In this document: positions 1 through 64,000 of the stretch, piece after piece
How the letters are laid out: each line of letters opens with the position of its first letter
Numbering within the stretch: position 1 is the stretch's first letter
From: Gnetum montanum
Taxonomy: Eukaryota; Plantae; Gnetophyta
Reading direction: 5' to 3'
Length of the DNA: 64,000 nt
Assembly: GCA_015680685.1 (NCBI GenBank)
Contig: MNCI01000271.1
Coordinates: forward strand, 93,626-157,625
The notes under the pieces: model-generated
Told to the model about the DNA's origin: nothing
Seen by the model: the letters and a program-made list of their open reading frames with translations, nothing else
The model's database searches: none
Translations under genes and position numbers: made by a program

Positions 1-985
1 TTCACCCCTAGCATTGGATGTCGCCCAACACTCCATTGTCGTGTGACTTCTTGTTCCACACACTCCACAAGGTGCCTATGGAGGTTGTTGCACCACAGGA
101 ACATCAGTCACAATGTTCTCATACTCCACGTGAACTTTCTCCTCCCCTATTGGTCAAGGACAACTTCCTGAACCAAATCTTTTGGCACAAAGGACTACCA
201 AACATAGAAGCACATGTAGCCCATCCTCTTCAGAGATGTTGTGGGCTTATCGAACAAATTGAACTCCCCAAAGAACCTTGCAAACGCCCACAAGAAGGTA
301 GGAGTCCACATCTCCCAAGGAATCTCAAACACCCAGATCTATGCTGGGTCGAGAGAACAGATCAGGGTCCTGATGCAGCCCAGGACGCCATTGGGTTAAG
401 GCCAACCCCTGGGTCCTAAAAAACTAGGGCCCTCCCAGAAGAACCCTATCCCTGTTGATGGTTTGGAAAATGAACAATAACAGGTTCCTGGGGAGGCTAC
501 ACACCACCACTAGACAAAAAGGCCACTGTGTCACCACCCATTTTTGGATCACCTCCAGCTTAGGGTTGACGCCGGCTGAGATGAACTTCCCAATGAGACT
601 ACACTTCAAAGTCTGGATCCCTTCATTGGGAACGGTTGCAATCCTCAATCTCATAGAGTCCTCAATACCTCCCGCCTTAGGGCCCTATATAGAGTGGGCT
701 CCTTTAGGACTCCTTGACCCTGACCTTGACACCTCACCAACACACCCTGCCCCCCAAAGCAGCAGCCTCCACCTACACTTGTTTGCTGCCCGTCGTGTCC
801 CCAACACCTGAGTTCCCGCCTACGTTGCCTGGTCCACCACCTGAGTTCCCGCCTACGCTGCCTGGTCCACCTGAGCCCACCCCATCCTTGCTCTGCACAT
901 AGGGGCCTCCTTGCTCACTAGACTTGCCCTCGCTCTTTCTCTTGTTCCCGTCCATCTTTTCCATCTCCAATCTCGAACTTGCTAT
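1..985 (-). mobile_element. L1-clade LINE 5' end (ORF1: Gly-rich N-terminus, DUF4283-like region, CCHC knuckle); runs off the window
   Basis: Minus strand reads SLIGKF...LLLFIF...DRVLLGGP, W..EIPWEMW and CGVCGTRSHTTMEC (CX2CX4HX4C); several stops. Confidence 0.85.
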
Positions 986-1094
986 CCAGTGAACACTGAT
1001 TATACTTGAGAATGCTTTTTAAATTTTTTTTTTCAAACTAGAATTTGAACTGGCTCTTCAATTTTGTTAATGCATTTTAGCTTTAAATAAACAG

Positions 1095-1185
1095 GGTTGG
1101 CTGTAAATTGGTTTATCATCGACTTCCATGGAGAGAGCCCTGTGCACCATATCGCTTACGCATATTATATGAAGACGATCATATG
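1095..1185 (+). CDS. PUS5: RNA pseudouridine synthase 5-like (RluA family), internal exon A
   Basis: AG at 1093-1094, GT at 1186; translates (R)VGCKLVYHRLPWREPCAPYRLRILYEDDHM, matching the plant RNA pseudouridine synthase 5 (At3g52260-type) segment LVYHRLPW.EP...LYEDD as I recall it; 91 nt, ends in phase 0. Confidence 0.93.
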
Positions 1186-1377
1186 GTAAATTTTTGTTTA
1201 CTGTCTAGTTAGAAGTCAGGTGTTGAACATCTTTTGCTGACACTTAAAAAGTCAGAATTTTCTGCCTTGCACGCTGGACTAGTAGATGGGTTCAAGAAGT
1301 TAATCAGCATTCAAAGTAATTTATTTTTAAACAAGTAAAATTGTTTGCTTTTCCTTATATATTGACATGGTTTTTAG

Positions 1378-1564
1378 CTTGCCATAGATAAACCTTCAGG
1401 GCTTCAGGTTCTGCCTGGAGGTTTGTTTCAGCAGCGAACTGTCTTAACTCAGCTCCAGTGGAAAGATAGGAACCTATCTCACAGTGATTCAGATATGGAG
1501 AAAGGCCCTTGCCTTCTAGAATCTCATCCTGTTCCTGTACATCGTCTAGGTAGAGGCACTTCAG
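1378..1564 (+). CDS. PUS5: RNA pseudouridine synthase 5-like, exon B (motifs I and II)
   Basis: tttttag acceptor, g/gtatt donor; LAIDKPSGLQVLPGGLFQQRTVLTQLQW...HPVPVHRLGRGTS(G); 187 nt, ends in phase 1. Confidence 0.95.
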
Positions 1565-2394
1565 GTATTTGCTTTTTGCTGTTCTAAAAATTATTGTTAT
1601 TGTGTTTCAGGGACAATTACCTTGTTAGTTGTAAATATATAGACTTTATTTTTATTATTTTATGTTCAATCAGACTTTCTGTAATATTCTCTCTTGGTTA
1701 GATTTTCTTAATGAACATATCTATTAAAGTATTCTTTTTTTTCCTGTGTGTAATTGGCCATTGAATTTCACTAGAAATAAAGCTTAGAAAGTTACAAAAT
1801 ATAATTGCCAAAGAAGAGTAAATTATATGAGAGAGCATATTCAGTTAGATGTTTACCATTAGTTTTTCTGAACTTGTTAAGGAAGCTAACATTGAAGTGC
1901 TTTGTGTGGATGCCATCAGAGGTCTCCATTTATTCTTTTATAGGCTTACTCATTGTGCAAAATATATATCATTTTATGAACAAGAAAAAATATTTTAAGT
2001 TTATATATTTGCCATTGCGTACATTGTTGGGGGTTTCTAGACCCCAAATATTTTATTGGTAATTGCATAAAATAGCATTATATCTCAATCTAACTTATTG
2101 GAATCAAACTTGTAACTCAGAGAATACAAGTCATAAGTCTTACCTAGTGTGCTATGTTGAATGATTAAGATCGGCAAGGTTGTTGAATATGACACATGGC
2201 AAAGTTTGTGACTTGCATCTAACAGGGATTCAATTCCATTGAATCTTGTTGACATATAAGAAAATCCTGTAAAAGAAATAGGTTAAACTTATTTTGTTCG
2301 GAAGATTCAAAGTGTTTCATCAACTAGGAGTGGTTACTCTTGGTTTCATATGTCAATACCTAACTAGTCAATGCATTGAAAGCTATGATAATAA

Positions 2395-2740
2395 ATAATG
2401 AGTTTAACAAAATGGGGTCAGCTACATGAGTTGTCTTTTGCCGCTTGCCTCAGTAAAGAGTTAGATTTTTATCTATTTGCAGTTACTTCAGATCATCTTC
2501 AATTTTTTTCCCATGCCTTTTTTTGGTCACTTCAGTGGTTTTTATAGGAACAGTGATGTAGCAGCCCTTTTTAATAGGCTTATTATATGATCTTCTTTGC
2601 ACATGCCTAAACCATCTAAGATGCCACTCCTATAGCTTATTTCAAATAGAAGCCACTCGAAGCCTTCCTTTAATGTTTGTATTATGCAATTTATCTCTTC
2701 TTGTAACATTCAATATCCATTTAAGCATTCACAATTTTGC
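2395..2740 (-). mobile_element. RTE-clade LINE 3' fragment, degenerate
   Basis: Reverse complement resembles the RTE ends at 5440-5948 and 13050-13636 (LRWFRHVQR-like motif, catgtagctgacccc terminus). Confidence 0.65.
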
Positions 2741-2974
2741 TACAGATTTGTAAATTATGAAGCTTATGTAAAATGGAATTGTAAACACCCAATGACACTT
2801 GGTAATTTTTTTAATCTACAGTTGCAGATTCTACAGTTCATACTCACGCTTGATCAACAGATGGTATTACACATACTGCCTTTTCCAGTGAGTTTTTAAC
2901 TGGGTTTCTCTACCATTCATTAGAATTTTTAATTTAAATGCCATAGTGAAAAACACTTAACTTATTCCGTTTTT

Positions 2975-3603
2975 ACAGAGAAACAGGAACCCAAGAACAG
3001 GGTGGGCATTCCTCAAACCAAAATCTTTGGTCTGCCTGTCATCAGTGGCAGCACCAAAACTGATCCACAGAGTACAATTGCACTAAAGCTAAGGCAAAAC
3101 AACAAGGGAACTGAGAGAAACTAAGAGACACCAGAGGAAACTTTGGCGATGGCCAAAATCCTGACAACTTGGAGAAACACAAACAGCAAAACAAAAATCG
3201 ACGTGAGCCAAATCACAAATAGAGAGCCCACCCCAGCCCCACCCCTAAGGGTGTTGGGGCATTTGTCCACAATGACAGTTTGGTTGCAGCCAAGAATGCA
3301 CTGCGTCCAGCTGCGTGTGATGTTCCTTAGTGTCCACAAAGGCCGCTGCTTCCTGGAACATTTTGAAGGCTTCCGCCTTTCTGGCATGTGACGTAGTAGA
3401 CCCAACCCCATCCAGGTGCAATTGTTGAGGCAAACCAGATATGATGGTGCAATTCCTACCATAACATCGCCTGGTTAATTGGCATGCGTGCACATGGGCA
3501 TTTCCCTGCCTGCAGCCATGCAGTGGTATTCAGCCTATGAGCCCACAATAATATCTGCTGCTGCTCAATAATATAATACTGAAAGTTTTTCAAAAAAAAA
3601 AAA
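2975..3603. mobile_element. 5'-truncated, 5'-inverted L1 LINE insertion carrying a J-domain-like C-terminus
   Basis: Coding and UTR part on - strand (2975-3566), short terminal part and A-tract on + strand (3567-3608); imperfect TSD aaaaacacttaa...cttattcYgtttt at ~2949-2974 and ~3604-3633. Confidence 0.75.
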
Positions 3604-5439
3604 AAAAACACTTAAATACACTTATTCTGTTTTAGCTGCAGATGAGTCATCATTGATTCTGTAACGCTGATATTAGTTAACCTTTTTGCCTTGCAATAGC
3701 AAATTTGGCCAATTTCTTTATGTTGTAGAATATCCTCTATCCTTTTCAGCTGGATTTGGTGTTTCAACTTTGGTCATACTCTGTCCAGCGATTGTCTTTG
3801 TGTTGCAATGTCTTCTCGCACAAGTGGCATAGAATCCTGTAGGACGTTCCTTTATGTAACTTTTCAACTTGGAGCGTATTCGTTTTCTTTCTCCTCCATT
3901 ATCGGAAGACTTATTGGTAACGTAATATTAGAGGTGTGCTCACTGCTCCCATCAAATATGCTTGCATGGTAGAATATGTTGTATGAATTCACTAATGTAA
4001 ACTCTTGTAGGCTTTGAGTATATGGAATACCAATTTTTTTTTTTTAATCTTGCCTTTTTTCATGGTTTGGCTGTCACATTTATATAATAGAATGCTTTAT
4101 TTCTGAAGACATAAACGTGCTCCACTAATGGTGCCTTTCTCTATTAGACTTCTTTGGGATATTAGAAATGAAGTCAATTGGCTTAGCAATGATTAATGAT
4201 GTGTGTTGCTTTGAGGATTGCATGTGGACATGAGTTATCATATGTCCCCTAGGCTTTCATTCTTTTGTTTTGGCCACTTCATTATGTTGTGACTGCGACT
4301 GCAGCATGCATTCTTTTCTGTTGTAGGTTCTCAGTTTCAAAAATATGGAGATATTTTAATTTTTAAATCATTTTCTTGAATTGTTTGAAGGACTCAACAA
4401 TTATTGACTTATACTGTAAGAGATGTATCCACATCTTATGTGAGTAGTCATTTAGAAATATTAAAAAAAAAATGAGATGTGATTTGTAAGTTTAGGCTAT
4501 GCTAAGATATATAGGTATTGTGCAAAAGGCAATGCGTGAAACTGACTTGTTTTAGCATTTCTATCGGGTCTTTGTATGGACGTAAAAATAATTGAGTTCA
4601 AGTAAAAGTCTTAGATCTTGTGGTGGTGGTTGTCTTATAACTTATCTCATCAAAATGAACTTAGGTATTAGAGCACTGCACCGACTTAAAGTACAGAACT
4701 AATATTAAGCAGTCTGAAGACATCCGCATGCAGGCATAAAACTAACATATGAACAAGCATGATTTGTTGAATGAAAGGGGCGTGAGCTTTCGACGTTAAT
4801 AAAAAGGCATATGAGATCTCAATAAAGAAGTATGTGTAGAGTGTGTCTGCTATGAATCCTAATCAATAAAAATTTTATTGGATAATGAATTGTTTTTCTG
4901 TTCTAGTGACTTGGGATCATGGATTGCTTAGGATTGGGCCCTCTCCTGGGATTGCCATATTGAAATTTCATAAAAAATATTAGATTTCTAACAAATTTTA
5001 AGAACATATATAATTTTTATAGAAAAAACATAACAAACAATCTAAAATGGCTCAAACTCATTCAGAATTGGTTGGATTTGTGTACAATCATCTAGAAATG
5101 GAATTGCAACTTTCTGACACTGATCCATATCATGTTGAGTTAGATCTTGACTCTAGATCCGTTGGAATCATGATTCCAATCTGCATTTCTTAAGTATGGT
5201 TTTTAGCTAAGTCATATTAATGCATGTGATGGAAGTAAGTAGGACAAGAGTAATTTAGGAAACATGGATGAGAAGTACGAGACTCAAGAAAGGATATTCC
5301 TACAATAAATTGCTGATTGTACTACTGTGTTGTTGGAGTACAGTATATAGCAAAATGACCATTGATGTTTGTAGTTATTACAAAGCATTTTTGTAAACAA
5401 AGTGTGAGAGTTATTGTGAAAGGGAGAAGTTCCATTTCC

Positions 5440-5948
5440 AATGCAAATAATAGAGATATAGAGTACGAAGGTTAGTATTTACAAAAATAAAAAAAAACTA
5501 AAAATGCCTAGAAGGTACAAGTGTAGCAATTAGCTATCACCCTAATTGTAGTACAAAAGAGGCATGAATAACAAATCAGCATGGCAGAAATACGAATGCT
5601 TAGATGCATGCTAAATATTCTTAGAAGAGATAAATTGCATAATATAGGTTTTTGAGGAAGACTTTGAGTAGCTTCTATTTCAAATAAGTTACAGGAATGA
5701 TATTTTAGATATTTTTAGCATGTGCAAAGAAAATCAGGCAATGAGCTTATAAAAAAAGGTTGCCACGTCATTGTTCTAGGAAAGCCACCAAAAGGAAGAC
5801 AAAAAAGCATATGGGAAAAAGTAATTGAAGATGATTTGAAGAAATTGTAAATAATTAAAGATTTATCTTTTCATAGAGGTGAATGGTGAAAAATAACTTG
5901 TAGCTGACCCTATTTTGTTGTGACAAAGCTAGGATGACAACGACGACT
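5440..5948 (+). mobile_element. RTE-clade LINE 3' fragment
   Basis: Decayed QKRHE..ISMAEIRMLR and YF.HVQRK motifs; ends gctgaccctatttt...gatgacaacgacgac microsatellite tail. Confidence 0.75.
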
Positions 5949-5967
5949 GATTGTGGTACAAGTTAGT

Positions 5968-6150
5968 AAGGCAATATTCACCTGGTTAGAGTATGTGGCT
6001 TGTGGTCTATAAGTCATAAGTTTGATTTCAAGGGTTATGCTAAGACATGTGACATGTGTCACTTGGGGGTGTGGTAAAAATATATGTTCAGGAACTATGG
6101 CATTAGGTAGATAGGCAGCCATAGTATGTCATTGTCAAATTGTTTGCCTA
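5968..6150 (+). mobile_element. possible tRNA-derived SINE remnant
   Basis: Degenerate A-box (tattcacctggttagag) and B-box (aagtttgatttc) at tRNA-like spacing. Confidence 0.3.
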
Positions 6151-7918
6151 CCTTATAGGTCAGCCCATCATAGATGGGATAAAGACATCAAGATCATGAT
6201 GATGATGACAACTAATTATGGTACAAATTATATCATGGAGAATGACTACTACTTTGAAAATAATAGACTGGATAAGTTGGGCAGTTACATAGAAATATGA
6301 GAGCATTAAACCAGTCCGTTGATGAGGCACGATCACAATGAATAAGGGTACATTCAACAATTTTAGCAACGGCATATATTTGTGAAATATGATGTAAAAC
6401 CTGATGCATTACGACTATTTACTTAAGGAGAGTAGATTGTGTTTTATAAGTGAACATATAATATAGTATGATGATATAAAAGAACCATACTTAATGCCAT
6501 ATTTGTGAGTATGAAAATAATTGTACTTAATTGTCTAACATTGAATGAATTGTACTTGAGTCTTTTAATACACTGAGTTTGTAGAATTCAACTTCTCTTC
6601 ATCAAATTAACTAAATGCTAACAAATGATTCATATTATCATGAAAAACTTATTTTTTTATTGCAAAGGTGCAATCAACAAAAACAAGTTCGTGACTTCTG
6701 TGATTAATCTGATATCTACTCTCCTTAACTAAATGACATAACCCATGAAAGGCAAGTATGATGATGGCTGAGACTTTGTGAAAGCCTGTGTGATTACAGT
6801 GCGGAGGATGAAGAAGGGAAGGAAGAAATTGAGGGTGGACAAACTTCAAAGAAACTGTAATTTAATCATGGAAGGCTTCCAAAACTGTACAGTGAAATAA
6901 GCTAAAGCTATGAAAGTAGCTCAACTAAAACTCTTCACCAATGGGATTACTAATGAACTTCACAAAATATAATTTGGGAGTTCAGCCATAGAAGTTCGTA
7001 GTTCAAGTTTGGCTCAGTGGATTTTTGTGGAAAGAATTTTGTAAAAGATAAAGGGTTTCCTGAACAACAATTTTTATAGAGAGACATTTGCTAGCCATCA
7101 TGAAGGCCAAGATTTAATAATTATTCTAATTGGAGGCAAAATAGGTGATTTCATCAGCAAAACCATCGAACATGGTGATTTCAAGGTAGACTGCAACATG
7201 AGGCATCACTAGGATTATCAGTTTCAAAATTAATGTACATGGTAGTGGCAGTCAGAAATGTTGTGGACAATGGCAAGGTGCATTGATTAGTTATTAGCAT
7301 GTCTTTCAAAGATCAAACGTGGTGTTCATGGACTTGAACGGGCAGTTAACATTCAAGGCAATTCATGACAATGAAATCAGCCTTGTCACATTCAAGAGTG
7401 TGATGCAATGGCTACTGCTACATGAGGCTTGTGGAGCGAGCTGCCACATTTGTTCCTTGATGAATCCACTTTATTCTCACCGGTGCACAAAATTTGAAAA
7501 TTAATGAGCCCACTTGATAAATTCTTGTTCTATGTTCCAAAATGATGAAGTTGAAAATTGAAGTGTAATTAATAAAAATATTTTCAGGTGTGTGAACTTC
7601 GATTTTGATCTTTCAATGTTGGCAAGAATCCTAATCATTGTAGCCTTTGAAAAACTATATCAGCTGGATGAGCCTTCATTTTTATCACCAATTGCAGCAA
7701 CTCTTCTATAGAGGAAGTGTGACTAAAATGCTCTCAGCAATTGTGTGTTGTATTTGGCAATTAGGGAGGGATGGTTGTGTTCTGTTTAGAAATTTGTGAA
7801 AGCTGCAAAGTTTCGTTTTTTAGGGATATTTTGTTGGCGGTCTTGGTGCAGTAGGACAAACAGTTGAGAGAGCAGGTTGAGATGATGCTGGAGTAGGCAG
7901 GCTTGAGCACAATTGAGA

Positions 7919-7992
7919 TCACCAAGAAAATCAAGTGGCAGAAGAAAACACAAGTCACCAAGAAAATCAAGTGGCAGAAGAAAACACAAGTC
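7919..7992. repeat. 36-bp perfect tandem duplication
   Basis: tcaccaagaaaatcaagtggcagaagaaaacacaag occurs twice. Confidence 0.9.
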
Positions 7993-8992
7993 ATTCAAGA
8001 GACCGATTGTTCTGCAAGCTGAATTGACTTATTTGTGTTTGCCTCACGCTGGAAGGCAAGGTGGTTCTAGCCACATTGCATGTGGGAAATGAGTACATGG
8101 AGGGCAAGCATAATGAGTTTCTGAAGCAATTTGGTCTGCAAGGGGTTGTGGACTTGGATGAGGCAGTTCTTACAATGGAGAGGCCATAAAACGATGATCT
8201 TAATTTTTTTTCCGAATTCAACATTGATACTGTTTAATTCAAAAATTTTGTTTACATCACAACTCAAAAATGGTGTGTAAATGTTGACTTCAATTTTTAG
8301 GCATGTTAATTCTTGAAAACCACTATGGCGTTTTAAAATTTTTTGAGCTTGATAAGTTGATATTGGAAAAATTTTTAAAATGCTGAATTGTATTGATCCC
8401 TTAAAAGTTGTTTATAGTTGCAGAATAGGTTTTAGAATTGTAAAAGTTCAGCAAAAAGTGAAGCACTAAACAAAAGTTCCACATTGAATTTAATGGAAGG
8501 TTTTATGAATGATTAACTATCGGCAACTTTGTGTAACGTGAAATTCTTTTTGATTGGTCTATATATTATAACTGTGGTTAGTGTTCAATAAGATCATGAT
8601 GGTTTATTAATACTTAACTAAAAGGTATGACTTGTGACTTAAAGATTCACAATTATTCTTAGGGAAGTATAAAGGAAAGGAAGATGGAGCTGTTCAGTCA
8701 TCGTTCAGATCATAGAAAGTAGCTTTGTGATGTATAACTATACAGTGGACACCTTAGGTTATAGGTTCAGTTCTATTCAATTTGAGTGGGCAATGTTGAG
8801 TTATAGGGAAAAAATTCCTTAAAAGGAATTCTGAAACTAGTGCAGTCTGATAGATCCAACATGGTGGTCTCAGTGGATACAAGCAAAGTTCAGTTTCAGT
8901 ATCATGTTCATTGCAGATCTGTGTTCATTGTATTTTGTTAGTCTGAACCTTTTATCCATGAATTGATCTTTGCAGTTCATATTGAAACATTA

Positions 8993-11900
8993 TGTAACAC
9001 CCATCTGTAGGAAGCAAGATTTAACACTCAAAGCCCCCAACAAGCTGGCTAAAAATGCAAGAAGAAACTTTTTTTTTCCTAAACAGTTAATCAATTATTA
9101 GAAATTCAACTTGCATATAGATCAGCATAGACAACTATCTATTAAAATCAAGCACAACAAAGAAAATTATATGATGCAAAGAATGGCCCAAGGATCTAGC
9201 AAAAAGAGAAATCCAATATGATGATTGACATCTTGTAATACCCTATGCCTCCAAGGTGCACTACAAAAGTGAAAATATCTAGAACTTAAAATCATATCCG
9301 TAGCCATCTAGCTTAGCAAAAAGCCACTTAATTCAATCCTTTTAGGTAGTAGTCATAAATTATGCACAACCAAAATGTAATAAGTCATAAGGAAGTCAAA
9401 CTCAAGAAAACATATTATTCATGTACTTAGAAAATTGCAAATTGAAATATAAAATAATACAACAATCTATACATTTATTCACAATATCATTGTCAATGAT
9501 ACAATATCTAGGGTTCTGCAAGCAAAAAAATAAAAATAAAAATCAGAAGCTAGATTGTACACATTAATAAACTTGATCACATAAATAGGTGAACAAGAAG
9601 CACAAGAATCTTATGAATTAGTAGTTTACAAATCAAATTATCAAAACTCTTAAAAAAAGAATTAAAAACAACTACATCTTGTGTCAATCAACAAACTATA
9701 ATGAATAATCAATTTTTTGGTTCAACTAATGCTGATAAAAAAAGACAACCATGAAAACCAGATAGTGGCGATAAAATTCTATGCAAGATTCCTTTGATAC
9801 AATGTACAGGTCTGATTTTCTCTTTATTTATCAATCAAATTCTGATTATTTTCTAACCATAATAATAAATCAGATGCTATTCATCAAGAGACTTGTCTAA
9901 CCCAACAATTGGCTACAAGAAATGTAGAAATTAATAATATCAAATCTATTTAATTGCACAATAATACTATTTTATTTTCTTCCAGCAACCCTGAGAATAA
10001 AAATCATTTCAATAACTTTTCTAAATTGAAATAATAAATTGCATACCAACATTTAATCAAACTATCTAATTTACCAATAATAGAGAATAGAGAAATCATC
10101 TACATTTAATAATCATAATTTAACATCATTAACATTTAATAACCACAAATTAACATCATAGATTTCCCCCACTCCATTGGGCTCATAAAAAGATAACAAA
10201 ATAAGAATCAAAATTCAAATCCAAGGATTAAGCATTCAAGGGGATCATCAAGCCAATTTTCCATCCAAAAGCCAAAAATTCAACAATTTTGTAAATTTTA
10301 GAAAGTCACAAAATAGACATGGGCCCAGGGATACTCTCACTTTTTGTTTGCATTTCCAATCCTCATATAAGGGATCCTTAGCTCCTGTTGGCAAATCGTT
10401 ATGCTAGTATGCCCCAAATTGTTATGGGTATTTTTGAATTGTTGCAGAAACAACTCTCATCCAAGTCATTTAGGCTTGAGAGTGTAGAGGACAAGTGGAG
10501 AGATCCATCAACAAAATTAAGGATTTAACAATCCAAGATCTCAACAACAAATCTTGATTTCTAACATAAAAAGATATTCAAGGTAAGGAAAGGAGAAGAG
10601 TTGAGATACTGAGATTATCAGTGAACACTGTCCATCACAAATAGCAAGAGAAGGATTTATCTTACCTTATTGCTTAGATTTCTTGCTTACTGAGAATAAT
10701 TAATTACAATATTTGGATTGCTACTCAACTCAAATTTCCTTTCAATTTGTTGTCTTCTGTAGCATCCACAATCTTTCGTTGTTATTTTTTTTAGCCACAA
10801 TCTTCTTTTGTTGTTGTTGTTCTTCTCTTTCGGCCATCGCCTTCTTGTTGTTGTTCATTTGCTATTTCAGCTACAATCTTCTATTGTTATTGTTCATCTT
10901 CTTGTTCAGTCATAGTCATTCTTTTTGTTGTTCCTTTGCTGTTCCAGCCACAATCTCCTTTTGTTGTTGTTCATTTCCAGCCACCTCCCTTGTGATTGAG
11001 CTCTCCTTTTCTGTCTTATGCATGCACACACACTCTTTTTTTTCTTTTGGCTTTTCCTTTCCACTCTCTCCTTTCTTTATAATTGCTAGTGGAATTCAAT
11101 AGATGATGGGTTTTTTTTTGTAACTAATTCTTTATTGAAAACTATTTTGCTTCTCATTATTTTTTTAAATAAATAAAACCTTTTTCTGCACCACTTAGTC
11201 ATGAGTTCAATTCTTTCCATGACCACTCTTAAAAATTAATAAAAGTATATTATAACAAGGTACAGGTTCAATTCCTTGAGTTACAACTTTCAATATTTTG
11301 AAATTCTAATTCTACCAGGTCTTAGGTTCAATTCCTCTTGATCTCACATAGCACAAAATTGACAAGCATAAAATATTCAAACATAATATCCACATATATT
11401 CCTTCTTTCTTTAGCAACATTTCACATTTAAATTCATCAAAAGCAATAAATATGTAGCTTCGCTTCATTTCCAACAACATTTCTTGTTAGAAATCAAAGT
11501 TATAAGGTGCAATGGAAGAGTTTCCAAAATGAGGGTATAAAAGTGTGCAAGTCCAAGACATAAAGCCAAATGAAATACCTTTTCTTTCAGCAATCCAAGA
11601 GTTTCCATTTTGTGTTCATTTATTATTGCATTGTCTTATGGTGCCTTGAAAGGTCATCACCCAACCTTTCTACATCCATGGAGTACTTGTATTTTATTAA
11701 CTGATGAAACTCTAAAGAACAATGCATCAACAACATACACAACATTCCACCTTCATTATTTAAAATAATACAACTATGATATACATATTATTCCTGATTC
11801 ATAGGTTAGGTTCCTTCCACTTGATTCATTGGTTAAGTTCCTCAGTAGCATGTGCATATGTATGTATATTTTAGAGAATCATTTATACTAAGTGAAACAA

Positions 11901-12044
11901 TGCGTGTGGCTCCGGCTTGTCGTTTGTGGTGTCGGATTTTTGTATGTGGGTCTCCACCCCCCCTCCGCGGGCCATTTCTGATGACCCTCGAATTGTATAC
12001 TCTTGTACTATAATCTTTCAGTAATACACTCACGAACATTTTCT

Positions 12045-12077
<33 letters not shown>

Positions 12078-12174
12078 NAAAAAACACTATCCATATACAT
12101 CATTATAACAAAGTAGACTCACAAATATTGTCATAAACTTTAGGATGAAAGTCCAAGAAAGTTGGGTTGTTGTA
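8993..12174. mobile_element. large solo LTR (gypsy-type termini)
   Basis: Starts TGTAACACCC, ends GGGTTGTTGTA (decayed inverse terminus); 5-bp TSD CATTA at 8988-8992 and 12175-12179; no coding content. Confidence 0.65.
11905..12084 (+). mobile_element. very short 3' tail of the L1 LINE family with long poly(A)
   Basis: gggccatttctgatgaccc...tcttgtactata...tcagtaata matches the 3' UTR at 35755-35822; ~38-nt A-tract at 12046-12084. Confidence 0.75.
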
Positions 12175-13049
12175 CATTATGTTGTTGTATCGGTGTGTCT
12201 TTCACCATAGGTTTGTTTTGTTCTAAAGTTCTGACCTTTTTTCATACTACGAGTTTGTTTATATCAAGCAACTCAATGTATCATGTTCTTGTGGACCTCA
12301 AATTTTAACACATTCTATGTAGGTTTATATATTTTCTTTTAATTTATTTTTATCTTTATTCTTGGTTTGAGAAGTAAATAGAATGCTACAATATGATTTG
12401 AATGCTGCCCCCAAACTAAAGGCAGAAGGCTATGGCTCTATGCTTATGTTGTCACTTTGTTAGTTGTTGAAGTTATATGTGAATTTGCTGGGTGGGGCTT
12501 TCAGTAGTATTCTGTGTAAACAAAAAAAGGTGCAAAAAAGGAAAAAAATGAATAAGAAGATGGTAAAACACATGTAATGATGGAATAAATCACTATAAGG
12601 CTTGTTTGAAGATAATTATTGATGCAACCATAAGCATGCCAATGGTAGAATTCAACAATTATCATTATGTCCCCTAAAATCATAATTATAAATTACTTTC
12701 ACCACAATTATATGTTATTTGTAACACCTTTGTCAAGAGGCACCAAGGAAGTATAATTTTATATTCTTTATAAGGGTTATACTAAAAATGCATCAAGGTT
12801 GAGAAACTTGGGAGAATCATAACTTTAATTATGACCATATCTCCCTTTGAACATATATAATTATTTTGAGTGCATCAAGAAAAGTTCAAAATGGGATCTA
12901 CTAAAGTGTTGGATGAAGAGGTTTAGCCTTGGTATTTGGAGGCAGCAAAACTTGTTACAACCTTTTAAACTATTTTATGAGGTATTTATTAAACATTACA
13001 TGTGGATATAGAAGTGACAATCCAAAGCTAGAAGGTTTTGCATTGCAAA

Positions 13050-13636
13050 TAGTTCTACTATTTAGGATCAATGCTCCAATCAAATGGTGAAATTGATAAA
13101 GGTATAAGAAATAGGATTGAAGCGAGATGGTCAAAATAGAGACAAGCTAGTGGTGTTCTATGTGATAAAAGAATCTTAATAAAATTAAAGGGAAAATTTT
13201 ACAGGACAATAATTAGGCATACTATTATATATGGGGTTGAATGTTGGGCAATACAAAAGAGGCATGAATAATAGATTAGTGTGGTAGAAATGCAAATGCT
13301 TGGATGAATGTGGAATGTTACCAGCAGAGATAGATTACACAATACAAACATTAGATGAAGACATGGACTAGCTTCTATTTTAGATAAGTTATAGGAATGA
13401 TGTTTGAGATGCTTTGGGCATGTGCAAAAAAGATTAGGTAAGAAGCCTATGGAAAGGGGTTGTTCCAATATTGCCACTGAAAGGAGAACCAAATAAGACA
13501 TGGGAAAAAATAATTGAAGATGATTTAAAGAAATTTCAAATAAACAAAGATTGAGCTCTTCATAGATTTGAATGGTAGAAATGAACTCATGTAGTTGATC
13601 CTATTTTGTTGGGACAAGGTTAAGATAATTATGATT
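13050..13636 (+). mobile_element. RTE-clade LINE 3' fragment
   Basis: LGSMLQSNGEID...RIEARWSK*RQASGVLCDKRILIKLKGKFYRTIIR...YGVECWA, typical of the plant RTE RT C-terminus. Confidence 0.88.
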
Positions 13637-14112
13637 AATTAAATATTACCTTTCAAAATAAGGTTAGGAGTTAAGGGTAAAGGTTTGAAAAATTGGAAAG
13701 GGAGGCAATTAAATCCATCCGATGTTATAAATCTTTTAATAACTATTGTTAATGTTTTGCAACGTCATGCTTATTTGCTTTTTACCCTTAGTTGCATTTC
13801 AAGTATTTCCGAGTTAAATTTTTATCACCATGGTTGCCTTTATCCCAACAGCATGGGTTAACTTGTCAAGGTAGGTGGTTGATTTTACAATGATTTTAAT
13901 AGCTTTTGTCTACCTGAAAACCTTGAGTATATATTTTTACTGTAACCCTAGGTGGTATGTAATCATTCCCAAGGTGTGTGTTATGTAAATTTTACAAGGA
14001 TGCTGAAAATTAGGGTTGTTTGCTGACCTTCTTGCCAATTCATCTGACTTAACATCTTTTTGTAATTATTTTTTCTACTAACACACTTCATTTGTTGACT
14101 TTTTAATCATTG

Positions 14113-14274
14113 TTTACCATCACTTGGAGGTTCAATGTTTATCCTACAAAGTGGAGTTCTAGGAGGGCTGTTAGATGAGTGAAAGCCTAATCTCTTTTTG
14201 AGTAGCTATGCCTAGGCTTGAACCTGTGCCTTACGAAAAATGAGCACCTTACCATCATTCCAAATAATGGTCCC
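14113..14274 (-). mobile_element. Au-like tRNA-derived SINE remnant
   Basis: Minus strand A-box-like tggaatgatggtaagg, B-box ggttcaagcc, then ...taggct...ccctcctagaactcc, resembling the Au SINE layout. Confidence 0.4.
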
Positions 14275-14648
14275 TTTTAATCGTTACTTATAATACAAAC
14301 TGAAAAAAATAAAAATAAAAATGCTGTCTACCTAACCTGTAATTACAAAATTTGGTTTTATGACCAAGGGAAATATCTCATATCCACTACAGGATATTTC
14401 CGTTTGTCATGAAACCAAATTCTATAGACGTCCTTTTTTTTTTGTTAAAAATCCTGGTAAGTTTTTCATGGCCATGAAAAAATTCAGTTTCTGTTAGCTT
14501 CATGAGTTGGTGATTTGTAAAAGACATGTTAGAGAAGGCGTTTTTGGATTATTCCAAGTATTGTTTATCATGTTATCTTCTCCAAGTTTTTTCAAGCATT
14601 ATATCTAGTAATTATTTCTTTAACTTATGTATTTGCTGTGATCCCCAG

Positions 14649-14736
14649 GCATTTTGCTATGTGCAAAGTCAAAAATTGCTAAAGTGAAGCTAGCATTTGA
14701 TTTTGCTGAGGGAGCCCATTGTATTAGCAACAAGAG
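14649..14736 (+). CDS. PUS5: RNA pseudouridine synthase 5-like, exon C
   Basis: ccccag acceptor; (G)ILLCAKSKIAKVKLAFDFAEGAHCISNK(R) continues motif II (TSG-ILL.AK); phase 1 to phase 2, compatible with neighbouring exons. Confidence 0.9.
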
Positions 14737-16221
14737 GTCATTGACAACACAATTCTCATCTATGACTGTTCCTAGTTTCCTTTTTTAAAGAATGTATTTG
14801 GTTTTATATGTTCAAACAATATATTAATTTTTGTTGGGTGGGAAGCTGAAACCGTGTTTACTACATAAATATCACCATTTACCCATTTTGCATTTTTAGA
14901 GTCACCATATAATATGCACTAGATAAGAGTTGTTCGGCAGCCATAGGCACTTCAAATCTGTAGTCATATCCATAGATCATATAAATATTTTTAAATCTGA
15001 ACTAAAACTGAAATCATCGTTTGACGGTTAAGACCAATAAAAGAATTCAGAGATTGATTGGGTATGGCATTGTTCATTTCATTTAATCTGACACTGTCTA
15101 AATGTAGTGGTCCAAGGCTATCTTGGAAAAATGCATTCTTTTATCAGTAGCTATTTCTATTGGTTTTGATGAAATTCTAGCAGAACATTTAAGAAAGATA
15201 TGGTTTTCATCCTCAATATTGTTATTAGGGAAGACTCTTCGTATTTCTTTTTTATGTGGAATTTCCATTCATTAACATCTTTTTTTTCTTCAATGATGTG
15301 AACTCTTTCATGCCTTATCCTTTGATGCGGTGACATTTTAGTATCTAACTAATCTGCATTTGTTTTAACATCTCTGCCTATTTCTGAATAAAATGTCATA
15401 AGATGTCAACCCACATTACTCCATTTTTGTTTTACTTTTCACCATCAATTGTATGTAAGTTTGAATCTTTAGGCTTTATTTTTTTTAATTTCCCTTGAAA
15501 ATGCTAGAGGTTCTTCTTTAAAAAATTTATTTATTGCAAACTTCTATTTTTTTTCCAACATTGAATGAGCTTACTGGTTGAATTCCCAGTTCGATGCACA
15601 ACTTGTGATCTCATAATTAGAGGTACTTCAACGATAAGCTTTGAGCCTCATAACTTTTAGTTTTTTTTGGATATATGTGATAAGTTGACAAATAGATTTA
15701 GCCTATAAAAGTACTGTATATGTTCCTAATAAGAGAAGTTAATATTGAGTTAAAAATTTCATCTTGAATTTAATAGTTAAAAATTCATTTATTGAGTTCA
15801 AAATCTCATTTTAATTTATTAGATAACAATTCATTGTTCATTAATTGGCTTTATAAAAGTATCAAATTTTTGTTATAATCAGATCTGAAAACACACTACA
15901 AATGCTCTAGAGAAATTATTAGAACCCTACAAATCTGAATAAATCATTAAAGGCAAAGTATTGCGCTGTAGCAGGTCAAGAAATACTATAAAACACTCTC
16001 AAAACGTTCTAAACTCTAGCAAACATTTGCTGTGATAACAAAATGAAAGTAGAATGAAAACAGTAAAAATAGCACAAGAACACAGAGAGTTATGTGGTTC
16101 GGGCCCTTTTTACCCTACTTCCACAACAATGTTGATTTGCCTTCTATTCTTCTCAAATCTTCAGGACACAAGCCGTCCTTGTAACTTTTCCAAACACCCA
16201 ATCTGTTATTCCAACAGATCT

Positions 16222-16927
16222 NNNNNNNNNNNNNNNNNNNNNNNNNNNNNNNNNNNNNNNNNNNNNNNNNNNNNNNNNNNNNNNNNNNNNNNNNNNNNNN
16301 NNNNNNNNNNNNNNNNNNNNNNNNNNNNNNNNNNNNNNNNNNNNNNNNNNNNNNNNNNNNNNNNNNNNNNNNNNNNNNNNNNNNNNNNNNNNNNNNNNNN
16401 NNNNNNNNNNNNNNNNNNNNNNNNNNNNNNNNNNNNNNNNNNNNNNNNNNNNNNNNNNNNNNNNNNNNNNNNNNNNNNNNNNNNNNNNNNNNNNNNNNNN
16501 NNNNNNNNNNNNNNNNNNNNNNNNNNNNNNNNNNNNNNNNNNNNNNNNNNNNNNNNNNNNNNNNNNNNNNNNNNNNNNNNNNNNNNNNNNNNNNNNNNNN
16601 NNNNNNNNNNNNNNNNNNNNNNNNNNNNNNNNNNNNNNNNNNNNNNNNNNNNNNNNNNNNNNNNNNNNNNNNNNNNNNNNNNNNNNNNNNNNNNNNNNNN
16701 NNNNNNNNNNNNNNNNNNNNNNNNNNNNNNNNNNNNNNNNNNNNNNNNNNNNNNNNNNNNNNNNNNNNNNNNNNNNNNNNNNNNNNNNNNNNNNNNNNNN
16801 NNNNNNNNNNNNNNNNNNNNNNNNNNNNNNNNNNNNNNNNNNNNNNNNNNNNNNNNNNNNNNNNNNNNNNNNNNNNNNNNNNNNNNNNNNNNNNNNNNNN
16901 NNNNNNNNNNNNNNNNNNNNNNNNNNN
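16222..16927. other. assembly gap (706 N)
   Basis: N run inside the copia 3' region. Confidence 1.
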
Positions 16928-19900
16928 GGTGTACTTACAGGTTTTGCATCCTCCATGTTGAAACGCTTTAGAACCTTTCCAATGTAATCTTCTTGACTCA
17001 ACCACAAGTTCTTCCTTTTTCTGTTCCTGTAAATATTCATACCAAGAATTTTCTTTTCCTGTCCCAAATCCTTCATAGCAAATTCTTTGCCCATTTCCAA
17101 TTTTAAACGTTTTATCTCTGCTATATCATTTCCAGCAATTAGCATATCATCAACATACAACAACAACACTGTAAATTTACCTGAAACATCTCCAGAAAAA
17201 TACACACAGTGGTCTAGGTTGTTTTTCTGATAAGATAGCTTCTTCATGAAAGTATCAAACCTTTTATACCACTGCCTTGGGGCTTGTTTCAAACCATATA
17301 AACTCTTTTTCAGTTTACAAACCAGACCTGAACCTTGCTGGTCTTCATACCCTTCTGGCTGTTTTATGTAAATTTCCTCCTCCAAATCTCCATGGAGGAA
17401 TGCTATTGTTATATCAAGTTGTTCCAACTCAAAGTCCATGCAGGCCACCAATGATAGCACTAAATGTATAGAAGAGTGTTTTACTACTGGAGAAAAAAAT
17501 TCTTGAAAGTCAATACCTGGTTTCTGTGCATAGCCTTTCACCACCAACCTAGCCTTGAAATGTTTTTCCCCATTTGCTTCTGATTTAATTCTGTATAGCC
17601 ACCTGCACTCCAAGGGCTTTGTCCCATTTGGCAATTGAACTAGCTCCCGGGTTTTGTTCTGTTGGAGTGATTCCCATTCATCATTCATGGCTGCCTTCCA
17701 CTTTGTGGCATCAACATATATCATGGCTTCCTTTATTGTTTCTGGTTCACCACTATCGCTGTAAAGTACATAATTCAATGAGGGAGACTACCTGTTAAGA
17801 TGTCTGGTAGTTCTGGTTGACCTTTTAACCCAATGAGACACATCTATAGCTTGTTGTTCATCATCTTCTACCTCATTTTCTTGTTGTCCTACATTTTCTC
17901 CTTGCTGTCCTAAGTTCTCAGCTTGCTGCCATGTACTTTCAGCATGTTGTCTAAAGTTTCCAGATCTGAAAAATCCATGAATTTCATCATTTTCAATTTC
18001 TTTAGTCACCCTAAAAGGAGTTCTTATGCTTTCTGAGCCATTTCTGTCATTGTCTTTCTTTTGCAGCTCACTAAACATCACATTTTCTTTGAATTTAACG
18101 TCCCTTGATCTCACTACATGTTTCAATTCAGGATCCCAAAGTCTGAATCCTAACTCATCTTCTCCATATCTAACAAATATGCAACTTTTAGCCCTATCCT
18201 CTAACTTAGTTCTGTTTTCCTTTAGAATATGCATAAATGCCACACATCCAAAAACTCTTAAATGACTGTATGAAACGTTTTTACCTTTCCAAACAACTTC
18301 TGGAATAGCATTATCAATTGAAGAATGTGGAGACCTGTTCACCAAATATGCAGCAGTCATAACTGCCTCTCCCCAAAATGTCTTAGGTAGGCCTGCACCT
18401 AGCACAATCCAGCAATGTTCTGTTGCATCTTTCAGCAACTCCATTTTCTTGTGGTATACTAGGAGGGGTACGAATGTGCCTAATTCCTTTGATGTTGCAA
18501 AAATCAGCAAATACTTTAGAAGTGTACTCCCCACCATTATCAGTTTGCAAATATTTTATTTTCAGACCTGTTTCATTTTCTACTTTTGCAACAAATGTTT
18601 TGAAAGCTGAAAACACTTCATTTTTTGATTTCAGCATATAAACCCAAACCTTCCTTGTACAATCATCTATGAAAGTCACAAAATAAATAGATCCACCAAG
18701 AGAAATGGGAACAAACATCAGAATAAACCAATTCGAACTTATTTTTCTTTCTGCTGTCCAAATCCCTACGAAAGTTTACTCTCTTAGATTTTCCAACTAA
18801 ACAGTCTTTGCAATCAGTTTGAGCATAAGAAAATACAGGAATGAGAGTCTAATTTGGAAGTACCTTTAAGCTTGACCAGCCAATGTGTCCAAGATGTCTA
18901 TGTCACACTTCAGAATTTTCTGTATTAGAAACTGTTGCAATGGAGTTGCATGAATTTGCCATTAATGTATATAAGCTGCCCTCCTTCTTTCCTTTCAGAA
19001 TGGTCATGATTCCCTTGGAAATCCTCCAATGTCCACCTCTACTACTAAAATTCAGACCTGAATCATCCACCTGTGGAACTGAAATCAACTTCTTTGTAAC
19101 TTCAGGAACATGTCTAACTTTATCTATTGTCACCTTTGGCATCCTTGCTTGTTGCAGACTTGTACTTCCAATTCCAAGAACTTTTAAAGCTTTTCCATTA
19201 GCAGCATATACAAAACTAGATTCAACTTTATGATAAGATGCAAAACAAGACTTATCTGGACAAATATGAAAGGAGGCACCTGAGTCAATCAACCAGATGT
19301 CACTGCTACATCCATCTACCACCATTGTACATTGTTCTTGAATCAGAAAACTAACATTTTCATCAGCTACATGTACCTCTGATGTTCCTTCTTCTGACTT
19401 CTTCTCCTTTCCTTTATTTTTCTGTGCTTTCCATGCAAAGCAATCCTTCTTCAAATGACCTTTCTTCTTGCAGTACCAGCACTCTTGAGTTTGAGTTCTG
19501 CCATGTGATACTCCTTTGTCCGTGCTTCTCCCCCTACTTGGGAAACGTCTCCTACTTCTACCTCTTTCCTCTGCTACATGAACATTTCCAGATTTAGAAG
19601 ACTCATCTACTCTTCCTTCTGAATCCTGAAGGGTAGACACAACCTGTTCAAATGTCATAGATGAAACACTCATAGAAGTAGTAATAGATGTCACAATTGC
19701 AGACCAGGAATCAAGTAAGGAGTCTAACAAAGCATAGGATTTAACTAAATTTGAAATAACAATTTTATATTCCTCCAACTTATTCAGATTTGCCATCATC
19801 TCATCCAAATGATTTTGAAAAGACACATTAGATCTCTTCTTGCATCTAAAAACTTTCTGATAAATGTGAAAGGTATTCAAACCTGATACTTTGTCAAACC

Positions 19901-20117
19901 TATTCTTCAGCGTTTGCCACAGATCATGCGGATCCATATCAGGTTTGATTGAGGCCAAAATCCCATTGCTTAGGGTTGGATGAATGAAAGATAATGCTGG
20001 TTGAGAAGGTTCTAGGGCCTCTTGGCACTCCTTTTGTGCTAAAAAAGCCCTCATCAAAATGCTCTAAACGTTCCAGTTCCTTCCTATCAATCTTTCCGTT
20101 GTTTGTAGCCTCTCCAT
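16928..20117 (-). pseudogene. copia gag-pol polyprotein (frameshifted, with stops)
   Basis: Gag knuckle CWYCKKKGHLKKDC, protease WLIDSGASFHIC, integrase TDNGGEY and [30 protein letters not shown] and YVDDMLI. Confidence 0.93.
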
Positions 20118-20623
20118 CTCTTTAAATCTAGCTCCGATACTAGTTGTTATAATCAGATCTGAAAACAATTAGATTTGAAAACACACTACAAATGCTCTAG
20201 AGAAATAATTAGAACCCTACAGATCTGAATAAATCATTAGAGGCAAAATATTGCGCTGTAGTAGGTCAAGAAACACTATAAAACACTCTCAAAACGTGCT
20301 AAACTCTAGCAAACATTTGCTGTGGTAACAAAATGAAAGCAGAATGAAAATAGTAAAAATAGCACAAGAACACATAGAGTTATGTGGTTCGGGCCCTTTT
20401 TACCCTACTTCCACAACAATGCTGATCTGCCTTCTATTCTTCTCAAATCTTCAGGACACAAGCCGTCCTTGTAACTTTTCCAAACACCTAATCTATTATT
20501 CCAACAGATCTCAGATCAACACCAACAAGACTCACGTCTCCAAGGTAAAACCTTGATACAATGCTTTCACTTCAAAGCACACCCTAAAGGCTACCCCAAG
20601 CTTTCTATTTATGAAGAAACATG

Positions 20624-20730
20624 AGGACCAAACCCCAATCCTAATACATGTGGAATAAAACACCAAGCCTCCTATTTATGAGGAAACATGAGGACCAAAC
20701 CCCAATCCTAATACATGTGGGATAAAACAC
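20624..20730. repeat. ~65-bp tandem duplication inside the copia LTR
   Basis: ctatttatgaRgaaacatgaggaccaaaccccaatcctaatacatgtggRataaaacac occurs twice. Confidence 0.85.
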
Positions 20731-21127
20731 ATCCCCACATCAAATGCAACATAAAAAGAAATACAACAATTAATGTATTTGTCTTCATTTTTCCAACAAT
20801 TTTGTCTCCTAAGTTTTCACCGTGGCATGCCTTTCTTTTTCCAATTGTTTTTAGAGAGCATATAAAACTTTTCAAAAGCTTGCAACTTTTTGTGCTACAC
20901 TATGAGTCTTTACTACATTTTAAACCTAAATTTTTGCAGGAGCACAATATGTTAATGTTATTGTCTCATATCCAAATGTTTACAACTTAAACATCAAGTT
21001 AGCTTGTAGCTTGACCCCATTACAAGCATCATGCTGATTTGAATTAAAAATTAAGGTTACTGAAAAATCTATTTGTAAAGTAATTACGCCATAATGAAAT
21101 TGAAACTGAATTTTTACTTACATTGTC

Positions 21128-23470
21128 TTTTTTTTGGGGAGAAAAGTTGGCCAGATAAATAAATTAAGAATAAAAGAAAATATATACAATCAGGACCTAG
21201 ATCCAAAAACAGGGGAGACACACCCCCTGGGGACTTAATTCTGGAACCCACCATTATGCCTGGGGAACACCCTTAGGCCACAAAAAGCAGAAACCATTAG
21301 AGCAAAATGGGTCCCTGAAAATTGGCCTTTTGCAGCATACCGCATTTGACTAGGAAGCATCCGAGAAACATGAAAACAGATCAGCAGAAAAAACAAAAGA
21401 ACAAAGACATACCAGGACAGTATCAAACAAAACCAACAATTCACCTTAGAAAACCAACCACCATGAACCCAACAGACACCCAGTCAAGAATTTCTATTTG
21501 GTGTTTAGAAGCCATGAATGTAGTAGCCTGCTAGAACCAAATAAATTCCTTTTCCTTCCACTGCCCTTCCTTTGCAGGCTGATTTTTTGTTTTATCCCAA
21601 TGGAACCTAGTAGCAACTGAGCGAATGTAGCATCTCAACGTGTCCCATGACACATTTTTGTTGATGTCCATAATTATATAGGGGTAGCATCCCTCTAGTA
21701 GCCAACGTTTGGCTTCAAACTTGTGAGCTTGATCGAGTCACTTACTCATCTACTGCTCTTCGAAAAAAGTCCTGGCTCTTTGTGCTTTAGATTCTTCCTT
21801 TACATATTTTTGATCCACCTCCTTTTGGAGGATTTTTGCCTAAGCTCTTTCTTCCTTTCCTGCCAGATACTAGCCTCTTGATGCTTGTGTTGTCTTCATA
21901 CCTCCTCGGCCTCCTCACGAAGTTGGCAGCACTTGACCTGGGCCCTTGCTTGAACATCTAGTGCATGTTGGAAGATAACCGCCTTCCATCAAATCCTTTC
22001 CTTCTCATGAACCCTAGCCTTAGTTTCCGCCATTGCCTATTGGAGCCTATCTTCCAGATCATCAGGCCCCTTCCTTCTCTCATCCTAAGCATCCATTGAA
22101 ACCCCAACTTCAAGAACTATTTGATCAGCAAAAGAACAATAGCGCATCATGGATGTCAGATAATTTGATAGTTGATGTCTAGTACCGACGCAAGTCTTTC
22201 CTGACGGACCAGTTGGTAAACTGCCCCAACTTCCCCTTGCGGTTGCGTTGAGGACGAGTCTTGAGAAACCCCCATAGTTGAGGTTGAGGAAGACAAGGCA
22301 CCCTCATGCACACCCCTCCTACAGTAAACATGGGTAAAAGGGACAAGTCAAACAAGAGGTTCCACAAGCTACGCAGCCCACCATAGGGCTAGAATAAGCC
22401 CCAAGGGCCTCCCCTTACGTTCATGGCGCAAAGATGCTAGAAAGAACATTGGGAGATTTACTGGTTGTGCATCCCTCATGTAATGCAGGAAGGCAAAGTG
22501 AGCCTCTTGTAACTTCCATGTGTTGTCGGATTGCACGAAGTAACGATCAACCAACTCAGCCGCCTTTTGTTAGAGTGGAGGTAGAGCAGACCGTGGAACT
22601 TGCCCATTGGTAGTCTTAGGGACAGGCTCGACAAATCTTAGATCTATTGGACAAAGTAGTTTAAGAATTCCTTTTATGGAATTTTTTTAACCTCCCAACT
22701 CAGTGCTGCCCTTTTGGAATTGAACCTATGACATGTGGTTTCCATGTCAAGGTTCTTACAATTCCATTCTCATTCTTTACAATTCCATGAGAGGATCTTT
22801 ATGGTCTACTACGAGCCCTCTATGGTAGATCTCATTTAGGGTTCTTTGGCTACTTAATTTAATATTTTTCTAGATATGTCTTTGGTGTGTCATAATGGTT
22901 GTTGGATGTCCAACCTTGTGCTTGATCTCCACCTCATGGCTTGCCCCAAACAACGGGTAGTTTTTAGAATTTGACACTTGACATTTGGTGAGACACCTCC
23001 TGGGCCACTGTGAGGGGACAACAAACCCTTGCATAGTGGTCATCCATGGTCCCAAAGGAGGAAGCTCTTGCTTGATGAAATCTCTGGGCCTCCCTAAACC
23101 CCCTTCAGTAGCAGCAATGTCCTCATCCTTTATGACCTCATCCATGGGTGTTGTAATTGCCCTGTTAGGTCCAACTTTAAAAGCAAGTTCAACATCAACC
23201 ACAAGCTCTTGCTCTGATTCTACATTTGTCTTTGCCATTTCCTAAAAACGATTCTTTTGCATTAGTTTTGACTTGTCATCCATGGTTGTCCTAGGAGTGT
23301 TCCTGTTTTGACTTTTGAAAAGCTGAGGTCACTAGCCTTGAACCCTCTGGTTGACTTGGAGAGCTACCCCCTCTTTGGGGATGACCTTTAGGTTGAAGAG
23401 GTTATTCTCTCTATTGCTTTAGTATCTTGCAGTCCTTGGTTTGTTGATTCTATTTTCTTTTGAAGAATGA
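21128..23470 (-). mobile_element. L1 LINE internal-deletion derivative B (ORF1 3' end, first ORF2 codons, accessory module, J-domain)
   Basis: T-tract at 21128-21135; ORF1 end and IKILSWNC at ~22800; resumes at FVEPVPKT...LVDRYFVQ...VNLPMFFLASL; coiled coil then YPYIIMDIN...RFHWDK; no EN or RT. Confidence 0.75.
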
Positions 23471-23500
23471 TTGTGAATAAAGATGTCTATTCTTATGTTT

Positions 23501-25630
23501 CTTTTTTTGAGAAAAGCTCAAGAATATATTATAGCCAAAAAATAGTTACAAACATCAGGAAAGGGGGGAGGAACACCCCCAGAAACAACAACTAGGGGAG
23601 AAGAACACCCGAGAAGGGGTTGGAGCTTCCCAAAAATAATATCCCAAAATAGCTATGTACATTTTCAAGAAATAACAAAAGAGACAAAATGGACCAATCT
23701 TAGGGCCCCAATATACCAGACTTGGCAAAACCTCTTTTGAATCCACTTCCTAAAAACCCCACAAACCAAACTAGACACTCCTACTTAAATCTAGTAAAGG
23801 TTGCCATCAAATAGGATGAGGGAGTTGGTGCAAGGGTAGTGTGGCCTTTCTTGCATGTGGGCTAAGTCTAGAATATCCCTATGGTGCTCGAACACAACAA
23901 AAGCAACAACCTTCTAGAATTCCTTATACTATTCTTCCCTTTGCACCTGCACCTCTACATCTAGGTCTCTAGCCTTGTTTGGGTGGAGCTTGCTAGATGT
24001 GGTTTTGATAAATTTCCTCAACTTGGCCTAGGATGCATTTCTGTTGACACTTATAACCACACATGGGCACTTCCCCATCCGTAGCCAGTGTTGTCTCATG
24101 AGCAACATCTTGATTTCTCTTCATTTGTTGCTCTTCTAGAAAGGCATGGGTTTGCTGCTCTTCCTTCTCATCCTCCTTCTCTTGATGCTCTTGTTCCTCC
24201 CTGTAGAGGTCCTCTCTGATTTGGGCTTGTAGTTGATTCTCTAGCACACTACTGAGCACTAGTTCCCTCAGCTCTTGTTGGGATTGCTTTGCTGGGGCTC
24301 TGTCCCTTTCTTGCAGCTCCTTCTCCCACCTCTATGCTAGCTTTTCCTAGTTCTTCCTTTCCAGCTCCATCGCCCACTTGACCTGTTCTTTGGCCTTTAC
24401 CCTTACCTCAATCTTAGATGAATTTAGCCTCAAGCTCATGGTGGATCTTCTCCTCCGATTGTTGCATTTGTTGTTAAAACGTTAGTTGTTGGTATGTGGT
24501 TGACTCTTGCCAGTCAGAGCACTCCTTGGCCCATAGTAGCCCCTCGGTTTCGTCACACTAGTTGGAGTAGAGGACAAAGATACCCCCTCCTAGCATGGGC
24601 CACACCACTTGTACATTGTGCCAAAAGAGTAGGGCCTCACTGAAACTAGCTCTTGTAGCTTGGCCATTGTCCAAAGGGCCAAAATGAGGCCGAGGTCATG
24701 GCCCTGACTCCCCCAATGGAGGGAGGTGAGGAAGAACTTTGGCAAGTTCACCCATTAGTTGAGCTATAAGCAATGGGGAAATGCAAAATGCACCCCTTGT
24801 AGTTTCTAAATGTTACTAGATTGGATGAAGAACTTGCCCACCCGTCAACGTTTGCTGATTCTATTTACCATAGAATTGACACTTTTTTTTTTTGGGTTGG
24901 TGTAGGTTTGTTTCCAGAGGAGGGTTTGACTCAAGGAGCCCCAACTGAAAAATCTACCCAGGCAAGGCAAGAGCAATGTCAAATTCTACAGTAAGGGTTT
25001 CAACCCTTGCAGTTGTCTCAATCTGGATCTCTGAGACCAAATTGTCCATCTAAAGGATTTGCCATATACAGAAATGGGCAAAGCGAATTCTACTTCTGGA
25101 TGTAGTGAATTTATCAAACAAAATGAACTTGCCAAAAAAAAAAAAAAAAAAAAAAAAAAAAACAAAGAAAACCTAGCAAGGGTTTGTAGAAAGGAGTTGG
25201 ACTAGGCCTCCTAAGGCAACCTAGACTCCTCAATTTAGAGAAGGATGTGGTCAAGCAAATAAGGATCTCTATGGGCTTTGGATGCCAATATGTTAGGGCA
25301 AAACCGTAGTGCCAAAGAACCAGGGCCCAACAAAAGTACCATATCCTTGTCACCATCAAACAAGAAAGCAAAGAGCAGCAAGTTCCTTGTTAGAGCCTGA
25401 ATCTCAACATGAATCTTCCAAGAGGAAGCAACCCACTTCACAAGTTGCTCCAGCCTTGGATGATGTTTGGAAGAGTCAAACTTCTAATAAGACATGTTAC
25501 CAAAGCGTATCCTCCCTTTTAGCTAACAACTCCTCTACTACTTTGATCTATAGCTTGCCCTTGACAAATACAACTTCCTTGATATCCCCATCTCCTAGAA
25601 CCTAGTTCAACATCCTCTTTCGATTCATTG
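23501..25630 (-). mobile_element. L1 LINE internal-deletion derivative C (DUF4283-like ORF1 joined to accessory module and J-domain)
   Basis: T-tract at 23502-23508; RNLLLFAF..DKDMVLLLGP (ORF1) joined near 24850 to VGKFFIQSSN..KLQGVHFAF; E/Q-rich coil; CPCVVISVN...KLHPNK. Confidence 0.75.
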
Positions 25631-25989
25631 ATTTTCAGATATTGTTGATTCTTCTTTCACATGGTTCTCACCTACTATTTTCCATAACTTAATAATGACC
25701 CAAAATTGTAATTCTTCTCTAGTTACCATAGTTTTAAATGTTTCCCTTGTTCTTGTAAATGGGTACTATAATGCCATTCTCTAGGATCTTATTGAATAAA
25801 TATGTCAATTAAGTAATTGCTTTTATCTCCCATATACTTCCAAATCTCGGTAAAAAATAACCATTGTTAATGTTTTCATGATTTTTAAAATCTAAAATGG
25901 TGTTTAAATTTTTCACTTTCATACAATATGAAAAGTATTTTTTTTGTTTTAAATATTAACAATTAGAATAATTACTGAAACGAAAACTA

Positions 25990-26450
25990 TAATTTTATTA
26001 TCTCTGTAGATCCTTTGGTCTATTGGACAGCAGAAATATATATGCTATGACTTTTGAAACCATCATTAATAAAATTACCAAGTGTTTTTGGTAAGATTTG
26101 GAACAAATCAACCAAATATGCAATTGTAATATCCCATCTACGTCTAATATGCTCAGATGTAAGACATTGCAAGAAGAATTTTGAGCCATGTACCCATTTC
26201 AACTCTCTGATGATGAGATGATGAGATCCAGTTTGTTCTTTGCTAATTGTGCATTGCAAATGATGAGGAATAGCAGTAGATAAATAGTTTGCCTTTGTGT
26301 TAAGGCCTCTCCTAACATTATTTGAATAGAAATGTTTTTTCCTTAGACATTTTCCCAAAGTTTTTTGAATATTCCATTTTATAAGCCATAGAACTCCCTC
26401 ACAAAGCTTTTCTTTATCATGGGTTTCCATGATCACTTTTTTAGAGGATT
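25990..26450 (-). mobile_element. possible hAT transposase remnant
   Basis: Frameshifted MG(Y)M...IRRRWD-LQLH resembles the hAT 'MGY...IDxRWDxQLH' stretch; heavily decayed. Confidence 0.3.
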
Positions 26451-26840
26451 TATCTAATGAGGATTCAAAAAGATTATAACTGCATGCTATAAACTGATAA
26501 ATAGCTTAAACATTTAAGGGAATCATCTCTGCTTTAAGAAACATAATATTATATTGTGTATCTGTCTTCACTTTAAATGGTGTAATTTAAAATTTCTACA
26601 TAAACTTATAATCACATTACTTATCTTTTTAGATATATGAGCATTGAAAACAAGTTCAAATTGAATTATTTGGTATTGCTATATGAGAACATGTTATAGA
26701 TGCTATATAACATCAAATTATTTTCTTTATGTGATTTTTTATATATTTGAGATATGTATGATATTCCTATGTGTAGTTGCATATGTGTTGTTTTAATTAC
26801 TTTTGATTATCTTGATAGAGTTATCATTTTTTATTAATAG

Positions 26841-26928
26841 AGTTTGTGACTTTCAAACATCGGAGAATAAAAGACGGATCTCAAAAACATATCGTGCTCT
26901 AGCAGAGGGATTAATTGACCAGAACATG
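26841..26928 (+). CDS. PUS5: RNA pseudouridine synthase 5-like, exon D
   Basis: taatag acceptor, gtatga donor; (R)VCDFQTSENKRRISKTYRALAEGLIDQNM contains the RluA K.Y.A motif; phase 2 to phase 0. Confidence 0.9.
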
Positions 26929-29899
26929 GTATGAAACATTTGAAATTATATAATGTAACAATATAGAATACAAAATATCTATATCTACCAGTTATGTATT
27001 CAAATCATAATCTAATTATATATGTCAATGGTTCAAATATTTATTTAGGTTATTTCAAGGATAGAACTGTAACACCCCATTAATTATCTATAATTCTCTG
27101 TAGTTACTGCTATGTAATCTAGGATTAGGAATTGATGTTAGTGTAATCAACCAAACTAATAACATTCATGATCATTTAAGAGCATAAAGGGAGTATAATT
27201 TTGGCTGAGAGGCCAACTACTAGCCCCATCGAAGAGAGTCCACCCTCGGTCATAGTAAAATGATTAATTATTGTCATAATGGTGGGCTAAGAGATGAACT
27301 TTCTTATGGGAATTATTAGTTTGGCTGAAAGGCCAACTACTTTGTTACTTGGGTATTGTCGTTTGAAATAAATAATTTTTATTATAAATCTAGGTGAAAA
27401 GCTGAACTTTTTCATGAAAATGATCATCGAATAAAGTATACTAGTTTTGATTTTTTTTTTTCAAAATCAGGTCTCACTAAATCAATTTAAGAATTTATTA
27501 ATTTAAAAAATATAAATGATTCTCTTGGCCAAATAATAGATATGTATATTAAATATATAGCTACACTGTAGTACCCCACATTTGTACATGTGCCCTTGGT
27601 ACTCTATTAAATACTTAGACTTGAATTTGTTTTAAAGTTTATATATATTTGTAGATGTGCCTAATGCTTCTTTGTAATATGAAGACCTTTGTTTGGGTAC
27701 CATAAGCAAGATTACTATTTATTGCTAATTTGTATCTATTTTTTATTATTTTAAGTTAAAAAATATATTTTATTAATGAGTGAGCATTGCAGAGACTAGC
27801 ATTATTTTAGAATAATATTAGGAAATTAATGTGGTGTGGATGCATGTTATATTTTGATGTTTAGTTAGAATTTTTAAGTTATTGAATATTTTACTAATTA
27901 AAATATGTCAAATTCAAAGTTGTTGGATTGCACTCAAATTTGGTGGACCAACTTAGTTTTATGCATAGGGTATAGATCTACAATTAGTTTTTTCAATTCC
28001 AGCCCTAGATTTTGAGATTTTAATGTTAAATGATTAAAAAAATACTGTGGGACCATATTTTTCTCAATTCAATTAACATATAGATTTCTAGCATGGTAGC
28101 TATGACATGTTTGTGCTCATTATGACAAGCTCAACATGTGTAAAATGTTGGATGGATAACAAGTTTAGTATCAATGAATTTTACTAGATAAATTATAGGA
28201 AATGTGGAAAATAGATAAAAGGCTAAAAAAAAAAAAAATTAGAAACCCTCATAGCATATAAAGTAAAAGTGACTTGAAACAAGACAAAAAGGTGGGGCCA
28301 TAAGAAAAGTCAGTGTGGGATGGTGAGGTATGCTCAATGATATGTTTATGATGACATCTATTTTTTTAATATGCTAATTGTCCACTTCATATTAATGGCT
28401 GGAAAAAAGGATGAATGACTCATTTAATAGGGGCCATGTGACTCTCTTGAGTGTTGTCAATCTCCCATGTTCACTCTTTTATGAGAGCTTGCTTGTCCAA
28501 GTCAAGTAGCAATGATACCATGGATAAAAAAAAAAGGATTTTTGAAAAATGGGTTGTCTACTCTTTGGTCATTGTGTAAACTTTTGTGCACAAGTCTTTA
28601 CCCAAGCCCTAGGGTCTCCTCCATCCTATAAATAGCGGGGCTGTTTGCTCTCATTTTCACTTTTGGGCTAAGGAAGGGGAGACTATGCTAGTTGGAGGGA
28701 TAAGGAGTTGAGGAGAGGAGAGGGAGAGTGGCTGTTCCTTATTCTCAGCCATCTCTTGGGTTGTCTTAAGCGTTTTTGTGAGCTTTTGGGAGGTTGATTT
28801 TGCTGCTGTTGTTGGAGACTTTTTTGACTGTTCTTTTTTGGGATTGTTTGGCTTGATTCAAGAGACCATTTTCTTTGATTTTATGAAAGGATTTTAGCAG
28901 CCCATTGGACTTGCAGTTTGAAGTTGATTTCTTGAGGCTATTGGTTGAACAACATTCCAAATTTGAGGTGTCTGCTCCCTCCCCAAATTGGTCAAGTTCA
29001 ACTTTAAAGGTGTGTATTCCAAAACCTTGTTGCACAAATTTTTTAGGAGGTGTTTGAAGTTTTATTGGCTTTGACAAGTGAGGATTATTTCATGCTAGCG
29101 TGTGAGATTTCTTGTGAGTTGTGAGTCATGCATGAAGTCTCTCATATGTCTTGGATCTGATTTTTTTCATGCATGTTTTGGGCTGATGAGTTAGCATTTT
29201 CTTTGTGTCATGTGTACTTGGTATTTCATGTTTTTGTAATCTTTTTTTTTTTAAATAAGAGAAATGGCCCCATTATTCTATCCAAGGCTGGTGATCTCTT
29301 GTGTGGGCTACAAGGGCTTAGTTCTTGATGGTGCTTGATGGTGTTAGCCTCCACCATTTTATCTAACCCTGGTGTTCTTCTTGTGTGGGCTATAAGATGC
29401 TGTAGTGTTGGAAAGACTTGGTGTATCACAGTTGGATGGCCAAAGGGTCCATTAAGTGCTCATTTTTATATTAAAAATAAAGTTATGCATATTGAGAATT
29501 TTTGATGTCTTTTGTTAAGTGCACATGTTTTGTTTTGTTGATCATTTTTGGATCAGTTTTGAGGGATTTTTAAGAGAGTTGTCATGTCCCAAATCATTGT
29601 TAAATGATCCTTTGTTCAAACCTACATTCCTCTTAATGTGAAAACATGAGAGGCTGGAAAATTTATTAATGAAGATTTCAAAGTTTGGAACCATGTTAAT
29701 TCATCATGGTATTCAAGCTTAGTGCATATCAGATTTTATTGCTGTTTTTCATTTCCATATTGCACATGAGCACATGGGATTTTATTTGTTTTCTGCTTTA
29801 TAAAATCAGAATTTTGATTATTCAACAATGCTAGTATAGAGATTGCCGTTATTTTTCTTTAGTTTATGTTATCTAGTGTTTATTGCTTTCTTATTTCTT

Positions 29900-32800
29900 A
29901 GATAATAGTAAAAATGAGAGCAGCAGCAACAGCGAATGGAGCAGCAGTAGCAACAGCGAATGGAGCAACAACAACAACAACGAATGGAGCAGTAGCAACA
30001 ATAGCGACAGGAGCAGCAATAGGAGTAGGTGCAGGAACCAGAGCAGCTGCAAGCTCAGCAACAAGAACAGGTGTAGGAACCATAGCAACCGCGGCTTGAA
30101 ACCAATGTGCCACTAGCCGGCGGGGGGCAGACGCCTCACGACAAACATGACTTGGCCTGCAGCCCCGGGGGGGGGGGGGGGGGGGNAGCATCGAGGCCCA
30201 CTCCAGGGTTGAGGACACCCTGCACCTTCGGGTTACCCAACCCCCACTTGAGGGGGTCTGAACCATGCAGCGAAGCCTTATCGGCCGCTTTGTTTCCCGA
30301 GGCGCTCGTCCGTGGCTGGACCTAATTCGGCGATGGGCCCAGGAGCAGTGGCATGTGGGGGAAGTAGGGGTCCGCATCCTGTCTGCGGACCTCCTTCTGT
30401 TTATTTTTTCCTCTCGACAGACCAGAGATTCGGTTATGCTGGGAGGCCCATGGTTTTACGGGGCAAGGGGTCTAGCTTTGACCCCATGGCATCCCAGGGC
30501 CCATCGTGAGGTTGACTTGTTTGCTCGAGCCCCAGTTTGGATGTGGGTTTCCAGGATCCCTTTGGAACCTGGATTTCCTGCAGAAAATCGTGGGATTCTT
30601 TGGCGAATTCATCACCTTCAACCGGGTCACGCAGTCAATGGAGCGCATGGGCTTCGTCCGTTTCTGTGTCTGGCGCCGGCTAGCGGAGAAGGACCTCATT
30701 CGGGAGGTCGTTCTGGAACTCCCTGGGGGGGGGGGAGGAAAAACTCCAGGTTGAATTCGAAAACCTGGAGGCGGCGATAGGGCCCAGACGCAGTGCTGGG
30801 GCCCAGGGGAGCAAAACAACCAGCTGCGCACGCTGCGGGAAACCCGACCATCAAGAAGCGGCCTGTTGGGTGCAGGGAGCGAGGCCTCAGAGACCAAGGG
30901 ACCAGGCCAGACAAATGTTCGAGTAGGGACCAAAGCACCCCCTAGAAGATGCCACTCCCTCCCCACCCCCAAAACCAAAATAGACCCNTGGATGCAGCCT
31001 AGTTGTGCGAGGTGGAGAAGGCCGACCTAGCCGGCTGAACGAGAATCGGGCCAGAGGCAAACAGACCCAACGGAACATTGACATGGGGCTCCAACAGACC
31101 CTTCGGGAGGTCTACCAACGTTGCACCCTTGGTTACACATGAAGTTGTTCAGCTGGAATTGTAGGGGACAGGGTACCCCCTATAAAAGAAATGCCCTACG
31201 CAGAATTGTTCGTGATGAAGATTGTGACATTGTTTGCCTCCAGGAGACGAAGCTGCAAGCAATGGAGTCGCACCTTCTCCACTGGGAAGGTTGGAACACC
31301 CATGTGCACCCTTGTCTGGGCCGGGCTGGTGGACTTGCCATACTGGCCCGCTACGCCATGATTCTCATGGATGCGTCGTAGTGGGCCATCATTGTCCAGC
31401 TCCCCTCTCAAGGGGTTTGGTTGACTAATTTCTATGGAGCACAAAACTGGGAGCAGCGGTTACACGAGTTGACATGGGTGGCAGTGCTGATTCCGGACCA
31501 TCAATCGTGGATTGTGGTGGGGGATTTCAACCAACACCTCCACCCTTGGGAGAAATCCGGGGGGGTTGCCCCCCGTCCACCAGGTGCACATGAATTCCAG
31601 ACCTTTCTGGCAACCTTCTCCCTAGTGGACCTGCCCATTGAGAACTAACGCTTCACTTGGAGTAATCGGAGGAAAGGCCTGGACTACGTCCTCACCTGAA
31701 TTGATCGAGTATGCGTTAGCTCTGACCTCCTCCTCCATTCCTTTGTCCATGTTTCGGGATAGTAGCGGGTCACGTCAGACCACCGCTTGCTAGTCTGTTC
31801 TATCGGGCCGGATAAGCCCCGGGCCCCATGATCGTTCTGTTTTGAAGCTGCTTGGTTAGCCAAGCCGTGGTTGAGGCCGTTGGTGGAGGACATTTGGGCA
31901 GACTACCGGCCTGGCCATGGGGATCCCTGGAACTTCCTTAAGGAGGCCTTACTTCGTCTGAAGTGGGCCATCCGGGCCCTACCTATGGATGATAAGTTCT
32001 CCTTCCGAACGGGCCTGCAGACACTCCGGGATTAGCTTGGCCAGATCCAGGCCCGGTAGGAAGCAAGGGAGGACCTGCACGTGGAGGAGCAACACACGTT
32101 GCAGCAGCTCCAATCCCTTGACCTGGAAGAAGAGACATACTGGTGGCAACGTTCCCGGGTTCGATGGATCAGGGAGGGGGACATGCAAACCAGATTCTTC
32201 TTTGCCATGGCTAAGACACGTGGGGGGAGCCAACCACGCTATCTTCGCAACCAGGACAGGGAGACAATTGATGATCCGCAGTGAATTGCAAATGAGGTGG
32301 CGCAATACTAGGGCGGGATCTGGGCCAAACGCCCCACCAGGCCCATCTCGGTCCATGTGACGCGAGTGCTAAGCGAGCACGACAATGTGCGATTGCTGGC
32401 CCCCTTCTCTTGGCAGGAACTCATTGCTACGATCAACAACATGCCGGGAGGAAAAGTGCTTGGTCCTGATGGCTGGAGCCTTGAATTCTTTAAGATGTTT
32501 CTGGATATTGTGGGATCCAATATCCTAGATGCGTTCAATCTCATGCTGGCCAAAAGGCAGGTCCAGAGAGAACTCAACTATTCCTGTATTGTGTGCATTC
32601 CGAAGCAATTTGAAGCACATCGCCCTGAACACTTTCGCCCTATCGGAGTATGCAACGTACTCATTTGGATCTTCTCCAAGTTGTTGGTGCATAGGCTTGC
32701 GCCACTCATGCCCAGGCTTGTGGGGATCAACCAGGTGGGTTTCGTGCAGGGCCGGAGCGTTCAGGATCATATTTTCCTCATGCAGGAGGTGCTTCAGTCG

Positions 32801-32970
32801 CTTTGAAGTTCGGGTTTCCCTGGGCTTTGCCTCAAGCTTGACATTACTAAGGCATATGACACACTCAGCTGGGAGGCATTGTTGTCCATTATGCACTTGA
32901 AGGGGGTCGATCAGCAGTTCATCCAGCTATGCATTCACATGTAGTCCTCGGCCGGTTTCTCCTTTGACGT

Positions 32971-33003
<33 letters not shown>

Positions 33004-35833
33004 TCTCATCTCTAGGTAGGGGGCTGATGCAAGGGGACCCACTCTCACCCCTCCTCTTCATCATTGCCATGGACTTAATGCAGCACTATTGCATCACATT
33101 CGAGGTGGATGGTTTGGACATTGCTGGGGTGGCATGTCGGGCCGAACACTATGCGGATGATACGATGCTACTCAGTAGGGCGGCGGTCTCGTAGGCACGA
33201 TGCATCAACGTTGCTCTGTCTCGCCTAGCTGATGAGTTGGGGCTGGAGATCAACCGGACCAAATCTTCAGCCCATTTCATTAATGCTGATGAACAAATTA
33301 AAAATCGGGTGGTACAAATCTTGAACATCCTGCCAGGGATGAGCAATGACACCTATCTGGGCATCCCCCTCTTCCGGTGGGGGCAAACCATGGCATGGGG
33401 CCCGCTGGTGGAAAAAATTGAGAGAAGAGTGGGCCACTAGGCAAATCGATTCCTAAGCCGCAAAGGACGCCTGCTCGTGACAACGAGAATCCTCATGGCA
33501 ATCGCTCGTTTCGTGGTGGTTGTGCCCACCCCCCCTAACGCCATCATCAATGCAATTAACACGTTGATCCATAGCTTCATTTGAGAGGGGGGCAATGGGG
33601 GGAGCAAGATCCTCTTGGTCCACTGGGAGTGGGTGGTGTGCCCCTGGAATGCGGGTGGATTGGGCATCACGTCCTTCAAGGACGAATTGATGCTGGGGCA
33701 ACAACGGTTGGTGCTTCGGTTTACGCACCCGCACAGAGAACCAATCCCGTGGATCCGCATCATGAATGCAAAATATCTGCGTTGGGAAATGGGGGCGCGA
33801 GATTCTAGGCCCTGGCAAGCACTGTGCTGGCACGCATGTGTGATGCAGGCTCGGGGATGGTGGGGCCTCGAGCCGCACGCCCTGCTGACCACCAAATACC
33901 CCAAATCGTCGACTGGCAGCAGATTTGGCAAGGGTGGCTGCTCGAGAAAATTAAAATATTTCATTGGCTGCTCCGATGGGACATGCTACCCGTGCGTGCC
34001 CTCTTGCGACGGCGCGGGATTCTGCAGCACGACACTTGTCCATCATGCAGTGTAGCAGCAGAGACGGTGCAGCATTTTGCATACGACTGTGTGTGCATGC
34101 GCGCCACATGGCGACCGGCGACGGTGCCCCTTGATGCGTCTCATAGGCGATTCTTGGGCCACGCTACTTTTATGGGTAGCGTGAAAAGCACAAAACAAGA
34201 TTGTTTTCCTGCAGAAACGGCGCCCCCCCCATGATTGGTCTTCCAGGCTCTCCACGCATGGAAAGAAATCGAGGCGACGATGGGAATCACGCCTACATTT
34301 GAGCCAGATTGCGTTGTGTTCCAGGAGGACGAAGAGCTCTGGCAGATGGTGACCCAATGCAGCTGGTCTAACCCTCTGCAACGACTGGTCGGGGATCCAA
34401 ATCTGGCAGACGACGCGTTCTTCTCGAACTGGGCTGATGATCGCACCTTTTTTCGAGGCCGTGAAATTTTGATCATAGAATCTTCAATCACCGATTTTCT
34501 GGGGGCATAGATCGTTGGTGAGGTAATCCTGCCTTCCACCCGCGGCCTGTAAGACGCAGAAATGTTCTTTGATGGGCCCGTGCCTCGAACCAAGAGTTGA
34601 CAAGTGCCCAGATCTTCCCTGCCCCGCCTTTGGGCCCGGGGAGCAGATTTGGTGGACAAATTTTTTGTCCAATTTAGCAACGGTTCCAAGCTACAGGGCC
34701 TACACTTCGCTTTTCTGCGTTGTCTCAAGTTGGGTCACCAGGTCAACCTCTTGTGCTTTTTTCTGGAGGCCCTCCTGCTCAAACAACGTGGCCGCCATTT
34801 TGGTTTAATTCTTGCCCTATGGCGGGGGGTAGAGGGGGGCAGCACCCATCGTCCTCTGCTCCTCCACGGGGGGTCTCCCCAAAGCACCCCCCCCGCAGCA
34901 AGGCCCCAGGACCCTATGGTTTTGCCCGGACAGGGGAGCCGCTGGTCCCATTGGGCTTCCACCTTTACGCGGGGCCGAAGGACCCAACGGGAGCGGTGCG
35001 CCCCCGCTCGCCTTGACAGGCTAGTTTCCCCCCCACCAGAGACCTCTGGCCATAGGAACTGGAACGAAGAACTTCAGCAGGCCACGCAGAGGGCCGCGGA
35101 CGAGGCATGGGAGGTTGAGAGGAGGGAGTGGGAAGCCAAAAGACATAAAGCCCTTGCACAGGCCTGGGCCGACCTGGAAGCCTAGTTCTCTGAGCGAGAA
35201 TAGGAGCGGGTGAGGCAGCAGGACCTCATGACCGAAGTTGCCAGGGCTCGCCTAATTGACGAAATTTGGGCCCAAGTGCGGGAAGAGTTGATTCAAGAAG
35301 ATGTGGCCTAGGGACAACGCGAGCAGGAGGAGGAGGACCAGCGGCAGCTCGACTGAGCTCATGAGCACAACACTCGATAGTGGCTAAGGGGGGGGGGGGG
35401 GGGGGGGGGCAGTGCCCGTACCTCATTCTTGGCATTAGTTGTGAGAGCTCCTAGGCTGAGCTTAGATGCCATATCCGTCGAACCTCGATGCGTTTCCATC
35501 TGGATGTAGGCACCTCGTAGGCGGACCGGAGCCGACGGGAGTCAGCAATGCAGGGTATCCAGCAAGCAGCCAGTTTCATGGACATGGAGGACCATCGGAA
35601 CACTCTGGATATCCTCCATGAGCTGGAGTGCCCCAACTGTGCTTGCCGACGGCTGCCGACGAACCCATAAGGGGGTTTGTTGGCCTCGGGTCAGTGTAAG
35701 ATTTTTGGTTTTGGGAGCTGGTTTGTCTAATTTTGGGGATTCTTCTCTACCATGGGGGGGCCATTCCTGATGGCCCACCATTTGTAGTCTCTTGTACTAT
35801 AGTTTGCGTTTCTCAGTAATATAAAACCTTGTC
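29900..35833 (+). mobile_element. full-length L1-clade LINE A (best-preserved copy) with extended ORF2
   Basis: ORF1 29914-31142 (Ala/Thr-rich N-terminus, DUF4283-like region, CARCGKPDHQEAAC knuckle); ORF2 from ATG 31139; G/T-rich 3' UTR; TSD and poly(A) not found. Confidence 0.92.
31139..35670 (+). pseudogene. LINE ORF2: APE endonuclease, RT, zf-RVT, transposon-protein-like domain, coiled coil, J-domain
   Basis: SWNCRG, CLQETK, GDFN, IDRV, SDH; GPDGW, FRPIGVCN, QGDPLSPLLF, YADD; zf-RVT W...KIKIFHW...CPSC...ETVQH; 33824-35385 is a single frame broken only by stop codons; J-domain at 35413-35670 after a 22-G run. Confidence 0.85.
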
Positions 35834-37697
35834 AAATCACAACTCCTATGAGCTGTGTGGATTATAATCTCAAATTTATTTTCAGGCCCTCCATCCCTCC
35901 TTAACATAGATTTGATTATTAAAAATTCAGACTCTACTTTCAGACTTTGTTTACCCAATTTTGGATGCTTGAAAATAGAGGAAAACATTGGCTAATTGTC
36001 CTATGAAACCTGAACTATTATAACTCTCTCCATTGTATGTTGTGAGCTAGATCTTATATGAAATTTAAAATACACTTGAGATGCACGGTTACTTCTTTCA
36101 TTTATATGATGGGAAGATTGCATTTTGGAAGTGTAGAAGTCTCCTTGTAGTAAGTCTTTCATTACATAAATGTTTGTACATTTTTTCATACTTAGATTTT
36201 TCTTTCATGCAAAGTAAATATTGTTTATTTATTTTTGCTACAATGTGCTAACCTCATTTATTTATTAGCAATTACATTGTTTTATTTGTTCAAAGAAAAG
36301 AAAGAAAATATATATGTGATCATGTATGTTTATTTGCTTTCCATAAAATTAACCCAGATGAATTATGATTAGAAGCCCTTTGGGCCCTAGGATAATCAAT
36401 TTACCTTAACTCATAGTTAGTAATTAGGTGGATGATACATTTGATTGGTGTGCATTGTGTGAACCATGTAGTATTTTTAGGGATCATTAACTAATCGTTC
36501 TAATAATAATATATTCAACCATATACCTTGAATGGATGGGTTGCATTGTTTATTTATTTTGCATGCACACATATGCTTACTTTGGCTTAATATCCTAAGT
36601 CATTGGACCTAAGGGGGTTGGGTTGCACAACACCTAAAGGTTTTCAATAATGCCTGCATCATTTGTAGGTGTGTACTCAACTCACGTATGATCCATGGTC
36701 ACCTATTTTTGGGGTATATGAGGTTTAGTCCAAAAATGATGGTTGAGCTAAGCTTTGTTTGTGTAGTTTAGAACCTAAAGATAACCTAACTCACGGCCAG
36801 ATGGTGACCAAATTCATTGAGTTGGATGGCCCTCAATGTGGGAATGCAATGCCACCTTGCATGAGCAAAGTTGAAACCTATACATTTTTGATTCCTAGTC
36901 ATTGTTTGAAGCCTATTATAGATTAAATGATTTTGTATGGTGGAAACATAGTGGAGGGCTAGGAGTACGACCAACCACATTCGTTGGTGTTGCTTGTAAA
37001 ATAAAACTTGAAACAGGTAAGTCACACAAATGTTTGATGTTTTTTAGCTTGGCAAGTGATGAGAAGTGTTAGTAGTCACCTTGGATGATGCTAGTATTTT
37101 TAGATGTCATAGTGTTCCTAAAGTTAGATATGCAATAGATGCATCAATCCATAGAATTATGAGAAGTGACAAGGTCTTATTCTATCAACTTGTTAAGTCT
37201 AATGAGAGGAGGAGGTATGTAGGACTTGTAATCATCCCATCATTATGAGTCACATCCTTATTAGTTGCTAATGTAAGTATAAACCCATGTTTTTAGAGGA
37301 TTGGAAAAGAAAAAGAAAATTGTGCTGATCTTTAAAGGGTGGTTATTTAGGGGTCCTACACAAATTGGTTATCTAGCACATTGGAATTTCTGATAACCTA
37401 TATTTACAATTAAATAAATACAAATATAACTAAAATTAAGATATAGAGAAAAATCTATTAGCCTAGAATTAAGGCAAATAATATAAGTGCAAGTACACAC
37501 AAAAATGAACCCAAAGATATTTGCTTGATCTCAAATGAATTTACAAAAGTAGAGTTATTTATGTTTGAAATCTTTTATAAAGAAAATAATTTTTAATATT
37601 AAAATATCATCTATTCGAATGATAATATATGTTAAAATAATAATTTTTTTTCAAATCTATAACATGCATCAAGATGAAGATAGGTATTTTACATTCT

Positions 37698-37770
37698 TGT
37701 TAGCTTAGTGGTAACAGCCTTGGCATAGAAACTTAAGGTCATAAGTTTGATTCCAATTGGCATACTCGTG
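37698..37770 (+). mobile_element. tRNA-like SINE head remnant
   Basis: A-box tagcttagtgg and B-box-like agtttgattcc; no intact cloverleaf. Confidence 0.3.
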
Positions 37771-38687
37771 GATTTTTAAAAGATTTCTGTAAAAGGAATT
37801 CTGAAACTGCTTTGTCTGGTAGATCTAAGAGGGTCTGAATTGATGTAAGTAAAAATTCAGTTTTAGATTTTATTAGAATCTGTGTATTTTTTCTCAAGCA
37901 ATTTAAATGTAAACTCCTTCTGAAAAATGCATGGTTGTTTGTTTGACACCCGTATTCCATATGGATTTTTTTCCAAAATGTAAATTTGAATAAAACAAGC
38001 ACCTTAACTTCAATTTTAGTGAACCTATGGTTAAACCCTATGTTTTTGAGCATCCTAGACACACTAGTAGGGCCAGATTCCTAGTAATGGATTTTTAACT
38101 AGAAATGGATACATGATTCTAGTTTGAAGATTAAGAATTACAGAGGGTATGGTCTAGGTTTAGGTGAGGTGTCAGATGCTCCATGATTAAAGTGTTATAT
38201 AATCATAATTGCAGAAGTCAGAATGAAATGACATAATCAAATATTCATCATAAGCATAACATCTAAGACAGGAACATTTAATATATGAAAGATTTATAAC
38301 TAAGGATAGATATTAAACAAGCGGAATGTATTCACTTTACTTTAGTAATAGCTTCATCCTATTACTTAGCTCATAGAATAAAAGAGAGTAAAGACTTATT
38401 GAAATGCATCTGTTAGCTTTAATTTTTAATAAATAAACCTATTCAAAATATTAGGGTGTCACGAACCATCCTTAAAATTTTGCTATTACTTAGCAAAAAA
38501 TTGAGCTCAGTTTGATGGCATAAGTACTTAAAAATGTTTACATTTTCAGATGTATTGTTTTTAAGTTTGTATGGAAATTACTGTAACGGCATAGTTAAGA
38601 TTAATTTTCTTTCGTGGTCCTGCCTATATCTTCTTTATTATCCTGTAAGAATCTATAAAAGTAATTTATCGATGAATTTGGTGTCAG

Positions 38688-38763
38688 ATTATTGTCAAAC
38701 AAGCAATTGGAAAAATGCAGTATGCTGGGGTAGCATCTGGGCTTTACGTTGCTTCTCCATTCG
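38688..38763 (+). CDS. PUS5: RNA pseudouridine synthase 5-like, exon E
   Basis: gtcag acceptor, gtaggc donor; IIVKQAIGKMQYAGVASGLYVASPF(G); phase 0 to phase 1. Confidence 0.9.
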
Positions 38764-40433
38764 GTAGGCTTCTTAATTATTTCTGGTACCTTATGGGCCA
38801 TAGGCTGATTTATCTTTGAATAGGTAAAATGAATGAATGTTTTTATTTTGGAGCCAATGTGGAAGAAATCTATCTCTCATTTGTGTCAATATATTTCATG
38901 CTTTCTGTTTTGGCATTTTGGTTCATGTTTGCTAGTAGAAGAGGGACATCTGCACCCATCTGTGGATCTAGCATGACAAGATTCTTAGTTGCAGGACCTA
39001 CTGGCTAGACCTACCTCTTGCCCCTTTGCTAGTCTACGCTCCTCTTTTAACATGGGTGTTTTTGCGCTACTGGTAGGGGGATCATGGTTGTGTTGTTTCC
39101 CTCTATTGTGTTATGCCCTCCTTGTTGGGTTGAAGGATGGTTGTGTTCCTCTCCTCATTTGGGGAATGTTTCATTACGTGTTGCTCCTCCTTGGTTTCTT
39201 GTTTGTTCCCCGTTAAAGTCTCTTCAAGGATGACAAATGCATTCCCTCTTTGCAGTCAACTTCTAGGGTTAGAGCTTCTCATTTACTTGTTCAATATCCT
39301 TGGTATCTTAGAGGTGCACCTAGATGCACAATCCTCCTAGAATGATTCTGGATTGTTCGGTAATGATCTAATCTACATGAATTGGTTCCCTAAAGCCAGT
39401 GGTCACCTACTTTAACATGTCGATCTTCCTGAACTCTATTTGGATGTTCGGGACTCCTATTTGAATGGGTTAACGTCAAATAATTTGGAATCAGTTGTGC
39501 CCACGATTGCCTTTTAGCATGGGCTAGGCCTCTAGTTTCAAAGAATTAAGGACTATCCACCAGAATCTGGTCCTTGTCTTCCTCGATGTTGATATTGAAC
39601 TGGATTAAAACCCTGGTGAAGTGTTACAGGCTGAATACTGGTTGATTCCATTCTACTTATTTGAAACGTACTCACTAGCCTACCCAATCCTTTGTCTACA
39701 GCTAGCGGAGATAAACATACCGAACAAACTCTTCAGATACCTATGTTATGCAGCCGTGTAGATTTCATCCTAGACATGGTATTTGGTGACTTTACCATCG
39801 CGGTGGATTTGGAGAGTGGATGCCACCCCTCACCAAGTGCACTTTCAGTTGAATTGGTCATTCTCATACACCAATTCAGAGCCTCTTGAGCCCTTTCCTA
39901 TTTTATTTCTATATTGTATATATCTTTTATTTTATTTGGTACATATGTTGAAAATATTTTTCATTGAGTTTTTTGGATTACTTACAAATTTCATTAAGCT
40001 TTAATTAGCTTTGATTGTATTTTTTGAATCTTCCTACTATTTCCTAGCATTATGTAAAACTTGAAACCACCTGTCTTTATACCCCTGCAGTACATACGGC
40101 CTGTAAAGATGCAATTACATACTTTAAAACTTTAGTTCAAGCATTTAACAAATTTGAAAATAGCACATTGATTACTTGCAATTTTTCACTAAGCACGAAG
40201 GTCAATTTGTGTTCTTTATAGATACTTGAATGATGTGAAACATTTACTTGTACTTATTAAATCATTGTGCGAGTTTTCAGTATCCCTTAGGATGGAATTA
40301 ATGTGAAGCTTTATATTTAAAGTTTAAAAGGTTGGCAGTTGGTAAAGGAAACTAGCAAGTCAGAACATGTTAATGTAAATAATGGGATGTAACAACTTTG
40401 TAATGACTAGAAATTTTCTTTTCAATTTTATAG

Positions 40434-40501
40434 GAAAGCCAGCTGAAAGCAAAGTAGTTGTTTTACATCGAAATGAAGAAAAGAATTGTACGCTTGTGGA
40501 G
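40434..40501 (+). CDS. PUS5: RNA pseudouridine synthase 5-like, exon F
   Basis: tttatag acceptor, gtaatg donor; (G)KPAESKVVVLHRNEEKNCTLVE; phase 1 to phase 0. Confidence 0.9.
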
Positions 40502-40587
40502 GTAATGCTATTCATCTTATTTATATATTGAATTTTAGATATGATAGTTATTTGTTTTTCTGCTATTGTTATTGAAGTGGTATTGCA

Positions 40588-41890
40588 TATCATCATCATC
40601 ATTATCATCCTAGCCTTATCCCAACTACATGTGATCGACAATATGAATTCTTGCACACCATTTCCTTCTACTTAGAGCCAAATAAGCATTAATACCGAAA
40701 TTTTGAATGGTTTTCTTTATGCAAGCAATTCAAGTATGGTTTAGCCTACCTTTTTGTTGGTTCCTCTCAACTTTAAGAAAACAACATTTCCTAACAAGAG
40801 TTTTTTTTGGCCTTCTTAGTACATAACCAAACCATCTAAGACTTTCTTTAATCTTCCCATCTGTAGGTGCCACTCCCAAATTTCTTTTAATAAGAGAGGA
40901 GTTGATTTGATCTTTCCTAGTCACACCTAAAATCCACCTTAGCATACACCTTTGCCGCATGCACACATTGAGCTCCATGCTTGTTGATAAGTCAACATTC
41001 TCCACTACAAAGGATTGTAGGTTTGATAGAAGTTTTGTAGAACTTACCCTTCAACCTAGTAGGAATTCTTCTATGACAGAACACATTGCTAGCTTCCTAC
41101 TATTTCTTCCATCTTACTTCAAGGTTGTTTGATACACCATATTATTAAAATCACCATCCATTTGAACAAGAGATTCCAAGTTTTAATTTGCTTACAATGA
41201 GAAACTTCTTAGTTTTGGATTCTAATCTTTGTATATTCATTACTTGCTTTTCCATTGAAAGTGCGCTCTATGTATTCGATTTTACTTCTACTAATCCTTG
41301 ACCCTTTTGATTCTAGGGTGTTTTCCCAATTCTCCATTTTTGCTATCAGGATTTCCTTAGATTCATCTTCCTAAACAATATCATCAACAAAAGACATAGA
41401 CCAAGGGATGTTAGCTTGAATATCTTTGGTTAGCTCATCCATAATAATGTCAAACAAATAAGGGCTTAGAGTAGATCCTTGGTGTAAACTAACTTTCATA
41501 GGAAAGTCTAAAGTGTCTCCACAAATAGTGTGAACTCAAGTTGTTGCTCCATCATACATATCTTGAATGGTCTTTATTTAGCCGATTGAAACATCCTTCT
41601 CTTACACCTAAATGTTTTCATCAATTGTTGTAGCAAGAAGATAGTTTTCATGGTTGATCTTCCATGCATAAAACCAAACTGATTTTTACGAATTGTTAAT
41701 TTTTGCCTTATGCTTTGTTCAAACCTTTTCCTATTATTTCATGGTATGGATCATAAGCTTAATGCCTCTATAGTCCTCATTGTTTTGGATATATCCCTTG
41801 TTATTGTAGATGGGTACTATAGTGCTTCTACTCCAATAAATTTGTTTACCAAGTAGTCTTTGTATCTCCTATAGACTTTCATACCTTTAT
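40588..41890 (-). mobile_element. RTE-clade LINE, 5'-truncated
   Basis: Minus strand YRGIKLM.HTMK, HQGSTLSPYLF, CMLRWILGVTRKD, LRWFGYVLRRP; (cat)n tail at ~40590. Confidence 0.9.
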
Positions 41891-41899
41891 TGTTAAGGC

Positions 41900-41988
41900 T
41901 TGTGCGATTGGGGGGTTTTCTACCCCTTTTTTTTCCTTATTGTACATAGTTTGCATTAATACATTTCCCAAGTTTTTCTAAAAAAAAG
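41900..41988 (+). mobile_element. very short L1 LINE 3' tail
   Basis: gggggttttctacccc...ttgtacata...cattaatacat..ttttct plus A-tract matches the 3' end of LINE E at 54150-54230. Confidence 0.65.
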
Positions 41989-42143
41989 TGATAGTCTCTA
42001 TACCAGGGGCAATCATTGTTAAATAATTAAAATTCAGATTCTATGGAGTAGAGAACAAACAAAATCTCATGTGCTTGTGCAATATGGAAGGAAGAGAAAA
42101 CAATAAAATTTGATATGTACCAAGCTTGAACATCATAATGGAT

Positions 42144-45100
42144 CTTGGAAAATGATTGAGAGATTTTATTCCAAGAAGAAGATGTACAAATGTACACAAA
42201 ATTCATTGATCTAAATATGCAAAACCCTCCCATGACTCAATGATCACCTGCAACGTTTATCATGATCACCAAACACCTGCATAGTGCAACTCCTTACCAC
42301 ACTACCCCAAGTCCTCAACCCAAAGTCTCCACCCTTCTTCAAAAGGATGGGGGACCAAAATTAATGGCAACACCCCTTAATGACTAGGAACCCCCTCCCC
42401 CCATCAGCGAGACTGTGCCACTATCTGACTACATTTGGCCTCGAACCACTGTGTCCTGTAGTCTCAGCGAACTGCAACATGGACCCCAAACTCTCAGCGA
42501 TAGCTAAGGTCTCTGAAGCATCTATGCCAGCACTGCGGTGCAATTGATCCCAGCCCAAGCATCAGTCATTGGTTCTATGCTTTGAGCTGTGCTAGGCCCA
42601 TCTAGTGCTTTGTAATCATCGCTTCCATTCACCTGAGGTCCTTTAAGCATGACACATTCACTTCCCTTCGGGCCTCCTACCTCATGTCCTCCCACCAATG
42701 CTGCCATTGCGCGTGCTCCTCCAACTGTGCCTACTCGGCTGCCAAGCGACACTTTGTTGGTAGCCGTTCCTATGCCTGCTGCATGGTTGTGAACTGTTTC
42801 GCTTTTGCACCCTCCAACTTAGGGCCATGGTTGTTTTGTGCTTGCACCTTGGCTGTTTGCTTGTGTCGTCGCCTCCGTTGGTATTCGATTGTTGGTGCCG
42901 GGTGAGCAACTAGCACACCCCTGCGTCAAAGTGCAAGTATCACCCTTGGGTGCTACCCTGGCCGTTGCCTTCGAAGAGATTCCCAAAAAAAATGGGGCAG
43001 ATTAACAGGAAACCTTGTTGGAGGTGCTTGAGAAAGGTGAAATGCACTCCCACTAGTTTGTTTTGGGGGCGGGGGGTACCTAGACTGTACAAAATATTGC
43101 TCCACCAGGAGCGCTACATCCGTCTAGACCCTTTGTAATCTAGACTTCCGAATGTGCTCGCTAGTAGTCTTGGGAATGGGTCCTATGAAGAACTCCCTCG
43201 CATTAGTCTGTGCCCTTGCAATCGGTGCCACAATCTCCTCTGCATCCTCCACTCCAAGCGCAATAGCTAGCGCTTGCACCATGACCTTAATCCTCCTGCC
43301 CCTGTACTATGTAGCGTCTCCCACCCAGTTGTCATAGAATTGCTAAGTGGGCAAGTTTGGTTCACTTTCCAAGCATTTGAGCATCTCCACCCATCCCATC
43401 CTTTCAATCAATGTCCACACCTTAGGCAAACTGGAGAATTCCATCCATGATGGTTCAAAAAGCAGTCATTGTTCCATGGCCTATGTGGCCTCCCTCCACA
43501 GCACATGTGCTTCTCGAACCATCGTCGTGGCCGTAGGGACCGGCTGCCCCCGAAAAATTAGGGAATTCCTACATTTCCACAGGACCCACAACGTGGCAAG
43601 TTGTAATGAGTCCTTGTGGCACCCTGTGGTGGGAGAGAGATTTGCAGCCAACCACACCTCTTGAGAGAATCAACATCCATAAATAAGATGGTGCAATGTT
43701 TCGAACACCGCTAGCATGGACAGTTGGCTTCCAACCGAATCCCCCTCTCTTAATGTGGCCCTTACTGGTAGCGCCTTGTGTTTGAGCAACCAACTGAATG
43801 CCTTGACCTTCTCGAGGAGATGGTCTTTTCAGATCTCTACCCACCCCTCCTCTTGCAGGTACCAGAATTTAACTAGCTTCTTTGGGTGCTACCCCAATAA
43901 TCCAAGCTACTCCACCAGACCAGCATGGCGGCAAAAATTTTTCCAGAGCTAGGAGCAATTATGTTGAGCCTCCCATCTTCGACATTTCTACCACAAAATC
44001 TACACCCACGATGTTGCTCCGGCCATCTGCCCTTGTGCTTGTTTAGCAGTTGGTGTGTGCCCAAATCCATCTCATCTCCAAACTCGAGAATGCCAATGCC
44101 CCCCGCTAGTTTGGGGTGCGTTGTCACCATCCACAACACCAAATGCATCTTTCTGCCCCCTTTGCTGCCTAACCACACAAACTCCCTCACTATGTGATCA
44201 ATTTTTTTTACCACTGTGGCTAGTAGCATTGCCATAGATGCCGTAAACTGGGCAATTGCCATCAGAATTGTCGCATCCAGCACCATCTTCCCTTTCCTAG
44301 ACAGAAAATGGCTGGTCCAAAGTGTGGTCTGTTGCTGGACCAGCTCCAGCAATTCCTGCCAAGTCATTTGCCTATTCCAATCAAAAATAGGCATTCTTAG
44401 GTATGTGTCATGGGTTTGGCCTGGTAGAATGCCTAACGTCTGTATAATCTTGGCTTGCACCCTTCCATCTGTGTGTGTGAAATAAATGACAGACTTCCCT
44501 TTATTGACTTCGAGGCCTACCTCACGCTACATCCTCTCCATCGCCTGTAACAGAGCCGCAACTTGCGACACTGCAGCCCTGGAAAAAACCATTGTATCCT
44601 GCACATAGTGGGTTGCCACACTGTGTACCCCAACAACATGAAGTCCCTAAACACCTTCGATGAGGCAATAAACAGGAGTGGTGACAACAGATCACCTTGC
44701 CCCAATCCACACCCTATTCTAGCAAACTCGCATAGCCTCTCATCGATGTCAAGAGAGTAGCGACCACCTCGTTGCATTTGGATATAGAGATTGATGAACT
44801 TGACATCAAACCCCTTCTCCATTATTGCCGCTCGGAGTGCCACCCAGCTCACAATGTTGTAGGGCTTGGTGATGTCCAGTTTGAAGCACATGCTCGAAAA
44901 TTTGGCCACCTTAGCCGAGTGCAGGATCTCTTGCAAGAGCAACACTTGGTCTTGTAAATAACGTCCCTTAATGAACCCTGCCTTATGCTTCCCAACCAAT
45001 TTCTCCATTAGTGGTGCAAGGTGCCCAACTAGCATCTTGGAGAAAACCTACAGCAAAGTAGACCCCAATGGGTCAAAAATGCCCCAGTGATGATGGGTTA

Positions 45101-48023
45101 GGGACCTTGGGCAGCAACACTACTCTTGAACAGTTGATTGCCCTTCTAACTTGTTGCCAACTAAGCGTATTGTTGTATGTGTCCAACAAATTAGGTCCTA
45201 GGAGATCCTCATACTCCCTAAAAAATTCAATTGACCATCCATCTGGTCCTAGAGCCTTGTTGATTTGCATGGATTTCATAGCCCCCCGTAGCTCCTCCCG
45301 TGAGAAAGGACGTGGTAAATTAGAGTTATCAACATTTATAATGATCCTTGTGATTGGTAGGGAGCTAGGTTCTGTAGCCTGCCATCTCCATATGTCTTCC
45401 CAAAACTTCTGCAAGGTGTCCAGCTCCCTCCTGTGACTTTGTGGGCCTCCCCCACTGATGCCCTCTAGCAGATACTGGAGTTTGTTCTTGTGGGCCCTAT
45501 TGTGTTTGCTTGTGGCAAATAAGAATCGTGTATGCTTGTGCCCTTCCCGTAGCCAAGTCACCATCAACTACTGTCTCCAATAGCTCTCTTCCTCCCTATC
45601 AAGCTCCTGATGTTCCCTAAACAACTCTTGTTTTTCAATGTTCTAGGCAGCCCTTGTTTCTTGTAGCCTTTGGATCTTCTACAGCTCCTTTTGCACATGC
45701 TATTTGTACCCTCAAAAGCTGTACTTGTCATTTGATGCTTTGGCCTTGATGCCATTTTTTAAAGCCCATAGACCATCCCTCAGGAATTGTCGGGGCTCCT
45801 GCGCCCCAGTACAAGTTTTCTAGATTTTAGCCACCATTGGTTTCAACCAGGCTTTGTGTAACCAGGATTGCTCGAATTTGAAGGGCTGGGGCTCTTGACC
45901 CTCCTCCAACTAGAATTGGCACAAAATGGACCAGTGGTCCAATGCTTGTCTCACTCCTTTCCCTCCGTCGTGATGTTGTACTCTAGCATGAGGTGCTGGC
46001 TCACCCATATTCGATTGATCCTGGTCTAGACGCGATTAGGCCCCCGCCGACGGTTACTCCAAGTGAATTTACACCCTAGAATCTCTAGGTCAATCAACTC
46101 ATATTGATGAAGAAATTCAATGCATGCCTCGGCCCCCGGTGGATCAGTGCAATCATTTCCAAATTTCTCCTAGCAATAGGGCCTCTGGTTGAAATCCCCC
46201 AGTAGCATCCATCTAGCGGTATTGGGGATGACCCTAGCCACATGTCAGAGTTCTTGGACCCAGATCTTCCAATTTTGCACCCTATAAAAATTTGTTATCT
46301 AGAGATCCACTTGTGGCATGTAGACAGTTTGACTCTAATCAGATTCATCCACAAAGTTGATTGGGATTCTGGCTAGAATGGCCAAACCTCCTGCGTGGCC
46401 CCTACTAGGCACAATGTGGGTTGTCCATCCCTTCTAGATTAGCAACTTCCATTCGGTCCTTTGGACCTTTGTTTCTTGTAAACAGACCACCTCGCAACCT
46501 ACCTCCCTAACTATCATTCGTAGGGTATTTTGTTTGTATGGGGTACGTTAGCCCTGATAGTTTTAGGTGAGGATCTTCATAGAGATGTAGACACACATTG
46601 GTGATACACCTCTTGTAGCATTTGTTGCACCCCCAAATCTAGATCCAGTTGCATGGATTTCTTGTGCATTGTTGTCTTATCAGGCCGACCAATCTTGGTG
46701 TTCAGCCTGAGCACCTTCGCTCCGAGCATGCCCTTCGCTTGCTTGGGCTGTATGTCTTTCATTTTTGGCTTAGTAGAGCCCCATCCCATTGTAATCCATT
46801 CCCCCAATGGGGGTAATTGTAGCACTGAAGTCGGCAGCTCGATAACCTTTGGAGTCAACATAGTGTGAGGAAAGCCAGGGACCTTTGCCATCCCCCCATC
46901 CGTAGATGACCCCTTTGATTTGCCACATGCCAACAACGGGTATTCAACACCCTCCTCCACTTGAGGTGGCAGATCTTCCTTCATTAGTCGCTGTCCAGTC
47001 CTGCTTCCCACCGCGGTTTGGGGTTGTGGGTGTTTGTACTGTGGTCCTCCATTTCCCGTTGAGGACGACCCTACTTCCAGGTCTAGCCCATCCTACCCAC
47101 AAGACTCTAGCCCTAAGCAGCCTCGATTGGCCCTCAATAGTGTTTTGATTTTGAGTGCCTTTTCCCATAGATCTTACATCCTGGATGCTCCTCCTTGCAC
47201 ACTGTTGACAGGTTCTCAAATTTAATGCATATCTTTTCTTTCCTGCCAACAGTGTCTAGCATGACCTCCGCAACTCTATCCTTTGTGCTCAGTGATCTCC
47301 AAATGTAGAAACATGCATACGCCATTTGGTCCATGGACTTGGTAAATGCATCGAACTTAATAAAATCTCCAAATAGCCCTGCCAGAGACTTCAAAGACCC
47401 TAGTTCCTAGTATTCCAATGGAAAATCAAACAACTAGATCGAAATCGGTGCACGATTGAAGAGGCATTGATCTCAATGTGTGCTAGGTCTCCAGGGAGCT
47501 AGGGCTAGTCTATGGGCTCCATAGAACCACAGACCCCCTAGCAACACCCTGTCTGTTTCCTCCATTGTGGAAAAAGTGAGTAGTAGCCGATTGTTTGCTA
47601 GACTCTAAATGTGGACGTCCTCGAACCCCCAGGTCATGCGGACCCATTTTCAAATGAGGTCCGTATGCAACCTTACTCCCTCAGAAAGAAATTTCCCCAA
47701 CAGACTCCTCTCCAGTTCTTGCATGGCCTCCTTGGGTGGACGCCCAACCCTGACCCGCATGGCCGCTCCTTCCCTCGAGTAGGTGTCAAAATTGACACCA
47801 TTGCCCATCTGCGAGGGCCCTCTAATCTTTGTTGCTTGCACTTCGTCCTCAACAATCACCTGGCTATGCATGGGCTCGTCAATGATCTGGCTAGTCCTCC
47901 CACTCGTGACAGGCGTTGCTTCCGCTCCCATCACTGCTACCGCTCTCGCTTCGGTTGCCGCTCTTGCTCCCATCATTTCAGCCGTTGTTCCCTTAGAAAA
48001 CCCAAAACAAACTCCACCAATTC
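42144..48023 (-). mobile_element. full-length L1-clade LINE H (accessory domain and coiled coil, no J-domain)
   Basis: Perfect 15-bp TSD aacatcataatggat at 42129-42143 and 48024-48038; ORF1 from ~47976; ORF2 ATG at 46580 (MKILT...CLQETK, GPDGWS, QGDLLSP). Confidence 0.92.
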
Positions 48024-48248
48024 AACATCATAATGGATTAACATGGTATTGAACTTTGAAATCTTTGTTATTAAATTTTTCAAGCCTCTCATGTTTTCAC
48101 ATTGAGAGAAATGTAGGTTTGAACAAAGGACCATTTAACAATGAGTTGGGACATGACAACTCTCTTGAAAACCCCTCACAAAAAAGAGAATGCAAAAATG
48201 TTCAACAAAATAGAACTTGTGCATTTTACAAAGTTACAAAAAAATCAT

Positions 48249-51200
48249 GAGAAAGAAAACTCATGGGCGGAGGTAGTGAGGAGCCGGATGTGGGCAGTAG
48301 TGGCAAGGACCCAAGATTTGGAGGGTGGATGGACAAGGGGCCATTTGACCACCATGGTGATTCTGGGAGGGGAGCTAGGGGGACAATAGAGATGAGGGGG
48401 ACAAGGTTATGAAGGGCGAACGAGGGGTTTTTGTGTAGAAGGCTTCAATGGAGGAGGGCTGCAATGTTGGTGGTGGTCTAGGGATTGGCGGTAATGATTC
48501 TGTCTCTCATTCTAGAGGTGTGTTGTGGCTATAGGTGTGGGGTCCATTGCTAGATGGACTGCATATCATGGAGTTGCCTTATTGGAAAGTTCATCTCCTT
48601 TGGGGCTAGGTGGAGACTAGATTTGGTTAAGCATTGGGTCATAGCCTTGTAGGGGACAAGTGATGTGCAAGTTAGGCCGTTTGTTAGGGATCTCCTACTC
48701 TTTGTCTTTCAGAGTATGGAGGAGTGAGATCATGTTTTGTTGGGGGGACCATGGTTTTTCAGAGCTAGGGCTTTAGCCTTAACTCATTGGCAGCCTATAT
48801 CACATAGGGATCCCAATCTCTTCTCGAGGTCTCCCATTTAGTTCAATGTGTCGGGGGTGCCTTGGGAGCTTTGGACAGTTGAGTTCTTGAAGATGCTTGC
48901 AGGTCTCTTTGGCGAGTTCATCTCCTTTGACAAATTCATGGTGTTGAAGGAACAAATGGGTTACGGAGGATTTTGTGTTTGGAGGTCGTTATCCCCTAAT
49001 GATTTGTTGTGGGAGGTCATCTTGGATCTTTTGTTTGGGAAGGAAGAACTACATGTGGAATATATGAGAATGTTCCCTTGAACAAATAGGCCTTGGTCTA
49101 GAAGGGGGCCTCAATGTCTTGTGATATCTGTGGCAAGGACAACCACACCACTAAGGATTGTAGAGTTCACGCAGATGCATTTGGTCCTAAGAACAAACTG
49201 GATACATATGGTTGATTGTTGGTGGGGAAAAAGGGCCAAGTCTCCCTGGTTGTTTCTCTACTGGAACCTATTGTAGGGGGTTCTCGGCGTAGATCTAGTG
49301 CCAACCAATTGGGAAACATGCCTCCCCTTTGCCTCCTATTCTTGCTAGTACAAGTGTTCTGGTTGTCTACATGCCACCCCCTGGTGGGGAACTCCCACCT
49401 CTTGGGGGTTGGGTGTCGGCAATGCATGGTTTGACTTTGTCACCATTGGTGCTAGTTGCTTGCAAGATCCTAATGGAAGATGATCAAGGCTCTATGGTTT
49501 CCATAGGGTCCCAAAAGGTAAGGCGACTAATGGGACAAGAAACAAGAAATAAAAAGACACAATAGGATATTGATTTGGGATCTCAAGAGACCCTCAAAGG
49601 GGTTTACAAAAGGAGGTCTACCAGGAGACCATGAAGATCTTGTCATGGAATTGCATGGGACATGGTACCTCTTACAAACATACCTTGAAAGAATTAGTGC
49701 AAAATGAAGGTTGTGACGTGCTGTGCCTCCAAGAGACTAAACTCCGCACCATACATTGTGACTCTATGCATTGGTAGGATTGGCACTATACTTTATGGAT
49801 TGTTTTGGCAAGGCAACTTGGGGGTGTCGGCAGTGGCTAGCCATTGTCTCTTGCACATGTTTTAACATTGTTGGTGAATCTACTTGGAGCCTTATGGTGT
49901 TTTTGCTACCATGAGGAATCTGGATTACGAACTTTTATGGCCCCTAGAATTGGGTCTATTGGTTATAGTAGCTCCATAGGATTGTTGGGCATGTTTTGGA
50001 TCCTCGTGTATGGATGCTGATTGGAGACTTCAATCCATGCCTGTATGCTTGGGAAAAGATTGGGGGAGGCACCGAACCTCTATCGGGGAGTTAGGTGTTT
50101 GTGTAATTCTTCCAAACCTTTGACTTGGTTTACATAGATATCAAGGAATGCCTTTTCACCTAGAGCAATAGAATAAAAGGGTATGACTGGGTCATGTCCA
50201 GGATTGATAGGGTTTGGGTTAATATGGAAATTTTCCTTCACCATGAGGTCTTTGTTACTGGCCATGAGCAATGGGCATCCAATCACCAGGCTTTGATCTG
50301 TATAGTCCGCCAATTGGATAGACTTGGGTATGTTTTGTTTAGATTCGAATGGTCATGGCTAATGAAACATTGGCTGCATAAGTTGGTGACAGACATCTAG
50401 GGAGATTACCCTTGGTAGACTTACCTAAGGGATTTCGAGAAACATGGGCTTGCTCATCTCAAAAAGGAGATGAAGCATGCAAATGTTTGACAAATATTCT
50501 ATCACAAGTTCTCATATAGTGTTGTAGCAAAGACTACTTCGTATCTAGGCTAGATAGGAAGTTGAGGGATTGCTGGTGGAAGAGGAGCACGAGATCCTGG
50601 TCACTCTGCAACAACTATCAGAAGAAGAGTAGTAGTACTGGAGAGAGGATTCATGGGTTAGGTGGCTTAGGGAGGGTGACAAAAATACTCACTTCCTTTT
50701 TTGCAGTTGCTAAGGCTAACAATCAGTCAAAAAAGATTTGGAACGTCTTGTGGGTGGGGGAATCTCCTCCATGACATGCACATCGTCCAAGAGATGCAAA
50801 GGTATTGGTCCAAGATTTGGATTGGGGGAGAATCCTTCCCTATCTCTGTCCAAATTCCAAAGGTTGTCGGGGAGGATGATAACATGAGGCTCCTTCCACC
50901 CATCACTTGGCATGGATTATTTGATGTCATGGCCTTCGTTAAGAGTGGTAAGGCTCTGGGGTTGGATGGTTGGCCTATTGAGTTCTTTTGCAAATTGTTT
51001 GACATCTTCGGGAGAAATCTCTTGGATGCCTTCAATCTCATGTTGATGTAGGGACAAGTTAGGCATGAGATTAATTGCTCATGGATCGTGCTCATCCCAC
51101 CAAACTTACCAACTTCAGATCCATTGGAGTGTGCAATATGTTGCTTAGGCTATTCACCAAAATTCTGGTTAGACACCTCCAACTACTAATGTTGTCATTG

Positions 51201-54200
51201 GTTGCTCCTCACTAGGCTGGTTTTGTCAAGGGTAGGTGCATTCAAGATCAGGTCCTCTTGCTTTAGGATGTGATGCATTCCATATAGAGAGCCCAATTCC
51301 CTAGTATGTGCATCAAACTTGATATTGTTAAGGCTTATGACACAGTCCACTGGGGTTGCTCTTTGAGACATTATGCTGATGAAGCGAATCAACCAAAAAT
51401 TCATTGAACTTTGCATTAATCTTTAGGCCATTGGGGCCTACTCATTTGACATCAATGGGAGGTTGTGGGCATTTTACTCCTCTTGAAGGGGCCTACATCA
51501 AGGTGACCCTCTTTCCCCTTACCTTTTCATTATAGCCATGGACACTTGAATCTTTATTGTAGGACTGAAGGGATTAGAACACTAAATATTGAAGGGTTTA
51601 ATTGCATCACTAAACATTATGTTGATGGCATGATTTTGATGACCCAGGTAGCTGTGCCACAAGTGCAAGCAATCAACAAGGCTCTCAACAAGATGGTGAA
51701 TGAAGTGGGCCTAGAGCTTAATTGGGGAAAGCTTGTGATACACTTCTTCCATATTGAGGGGATAGTTAAAAGTCAAGTTTGTTAGACCTTGGGGATTCTA
51801 TAGGGTACAATGCAAGACTCATATTTGGGACTGCCCATGTTTGCTTTGAACATGCGGCTGTCCTAGACTTAGTTGGTCCAAAACCTTCAATCGCAGGTCG
51901 GCCACTAGACTTCGTGTTTTCTGATTAGAAAAGGGAAGATTATTCTGGCCACCTCAGTTTTGTCTGCTATTGTTAGATATGTTGCATCCATTGCTGATCC
52001 TCCAAAGGGCATCATTAACAAAGTTGATCAAATTGTTCAAAACTTTATTTGGTCCAAAGGGAAAGGTGGTGAATGTATGCATCTGGTTTGTTGGAAGAAA
52101 GTGGCCAGATTGAGACCTGCGGGGTGTCTAGTGGTGTTGAGATTTGATGATGTCATCCTCATAGGGTACTAGGTGATTATGAATAGGTTCATGCAAAATG
52201 ATGGTTGTCAATCGTAGTGGGTGTGCATCCTCACTAACAAATACCAGCCTTGATGGCAAACCCCAGGGACTCCTGCATTTGGTGAAGCCTTTGCAATCAT
52301 GTGCAAAGGATTGTCCAACGGGGGTTGATGGGTGCAAAACCATGCGAGGTCATTAAATACATATATCTTACTGTGTCTAGTTGGTGGGCCACTTGGAAAG
52401 GGTAGTTTTTGGAAAAGATTAAATGCTTTCTTTGTCTCTTACTTCAAGGTGCACTGCTTGTTTTTGCCTTTCTGTGGGAGCAGGGACTACTAATTAATGC
52501 GAGTTGCCCCTTTGTAACATGACCATGGAAATTGTGTAGTACCTGCTCTACCTATGTCCTTTCATGTTTGCCATCTAGTGGGTTGCAGACATTCCTCTGC
52601 CGTTGCTGTTGCATAGTGATTCTTTGGTTGTGGCTCTACTGTAGTGTATCTAAAAAGCACAGAATGAGTAGGTGTTTTGGTCGGGGCCACCTAGATTTGT
52701 GGGGCAAATTGTGTTGCATGCTTGTTGCCTATGGAAAGAGGCCATTGTCGTGATGGGGTTCACTCCCACATTTGAGTTGGGTGCAGATGCCTTCCAAAAT
52801 AACCAGGAGGAGTTGTGAGACATGGTGGTGAGGGTGGGATGAGGCAACCTACTACCCCTATTGTTGGGGGAGTTGAACTTTGCAGATGCCAATTTTTACA
52901 AGCATTGGAGGGGTGACTCCACCACGTTCTACGGGGTTTGCATTAACCTCATGGAGGCTGCCATTGTTGGGTATCTGGGTTTGCATGCGATTGGGGAGGT
53001 GGTGTTGCTGATTGGGAAGGGCTGCAAGATGATTAGGGCTTCTTTCAAGATCTTGTGCCGAATATTGGTAGCGAATAGGTGTGAAAATCAGCATTGCGAC
53101 CGTTTGGTAGGAGGCAGTTGAGCTCGTGGAAATGTATTTCGTATAGTTTGGTCATATCTAGAAGCTTCAAGGGGCTCATGTTGCTTTTTTGTGATGCATG
53201 TAGTCGGGGTGCAAAATCTCCTAAAACTCTTCTTAGCTTTCCTCAAGTAGGAATGCAGAGGGAGGCACTCCAGCCTTATCTTGGCCCTTTGGAGGGCTAC
53301 ATAGCCATTGGTGTCACCTCTTGCTAGGCCATCTTCTTGTACAGTTGTGTATGTGTTGTAACAATTTGCATTGGAGGGGGCTTCATCTTCCTTGGTGCTG
53401 ATAGTGCGGGAAGTTGTGGCAGGGGTGGGGGATGGATTTGATTGGCAAGCGTCTACAATTGACCAGCCGCCAAGTTTTTTGGAATAGCTTTTGCAAGCAC
53501 AGGAACATATTCGTAGGGAGCTGCAAGCAAAGTACGAGGAGGATATCTCTAAGGTGATTGTTGGGGTGGAGACTAGAGTATGTAGGGAGGAGTAGGCTAG
53601 GTGGCAGGTGGAGCTCCTCAAGCAGGAATAGGAAGAATAGGCTAGGGCCACATAGGATGAATTGTGTGGGAAAGAAGTGGTAGAAGAGGAAAGACATCAA
53701 AAGATCTAAGAGAGGCAACTCTTAGGAACAACTTAGAAGAATAGCTGTGCAAATTAAGGAATACCTACTTAGGAAGGAGTGGGAATGTAAACAACATGAA
53801 GAAGATGAGGAAGAGTAGTGTGTCCAGGCTTTGCTTGAGGAGCAATAAATGCAGAGTAGCCAAGATGCTACACACAAGTCCAACACGCATTGGTGGCTTA
53901 GGATGGGAAGAACCCTTTGCGTTATTATGGGTATCAACCAAATGTTGCTTGGATTGCCTTGAGAAGATTCATTCGCATTATTGCTAGTAGGTTTCATTTT
54001 GACAAGGCTAGAACCTTGGCCCTTGAGGGGTAACCATGAAGAGAAGACCAATACAAAATTTTATAAGGCTTACCTCTTGGAAAATTTTGCTCGGTTTTGA
54101 TGGGGGTTTGGGGGGAGGGGTCTTTTCCTCCTAGGGGGTTTTGTTGTGTGGGGGATTTTCACCCCCTTTCCCATTGATTGTACATACTCTACTTTGACAT

Positions 54201-54245
54201 TAATACATCCCGATCTTTTCTAGAGAAAAAAAGAAAAAAGAAAAA
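48249..54245 (+). mobile_element. full-length L1-clade LINE E with J-domain remnant
   Basis: Degenerate TSD aaag..ac.aaaaatcat at ~48230-48248 and ~54246-54263; A-rich tail; ORF1 DUF4283-like region with CDICGKDNHTTKDC; ORF2 ATG at 49631 (MKILSWNC); RFHFDK at 53989-54006. Confidence 0.9.
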
Positions 54246-56766
54246 AAAGACACCAAAAATCATCAATATGTATAGTTTCTTTTTATTTTAAAATGAGTAC
54301 TCAATGGTCTCTTTGGCCTTCCTACTGTCACACACCAAGTCCCTCTTAACCCTACAACATCTTGTAGCACACACTAGAAAAACACTAGGGTTGGATAAAA
54401 TAGTGGGGGCTAGCACCATTAGGCACTTCCAAGAACTAAGCCCTTGTAGCCCACATAAGAGATCACCACCCTTGGATAGAATGATGGAGGCATTTTTAAA
54501 GAATGATCACAAAAACATGAAATACCAAGTGCACATGACCTAAGGAAAATGCCAATTCATAAGTCCAAAACATGCATGCCAAAAATCAGATCATATGAAA
54601 GATCTCATTCATGACTCAAAAACTCATGAGAAAACCCCACATGCCCTCATAAAATAATTCTCACCTGTCCAAGTCAATATAATATCAAACACCAATTAAA
54701 ATTTTTGTTCAACAATGGCTTGGAATACACACCTCTAGAGTTGAGTTTGGCCAATTTGAGGAGGGAGAAGACACCTCAAGCTTGGGTTGTTGTCCAGCTA
54801 GTAGCCTCAAGAAATCAACTTCAAACTACAAATCTAAGGTTATGATGAAATCCTCATAAATATAAGAAAAAAATTAGTCATTTGAATCAGCCAAACAGTC
54901 CCCAAAAGTTAGTCACAAAAGCCTCCAATATTATCAGGAAAATCAGCCTCCCAAGAGCCCACAAGACCACTCAAGATAGTCCTTGAGATGGTTGAGAACA
55001 AACTAGGAACAACCACTCTCATTTTGCTCTCCTCAACTTCCCACTCAAACTAACATAGTCTCATCTTCCTTCACAAAGGTGAAAGTGAGAGCCAACGCCT
55101 CTATTATAGGATGAAGGAGATTCTAAGGCTTGGACAACACTTGTACAGAAAAATTTATTCAATGGGCAAAGTCCAGACAACTGATTCTTCAAAAATTCTT
55201 TTTTATTCATGGCATCATTGCTACTTGACTTGGACAAACAAGCTCTTATGAGAAAGTTGACATATGAGAGTGACAACACTCAAGAGAGTCACATGGCCTG
55301 TATTAAATGAGTCATGTGCTCCTTTTCCAAAAGTTTAAATGGACAAAGACTTGTGCATAAAAATCTACTAGACAACCTATTCTCCAAAAATCTTTTTTTT
55401 TTTTAATTCATGGTGTCATTGCTACTTGACTTGGATAACAAGCCTTCATGAGGGAATGGACATGTGAGAGTGACAACACTCAAAAGAGTCACATGACCCC
55501 TATTAAATAAGTCCTTTGTCTCTTTTACAACCAGTAATATAAAGTGGACAATTAACATATTAAAAAATACATATAATCATAAGCATGTCACAAAACATAC
55601 ACATCACCATCCCACATTGGCTTTTCTTATGGCCTCACCTTTTTGTCTTGTTTTAAGTCACTTTCTACTTTATAAGGTATAAGGGTTTATAATTTATGTT
55701 TTTTTGTCCTTTTATTTGCTTTCTACTTTTTCTATAATTTATCTAGTAAAAATTATTGATACTAAATTTGTTGTAACGACCACAAACATTCAATAGCTAC
55801 TATGCTAGGAATTAATATTTTAATCAAATTAAGGAAAATATGGTCCCACTTAAGTACCTTTTTAATTGTTTTAGCATTAAGATCTCAAGATCTAGGACTC
55901 AAATTGAAAGGCTAATTGTAGATCTATACTCTAGGTATGAAATTGAGTTAGTCCACCAAATTTGAGTGCATTTCGATAACTTTGGATTTTGATGTATTAA
56001 ATATTTAATAAATTAAAAATTTTAAGTAAACATTAAAATAAACCATGGATGTACGTTACATTAATTTCTTAGTATTGTTCTAAAATAATGTTAAACTTTG
56101 CCATGCTCATTCATCAATAATATATATATATATAAAACTTGAAATAATAAATAATTAAAAAGAAATTAGAATTAAGTCATAGTTTTGCTTATGTCACCCA
56201 AACAAAAGTTTTCATATTACTTAGAAGTGTTAGGGACATATACAAATATGTATATAAGTTTTAAAACAACTTAAAGTCTGAAGTATTTAATAGAGTACGC
56301 CGGTGACATGTACAAATATGGGGCGCTACACATAGTACATCTGTAGCCTAGATGTAGAAGTGTCATTATTCTTGTAAATAATAAAGCTAATAATAAGTTG
56401 ATATTAGGTTATCCCATAGTTTTCCAACAAAAGCAGCCTGTCAACATGTTCTTTTCTTCTGTGAAAATGTTATTGTATTCAAAGGTGCAATCTAATAGGA
56501 GTGATTTTAAAAATTGGAAGTTGAGTTCTATTGTTTGGATGATCATGCATTACATGATTGACCATTATCTTTGTTTGAGTTCTAAGATTCCATGAAATTT
56601 TTTGTTGTTCCCAAAATTTTATTATTGATAAAGTTGTTTTCTATCTATTTTGAAAATGCGGGATGTAGTGTTACGCTTACTCTGGAAGTTTTTCTTTTTA
56701 ATTTGTTATTAGTCTTATGCTCTGTTATCAAAAATCTTAATTGAATTTCTGTATTTCGTGTTGAAG

Positions 56767-56836
56767 GTTGAAATTTTATCAGGTAGACCGCACCAGATAA
56801 GAATTCATATGGCATACATAGGGCATCCTCTTATAG
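56767..56836 (+). CDS. PUS5: RNA pseudouridine synthase 5-like, exon G (motif III)
   Basis: gaag acceptor, gtaagt donor; VEILSGRPHQIRIHMAYIGHPLI(G) is the RluA GR.HQIR.H...GHP motif; the expected GDPLY exon was not found in the window. Confidence 0.95.
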
Positions 56837-57339
56837 GTAAGTTAATTTCACATAATGCATCATAATGCAATAAAATATAATGTTTTGGTTCATTTTGATC
56901 ATTAGCATAATCTCCCCCAAATACGACTGCACAAAACTGTTAATCCTTGACACATTACAATGGAATGTGGTAATAAAACACTATTGCAGATGTTATGCAC
57001 AATTAGACAATCTCCCCCATTATGGACGTGGCATATCAGGGGATAGATGCCCTTAGTCATAAACAAAAAAATTGTAAGCTGAATCCTCACTAATCACTAA
57101 ACCTCTCCTGCAGCTTCTAGCATGAATAGTGGAGGCAGTTCCTCATTGTGCTATTTTACGACTTGCATGCAGTCCAGTTCCTTTGAACTCTTTTATAAGC
57201 TTGAACAATTAAGAGTAACTGTTAAATTCTTCCATAGTTTTTGTTCAGGTGGAGGGTTCTAGAGAGTCTTTTGTAGCTAGAATAGATACATCATAGCAAG
57301 GGCTAAGCCTCTATTGTTAGCAAGGTCAGGTTATATTAT

Positions 57340-58085
57340 TTGTTGGAAATAAAATACAGATATAGAGAAATGAGACAAACCAAGGAGGCCTAGGGATTAA
57401 CATGCATCAAGATAGTTCTAAAACAAAGACACAAAGCCTAAGGACAAAATGGCTACTATGACAACCATGCCCACAATACAGGAGAGCCTGCTTCCAAGGT
57501 GGAATATTTAGGAATCACATATGCTGGTAAAAGGACATCAAGCAGTACAAAGGACATGGCTAGGGCTGACTATTCCTAGGAGTAGCAATGATGGAAGTGG
57601 TCATCATGGAGAAAGCTGACATAGGCCATTTCTTTCTTGCTGTCTAGGACCTCATAGATTGATAGCATGTATTGAAAGGTTGCAGCCCCTTCATCCATTT
57701 TATCCATATGGCAGAGAAGGGAATTTTTTATGAAACGCCATCCTAATTTGGTGCCTTGTTGCATGCTTGGTGACCCCTAGCACTTGAAAAGAGCATATCT
57801 GGGTGTTAAGGAGGTGATTGCATGTGTCCCTCTTCATTTGGTGCATGTGCAGCCCATGTTTAAGAGTTGCAAGTTCTTCCAATTTCTTTGGAGCCCTTTG
57901 TTGGTTTGACTCACTCTTTGCATCAGGCTTGTAGTATGCTTATGGCTGTTCCTATTGTTGCTTTTCTGGTTTAGGTTCAACTTGCTTGGGAGCAAATCCT
58001 CACCTTGGTCTTCAAATGCTCTTTTATTGTAGCAAAAGCCAAAAGGGAGACTAAAATGATACATGCTTGTCTTCCCAAGAGGAAA
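57340..58085 (-). mobile_element. divergent LINE-like 3' fragment F encoding a near-canonical J-domain
   Basis: CSFQVLGVTKHATRHQIRMAFHKK-SLLCHMDKMDEGAATFQYMLSIYEVLDS (one frameshift), followed by a G/T-rich UTR-like tail. Confidence 0.6.
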
Positions 58086-61000
58086 CAACACACATGCCAT
58101 AGCCTAAGTTATGTGGCAATACTGGTTTGGAATATGGACTGGAGGAGATACCCTACCTAGCTCCATTCAGATCTAAAGGGTCATCTAGGATCAAGACAAT
58201 GAAATATTAATAGCTCCCATTACCAAACGAGAGCCTTTAGAAATCATGAGATCTCTAAAGACAGATAGGGCCTCGGGACTAGATCGTTGGCCAGTATAGT
58301 TCTTTAGAGAATTTTATGAGCTTCTAGGGAACAATATTGTAGACACCTTCAATCTCATGCTTCAATGAGGACAGGTCAAGCACAAAATTAATTGCTCAAG
58401 AATTGTGCTCATATAAAAAATCCCTCATCTTACTGAGCTAGGCCACTTTAGACTGATAGGATTATGCAATACATTGCTCAAACTATTCACAAAGATCCTA
58501 GTCATGAAGCTACAACCGTTGATGCCTTCCCTAGTGGGCATCCAACAAGTTGGATTTGTCAAGGGGAGGTATATTTAGGATCAGATATTGTTGCTATAGG
58601 AGATCATACACTCTATATAGAAACCCAAATTCTCAAGTATGTGCATTAAACTGAACATAGCTAAGGCATATGATATGTTATATTGGGGCTTCCTCAAGGA
58701 CATTATGCTATGAAAAGGGCTTCACCCAAGGTTCATAGACTTATGAATAAACCTTTCGGCTATTGGGACATACTCTTTTGACATTAATGGATGGTTGTGG
58801 GGGTTTTCCTCCTTGCATAGGGGACTACACCAAGGGTCATCCCTCACTATACCTATTTATCATAGCCATGAACACTATGAACTCATACTGCAAGCTAGAA
58901 GGAGTTTGTGGATTGATCATTGAGGGGATTACTTGCATTATTGAATTCTATGCAGATGATACGATATTGGTCACTAGGGTGGTAGTGCCATAGGCAAAGG
59001 TCGTGGCCAGAGCCCTCCAAAGAATGTCCCAAGAGATTGATCTTACTATTAATTGGGACAAATTTTTAGCACACTTTTGTATAGACGTGATAGTTAAAGG
59101 AAAAATATACCGTATGATGGGAATTCTACAGGGGTCTCTTCGAGACTTGTACTTGGGGATGTTCATGTTTGCATGGAATCAAAAGGTGCCATGGATTCAT
59201 CGAATCCAAAATATTCAAACTTGGGTGCAACACCGAACCTCTCACTTCCTCACAAGGAAAGGGTAGATGTTACTGGGATCTTTGGTTCTTTCTACCATGG
59301 GCATATTTATTGTTTTGGTAGCGGTACCCTCCCAAGGGGTTATCACCGAAGTGGACCAAATCATCTGAAACTTCATATGGTTGAAGTAAATATTACCCAT
59401 GCAATGCAGCTACACAAGACTCCCACCTGTGGTGAAATCTCTACTTGTATGCTCAAAAGTTGATATAGATGCGGGTTCTAGGGGTGCCATCGCAAGAAAC
59501 AATGAAATATAAATATCTTGTGGCCTAGGGGTGGAATAGTGTTTTAAAGGGCTGCCTACTCGAGAAAATTAAGTGTTTCATATGGCTCATAATTCAAAGA
59601 GGGCTTCGGGTTCCAACCTTGCTCTGGGAATGCAATCTCCCAATAAATGATAATTGCCCCCTTTGACACGATGCCATAGAAACTAGACAACATGACATCT
59701 ACTTTTGCCTGTTTTCTAAAGTGGTCTAGATAGCTTTGGACATCACACCTACATAGTAGCTGTGTGGTGACTCTTCGGCTAGCACAACGCTTTGGGCCCT
59801 CTGGCAAGCAAGGAATGACTTGATATTGCATGCCTTTCCACTTTCATTGTTGAAACAAATTGCTCTACATGCCCATAAGCTTGGAAGGAAGCTATGATGG
59901 CAATGGAGGTTACCCCAACTTTCAAGCCTGATTGTGAGAGCTTCAGGTGTAACTAGGCACTATGGAGCACGGTGGTGTGGATGGGGTGGGGCGAATACCT
60001 CTACCTTCTCAACAGTGACCTTGACCTCTTCGATGCACTGTTCTATACATGATGGAGGGGAGACTCTACTACCTTCCACAATATATGTATTCAACTTACT
60101 AAAATGACCATCGCGGAGTATTTGAGCTTGCTAGCCACAAGGGAGATTGTGTTGCCCACGGAGTAGGGGCTCCAAGACTCTAAAGGTTTCTTTGTTGGGC
60201 TAGTCCCAAAAACAGGAGTGGCCAAGTTTCCAAATTGGCTCTCTCTCTGTTGTGGTAGAAGGTGGCGGAGCTTGTTGAATGATATTTTGTTTTGTTAGGT
60301 AATGTGTGGAAGTTGCAGGGCACACACTTTGATTTCCTTCACTGCATGCAGCTAGGGTGACTAGCGAACTTACCAAAATTCTTCTTGTGTCCTTTTTTTG
60401 GGTAGCACAACCACTCTAGGGAAGAAGGGAATGCCACTCTAGCCAGATTCTATCTTTGTATTAGGTAGCACAAACACTAGAGTTGTTGCTAGTGAAACCC
60501 TCCTCTTATAGTGTGGTCTATGAATGATGGGGACTGACATAGGATGGAGAGTCCTCGGGCTTAGCACAAGTGGTTGTGGAGGTGTTTTGGGGGTGTTGGA
60601 GGAGGGGGTGTGGAGAACCCACTAGGACTAGGGAGAGCTTTGGTTGGTAGGCCTCAACTACTATCTACTAGCTGAGCTTCAGGGAACAACTCTAGATGGC
60701 CAAGGATCAAATCCATTGGGAGCTGCAATGTAAGTTTGAGGTTGACCTTTGTAGGGTCATTGCTGAGGTTGAGGCCAAGGTGAAAGTGGAGAAACAAGCA
60801 TGGTGACATGAACATGAGGCCACATCTAGGTGGCAACAAGAAGAGCTGCAACTCAATGAAGCTGCGGAGGAGGAACGATGCTAGATGAAGTTAAAGGATG
60901 TCACCTTTAGAAGTGCAATGGAGGACTAGCTTTGGGAGAAAATCAGTGAAGACCTATGCCAAGCGGAACAGGAGTAGCTCAGAAGAGAGGAGGAGGAGGA

Positions 61001-61712
61001 GGAGTAGCAGTAGACCAAGGTGTTCTTGGAGAAGCAATAGATGAAGATAAATTAGGATACAACACAAGAGTCTAACACTTCATGGGAAAGTACCCATACA
61101 TGGTCATCAAGATCAATTACAATGCTTTATGGGCTAGGTTGTGGAGGTTTATTCAGATTGCATTTAGGAGGCTCTAGCTAGACAAGGCCACAAACCTGGA
61201 GGAATCGCTAGAAAGCAACGGGAGGAGCAATGCAAAGAATTTTAGGAGGTTGTGACATTCGTTGCATCAGACCATTACAAGGCCATCTTGGACGTGGCCC
61301 ACTTATAGGAAAGGCCATGGTGTCCTTGCACTAGACTTCCTAGACCCATTTGATGGTGAAGTTCACAAGAACTAAGAGGGGCTGTCCATTGTGGGCCATG
61401 AATTTCTTGGGTTTTGGATTTGAAAGTAGCATTTCTGAGAATCTGGGAATTGGGCAATTTTGTATTTTCCCTTGTTGCGGGACTTTGAGATATGTCTCTC
61501 TGTTGTCCAATTTTTGCTTTTACATCTTGCCTCCCTTTTGGGGGTGTTTCGCCCCACTTGGGGGGTGTTCATAGCCTGAGGAGTTTTACCCCCAAATTAG
61601 GGATTATCTCCCCTAGTGTGGCCACTTTCAAGGCGTTCATACCCCCTCATCTTTGTATATGTTTTTAAATTTTAAAGATATATACCTAACCTTTCAGTAA
61701 TGTTTTTTAAAA
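58086..61712 (+). mobile_element. 5'-truncated L1-clade LINE G (RT, zf-RVT, accessory module, J-domain remnant)
   Basis: GLDRWP, FYADDTIL, KIKCFIW, EVTPTFKPDC, KLQGTHFDFLHC; KYPYMVIKIN...RL*LDK...DHYKAILD at ~61085-61290. Confidence 0.88.
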
Positions 61713-61822
61713 ACCATGAAACCAACAAACTCCAACATAAACTTTTGACTTCTAACCACCTGGGAACATGATATTAATTTCAAACTTAAAAACTAAAGAC
61801 TAAATGTAGGAACATGTTTTTT

Positions 61823-64000
61823 TGTAGTTATTTAGAAAAGTAGAGAAATTGAATTTTTATTCCCTGATGAATCGAGTGTTGCAATGATCCCATTTTATAC
61901 ATGAATATGGACACTAGTTTTAGAAGGAATAATCAGAAATCCTTATTATGGGAAAAACAAATCACCATAAAATCAAGAACCATAATATTAGGAAATTTGT
62001 CTAATCTAAAAAGCTGGAATTGGAATATGACAACAAATCCCATTAAATTAGGAAACTACCAATAAGAATTATAGCTGTAAACAACCCTTAAAAATTGATC
62101 CAGATTTCCACACTCCCCCTCAAGCTGGGTTGCAGATGTTGAGAAGGCCAAGCTTGGATCGAGGTTCTCCCAAGGTAGTTCTGGGAAGAGCCTTGGTTAG
62201 GATGTCAATTGTTTGATTTGTGGTAGGAACATAATCAATTGAGATCATCCCCTCTTCTATCTTTTCTTTGATGAAGTGCCTGTCTATCTCCACATGTTTT
62301 GTTCAATCATGATGTATTGGGTCCTTGGCTATGCTAATAGTTGCTTGATTCTCGCAAAAAAATCTGATGGAATTTGTAATTTGGATTTTGAGCTAATGCA
62401 ATAGTCTCTTTAGCCATATTCCTTCACATATCCCTTGTGCCATAGCTCTGAATTCTGCCTTAGCATTGTTACGAGCTACTACAGGTTGTTTATTGCTCCT
62501 CTAGGTGATGAGATTTCCAAAGACAAAGGTATAGTATCTTGATGTTGATCTTCTATTTGTCTTGGAGCTTGCCCAGTTAGCATCTGTAAATATCTTGATA
62601 TCTTTGGTTGGTGTCTACTTGAAGTAGAGACCTTCACTAGGGCCACCTTTTAGATACCTTAGAATTTGGAACACTTTGCTCATGTGTTCTTTAGTTGGGA
62701 TGTTCATGAATTGACTAACAACATTAACTGAGAAAGCAATACCAGGTTTGGTATGAGAAAGATCAAGAAGTTTCCCAACAAGCCTATGAAACCTCCCCTT
62801 GTCCACTGATGGACTTTTTTCATCTGAATTTGACTTCTTGTCTACTGGAATGTCAGTCGACTTACACTGAAGCATTCCAGTTTCCTTGAGTAAGTCTAGA
62901 ACATATTTACGTTGTGAGACTGAAATGCCCATTTTTGATCTTCCTATTTGCTTTTTAAGGAAATATTTGAGATTTCCCATGTCCTTTATCTCAAATTCTT
63001 TAGCAAGGAAGTTCTTTAGGGTGGCTATTTCTCTTTCATCATTCCCAGTCATGATGATATCATCAACATAAACAATAACGATGGATGTTCTACCTTTAGA
63101 AGAGTGCTTGACAAACATAGTATGATCCATTTGGCATTGTGAATAGCCGTGTCTCTTTATAGTCTTTTCAAATCGATCAAACCATGCATGTGGAGATTGT
63201 TTAAGACCATAAAGAGATTTCTTCAGTTTGCATACTTTGTTGACATTTTCTACAAACTTTATACCTGGTGGAATGTCCATGTAAACTTCCTCTTCAAGAT
63301 CTCCATTCAAGAATGCATTTTTAATGTCCAATTTGTGTAGAGGGCAATTAAGATTAGTTGCAAGGGACAAAAGGACTCAGATGGTATTTAAGTTGGCAAC
63401 TGGTGTGAAAGTTTCCTAGTAATCAATTCCATTAGATTGTGTAAAGCCCTTGGCCACAAAGTGAGCTTTCTATCTTTCAATACTTCCATTTGCCTTGTAT
63501 TTAATAGTGAAGATCCATTTACATTTGACAATATTTTTCCCTTCTGGTAGCTCGACTAAATCCCATGTTCCATTCTTAATTAGAGCATTGATTTCATCAT
63601 CCACCGCTGATTTCCACTCTGGTCTTTGAAGAGCCTCTTGAATATTACTGGGAATTTGAATATTTGTAAGGATCATAGCAAATGCATGATATCCAGGTGA
63701 CAAATTATTGTAGGAAACAAGGTTCTGTATTGGGTGTTTTGTACATGACCTTACCCCTTTCCTTGATGCATTTGGTAAATCCAAAAATTCATCAGAATCA
63801 GGAATTGAATTAGTTACCTGGATGTCGGTCATTCTAGATTGAATCCGGCATATTTTCATGAACAATGCTCAGGTAGAATTATTCTTTCATATTCTTTTGA
63901 GTTGGTTTCCTTCTTGAGTACACAATGAGCTCTTTGTTTACAGTCTCATGAGGACTTGGTAGTGGACTGAGATTTGGGCTCAGGCTTGATTGAGTGTCTC
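61823..64000 (-). mobile_element. Ty1/copia retrotransposon 3' part (RT, RNase H, PPT, 3' LTR); runs off the window
   Basis: CKWIFTIKYK, SLYGLKQSP, YVDDII, RNase H DAN...KHVEIDRHFI; PPT agggggag at 62113-62120; LTR starts at 62110, far end approximate. Confidence 0.92.

Follow-up and report, generated by a model that had tools for sequence, protein, structure and literature searches.

The window analysed here is a 64,000-nt stretch of DNA, and all coordinates given below are positions within it. The features of a plant L1-type LINE are present in one of its retrotransposons, LINE A, namely a DUF4283 ORF1, an APE-type endonuclease with a reverse transcriptase (RT) behind it and a zf-RVT domain, and the family to which it belongs has a poly(A) 3' end and 5'-truncated copies; the putative assignment to the L1 clade rests on this domain set. 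The features of LINE A are as follows.

30265 to 30780, + strand: ORF1 fragment with DUF4283 (Pfam PF14111, E 2.1e-12).
31121 to 31381, + strand: apurinic-type endonuclease piece of ORF2 (Pfam Exo_endo_phos, E 8.8e-12).
32357 to 33194, + strand: reverse transcriptase in two pieces (Pfam RVT_1, E 5.3e-4 and 2.8e-6).
33824 to 34234, + strand: zf-RVT zinc-binding domain of ORF2 (Pfam PF13966, E 7.3e-13).
34235 to 34825, + strand: ORF2 extension, conserved middle domain (tblastx, 32-63% identity to copies B, G, D and E and to LINE M).
35057 to 35385, + strand: charged linker rich in E, R and Q, coiled-coil-looking by eye, with 5 stops (translation in the ORF2 frame).
35388 to 35409, + strand: 22-G run, across which the J-domain falls out of frame with the ORF2 extension (read from the sequence).
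35413 to 35667, + strand: probable decayed J-domain with a short C-terminal tail (translation; family-level J-domain homology).
35452 to 35454, + strand: in-frame TAG, Trp (TGG) in most other copies.
35497 to 35505, + strand: H-L-D (CAT CTG GAT) at the HPD position (codons read directly).
35518 to 35520, + strand: in-frame TAG, Gln (CAG) in most other copies.
35617 to 35646, + strand: His/Cys-rich motif H-x3-C-P-N-C-A-C after helix IV (counterparts in other copies).
35671 to 35823, + strand: LINE 3' UTR (matching at 84% a 3' end fragment located at 11969 to 12012).

The RT of LINE A is interrupted by a 31-G run at 32971 to 33001, and Pfam searches of the ORF2 region detected no RNase H (RVT_3). 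The middle domain matched no Pfam family; when a 194-aa piece of it was compared with 1.84 billion representatives, a single match was returned (P0001, 86 aa), which pointed to the contigs L001 and L002. Stretches rich in E, Q and K precede the J-domain in copies G, B, D and E and in L001, as the charged linker does in LINE A. At the far end, the 3' UTR of copy A is cut at 35823/35824, with the final ~16 nt and the poly(A) missing; the loose ends of reads show that other copies continue after 35824 with ..TCCCGACTACTTTCTC and poly(A). The fragment at 11969 to 12012 runs into poly(A), and fragment H (11900 to 12077), which spans these positions and comprises only ~170 nt of 3' end, features the family 3' end and poly(A).

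Re-translation of 35413 to 35672 (+) gave a string identical to that in the initial annotation, including its two TAG stops and H-L-D, and the reading terminates in a TAA at 35668 to 35670. The poly-G frameshift which had been claimed upstream was also located: the ORF2 extension preceding the 22-G run is in mod3=2, and the J segment following it in mod3=1. Sequencing reads and sister copies reveal alternative states at each of these sites. The change 35453 A>G is seen at 4508/5581 depth in DNA run X1, and alike in X2, X3 and the RNA run X24, and copies B, D and E possess Trp at this codon; 35518 T>C is seen at 190/257 depth in X1, with X2 and X3 alike. At the junction, poly(A)-selected RNA and the DNA of other copies, from at least two related species, have 6-8 G, and a G-run of this length places ..NTRQWLRGGR-CPY.. 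in one frame, as read from loose ends before 35412/35413. Counterparts of the His/Cys motif among copies C, G and E and L001 are QPNCHC, RPHYPC, RPWCPC and HCHEH. Since TGG, CAG, HPD and a shorter G-run are what other copies show at these sites, copy A owes its stops, its frameshift and H-L-D to decay, and by this comparison it is dead. What disabled copy A would have been C>T and G>A transitions (TGG>TAG and CAG>TAG) along with a change in G-run length, and HPD probably became HLD via CCG>CTG.

Together with copy A, the window contains seven J-domain copies, every one of them on the 3' side of LINE sequence. The six diverged copies are as follows.

21444 to 21689, - strand: copy B, H-W-D, one stop, in a single frame with the preceding linker (Pfam DnaJ).
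23794 to 24072, - strand: copy G, H-P-N, three stops.
3248 to 3503, - strand: copy C, H-L-D, one frameshift and one stop; nearest to A.
53911 to 54097, + strand: copy D, H-F-D, frameshifted; tail of a LINE at ~48577-54100.
61088 to 61350, + strand: copy E, stop-L-D, frameshifted; tail of a LINE at ~58092-61350.
57573 to 57798, - strand: copy F, a divergent but more canonical J-domain, H-M-D, one frameshift (Pfam and local HMM).

Copy C is apparently cut at its 5' side. LINE M, also within the window, by contrast has no J-domain, although its 3' end is complete and the middle domain is present. The APE/RT regions of A, D, E and L001, a distant LINE from a metagenome, are only ~37-43% identical, and a J-domain is found at the end of all four. 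L001 features the same module order and the same ..TTTCTC-poly(A) end, and the conserved 3' end always follows the J-domain at a distance of ~150 nt, in L001 too. Matching sequences amount to ~2000 contigs per DNA run in three related species and 852 RNA reads at a likeness of at least 80%. The J-domain would have been inherited with the RT through deeply diverged lineages, rather than gained by copy A alone.

The 22-G run sits exactly at the junction, and LINE A contains three more G-runs (11 to 31), one of which is followed by an N; both observations would suit a foreign origin for the J-like segment, either as a host DnaJ fragment acquired by 3' transduction or as an assembly chimera at the poly-G. 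Such an origin is very improbable. Six other copies in the window share the junction without a long G-run, copy B carries linker and J-domain in one frame, and reads from three species, as well as RNA, bridge the junction with 6-8 G. The conserved family 3' UTR downstream of the J-domain and the identical architecture of L001 contradict it further. From its sequence context, the J segment is not flanking DNA but the module with which the coding part of an L1-type LINE ends.

The J-domain pattern that the initial annotation had recognized in this module is borne out as homology by searches of Pfam and the PDB. Copy A's own two pieces (21 and 49 aa) are too short and gave no Pfam match, as might be expected if the 3' region were non-coding, or coded for something else, and the likeness had arisen by chance. 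The searches with sister copies argue against this. Comparison with Pfam PF00226, which had been proposed beforehand, produced matches for stop-free pieces of copy B (E 0.044, profile positions 2-45, DnaJ being the only family), copy F (57703 to 57939, E 0.0037, profile positions 3-24) and L001 (E 1.6e-4, profile positions 36-63), all of them partial and below the cut-off of 27.8 bits because the domains are broken; all available copies are broken, and the J-domain is scored only as partial pieces. PF00226 is the best Pfam match for these three independent pieces and the sole match for two of them, and because the family was named in advance the matches correspond to per-family p-values of ~2e-6 to 7e-9.

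The PDB searches converge on the same family. A profile of seven N-terminal halves of LINE tails (A4) matched 47 PDB chains at E<=1, all of them J-domain proteins, with a best E of 1.1e-4 and with the J-domains of CbpA, DNAJA1, DnaJ, DNAJB9 and DNAJC5 as the best matches; J-domains also account for 16 of the 17 matches to a smaller LINE-tail profile and all six matches to copy B. HMMER alignments of copy B to J-domains are gapless between PY..LG and H-x-D, and the closest named ESM clusters are DnaJ (score 0.85). A C-terminal-half profile found nothing in the PDB; MAFFT had misaligned these fragments, with helix III off by 9 residues. A word-sharing search for protein homologues of the 94-aa piece of copy C and the 71-aa piece of L001 yielded no candidate. 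When the 68-aa stop-free piece of copy B was modeled in AlphaFold2 with alignment A4, a low-confidence prediction resulted (mean pLDDT 61.8, pTM 0.34), with helices at the expected places. Moreover, the J segment is conserved as protein across copies that are merely 12-48% identical, including the His and Asp flanks of the HPD position and the basic helix II. This conservation, together with the Pfam and PDB profile evidence, contradicts a chance resemblance, which we regard as scarcely credible.

Copy A reads H-L-D at the HPD position, so the His-Pro-Asp tripeptide itself is absent. The middle codon is CTG in both A and C, TGG in B and ATG in F, the latter two not being single C>T steps from CCN, and only copy G keeps Pro (CCA, within H-P-N). 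F-H-P-D (TTT CAT CCT GAT) is encoded in contigs of runs X2 and X3, from two other species. The proposal that HLD is a decayed HPD thus gains support from these two contigs, but sits less easily with the absence of Pro from six of the seven window copies. Among close relatives of A, HPD may not be the majority state, since 35501 T>C is not among the 40 best-supported read differences listed against copy A.

Cells have J-like domains that lack HPD, and with H-L-D, H-L-D, H-W-D, H-F-D, H-M-D and Y-L-D in six of eight relatives the LINE tail could be another, acting as a helical interaction or dimerisation module with no stimulation of Hsp70. We think this unlikely. The codons CTG, CTG, CTA, TTT and TTG can all be reached from CCN by C>T alone, which is the main decay route in these copies; copy G retains CCA, CAT CCT GAT occurs in the two contigs of other species, and the flanking His and Asp and basic helix II are conserved.

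The initial annotation placed this J-domain at the end of LINE ORF2; its position as the last coding module stands, but its fusion to ORF2 may not be constant. In at least some lineages it could be a small protein of its own, an ORF3 whose translation would start by termination-reinitiation where a stop directly precedes an ATG, ~25 codons upstream of the J-domain; the same site reads CAG TAG ATG in copy B, CAA TAA ATG in D and CAA TAG ATG in E. A separate frame is nevertheless doubtful, if considerably less so than the loss of HPD function: copy G has CAA CAA ATG at this site, lineage A is without the Met, and reads of lineage A are open for the 10 codons before the J-domain. Furthermore, a single C>T step in the Gln codon found in its lineage suffices to produce each stop, and in this Gln-rich stretch a third to half of the Gln codons are already stops; because Gln codons there are so often stops, three coincident stops are not very unlikely (~0.06 by rough estimate).

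We consider it likely that 35413 to 35670 is the decayed C-terminal DnaJ/Hsp40-type J-domain of a dead plant L1-type LINE copy, and that the domain is native to the family. The family layout would comprise an ORF1 with DUF4283 and an ORF2 with endonuclease, RT, zf-RVT, middle domain, charged linker and J-domain, followed by a short Cys/His tail, a 3' UTR of ~150 nt and poly(A). In active elements, the HPD loop would stimulate ATP hydrolysis by a host Hsp70 of the cytosol or nucleus. This chaperone would be loaded in cis, on the ORF2 protein as it is made or on its RNP, where it may assist in folding, in assembly of the RNP or in remodelling while target-primed reverse transcription proceeds. 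We infer such Hsp70 recruitment from the homology of the J-domain tail. More tentatively, and with slightly more doubt than belief, we propose that an abundant, transcribed L1 lineage of one plant genus and a distant relative outside it have long carried a functional HPD co-chaperone of Hsp70, fused to ORF2 or as an ORF3, which, to judge by the literature searched, would be the first retrotransposon-encoded J-protein and would either chaperone the RT-RNP in cis or counter the silencing of methylated transposons that depends on J-proteins and HSP70.

Hepadnavirus reverse transcriptases depend on host Hsp70/Hsp40, as do human L1 proteins according to interactome data. If the proposal is correct, an element with its own J-domain would make the dependence of RT on Hsp70/Hsp40 genetically tractable, and the HPD loop would offer a single-motif switch with which to ask if chaperone loading is limiting for the assembly of LINE RNPs or for integration. 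The J-domain would also constitute a new class of accessory module for non-LTR retrotransposons, alongside RNase H, helicase, esterase and PHD. In the literature searched, coverage of which is incomplete, no description of a LINE- or retrotransposon-encoded J-domain was found, and incidental co-mentions proved irrelevant, consistent with the earlier statement that no L1 ORF2 with a J-domain was known.

Several known systems offer partial parallels. Smyshlyaev and colleagues reportedly described in 2013 that some plant LINEs of the L1 clade carry an Archaea-like RNase H behind zf-RVT. These elements resemble the present family in their ORF1, APE-RT-zf-RVT order, poly(A) end and extra module past the zinc-binding region, but here it is a middle domain, then a charged linker and lastly a J-domain that are appended. 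The large and small T antigens of polyomaviruses possess an N-terminal J-domain with HPD that uses host Hsc70; they too illustrate a selfish replicon encoding its own J-domain, but belong to a DNA virus, carry the domain N-terminally and have no reverse transcriptase. Class C (type III) J-proteins share with the LINE tail a J-domain of ~65 residues without G/F and zinc-finger regions, unlike which the tail is attached to, or lies just after, a retrotransposon polymerase and is followed by a short Cys/His motif.

The ORF2 of insect R1/TRAS LINEs is described as having gained a C-terminal SF1 helicase domain of viral type (PMC4686597, PMC5563155). R1/TRAS are a precedent in that their ORF2 took up an additional domain at its C-terminus and retained it as the elements diversified. 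The two cases differ in clade, host kingdom and domain, the R1/TRAS module being an enzyme of viral origin, and the LINE module here a co-chaperone, presumably of host origin. SILENZIO is a J-domain protein in the MBD5/6 complex of Arabidopsis, by which methylated transposons are silenced (PMC8616336; PMC10651127). It is a parallel as a plant J-domain protein that acts at methylated transposon DNA together with HSP70; as a repressor it belongs to the host and is not element-encoded, and a link through mimicry or competition is speculation. In plants, a J-domain in an active LINE would prompt the question whether there is cross-talk between it and the silencing of methylated DNA that depends on J-proteins. 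At the level of annotation, the scattered 'DnaJ-like' fragments in the source genome would be tails of retrotransposons, and not chaperone pseudogenes.

The GC-rich island at ~30000-35800, set within AT-rich DNA, is a decayed plant L1-type LINE (LINE A, or copy A). Its modules and the landmarks of its J-like tail, all on the forward strand, are:

LINE A (+): ORF1 with DUF4283 (Pfam E 2.1e-12)
LINE A (+): Exo_endo_phos (Pfam E 8.8e-12)
LINE A (+): RVT_1, in pieces (Pfam)
From 33824 (+): zf-RVT (Pfam E 7.3e-13)
34235-34825 (+): conserved region without a Pfam name, here the middle domain
Between middle domain and J segment (+): charged E/R/Q-rich stretch (translation)
35452 (+): first in-frame TAG stop
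35497-35505 (+): H-L-D triplet, CAT CTG GAT
35518 (+): second in-frame TAG stop
35668 (+): terminal TAA of the J segment
Downstream of the TAA to 35823 (+): 3′ UTR, ~150 nt

Re-translation of 35413-35672 (+) reproduced exactly the protein that the initial annotation had read as a DnaJ/Hsp40-like J-domain ending ORF2. The end of the 3′ UTR matches the 3′ terminus of a LINE fragment at 11969-12012 (84%), and the presence of a 3′ UTR with this family terminus downstream of the TAA places the J-like segment inside the element, of which it is the last coding module. The fragment belongs to a 5′-truncated LINE 3′ end of ~170 nt (11900-12077, +), with a 32-A tail and a conserved 3′ UTR motif common to LINE A. 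LINE A is cut at 35823/35824, lacking its last ~16 nt and poly(A), where other copies in the reads carry on with TCCCGACTACTTTCTC and poly(A). The sequence directly following (35823-36300) is itself a high-copy repeat, found in hundreds of contigs per run, and its other copies have A-rich sequence in front.

The J-like tail recurs six further times in the window:

21444-21689 (-): copy B, HWD at the HPD position
3248-3503 (-): copy C, HLD
53911-54097 (+): copy D, HFD
61088-61350 (+): copy E, stop-LD
57573-57798 (-): copy F, HMD
23794-24072 (-): copy G, HPN

All searches used unaltered stop-free pieces, with X at every break in local alignments; the Pfam scores come from partial pieces of broken copies only. 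The two pieces of copy A, which are too short, gave no Pfam match. PF00226 (DnaJ) was the sole family listed for the pieces of copy B (profile positions 2-45, E 0.044) and copy F (positions 3-24, E 0.0037), and was also matched by the C-terminal half alone of the tail in L001, a metagenome contig carrying a related LINE (positions 36-63, E 1.6e-4). Because the family was named beforehand, these E-values correspond to per-family p-values of ~1e-6 to 1e-8. Against the PDB, all six phmmer matches of copy B were J-domains, as were 16 of 17 matches to a smaller LINE-tail profile. With a profile built from the N-terminal halves of seven LINE tails, 47 sequences matched at E≤1, every one a J-domain protein (best E 1.1e-4; 23 below 0.01), including CbpA, DNAJA1, DnaJ, DNAJB1/6/8/9, DNAJC5/10, Sis1 and Sec63. 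ESM features also set copy B closest to DnaJ clusters (score 0.85), which serves as a lead only, and the predicted structure of its N-terminal piece is of low confidence (pLDDT 62). From these sequence matches of sister copies, homology of the LINE tail to the J-domain is taken as established at the family level, as had been proposed. Directly after the J-domain lies a His/Cys-rich motif (35617-35646, +; H-x3-CPNCAC), with equivalents in C, G, E, F and L001 (variants QPNCHC, RPWCPC, HCHEH); it may form a small zinc-binding tail.

Among the seven window copies, only copy G keeps proline at the HPD position. The codons CTG, CTG, CTA and TTT at this site are C>T derivatives of CCN, whereas TGG (copy B) and ATG (copy F) are not single steps from it. 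The initial annotation placed HLD one C>T change from HPD, and HLD is probably such decay: CTG is derivable from CCN and F-H-P-D (..TTT CAT CCT GAT..) occurs in two read contigs, from X2 and X3. As 35501 T>C is absent among the 40 best-supported read differences listed, HPD may not be the majority state in the close relatives of copy A. The L001 loop reads Y-Y-L-D-K (TAT TAC TTG GAC), a sequence that His-Pro-Asp codons could likewise have yielded through C>T changes.

To compare other copies, 35411-36300 was matched at ≥80% likeness to contigs of three DNA runs (X1, X2 and X3, three species) and one oligo-dT RNA run. Each DNA run gave ~2000 matching contigs, and the LINE family is therefore very abundant. 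Most depth carries G at 35453 (TGG, Trp; 4508/5581 in X1) and C at 35518 (CAG, Gln), so both TAG stops arose by decay private to copy A, through G>A at the first and C>T at the second. The proposed poly-G frameshift is borne out by a 22-G run at 35388-35409 between two reading frames, that of zf-RVT (33824 to 35385, mod3=2) and that of the J segment (mod3=1). Other copies, with 84 RNA reads among them, read ..AAC ACC CGA CAG TGG CTA AGA GGG GGG CGA before 35413; their 6-8 G put ..NTRQWLRGGR-CPY.. in frame with the upstream extension, and the window TAG at 35373 is CAG in their reads. LINE A has four G-runs of 11 to 31 G (30167-30185, with N at 30186; 30725-30735; 32971-33001; 35388-35409), one falling within RT coding sequence; these stem either from genuine growth of the homopolymers or from errors of assembly or polishing. 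In the RNA run, 852 reads matched, in both orientations, and some family members are transcribed; none reached ≥99% likeness to the copy A stretch, and copy A shows no sign of transcription in this run.

The site ~25 codons upstream of the J-domain bears on whether the domain is fused to ORF2; a stop directly precedes an ATG there in B, D and E:

21732-21767 (-): copy B, CAG TAG ATG
53831-53866 (+): copy D, CAA TAA ATG
61023-61058 (+): copy E, CAA TAG ATG
24107-24142 (-): copy G, CAA CAA ATG, no stop

These stops could have arisen by C>T decay that happened to strike the same site of a Gln-rich stretch in three copies; alternatively, they could mark the true end of ORF2, with an ORF3 beginning at the ATG.

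The middle domain, between zf-RVT and the charged linker, is conserved without a Pfam match (34235-34825, 52708-53295 and 59879-60407, +; 22372-22569, 24671-24841 and 43085-43522, -; L001:5266-5580). Other plant L1s carry RNase H in this place. An exhaustive search of 1.84 billion representative proteins found one relative, P0001 (86 aa, E 5.8e-5), from two near-identical JGI metagenome contigs, L001 (Ga0115844_100297) and L002 (Ga0068627_1000112); these are the same eukaryote-like 13.5-kb contig (34% GC) in two metagenomes, at 99.99% identity. The L001 LINE is decayed and AT-rich, with the module order of LINE A: RVT_1, zf-RVT and middle domain, then a long E/K-rich stretch and the J-domain (7188-7502). 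Its 3′ end, ~150 nt past the J-domain, is ..TTTTCTC plus poly(A), the same as in the window family. Comparison of A, D, E, M and L001 gives an APE/RT identity of no more than ~32-43%, and J-domain identity among copies is 12-48%; the J-domain has therefore been passed down old lineages together with the RT. The module is not universal, since LINE M (~42165-47817, -) lacks both charged linker and J-domain, although its 3′ end is complete and APE, RT, zf-RVT and middle domain are all present; it represents either a lineage older than the J-domain gain or one that lost it.

Full-text literature searches found no retrotransposon-encoded J-domain, in agreement with the initial annotation, which knew of no described LINE example. 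There are precedents for the gain of other C-terminal domains by LINE ORF2, for example a helicase in insect R1/TRAS LINEs.

In J-proteins, the HPD loop and basic helix II dock on Hsp70 and trigger ATP hydrolysis, so that the chaperone becomes locked onto a client close by. For a J-domain that ends ORF2, the closest clients would be the element's own polymerase and RNP, and by analogy with J-domain biology we therefore favour cis-chaperoning, which may help the protein to fold, the RNP to assemble or its remodelling while target-primed reverse transcription proceeds. A more speculative possibility is that the element disturbs the silencing of methylated DNA that depends on J-proteins and HSP70 (SILENZIO).

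Elsewhere in the window, minus-strand ORFs of 541, 384 and 249 aa at 16054-20057, adjoining a 706-N gap (16222-16927), may encode an LTR-retrotransposon polyprotein.
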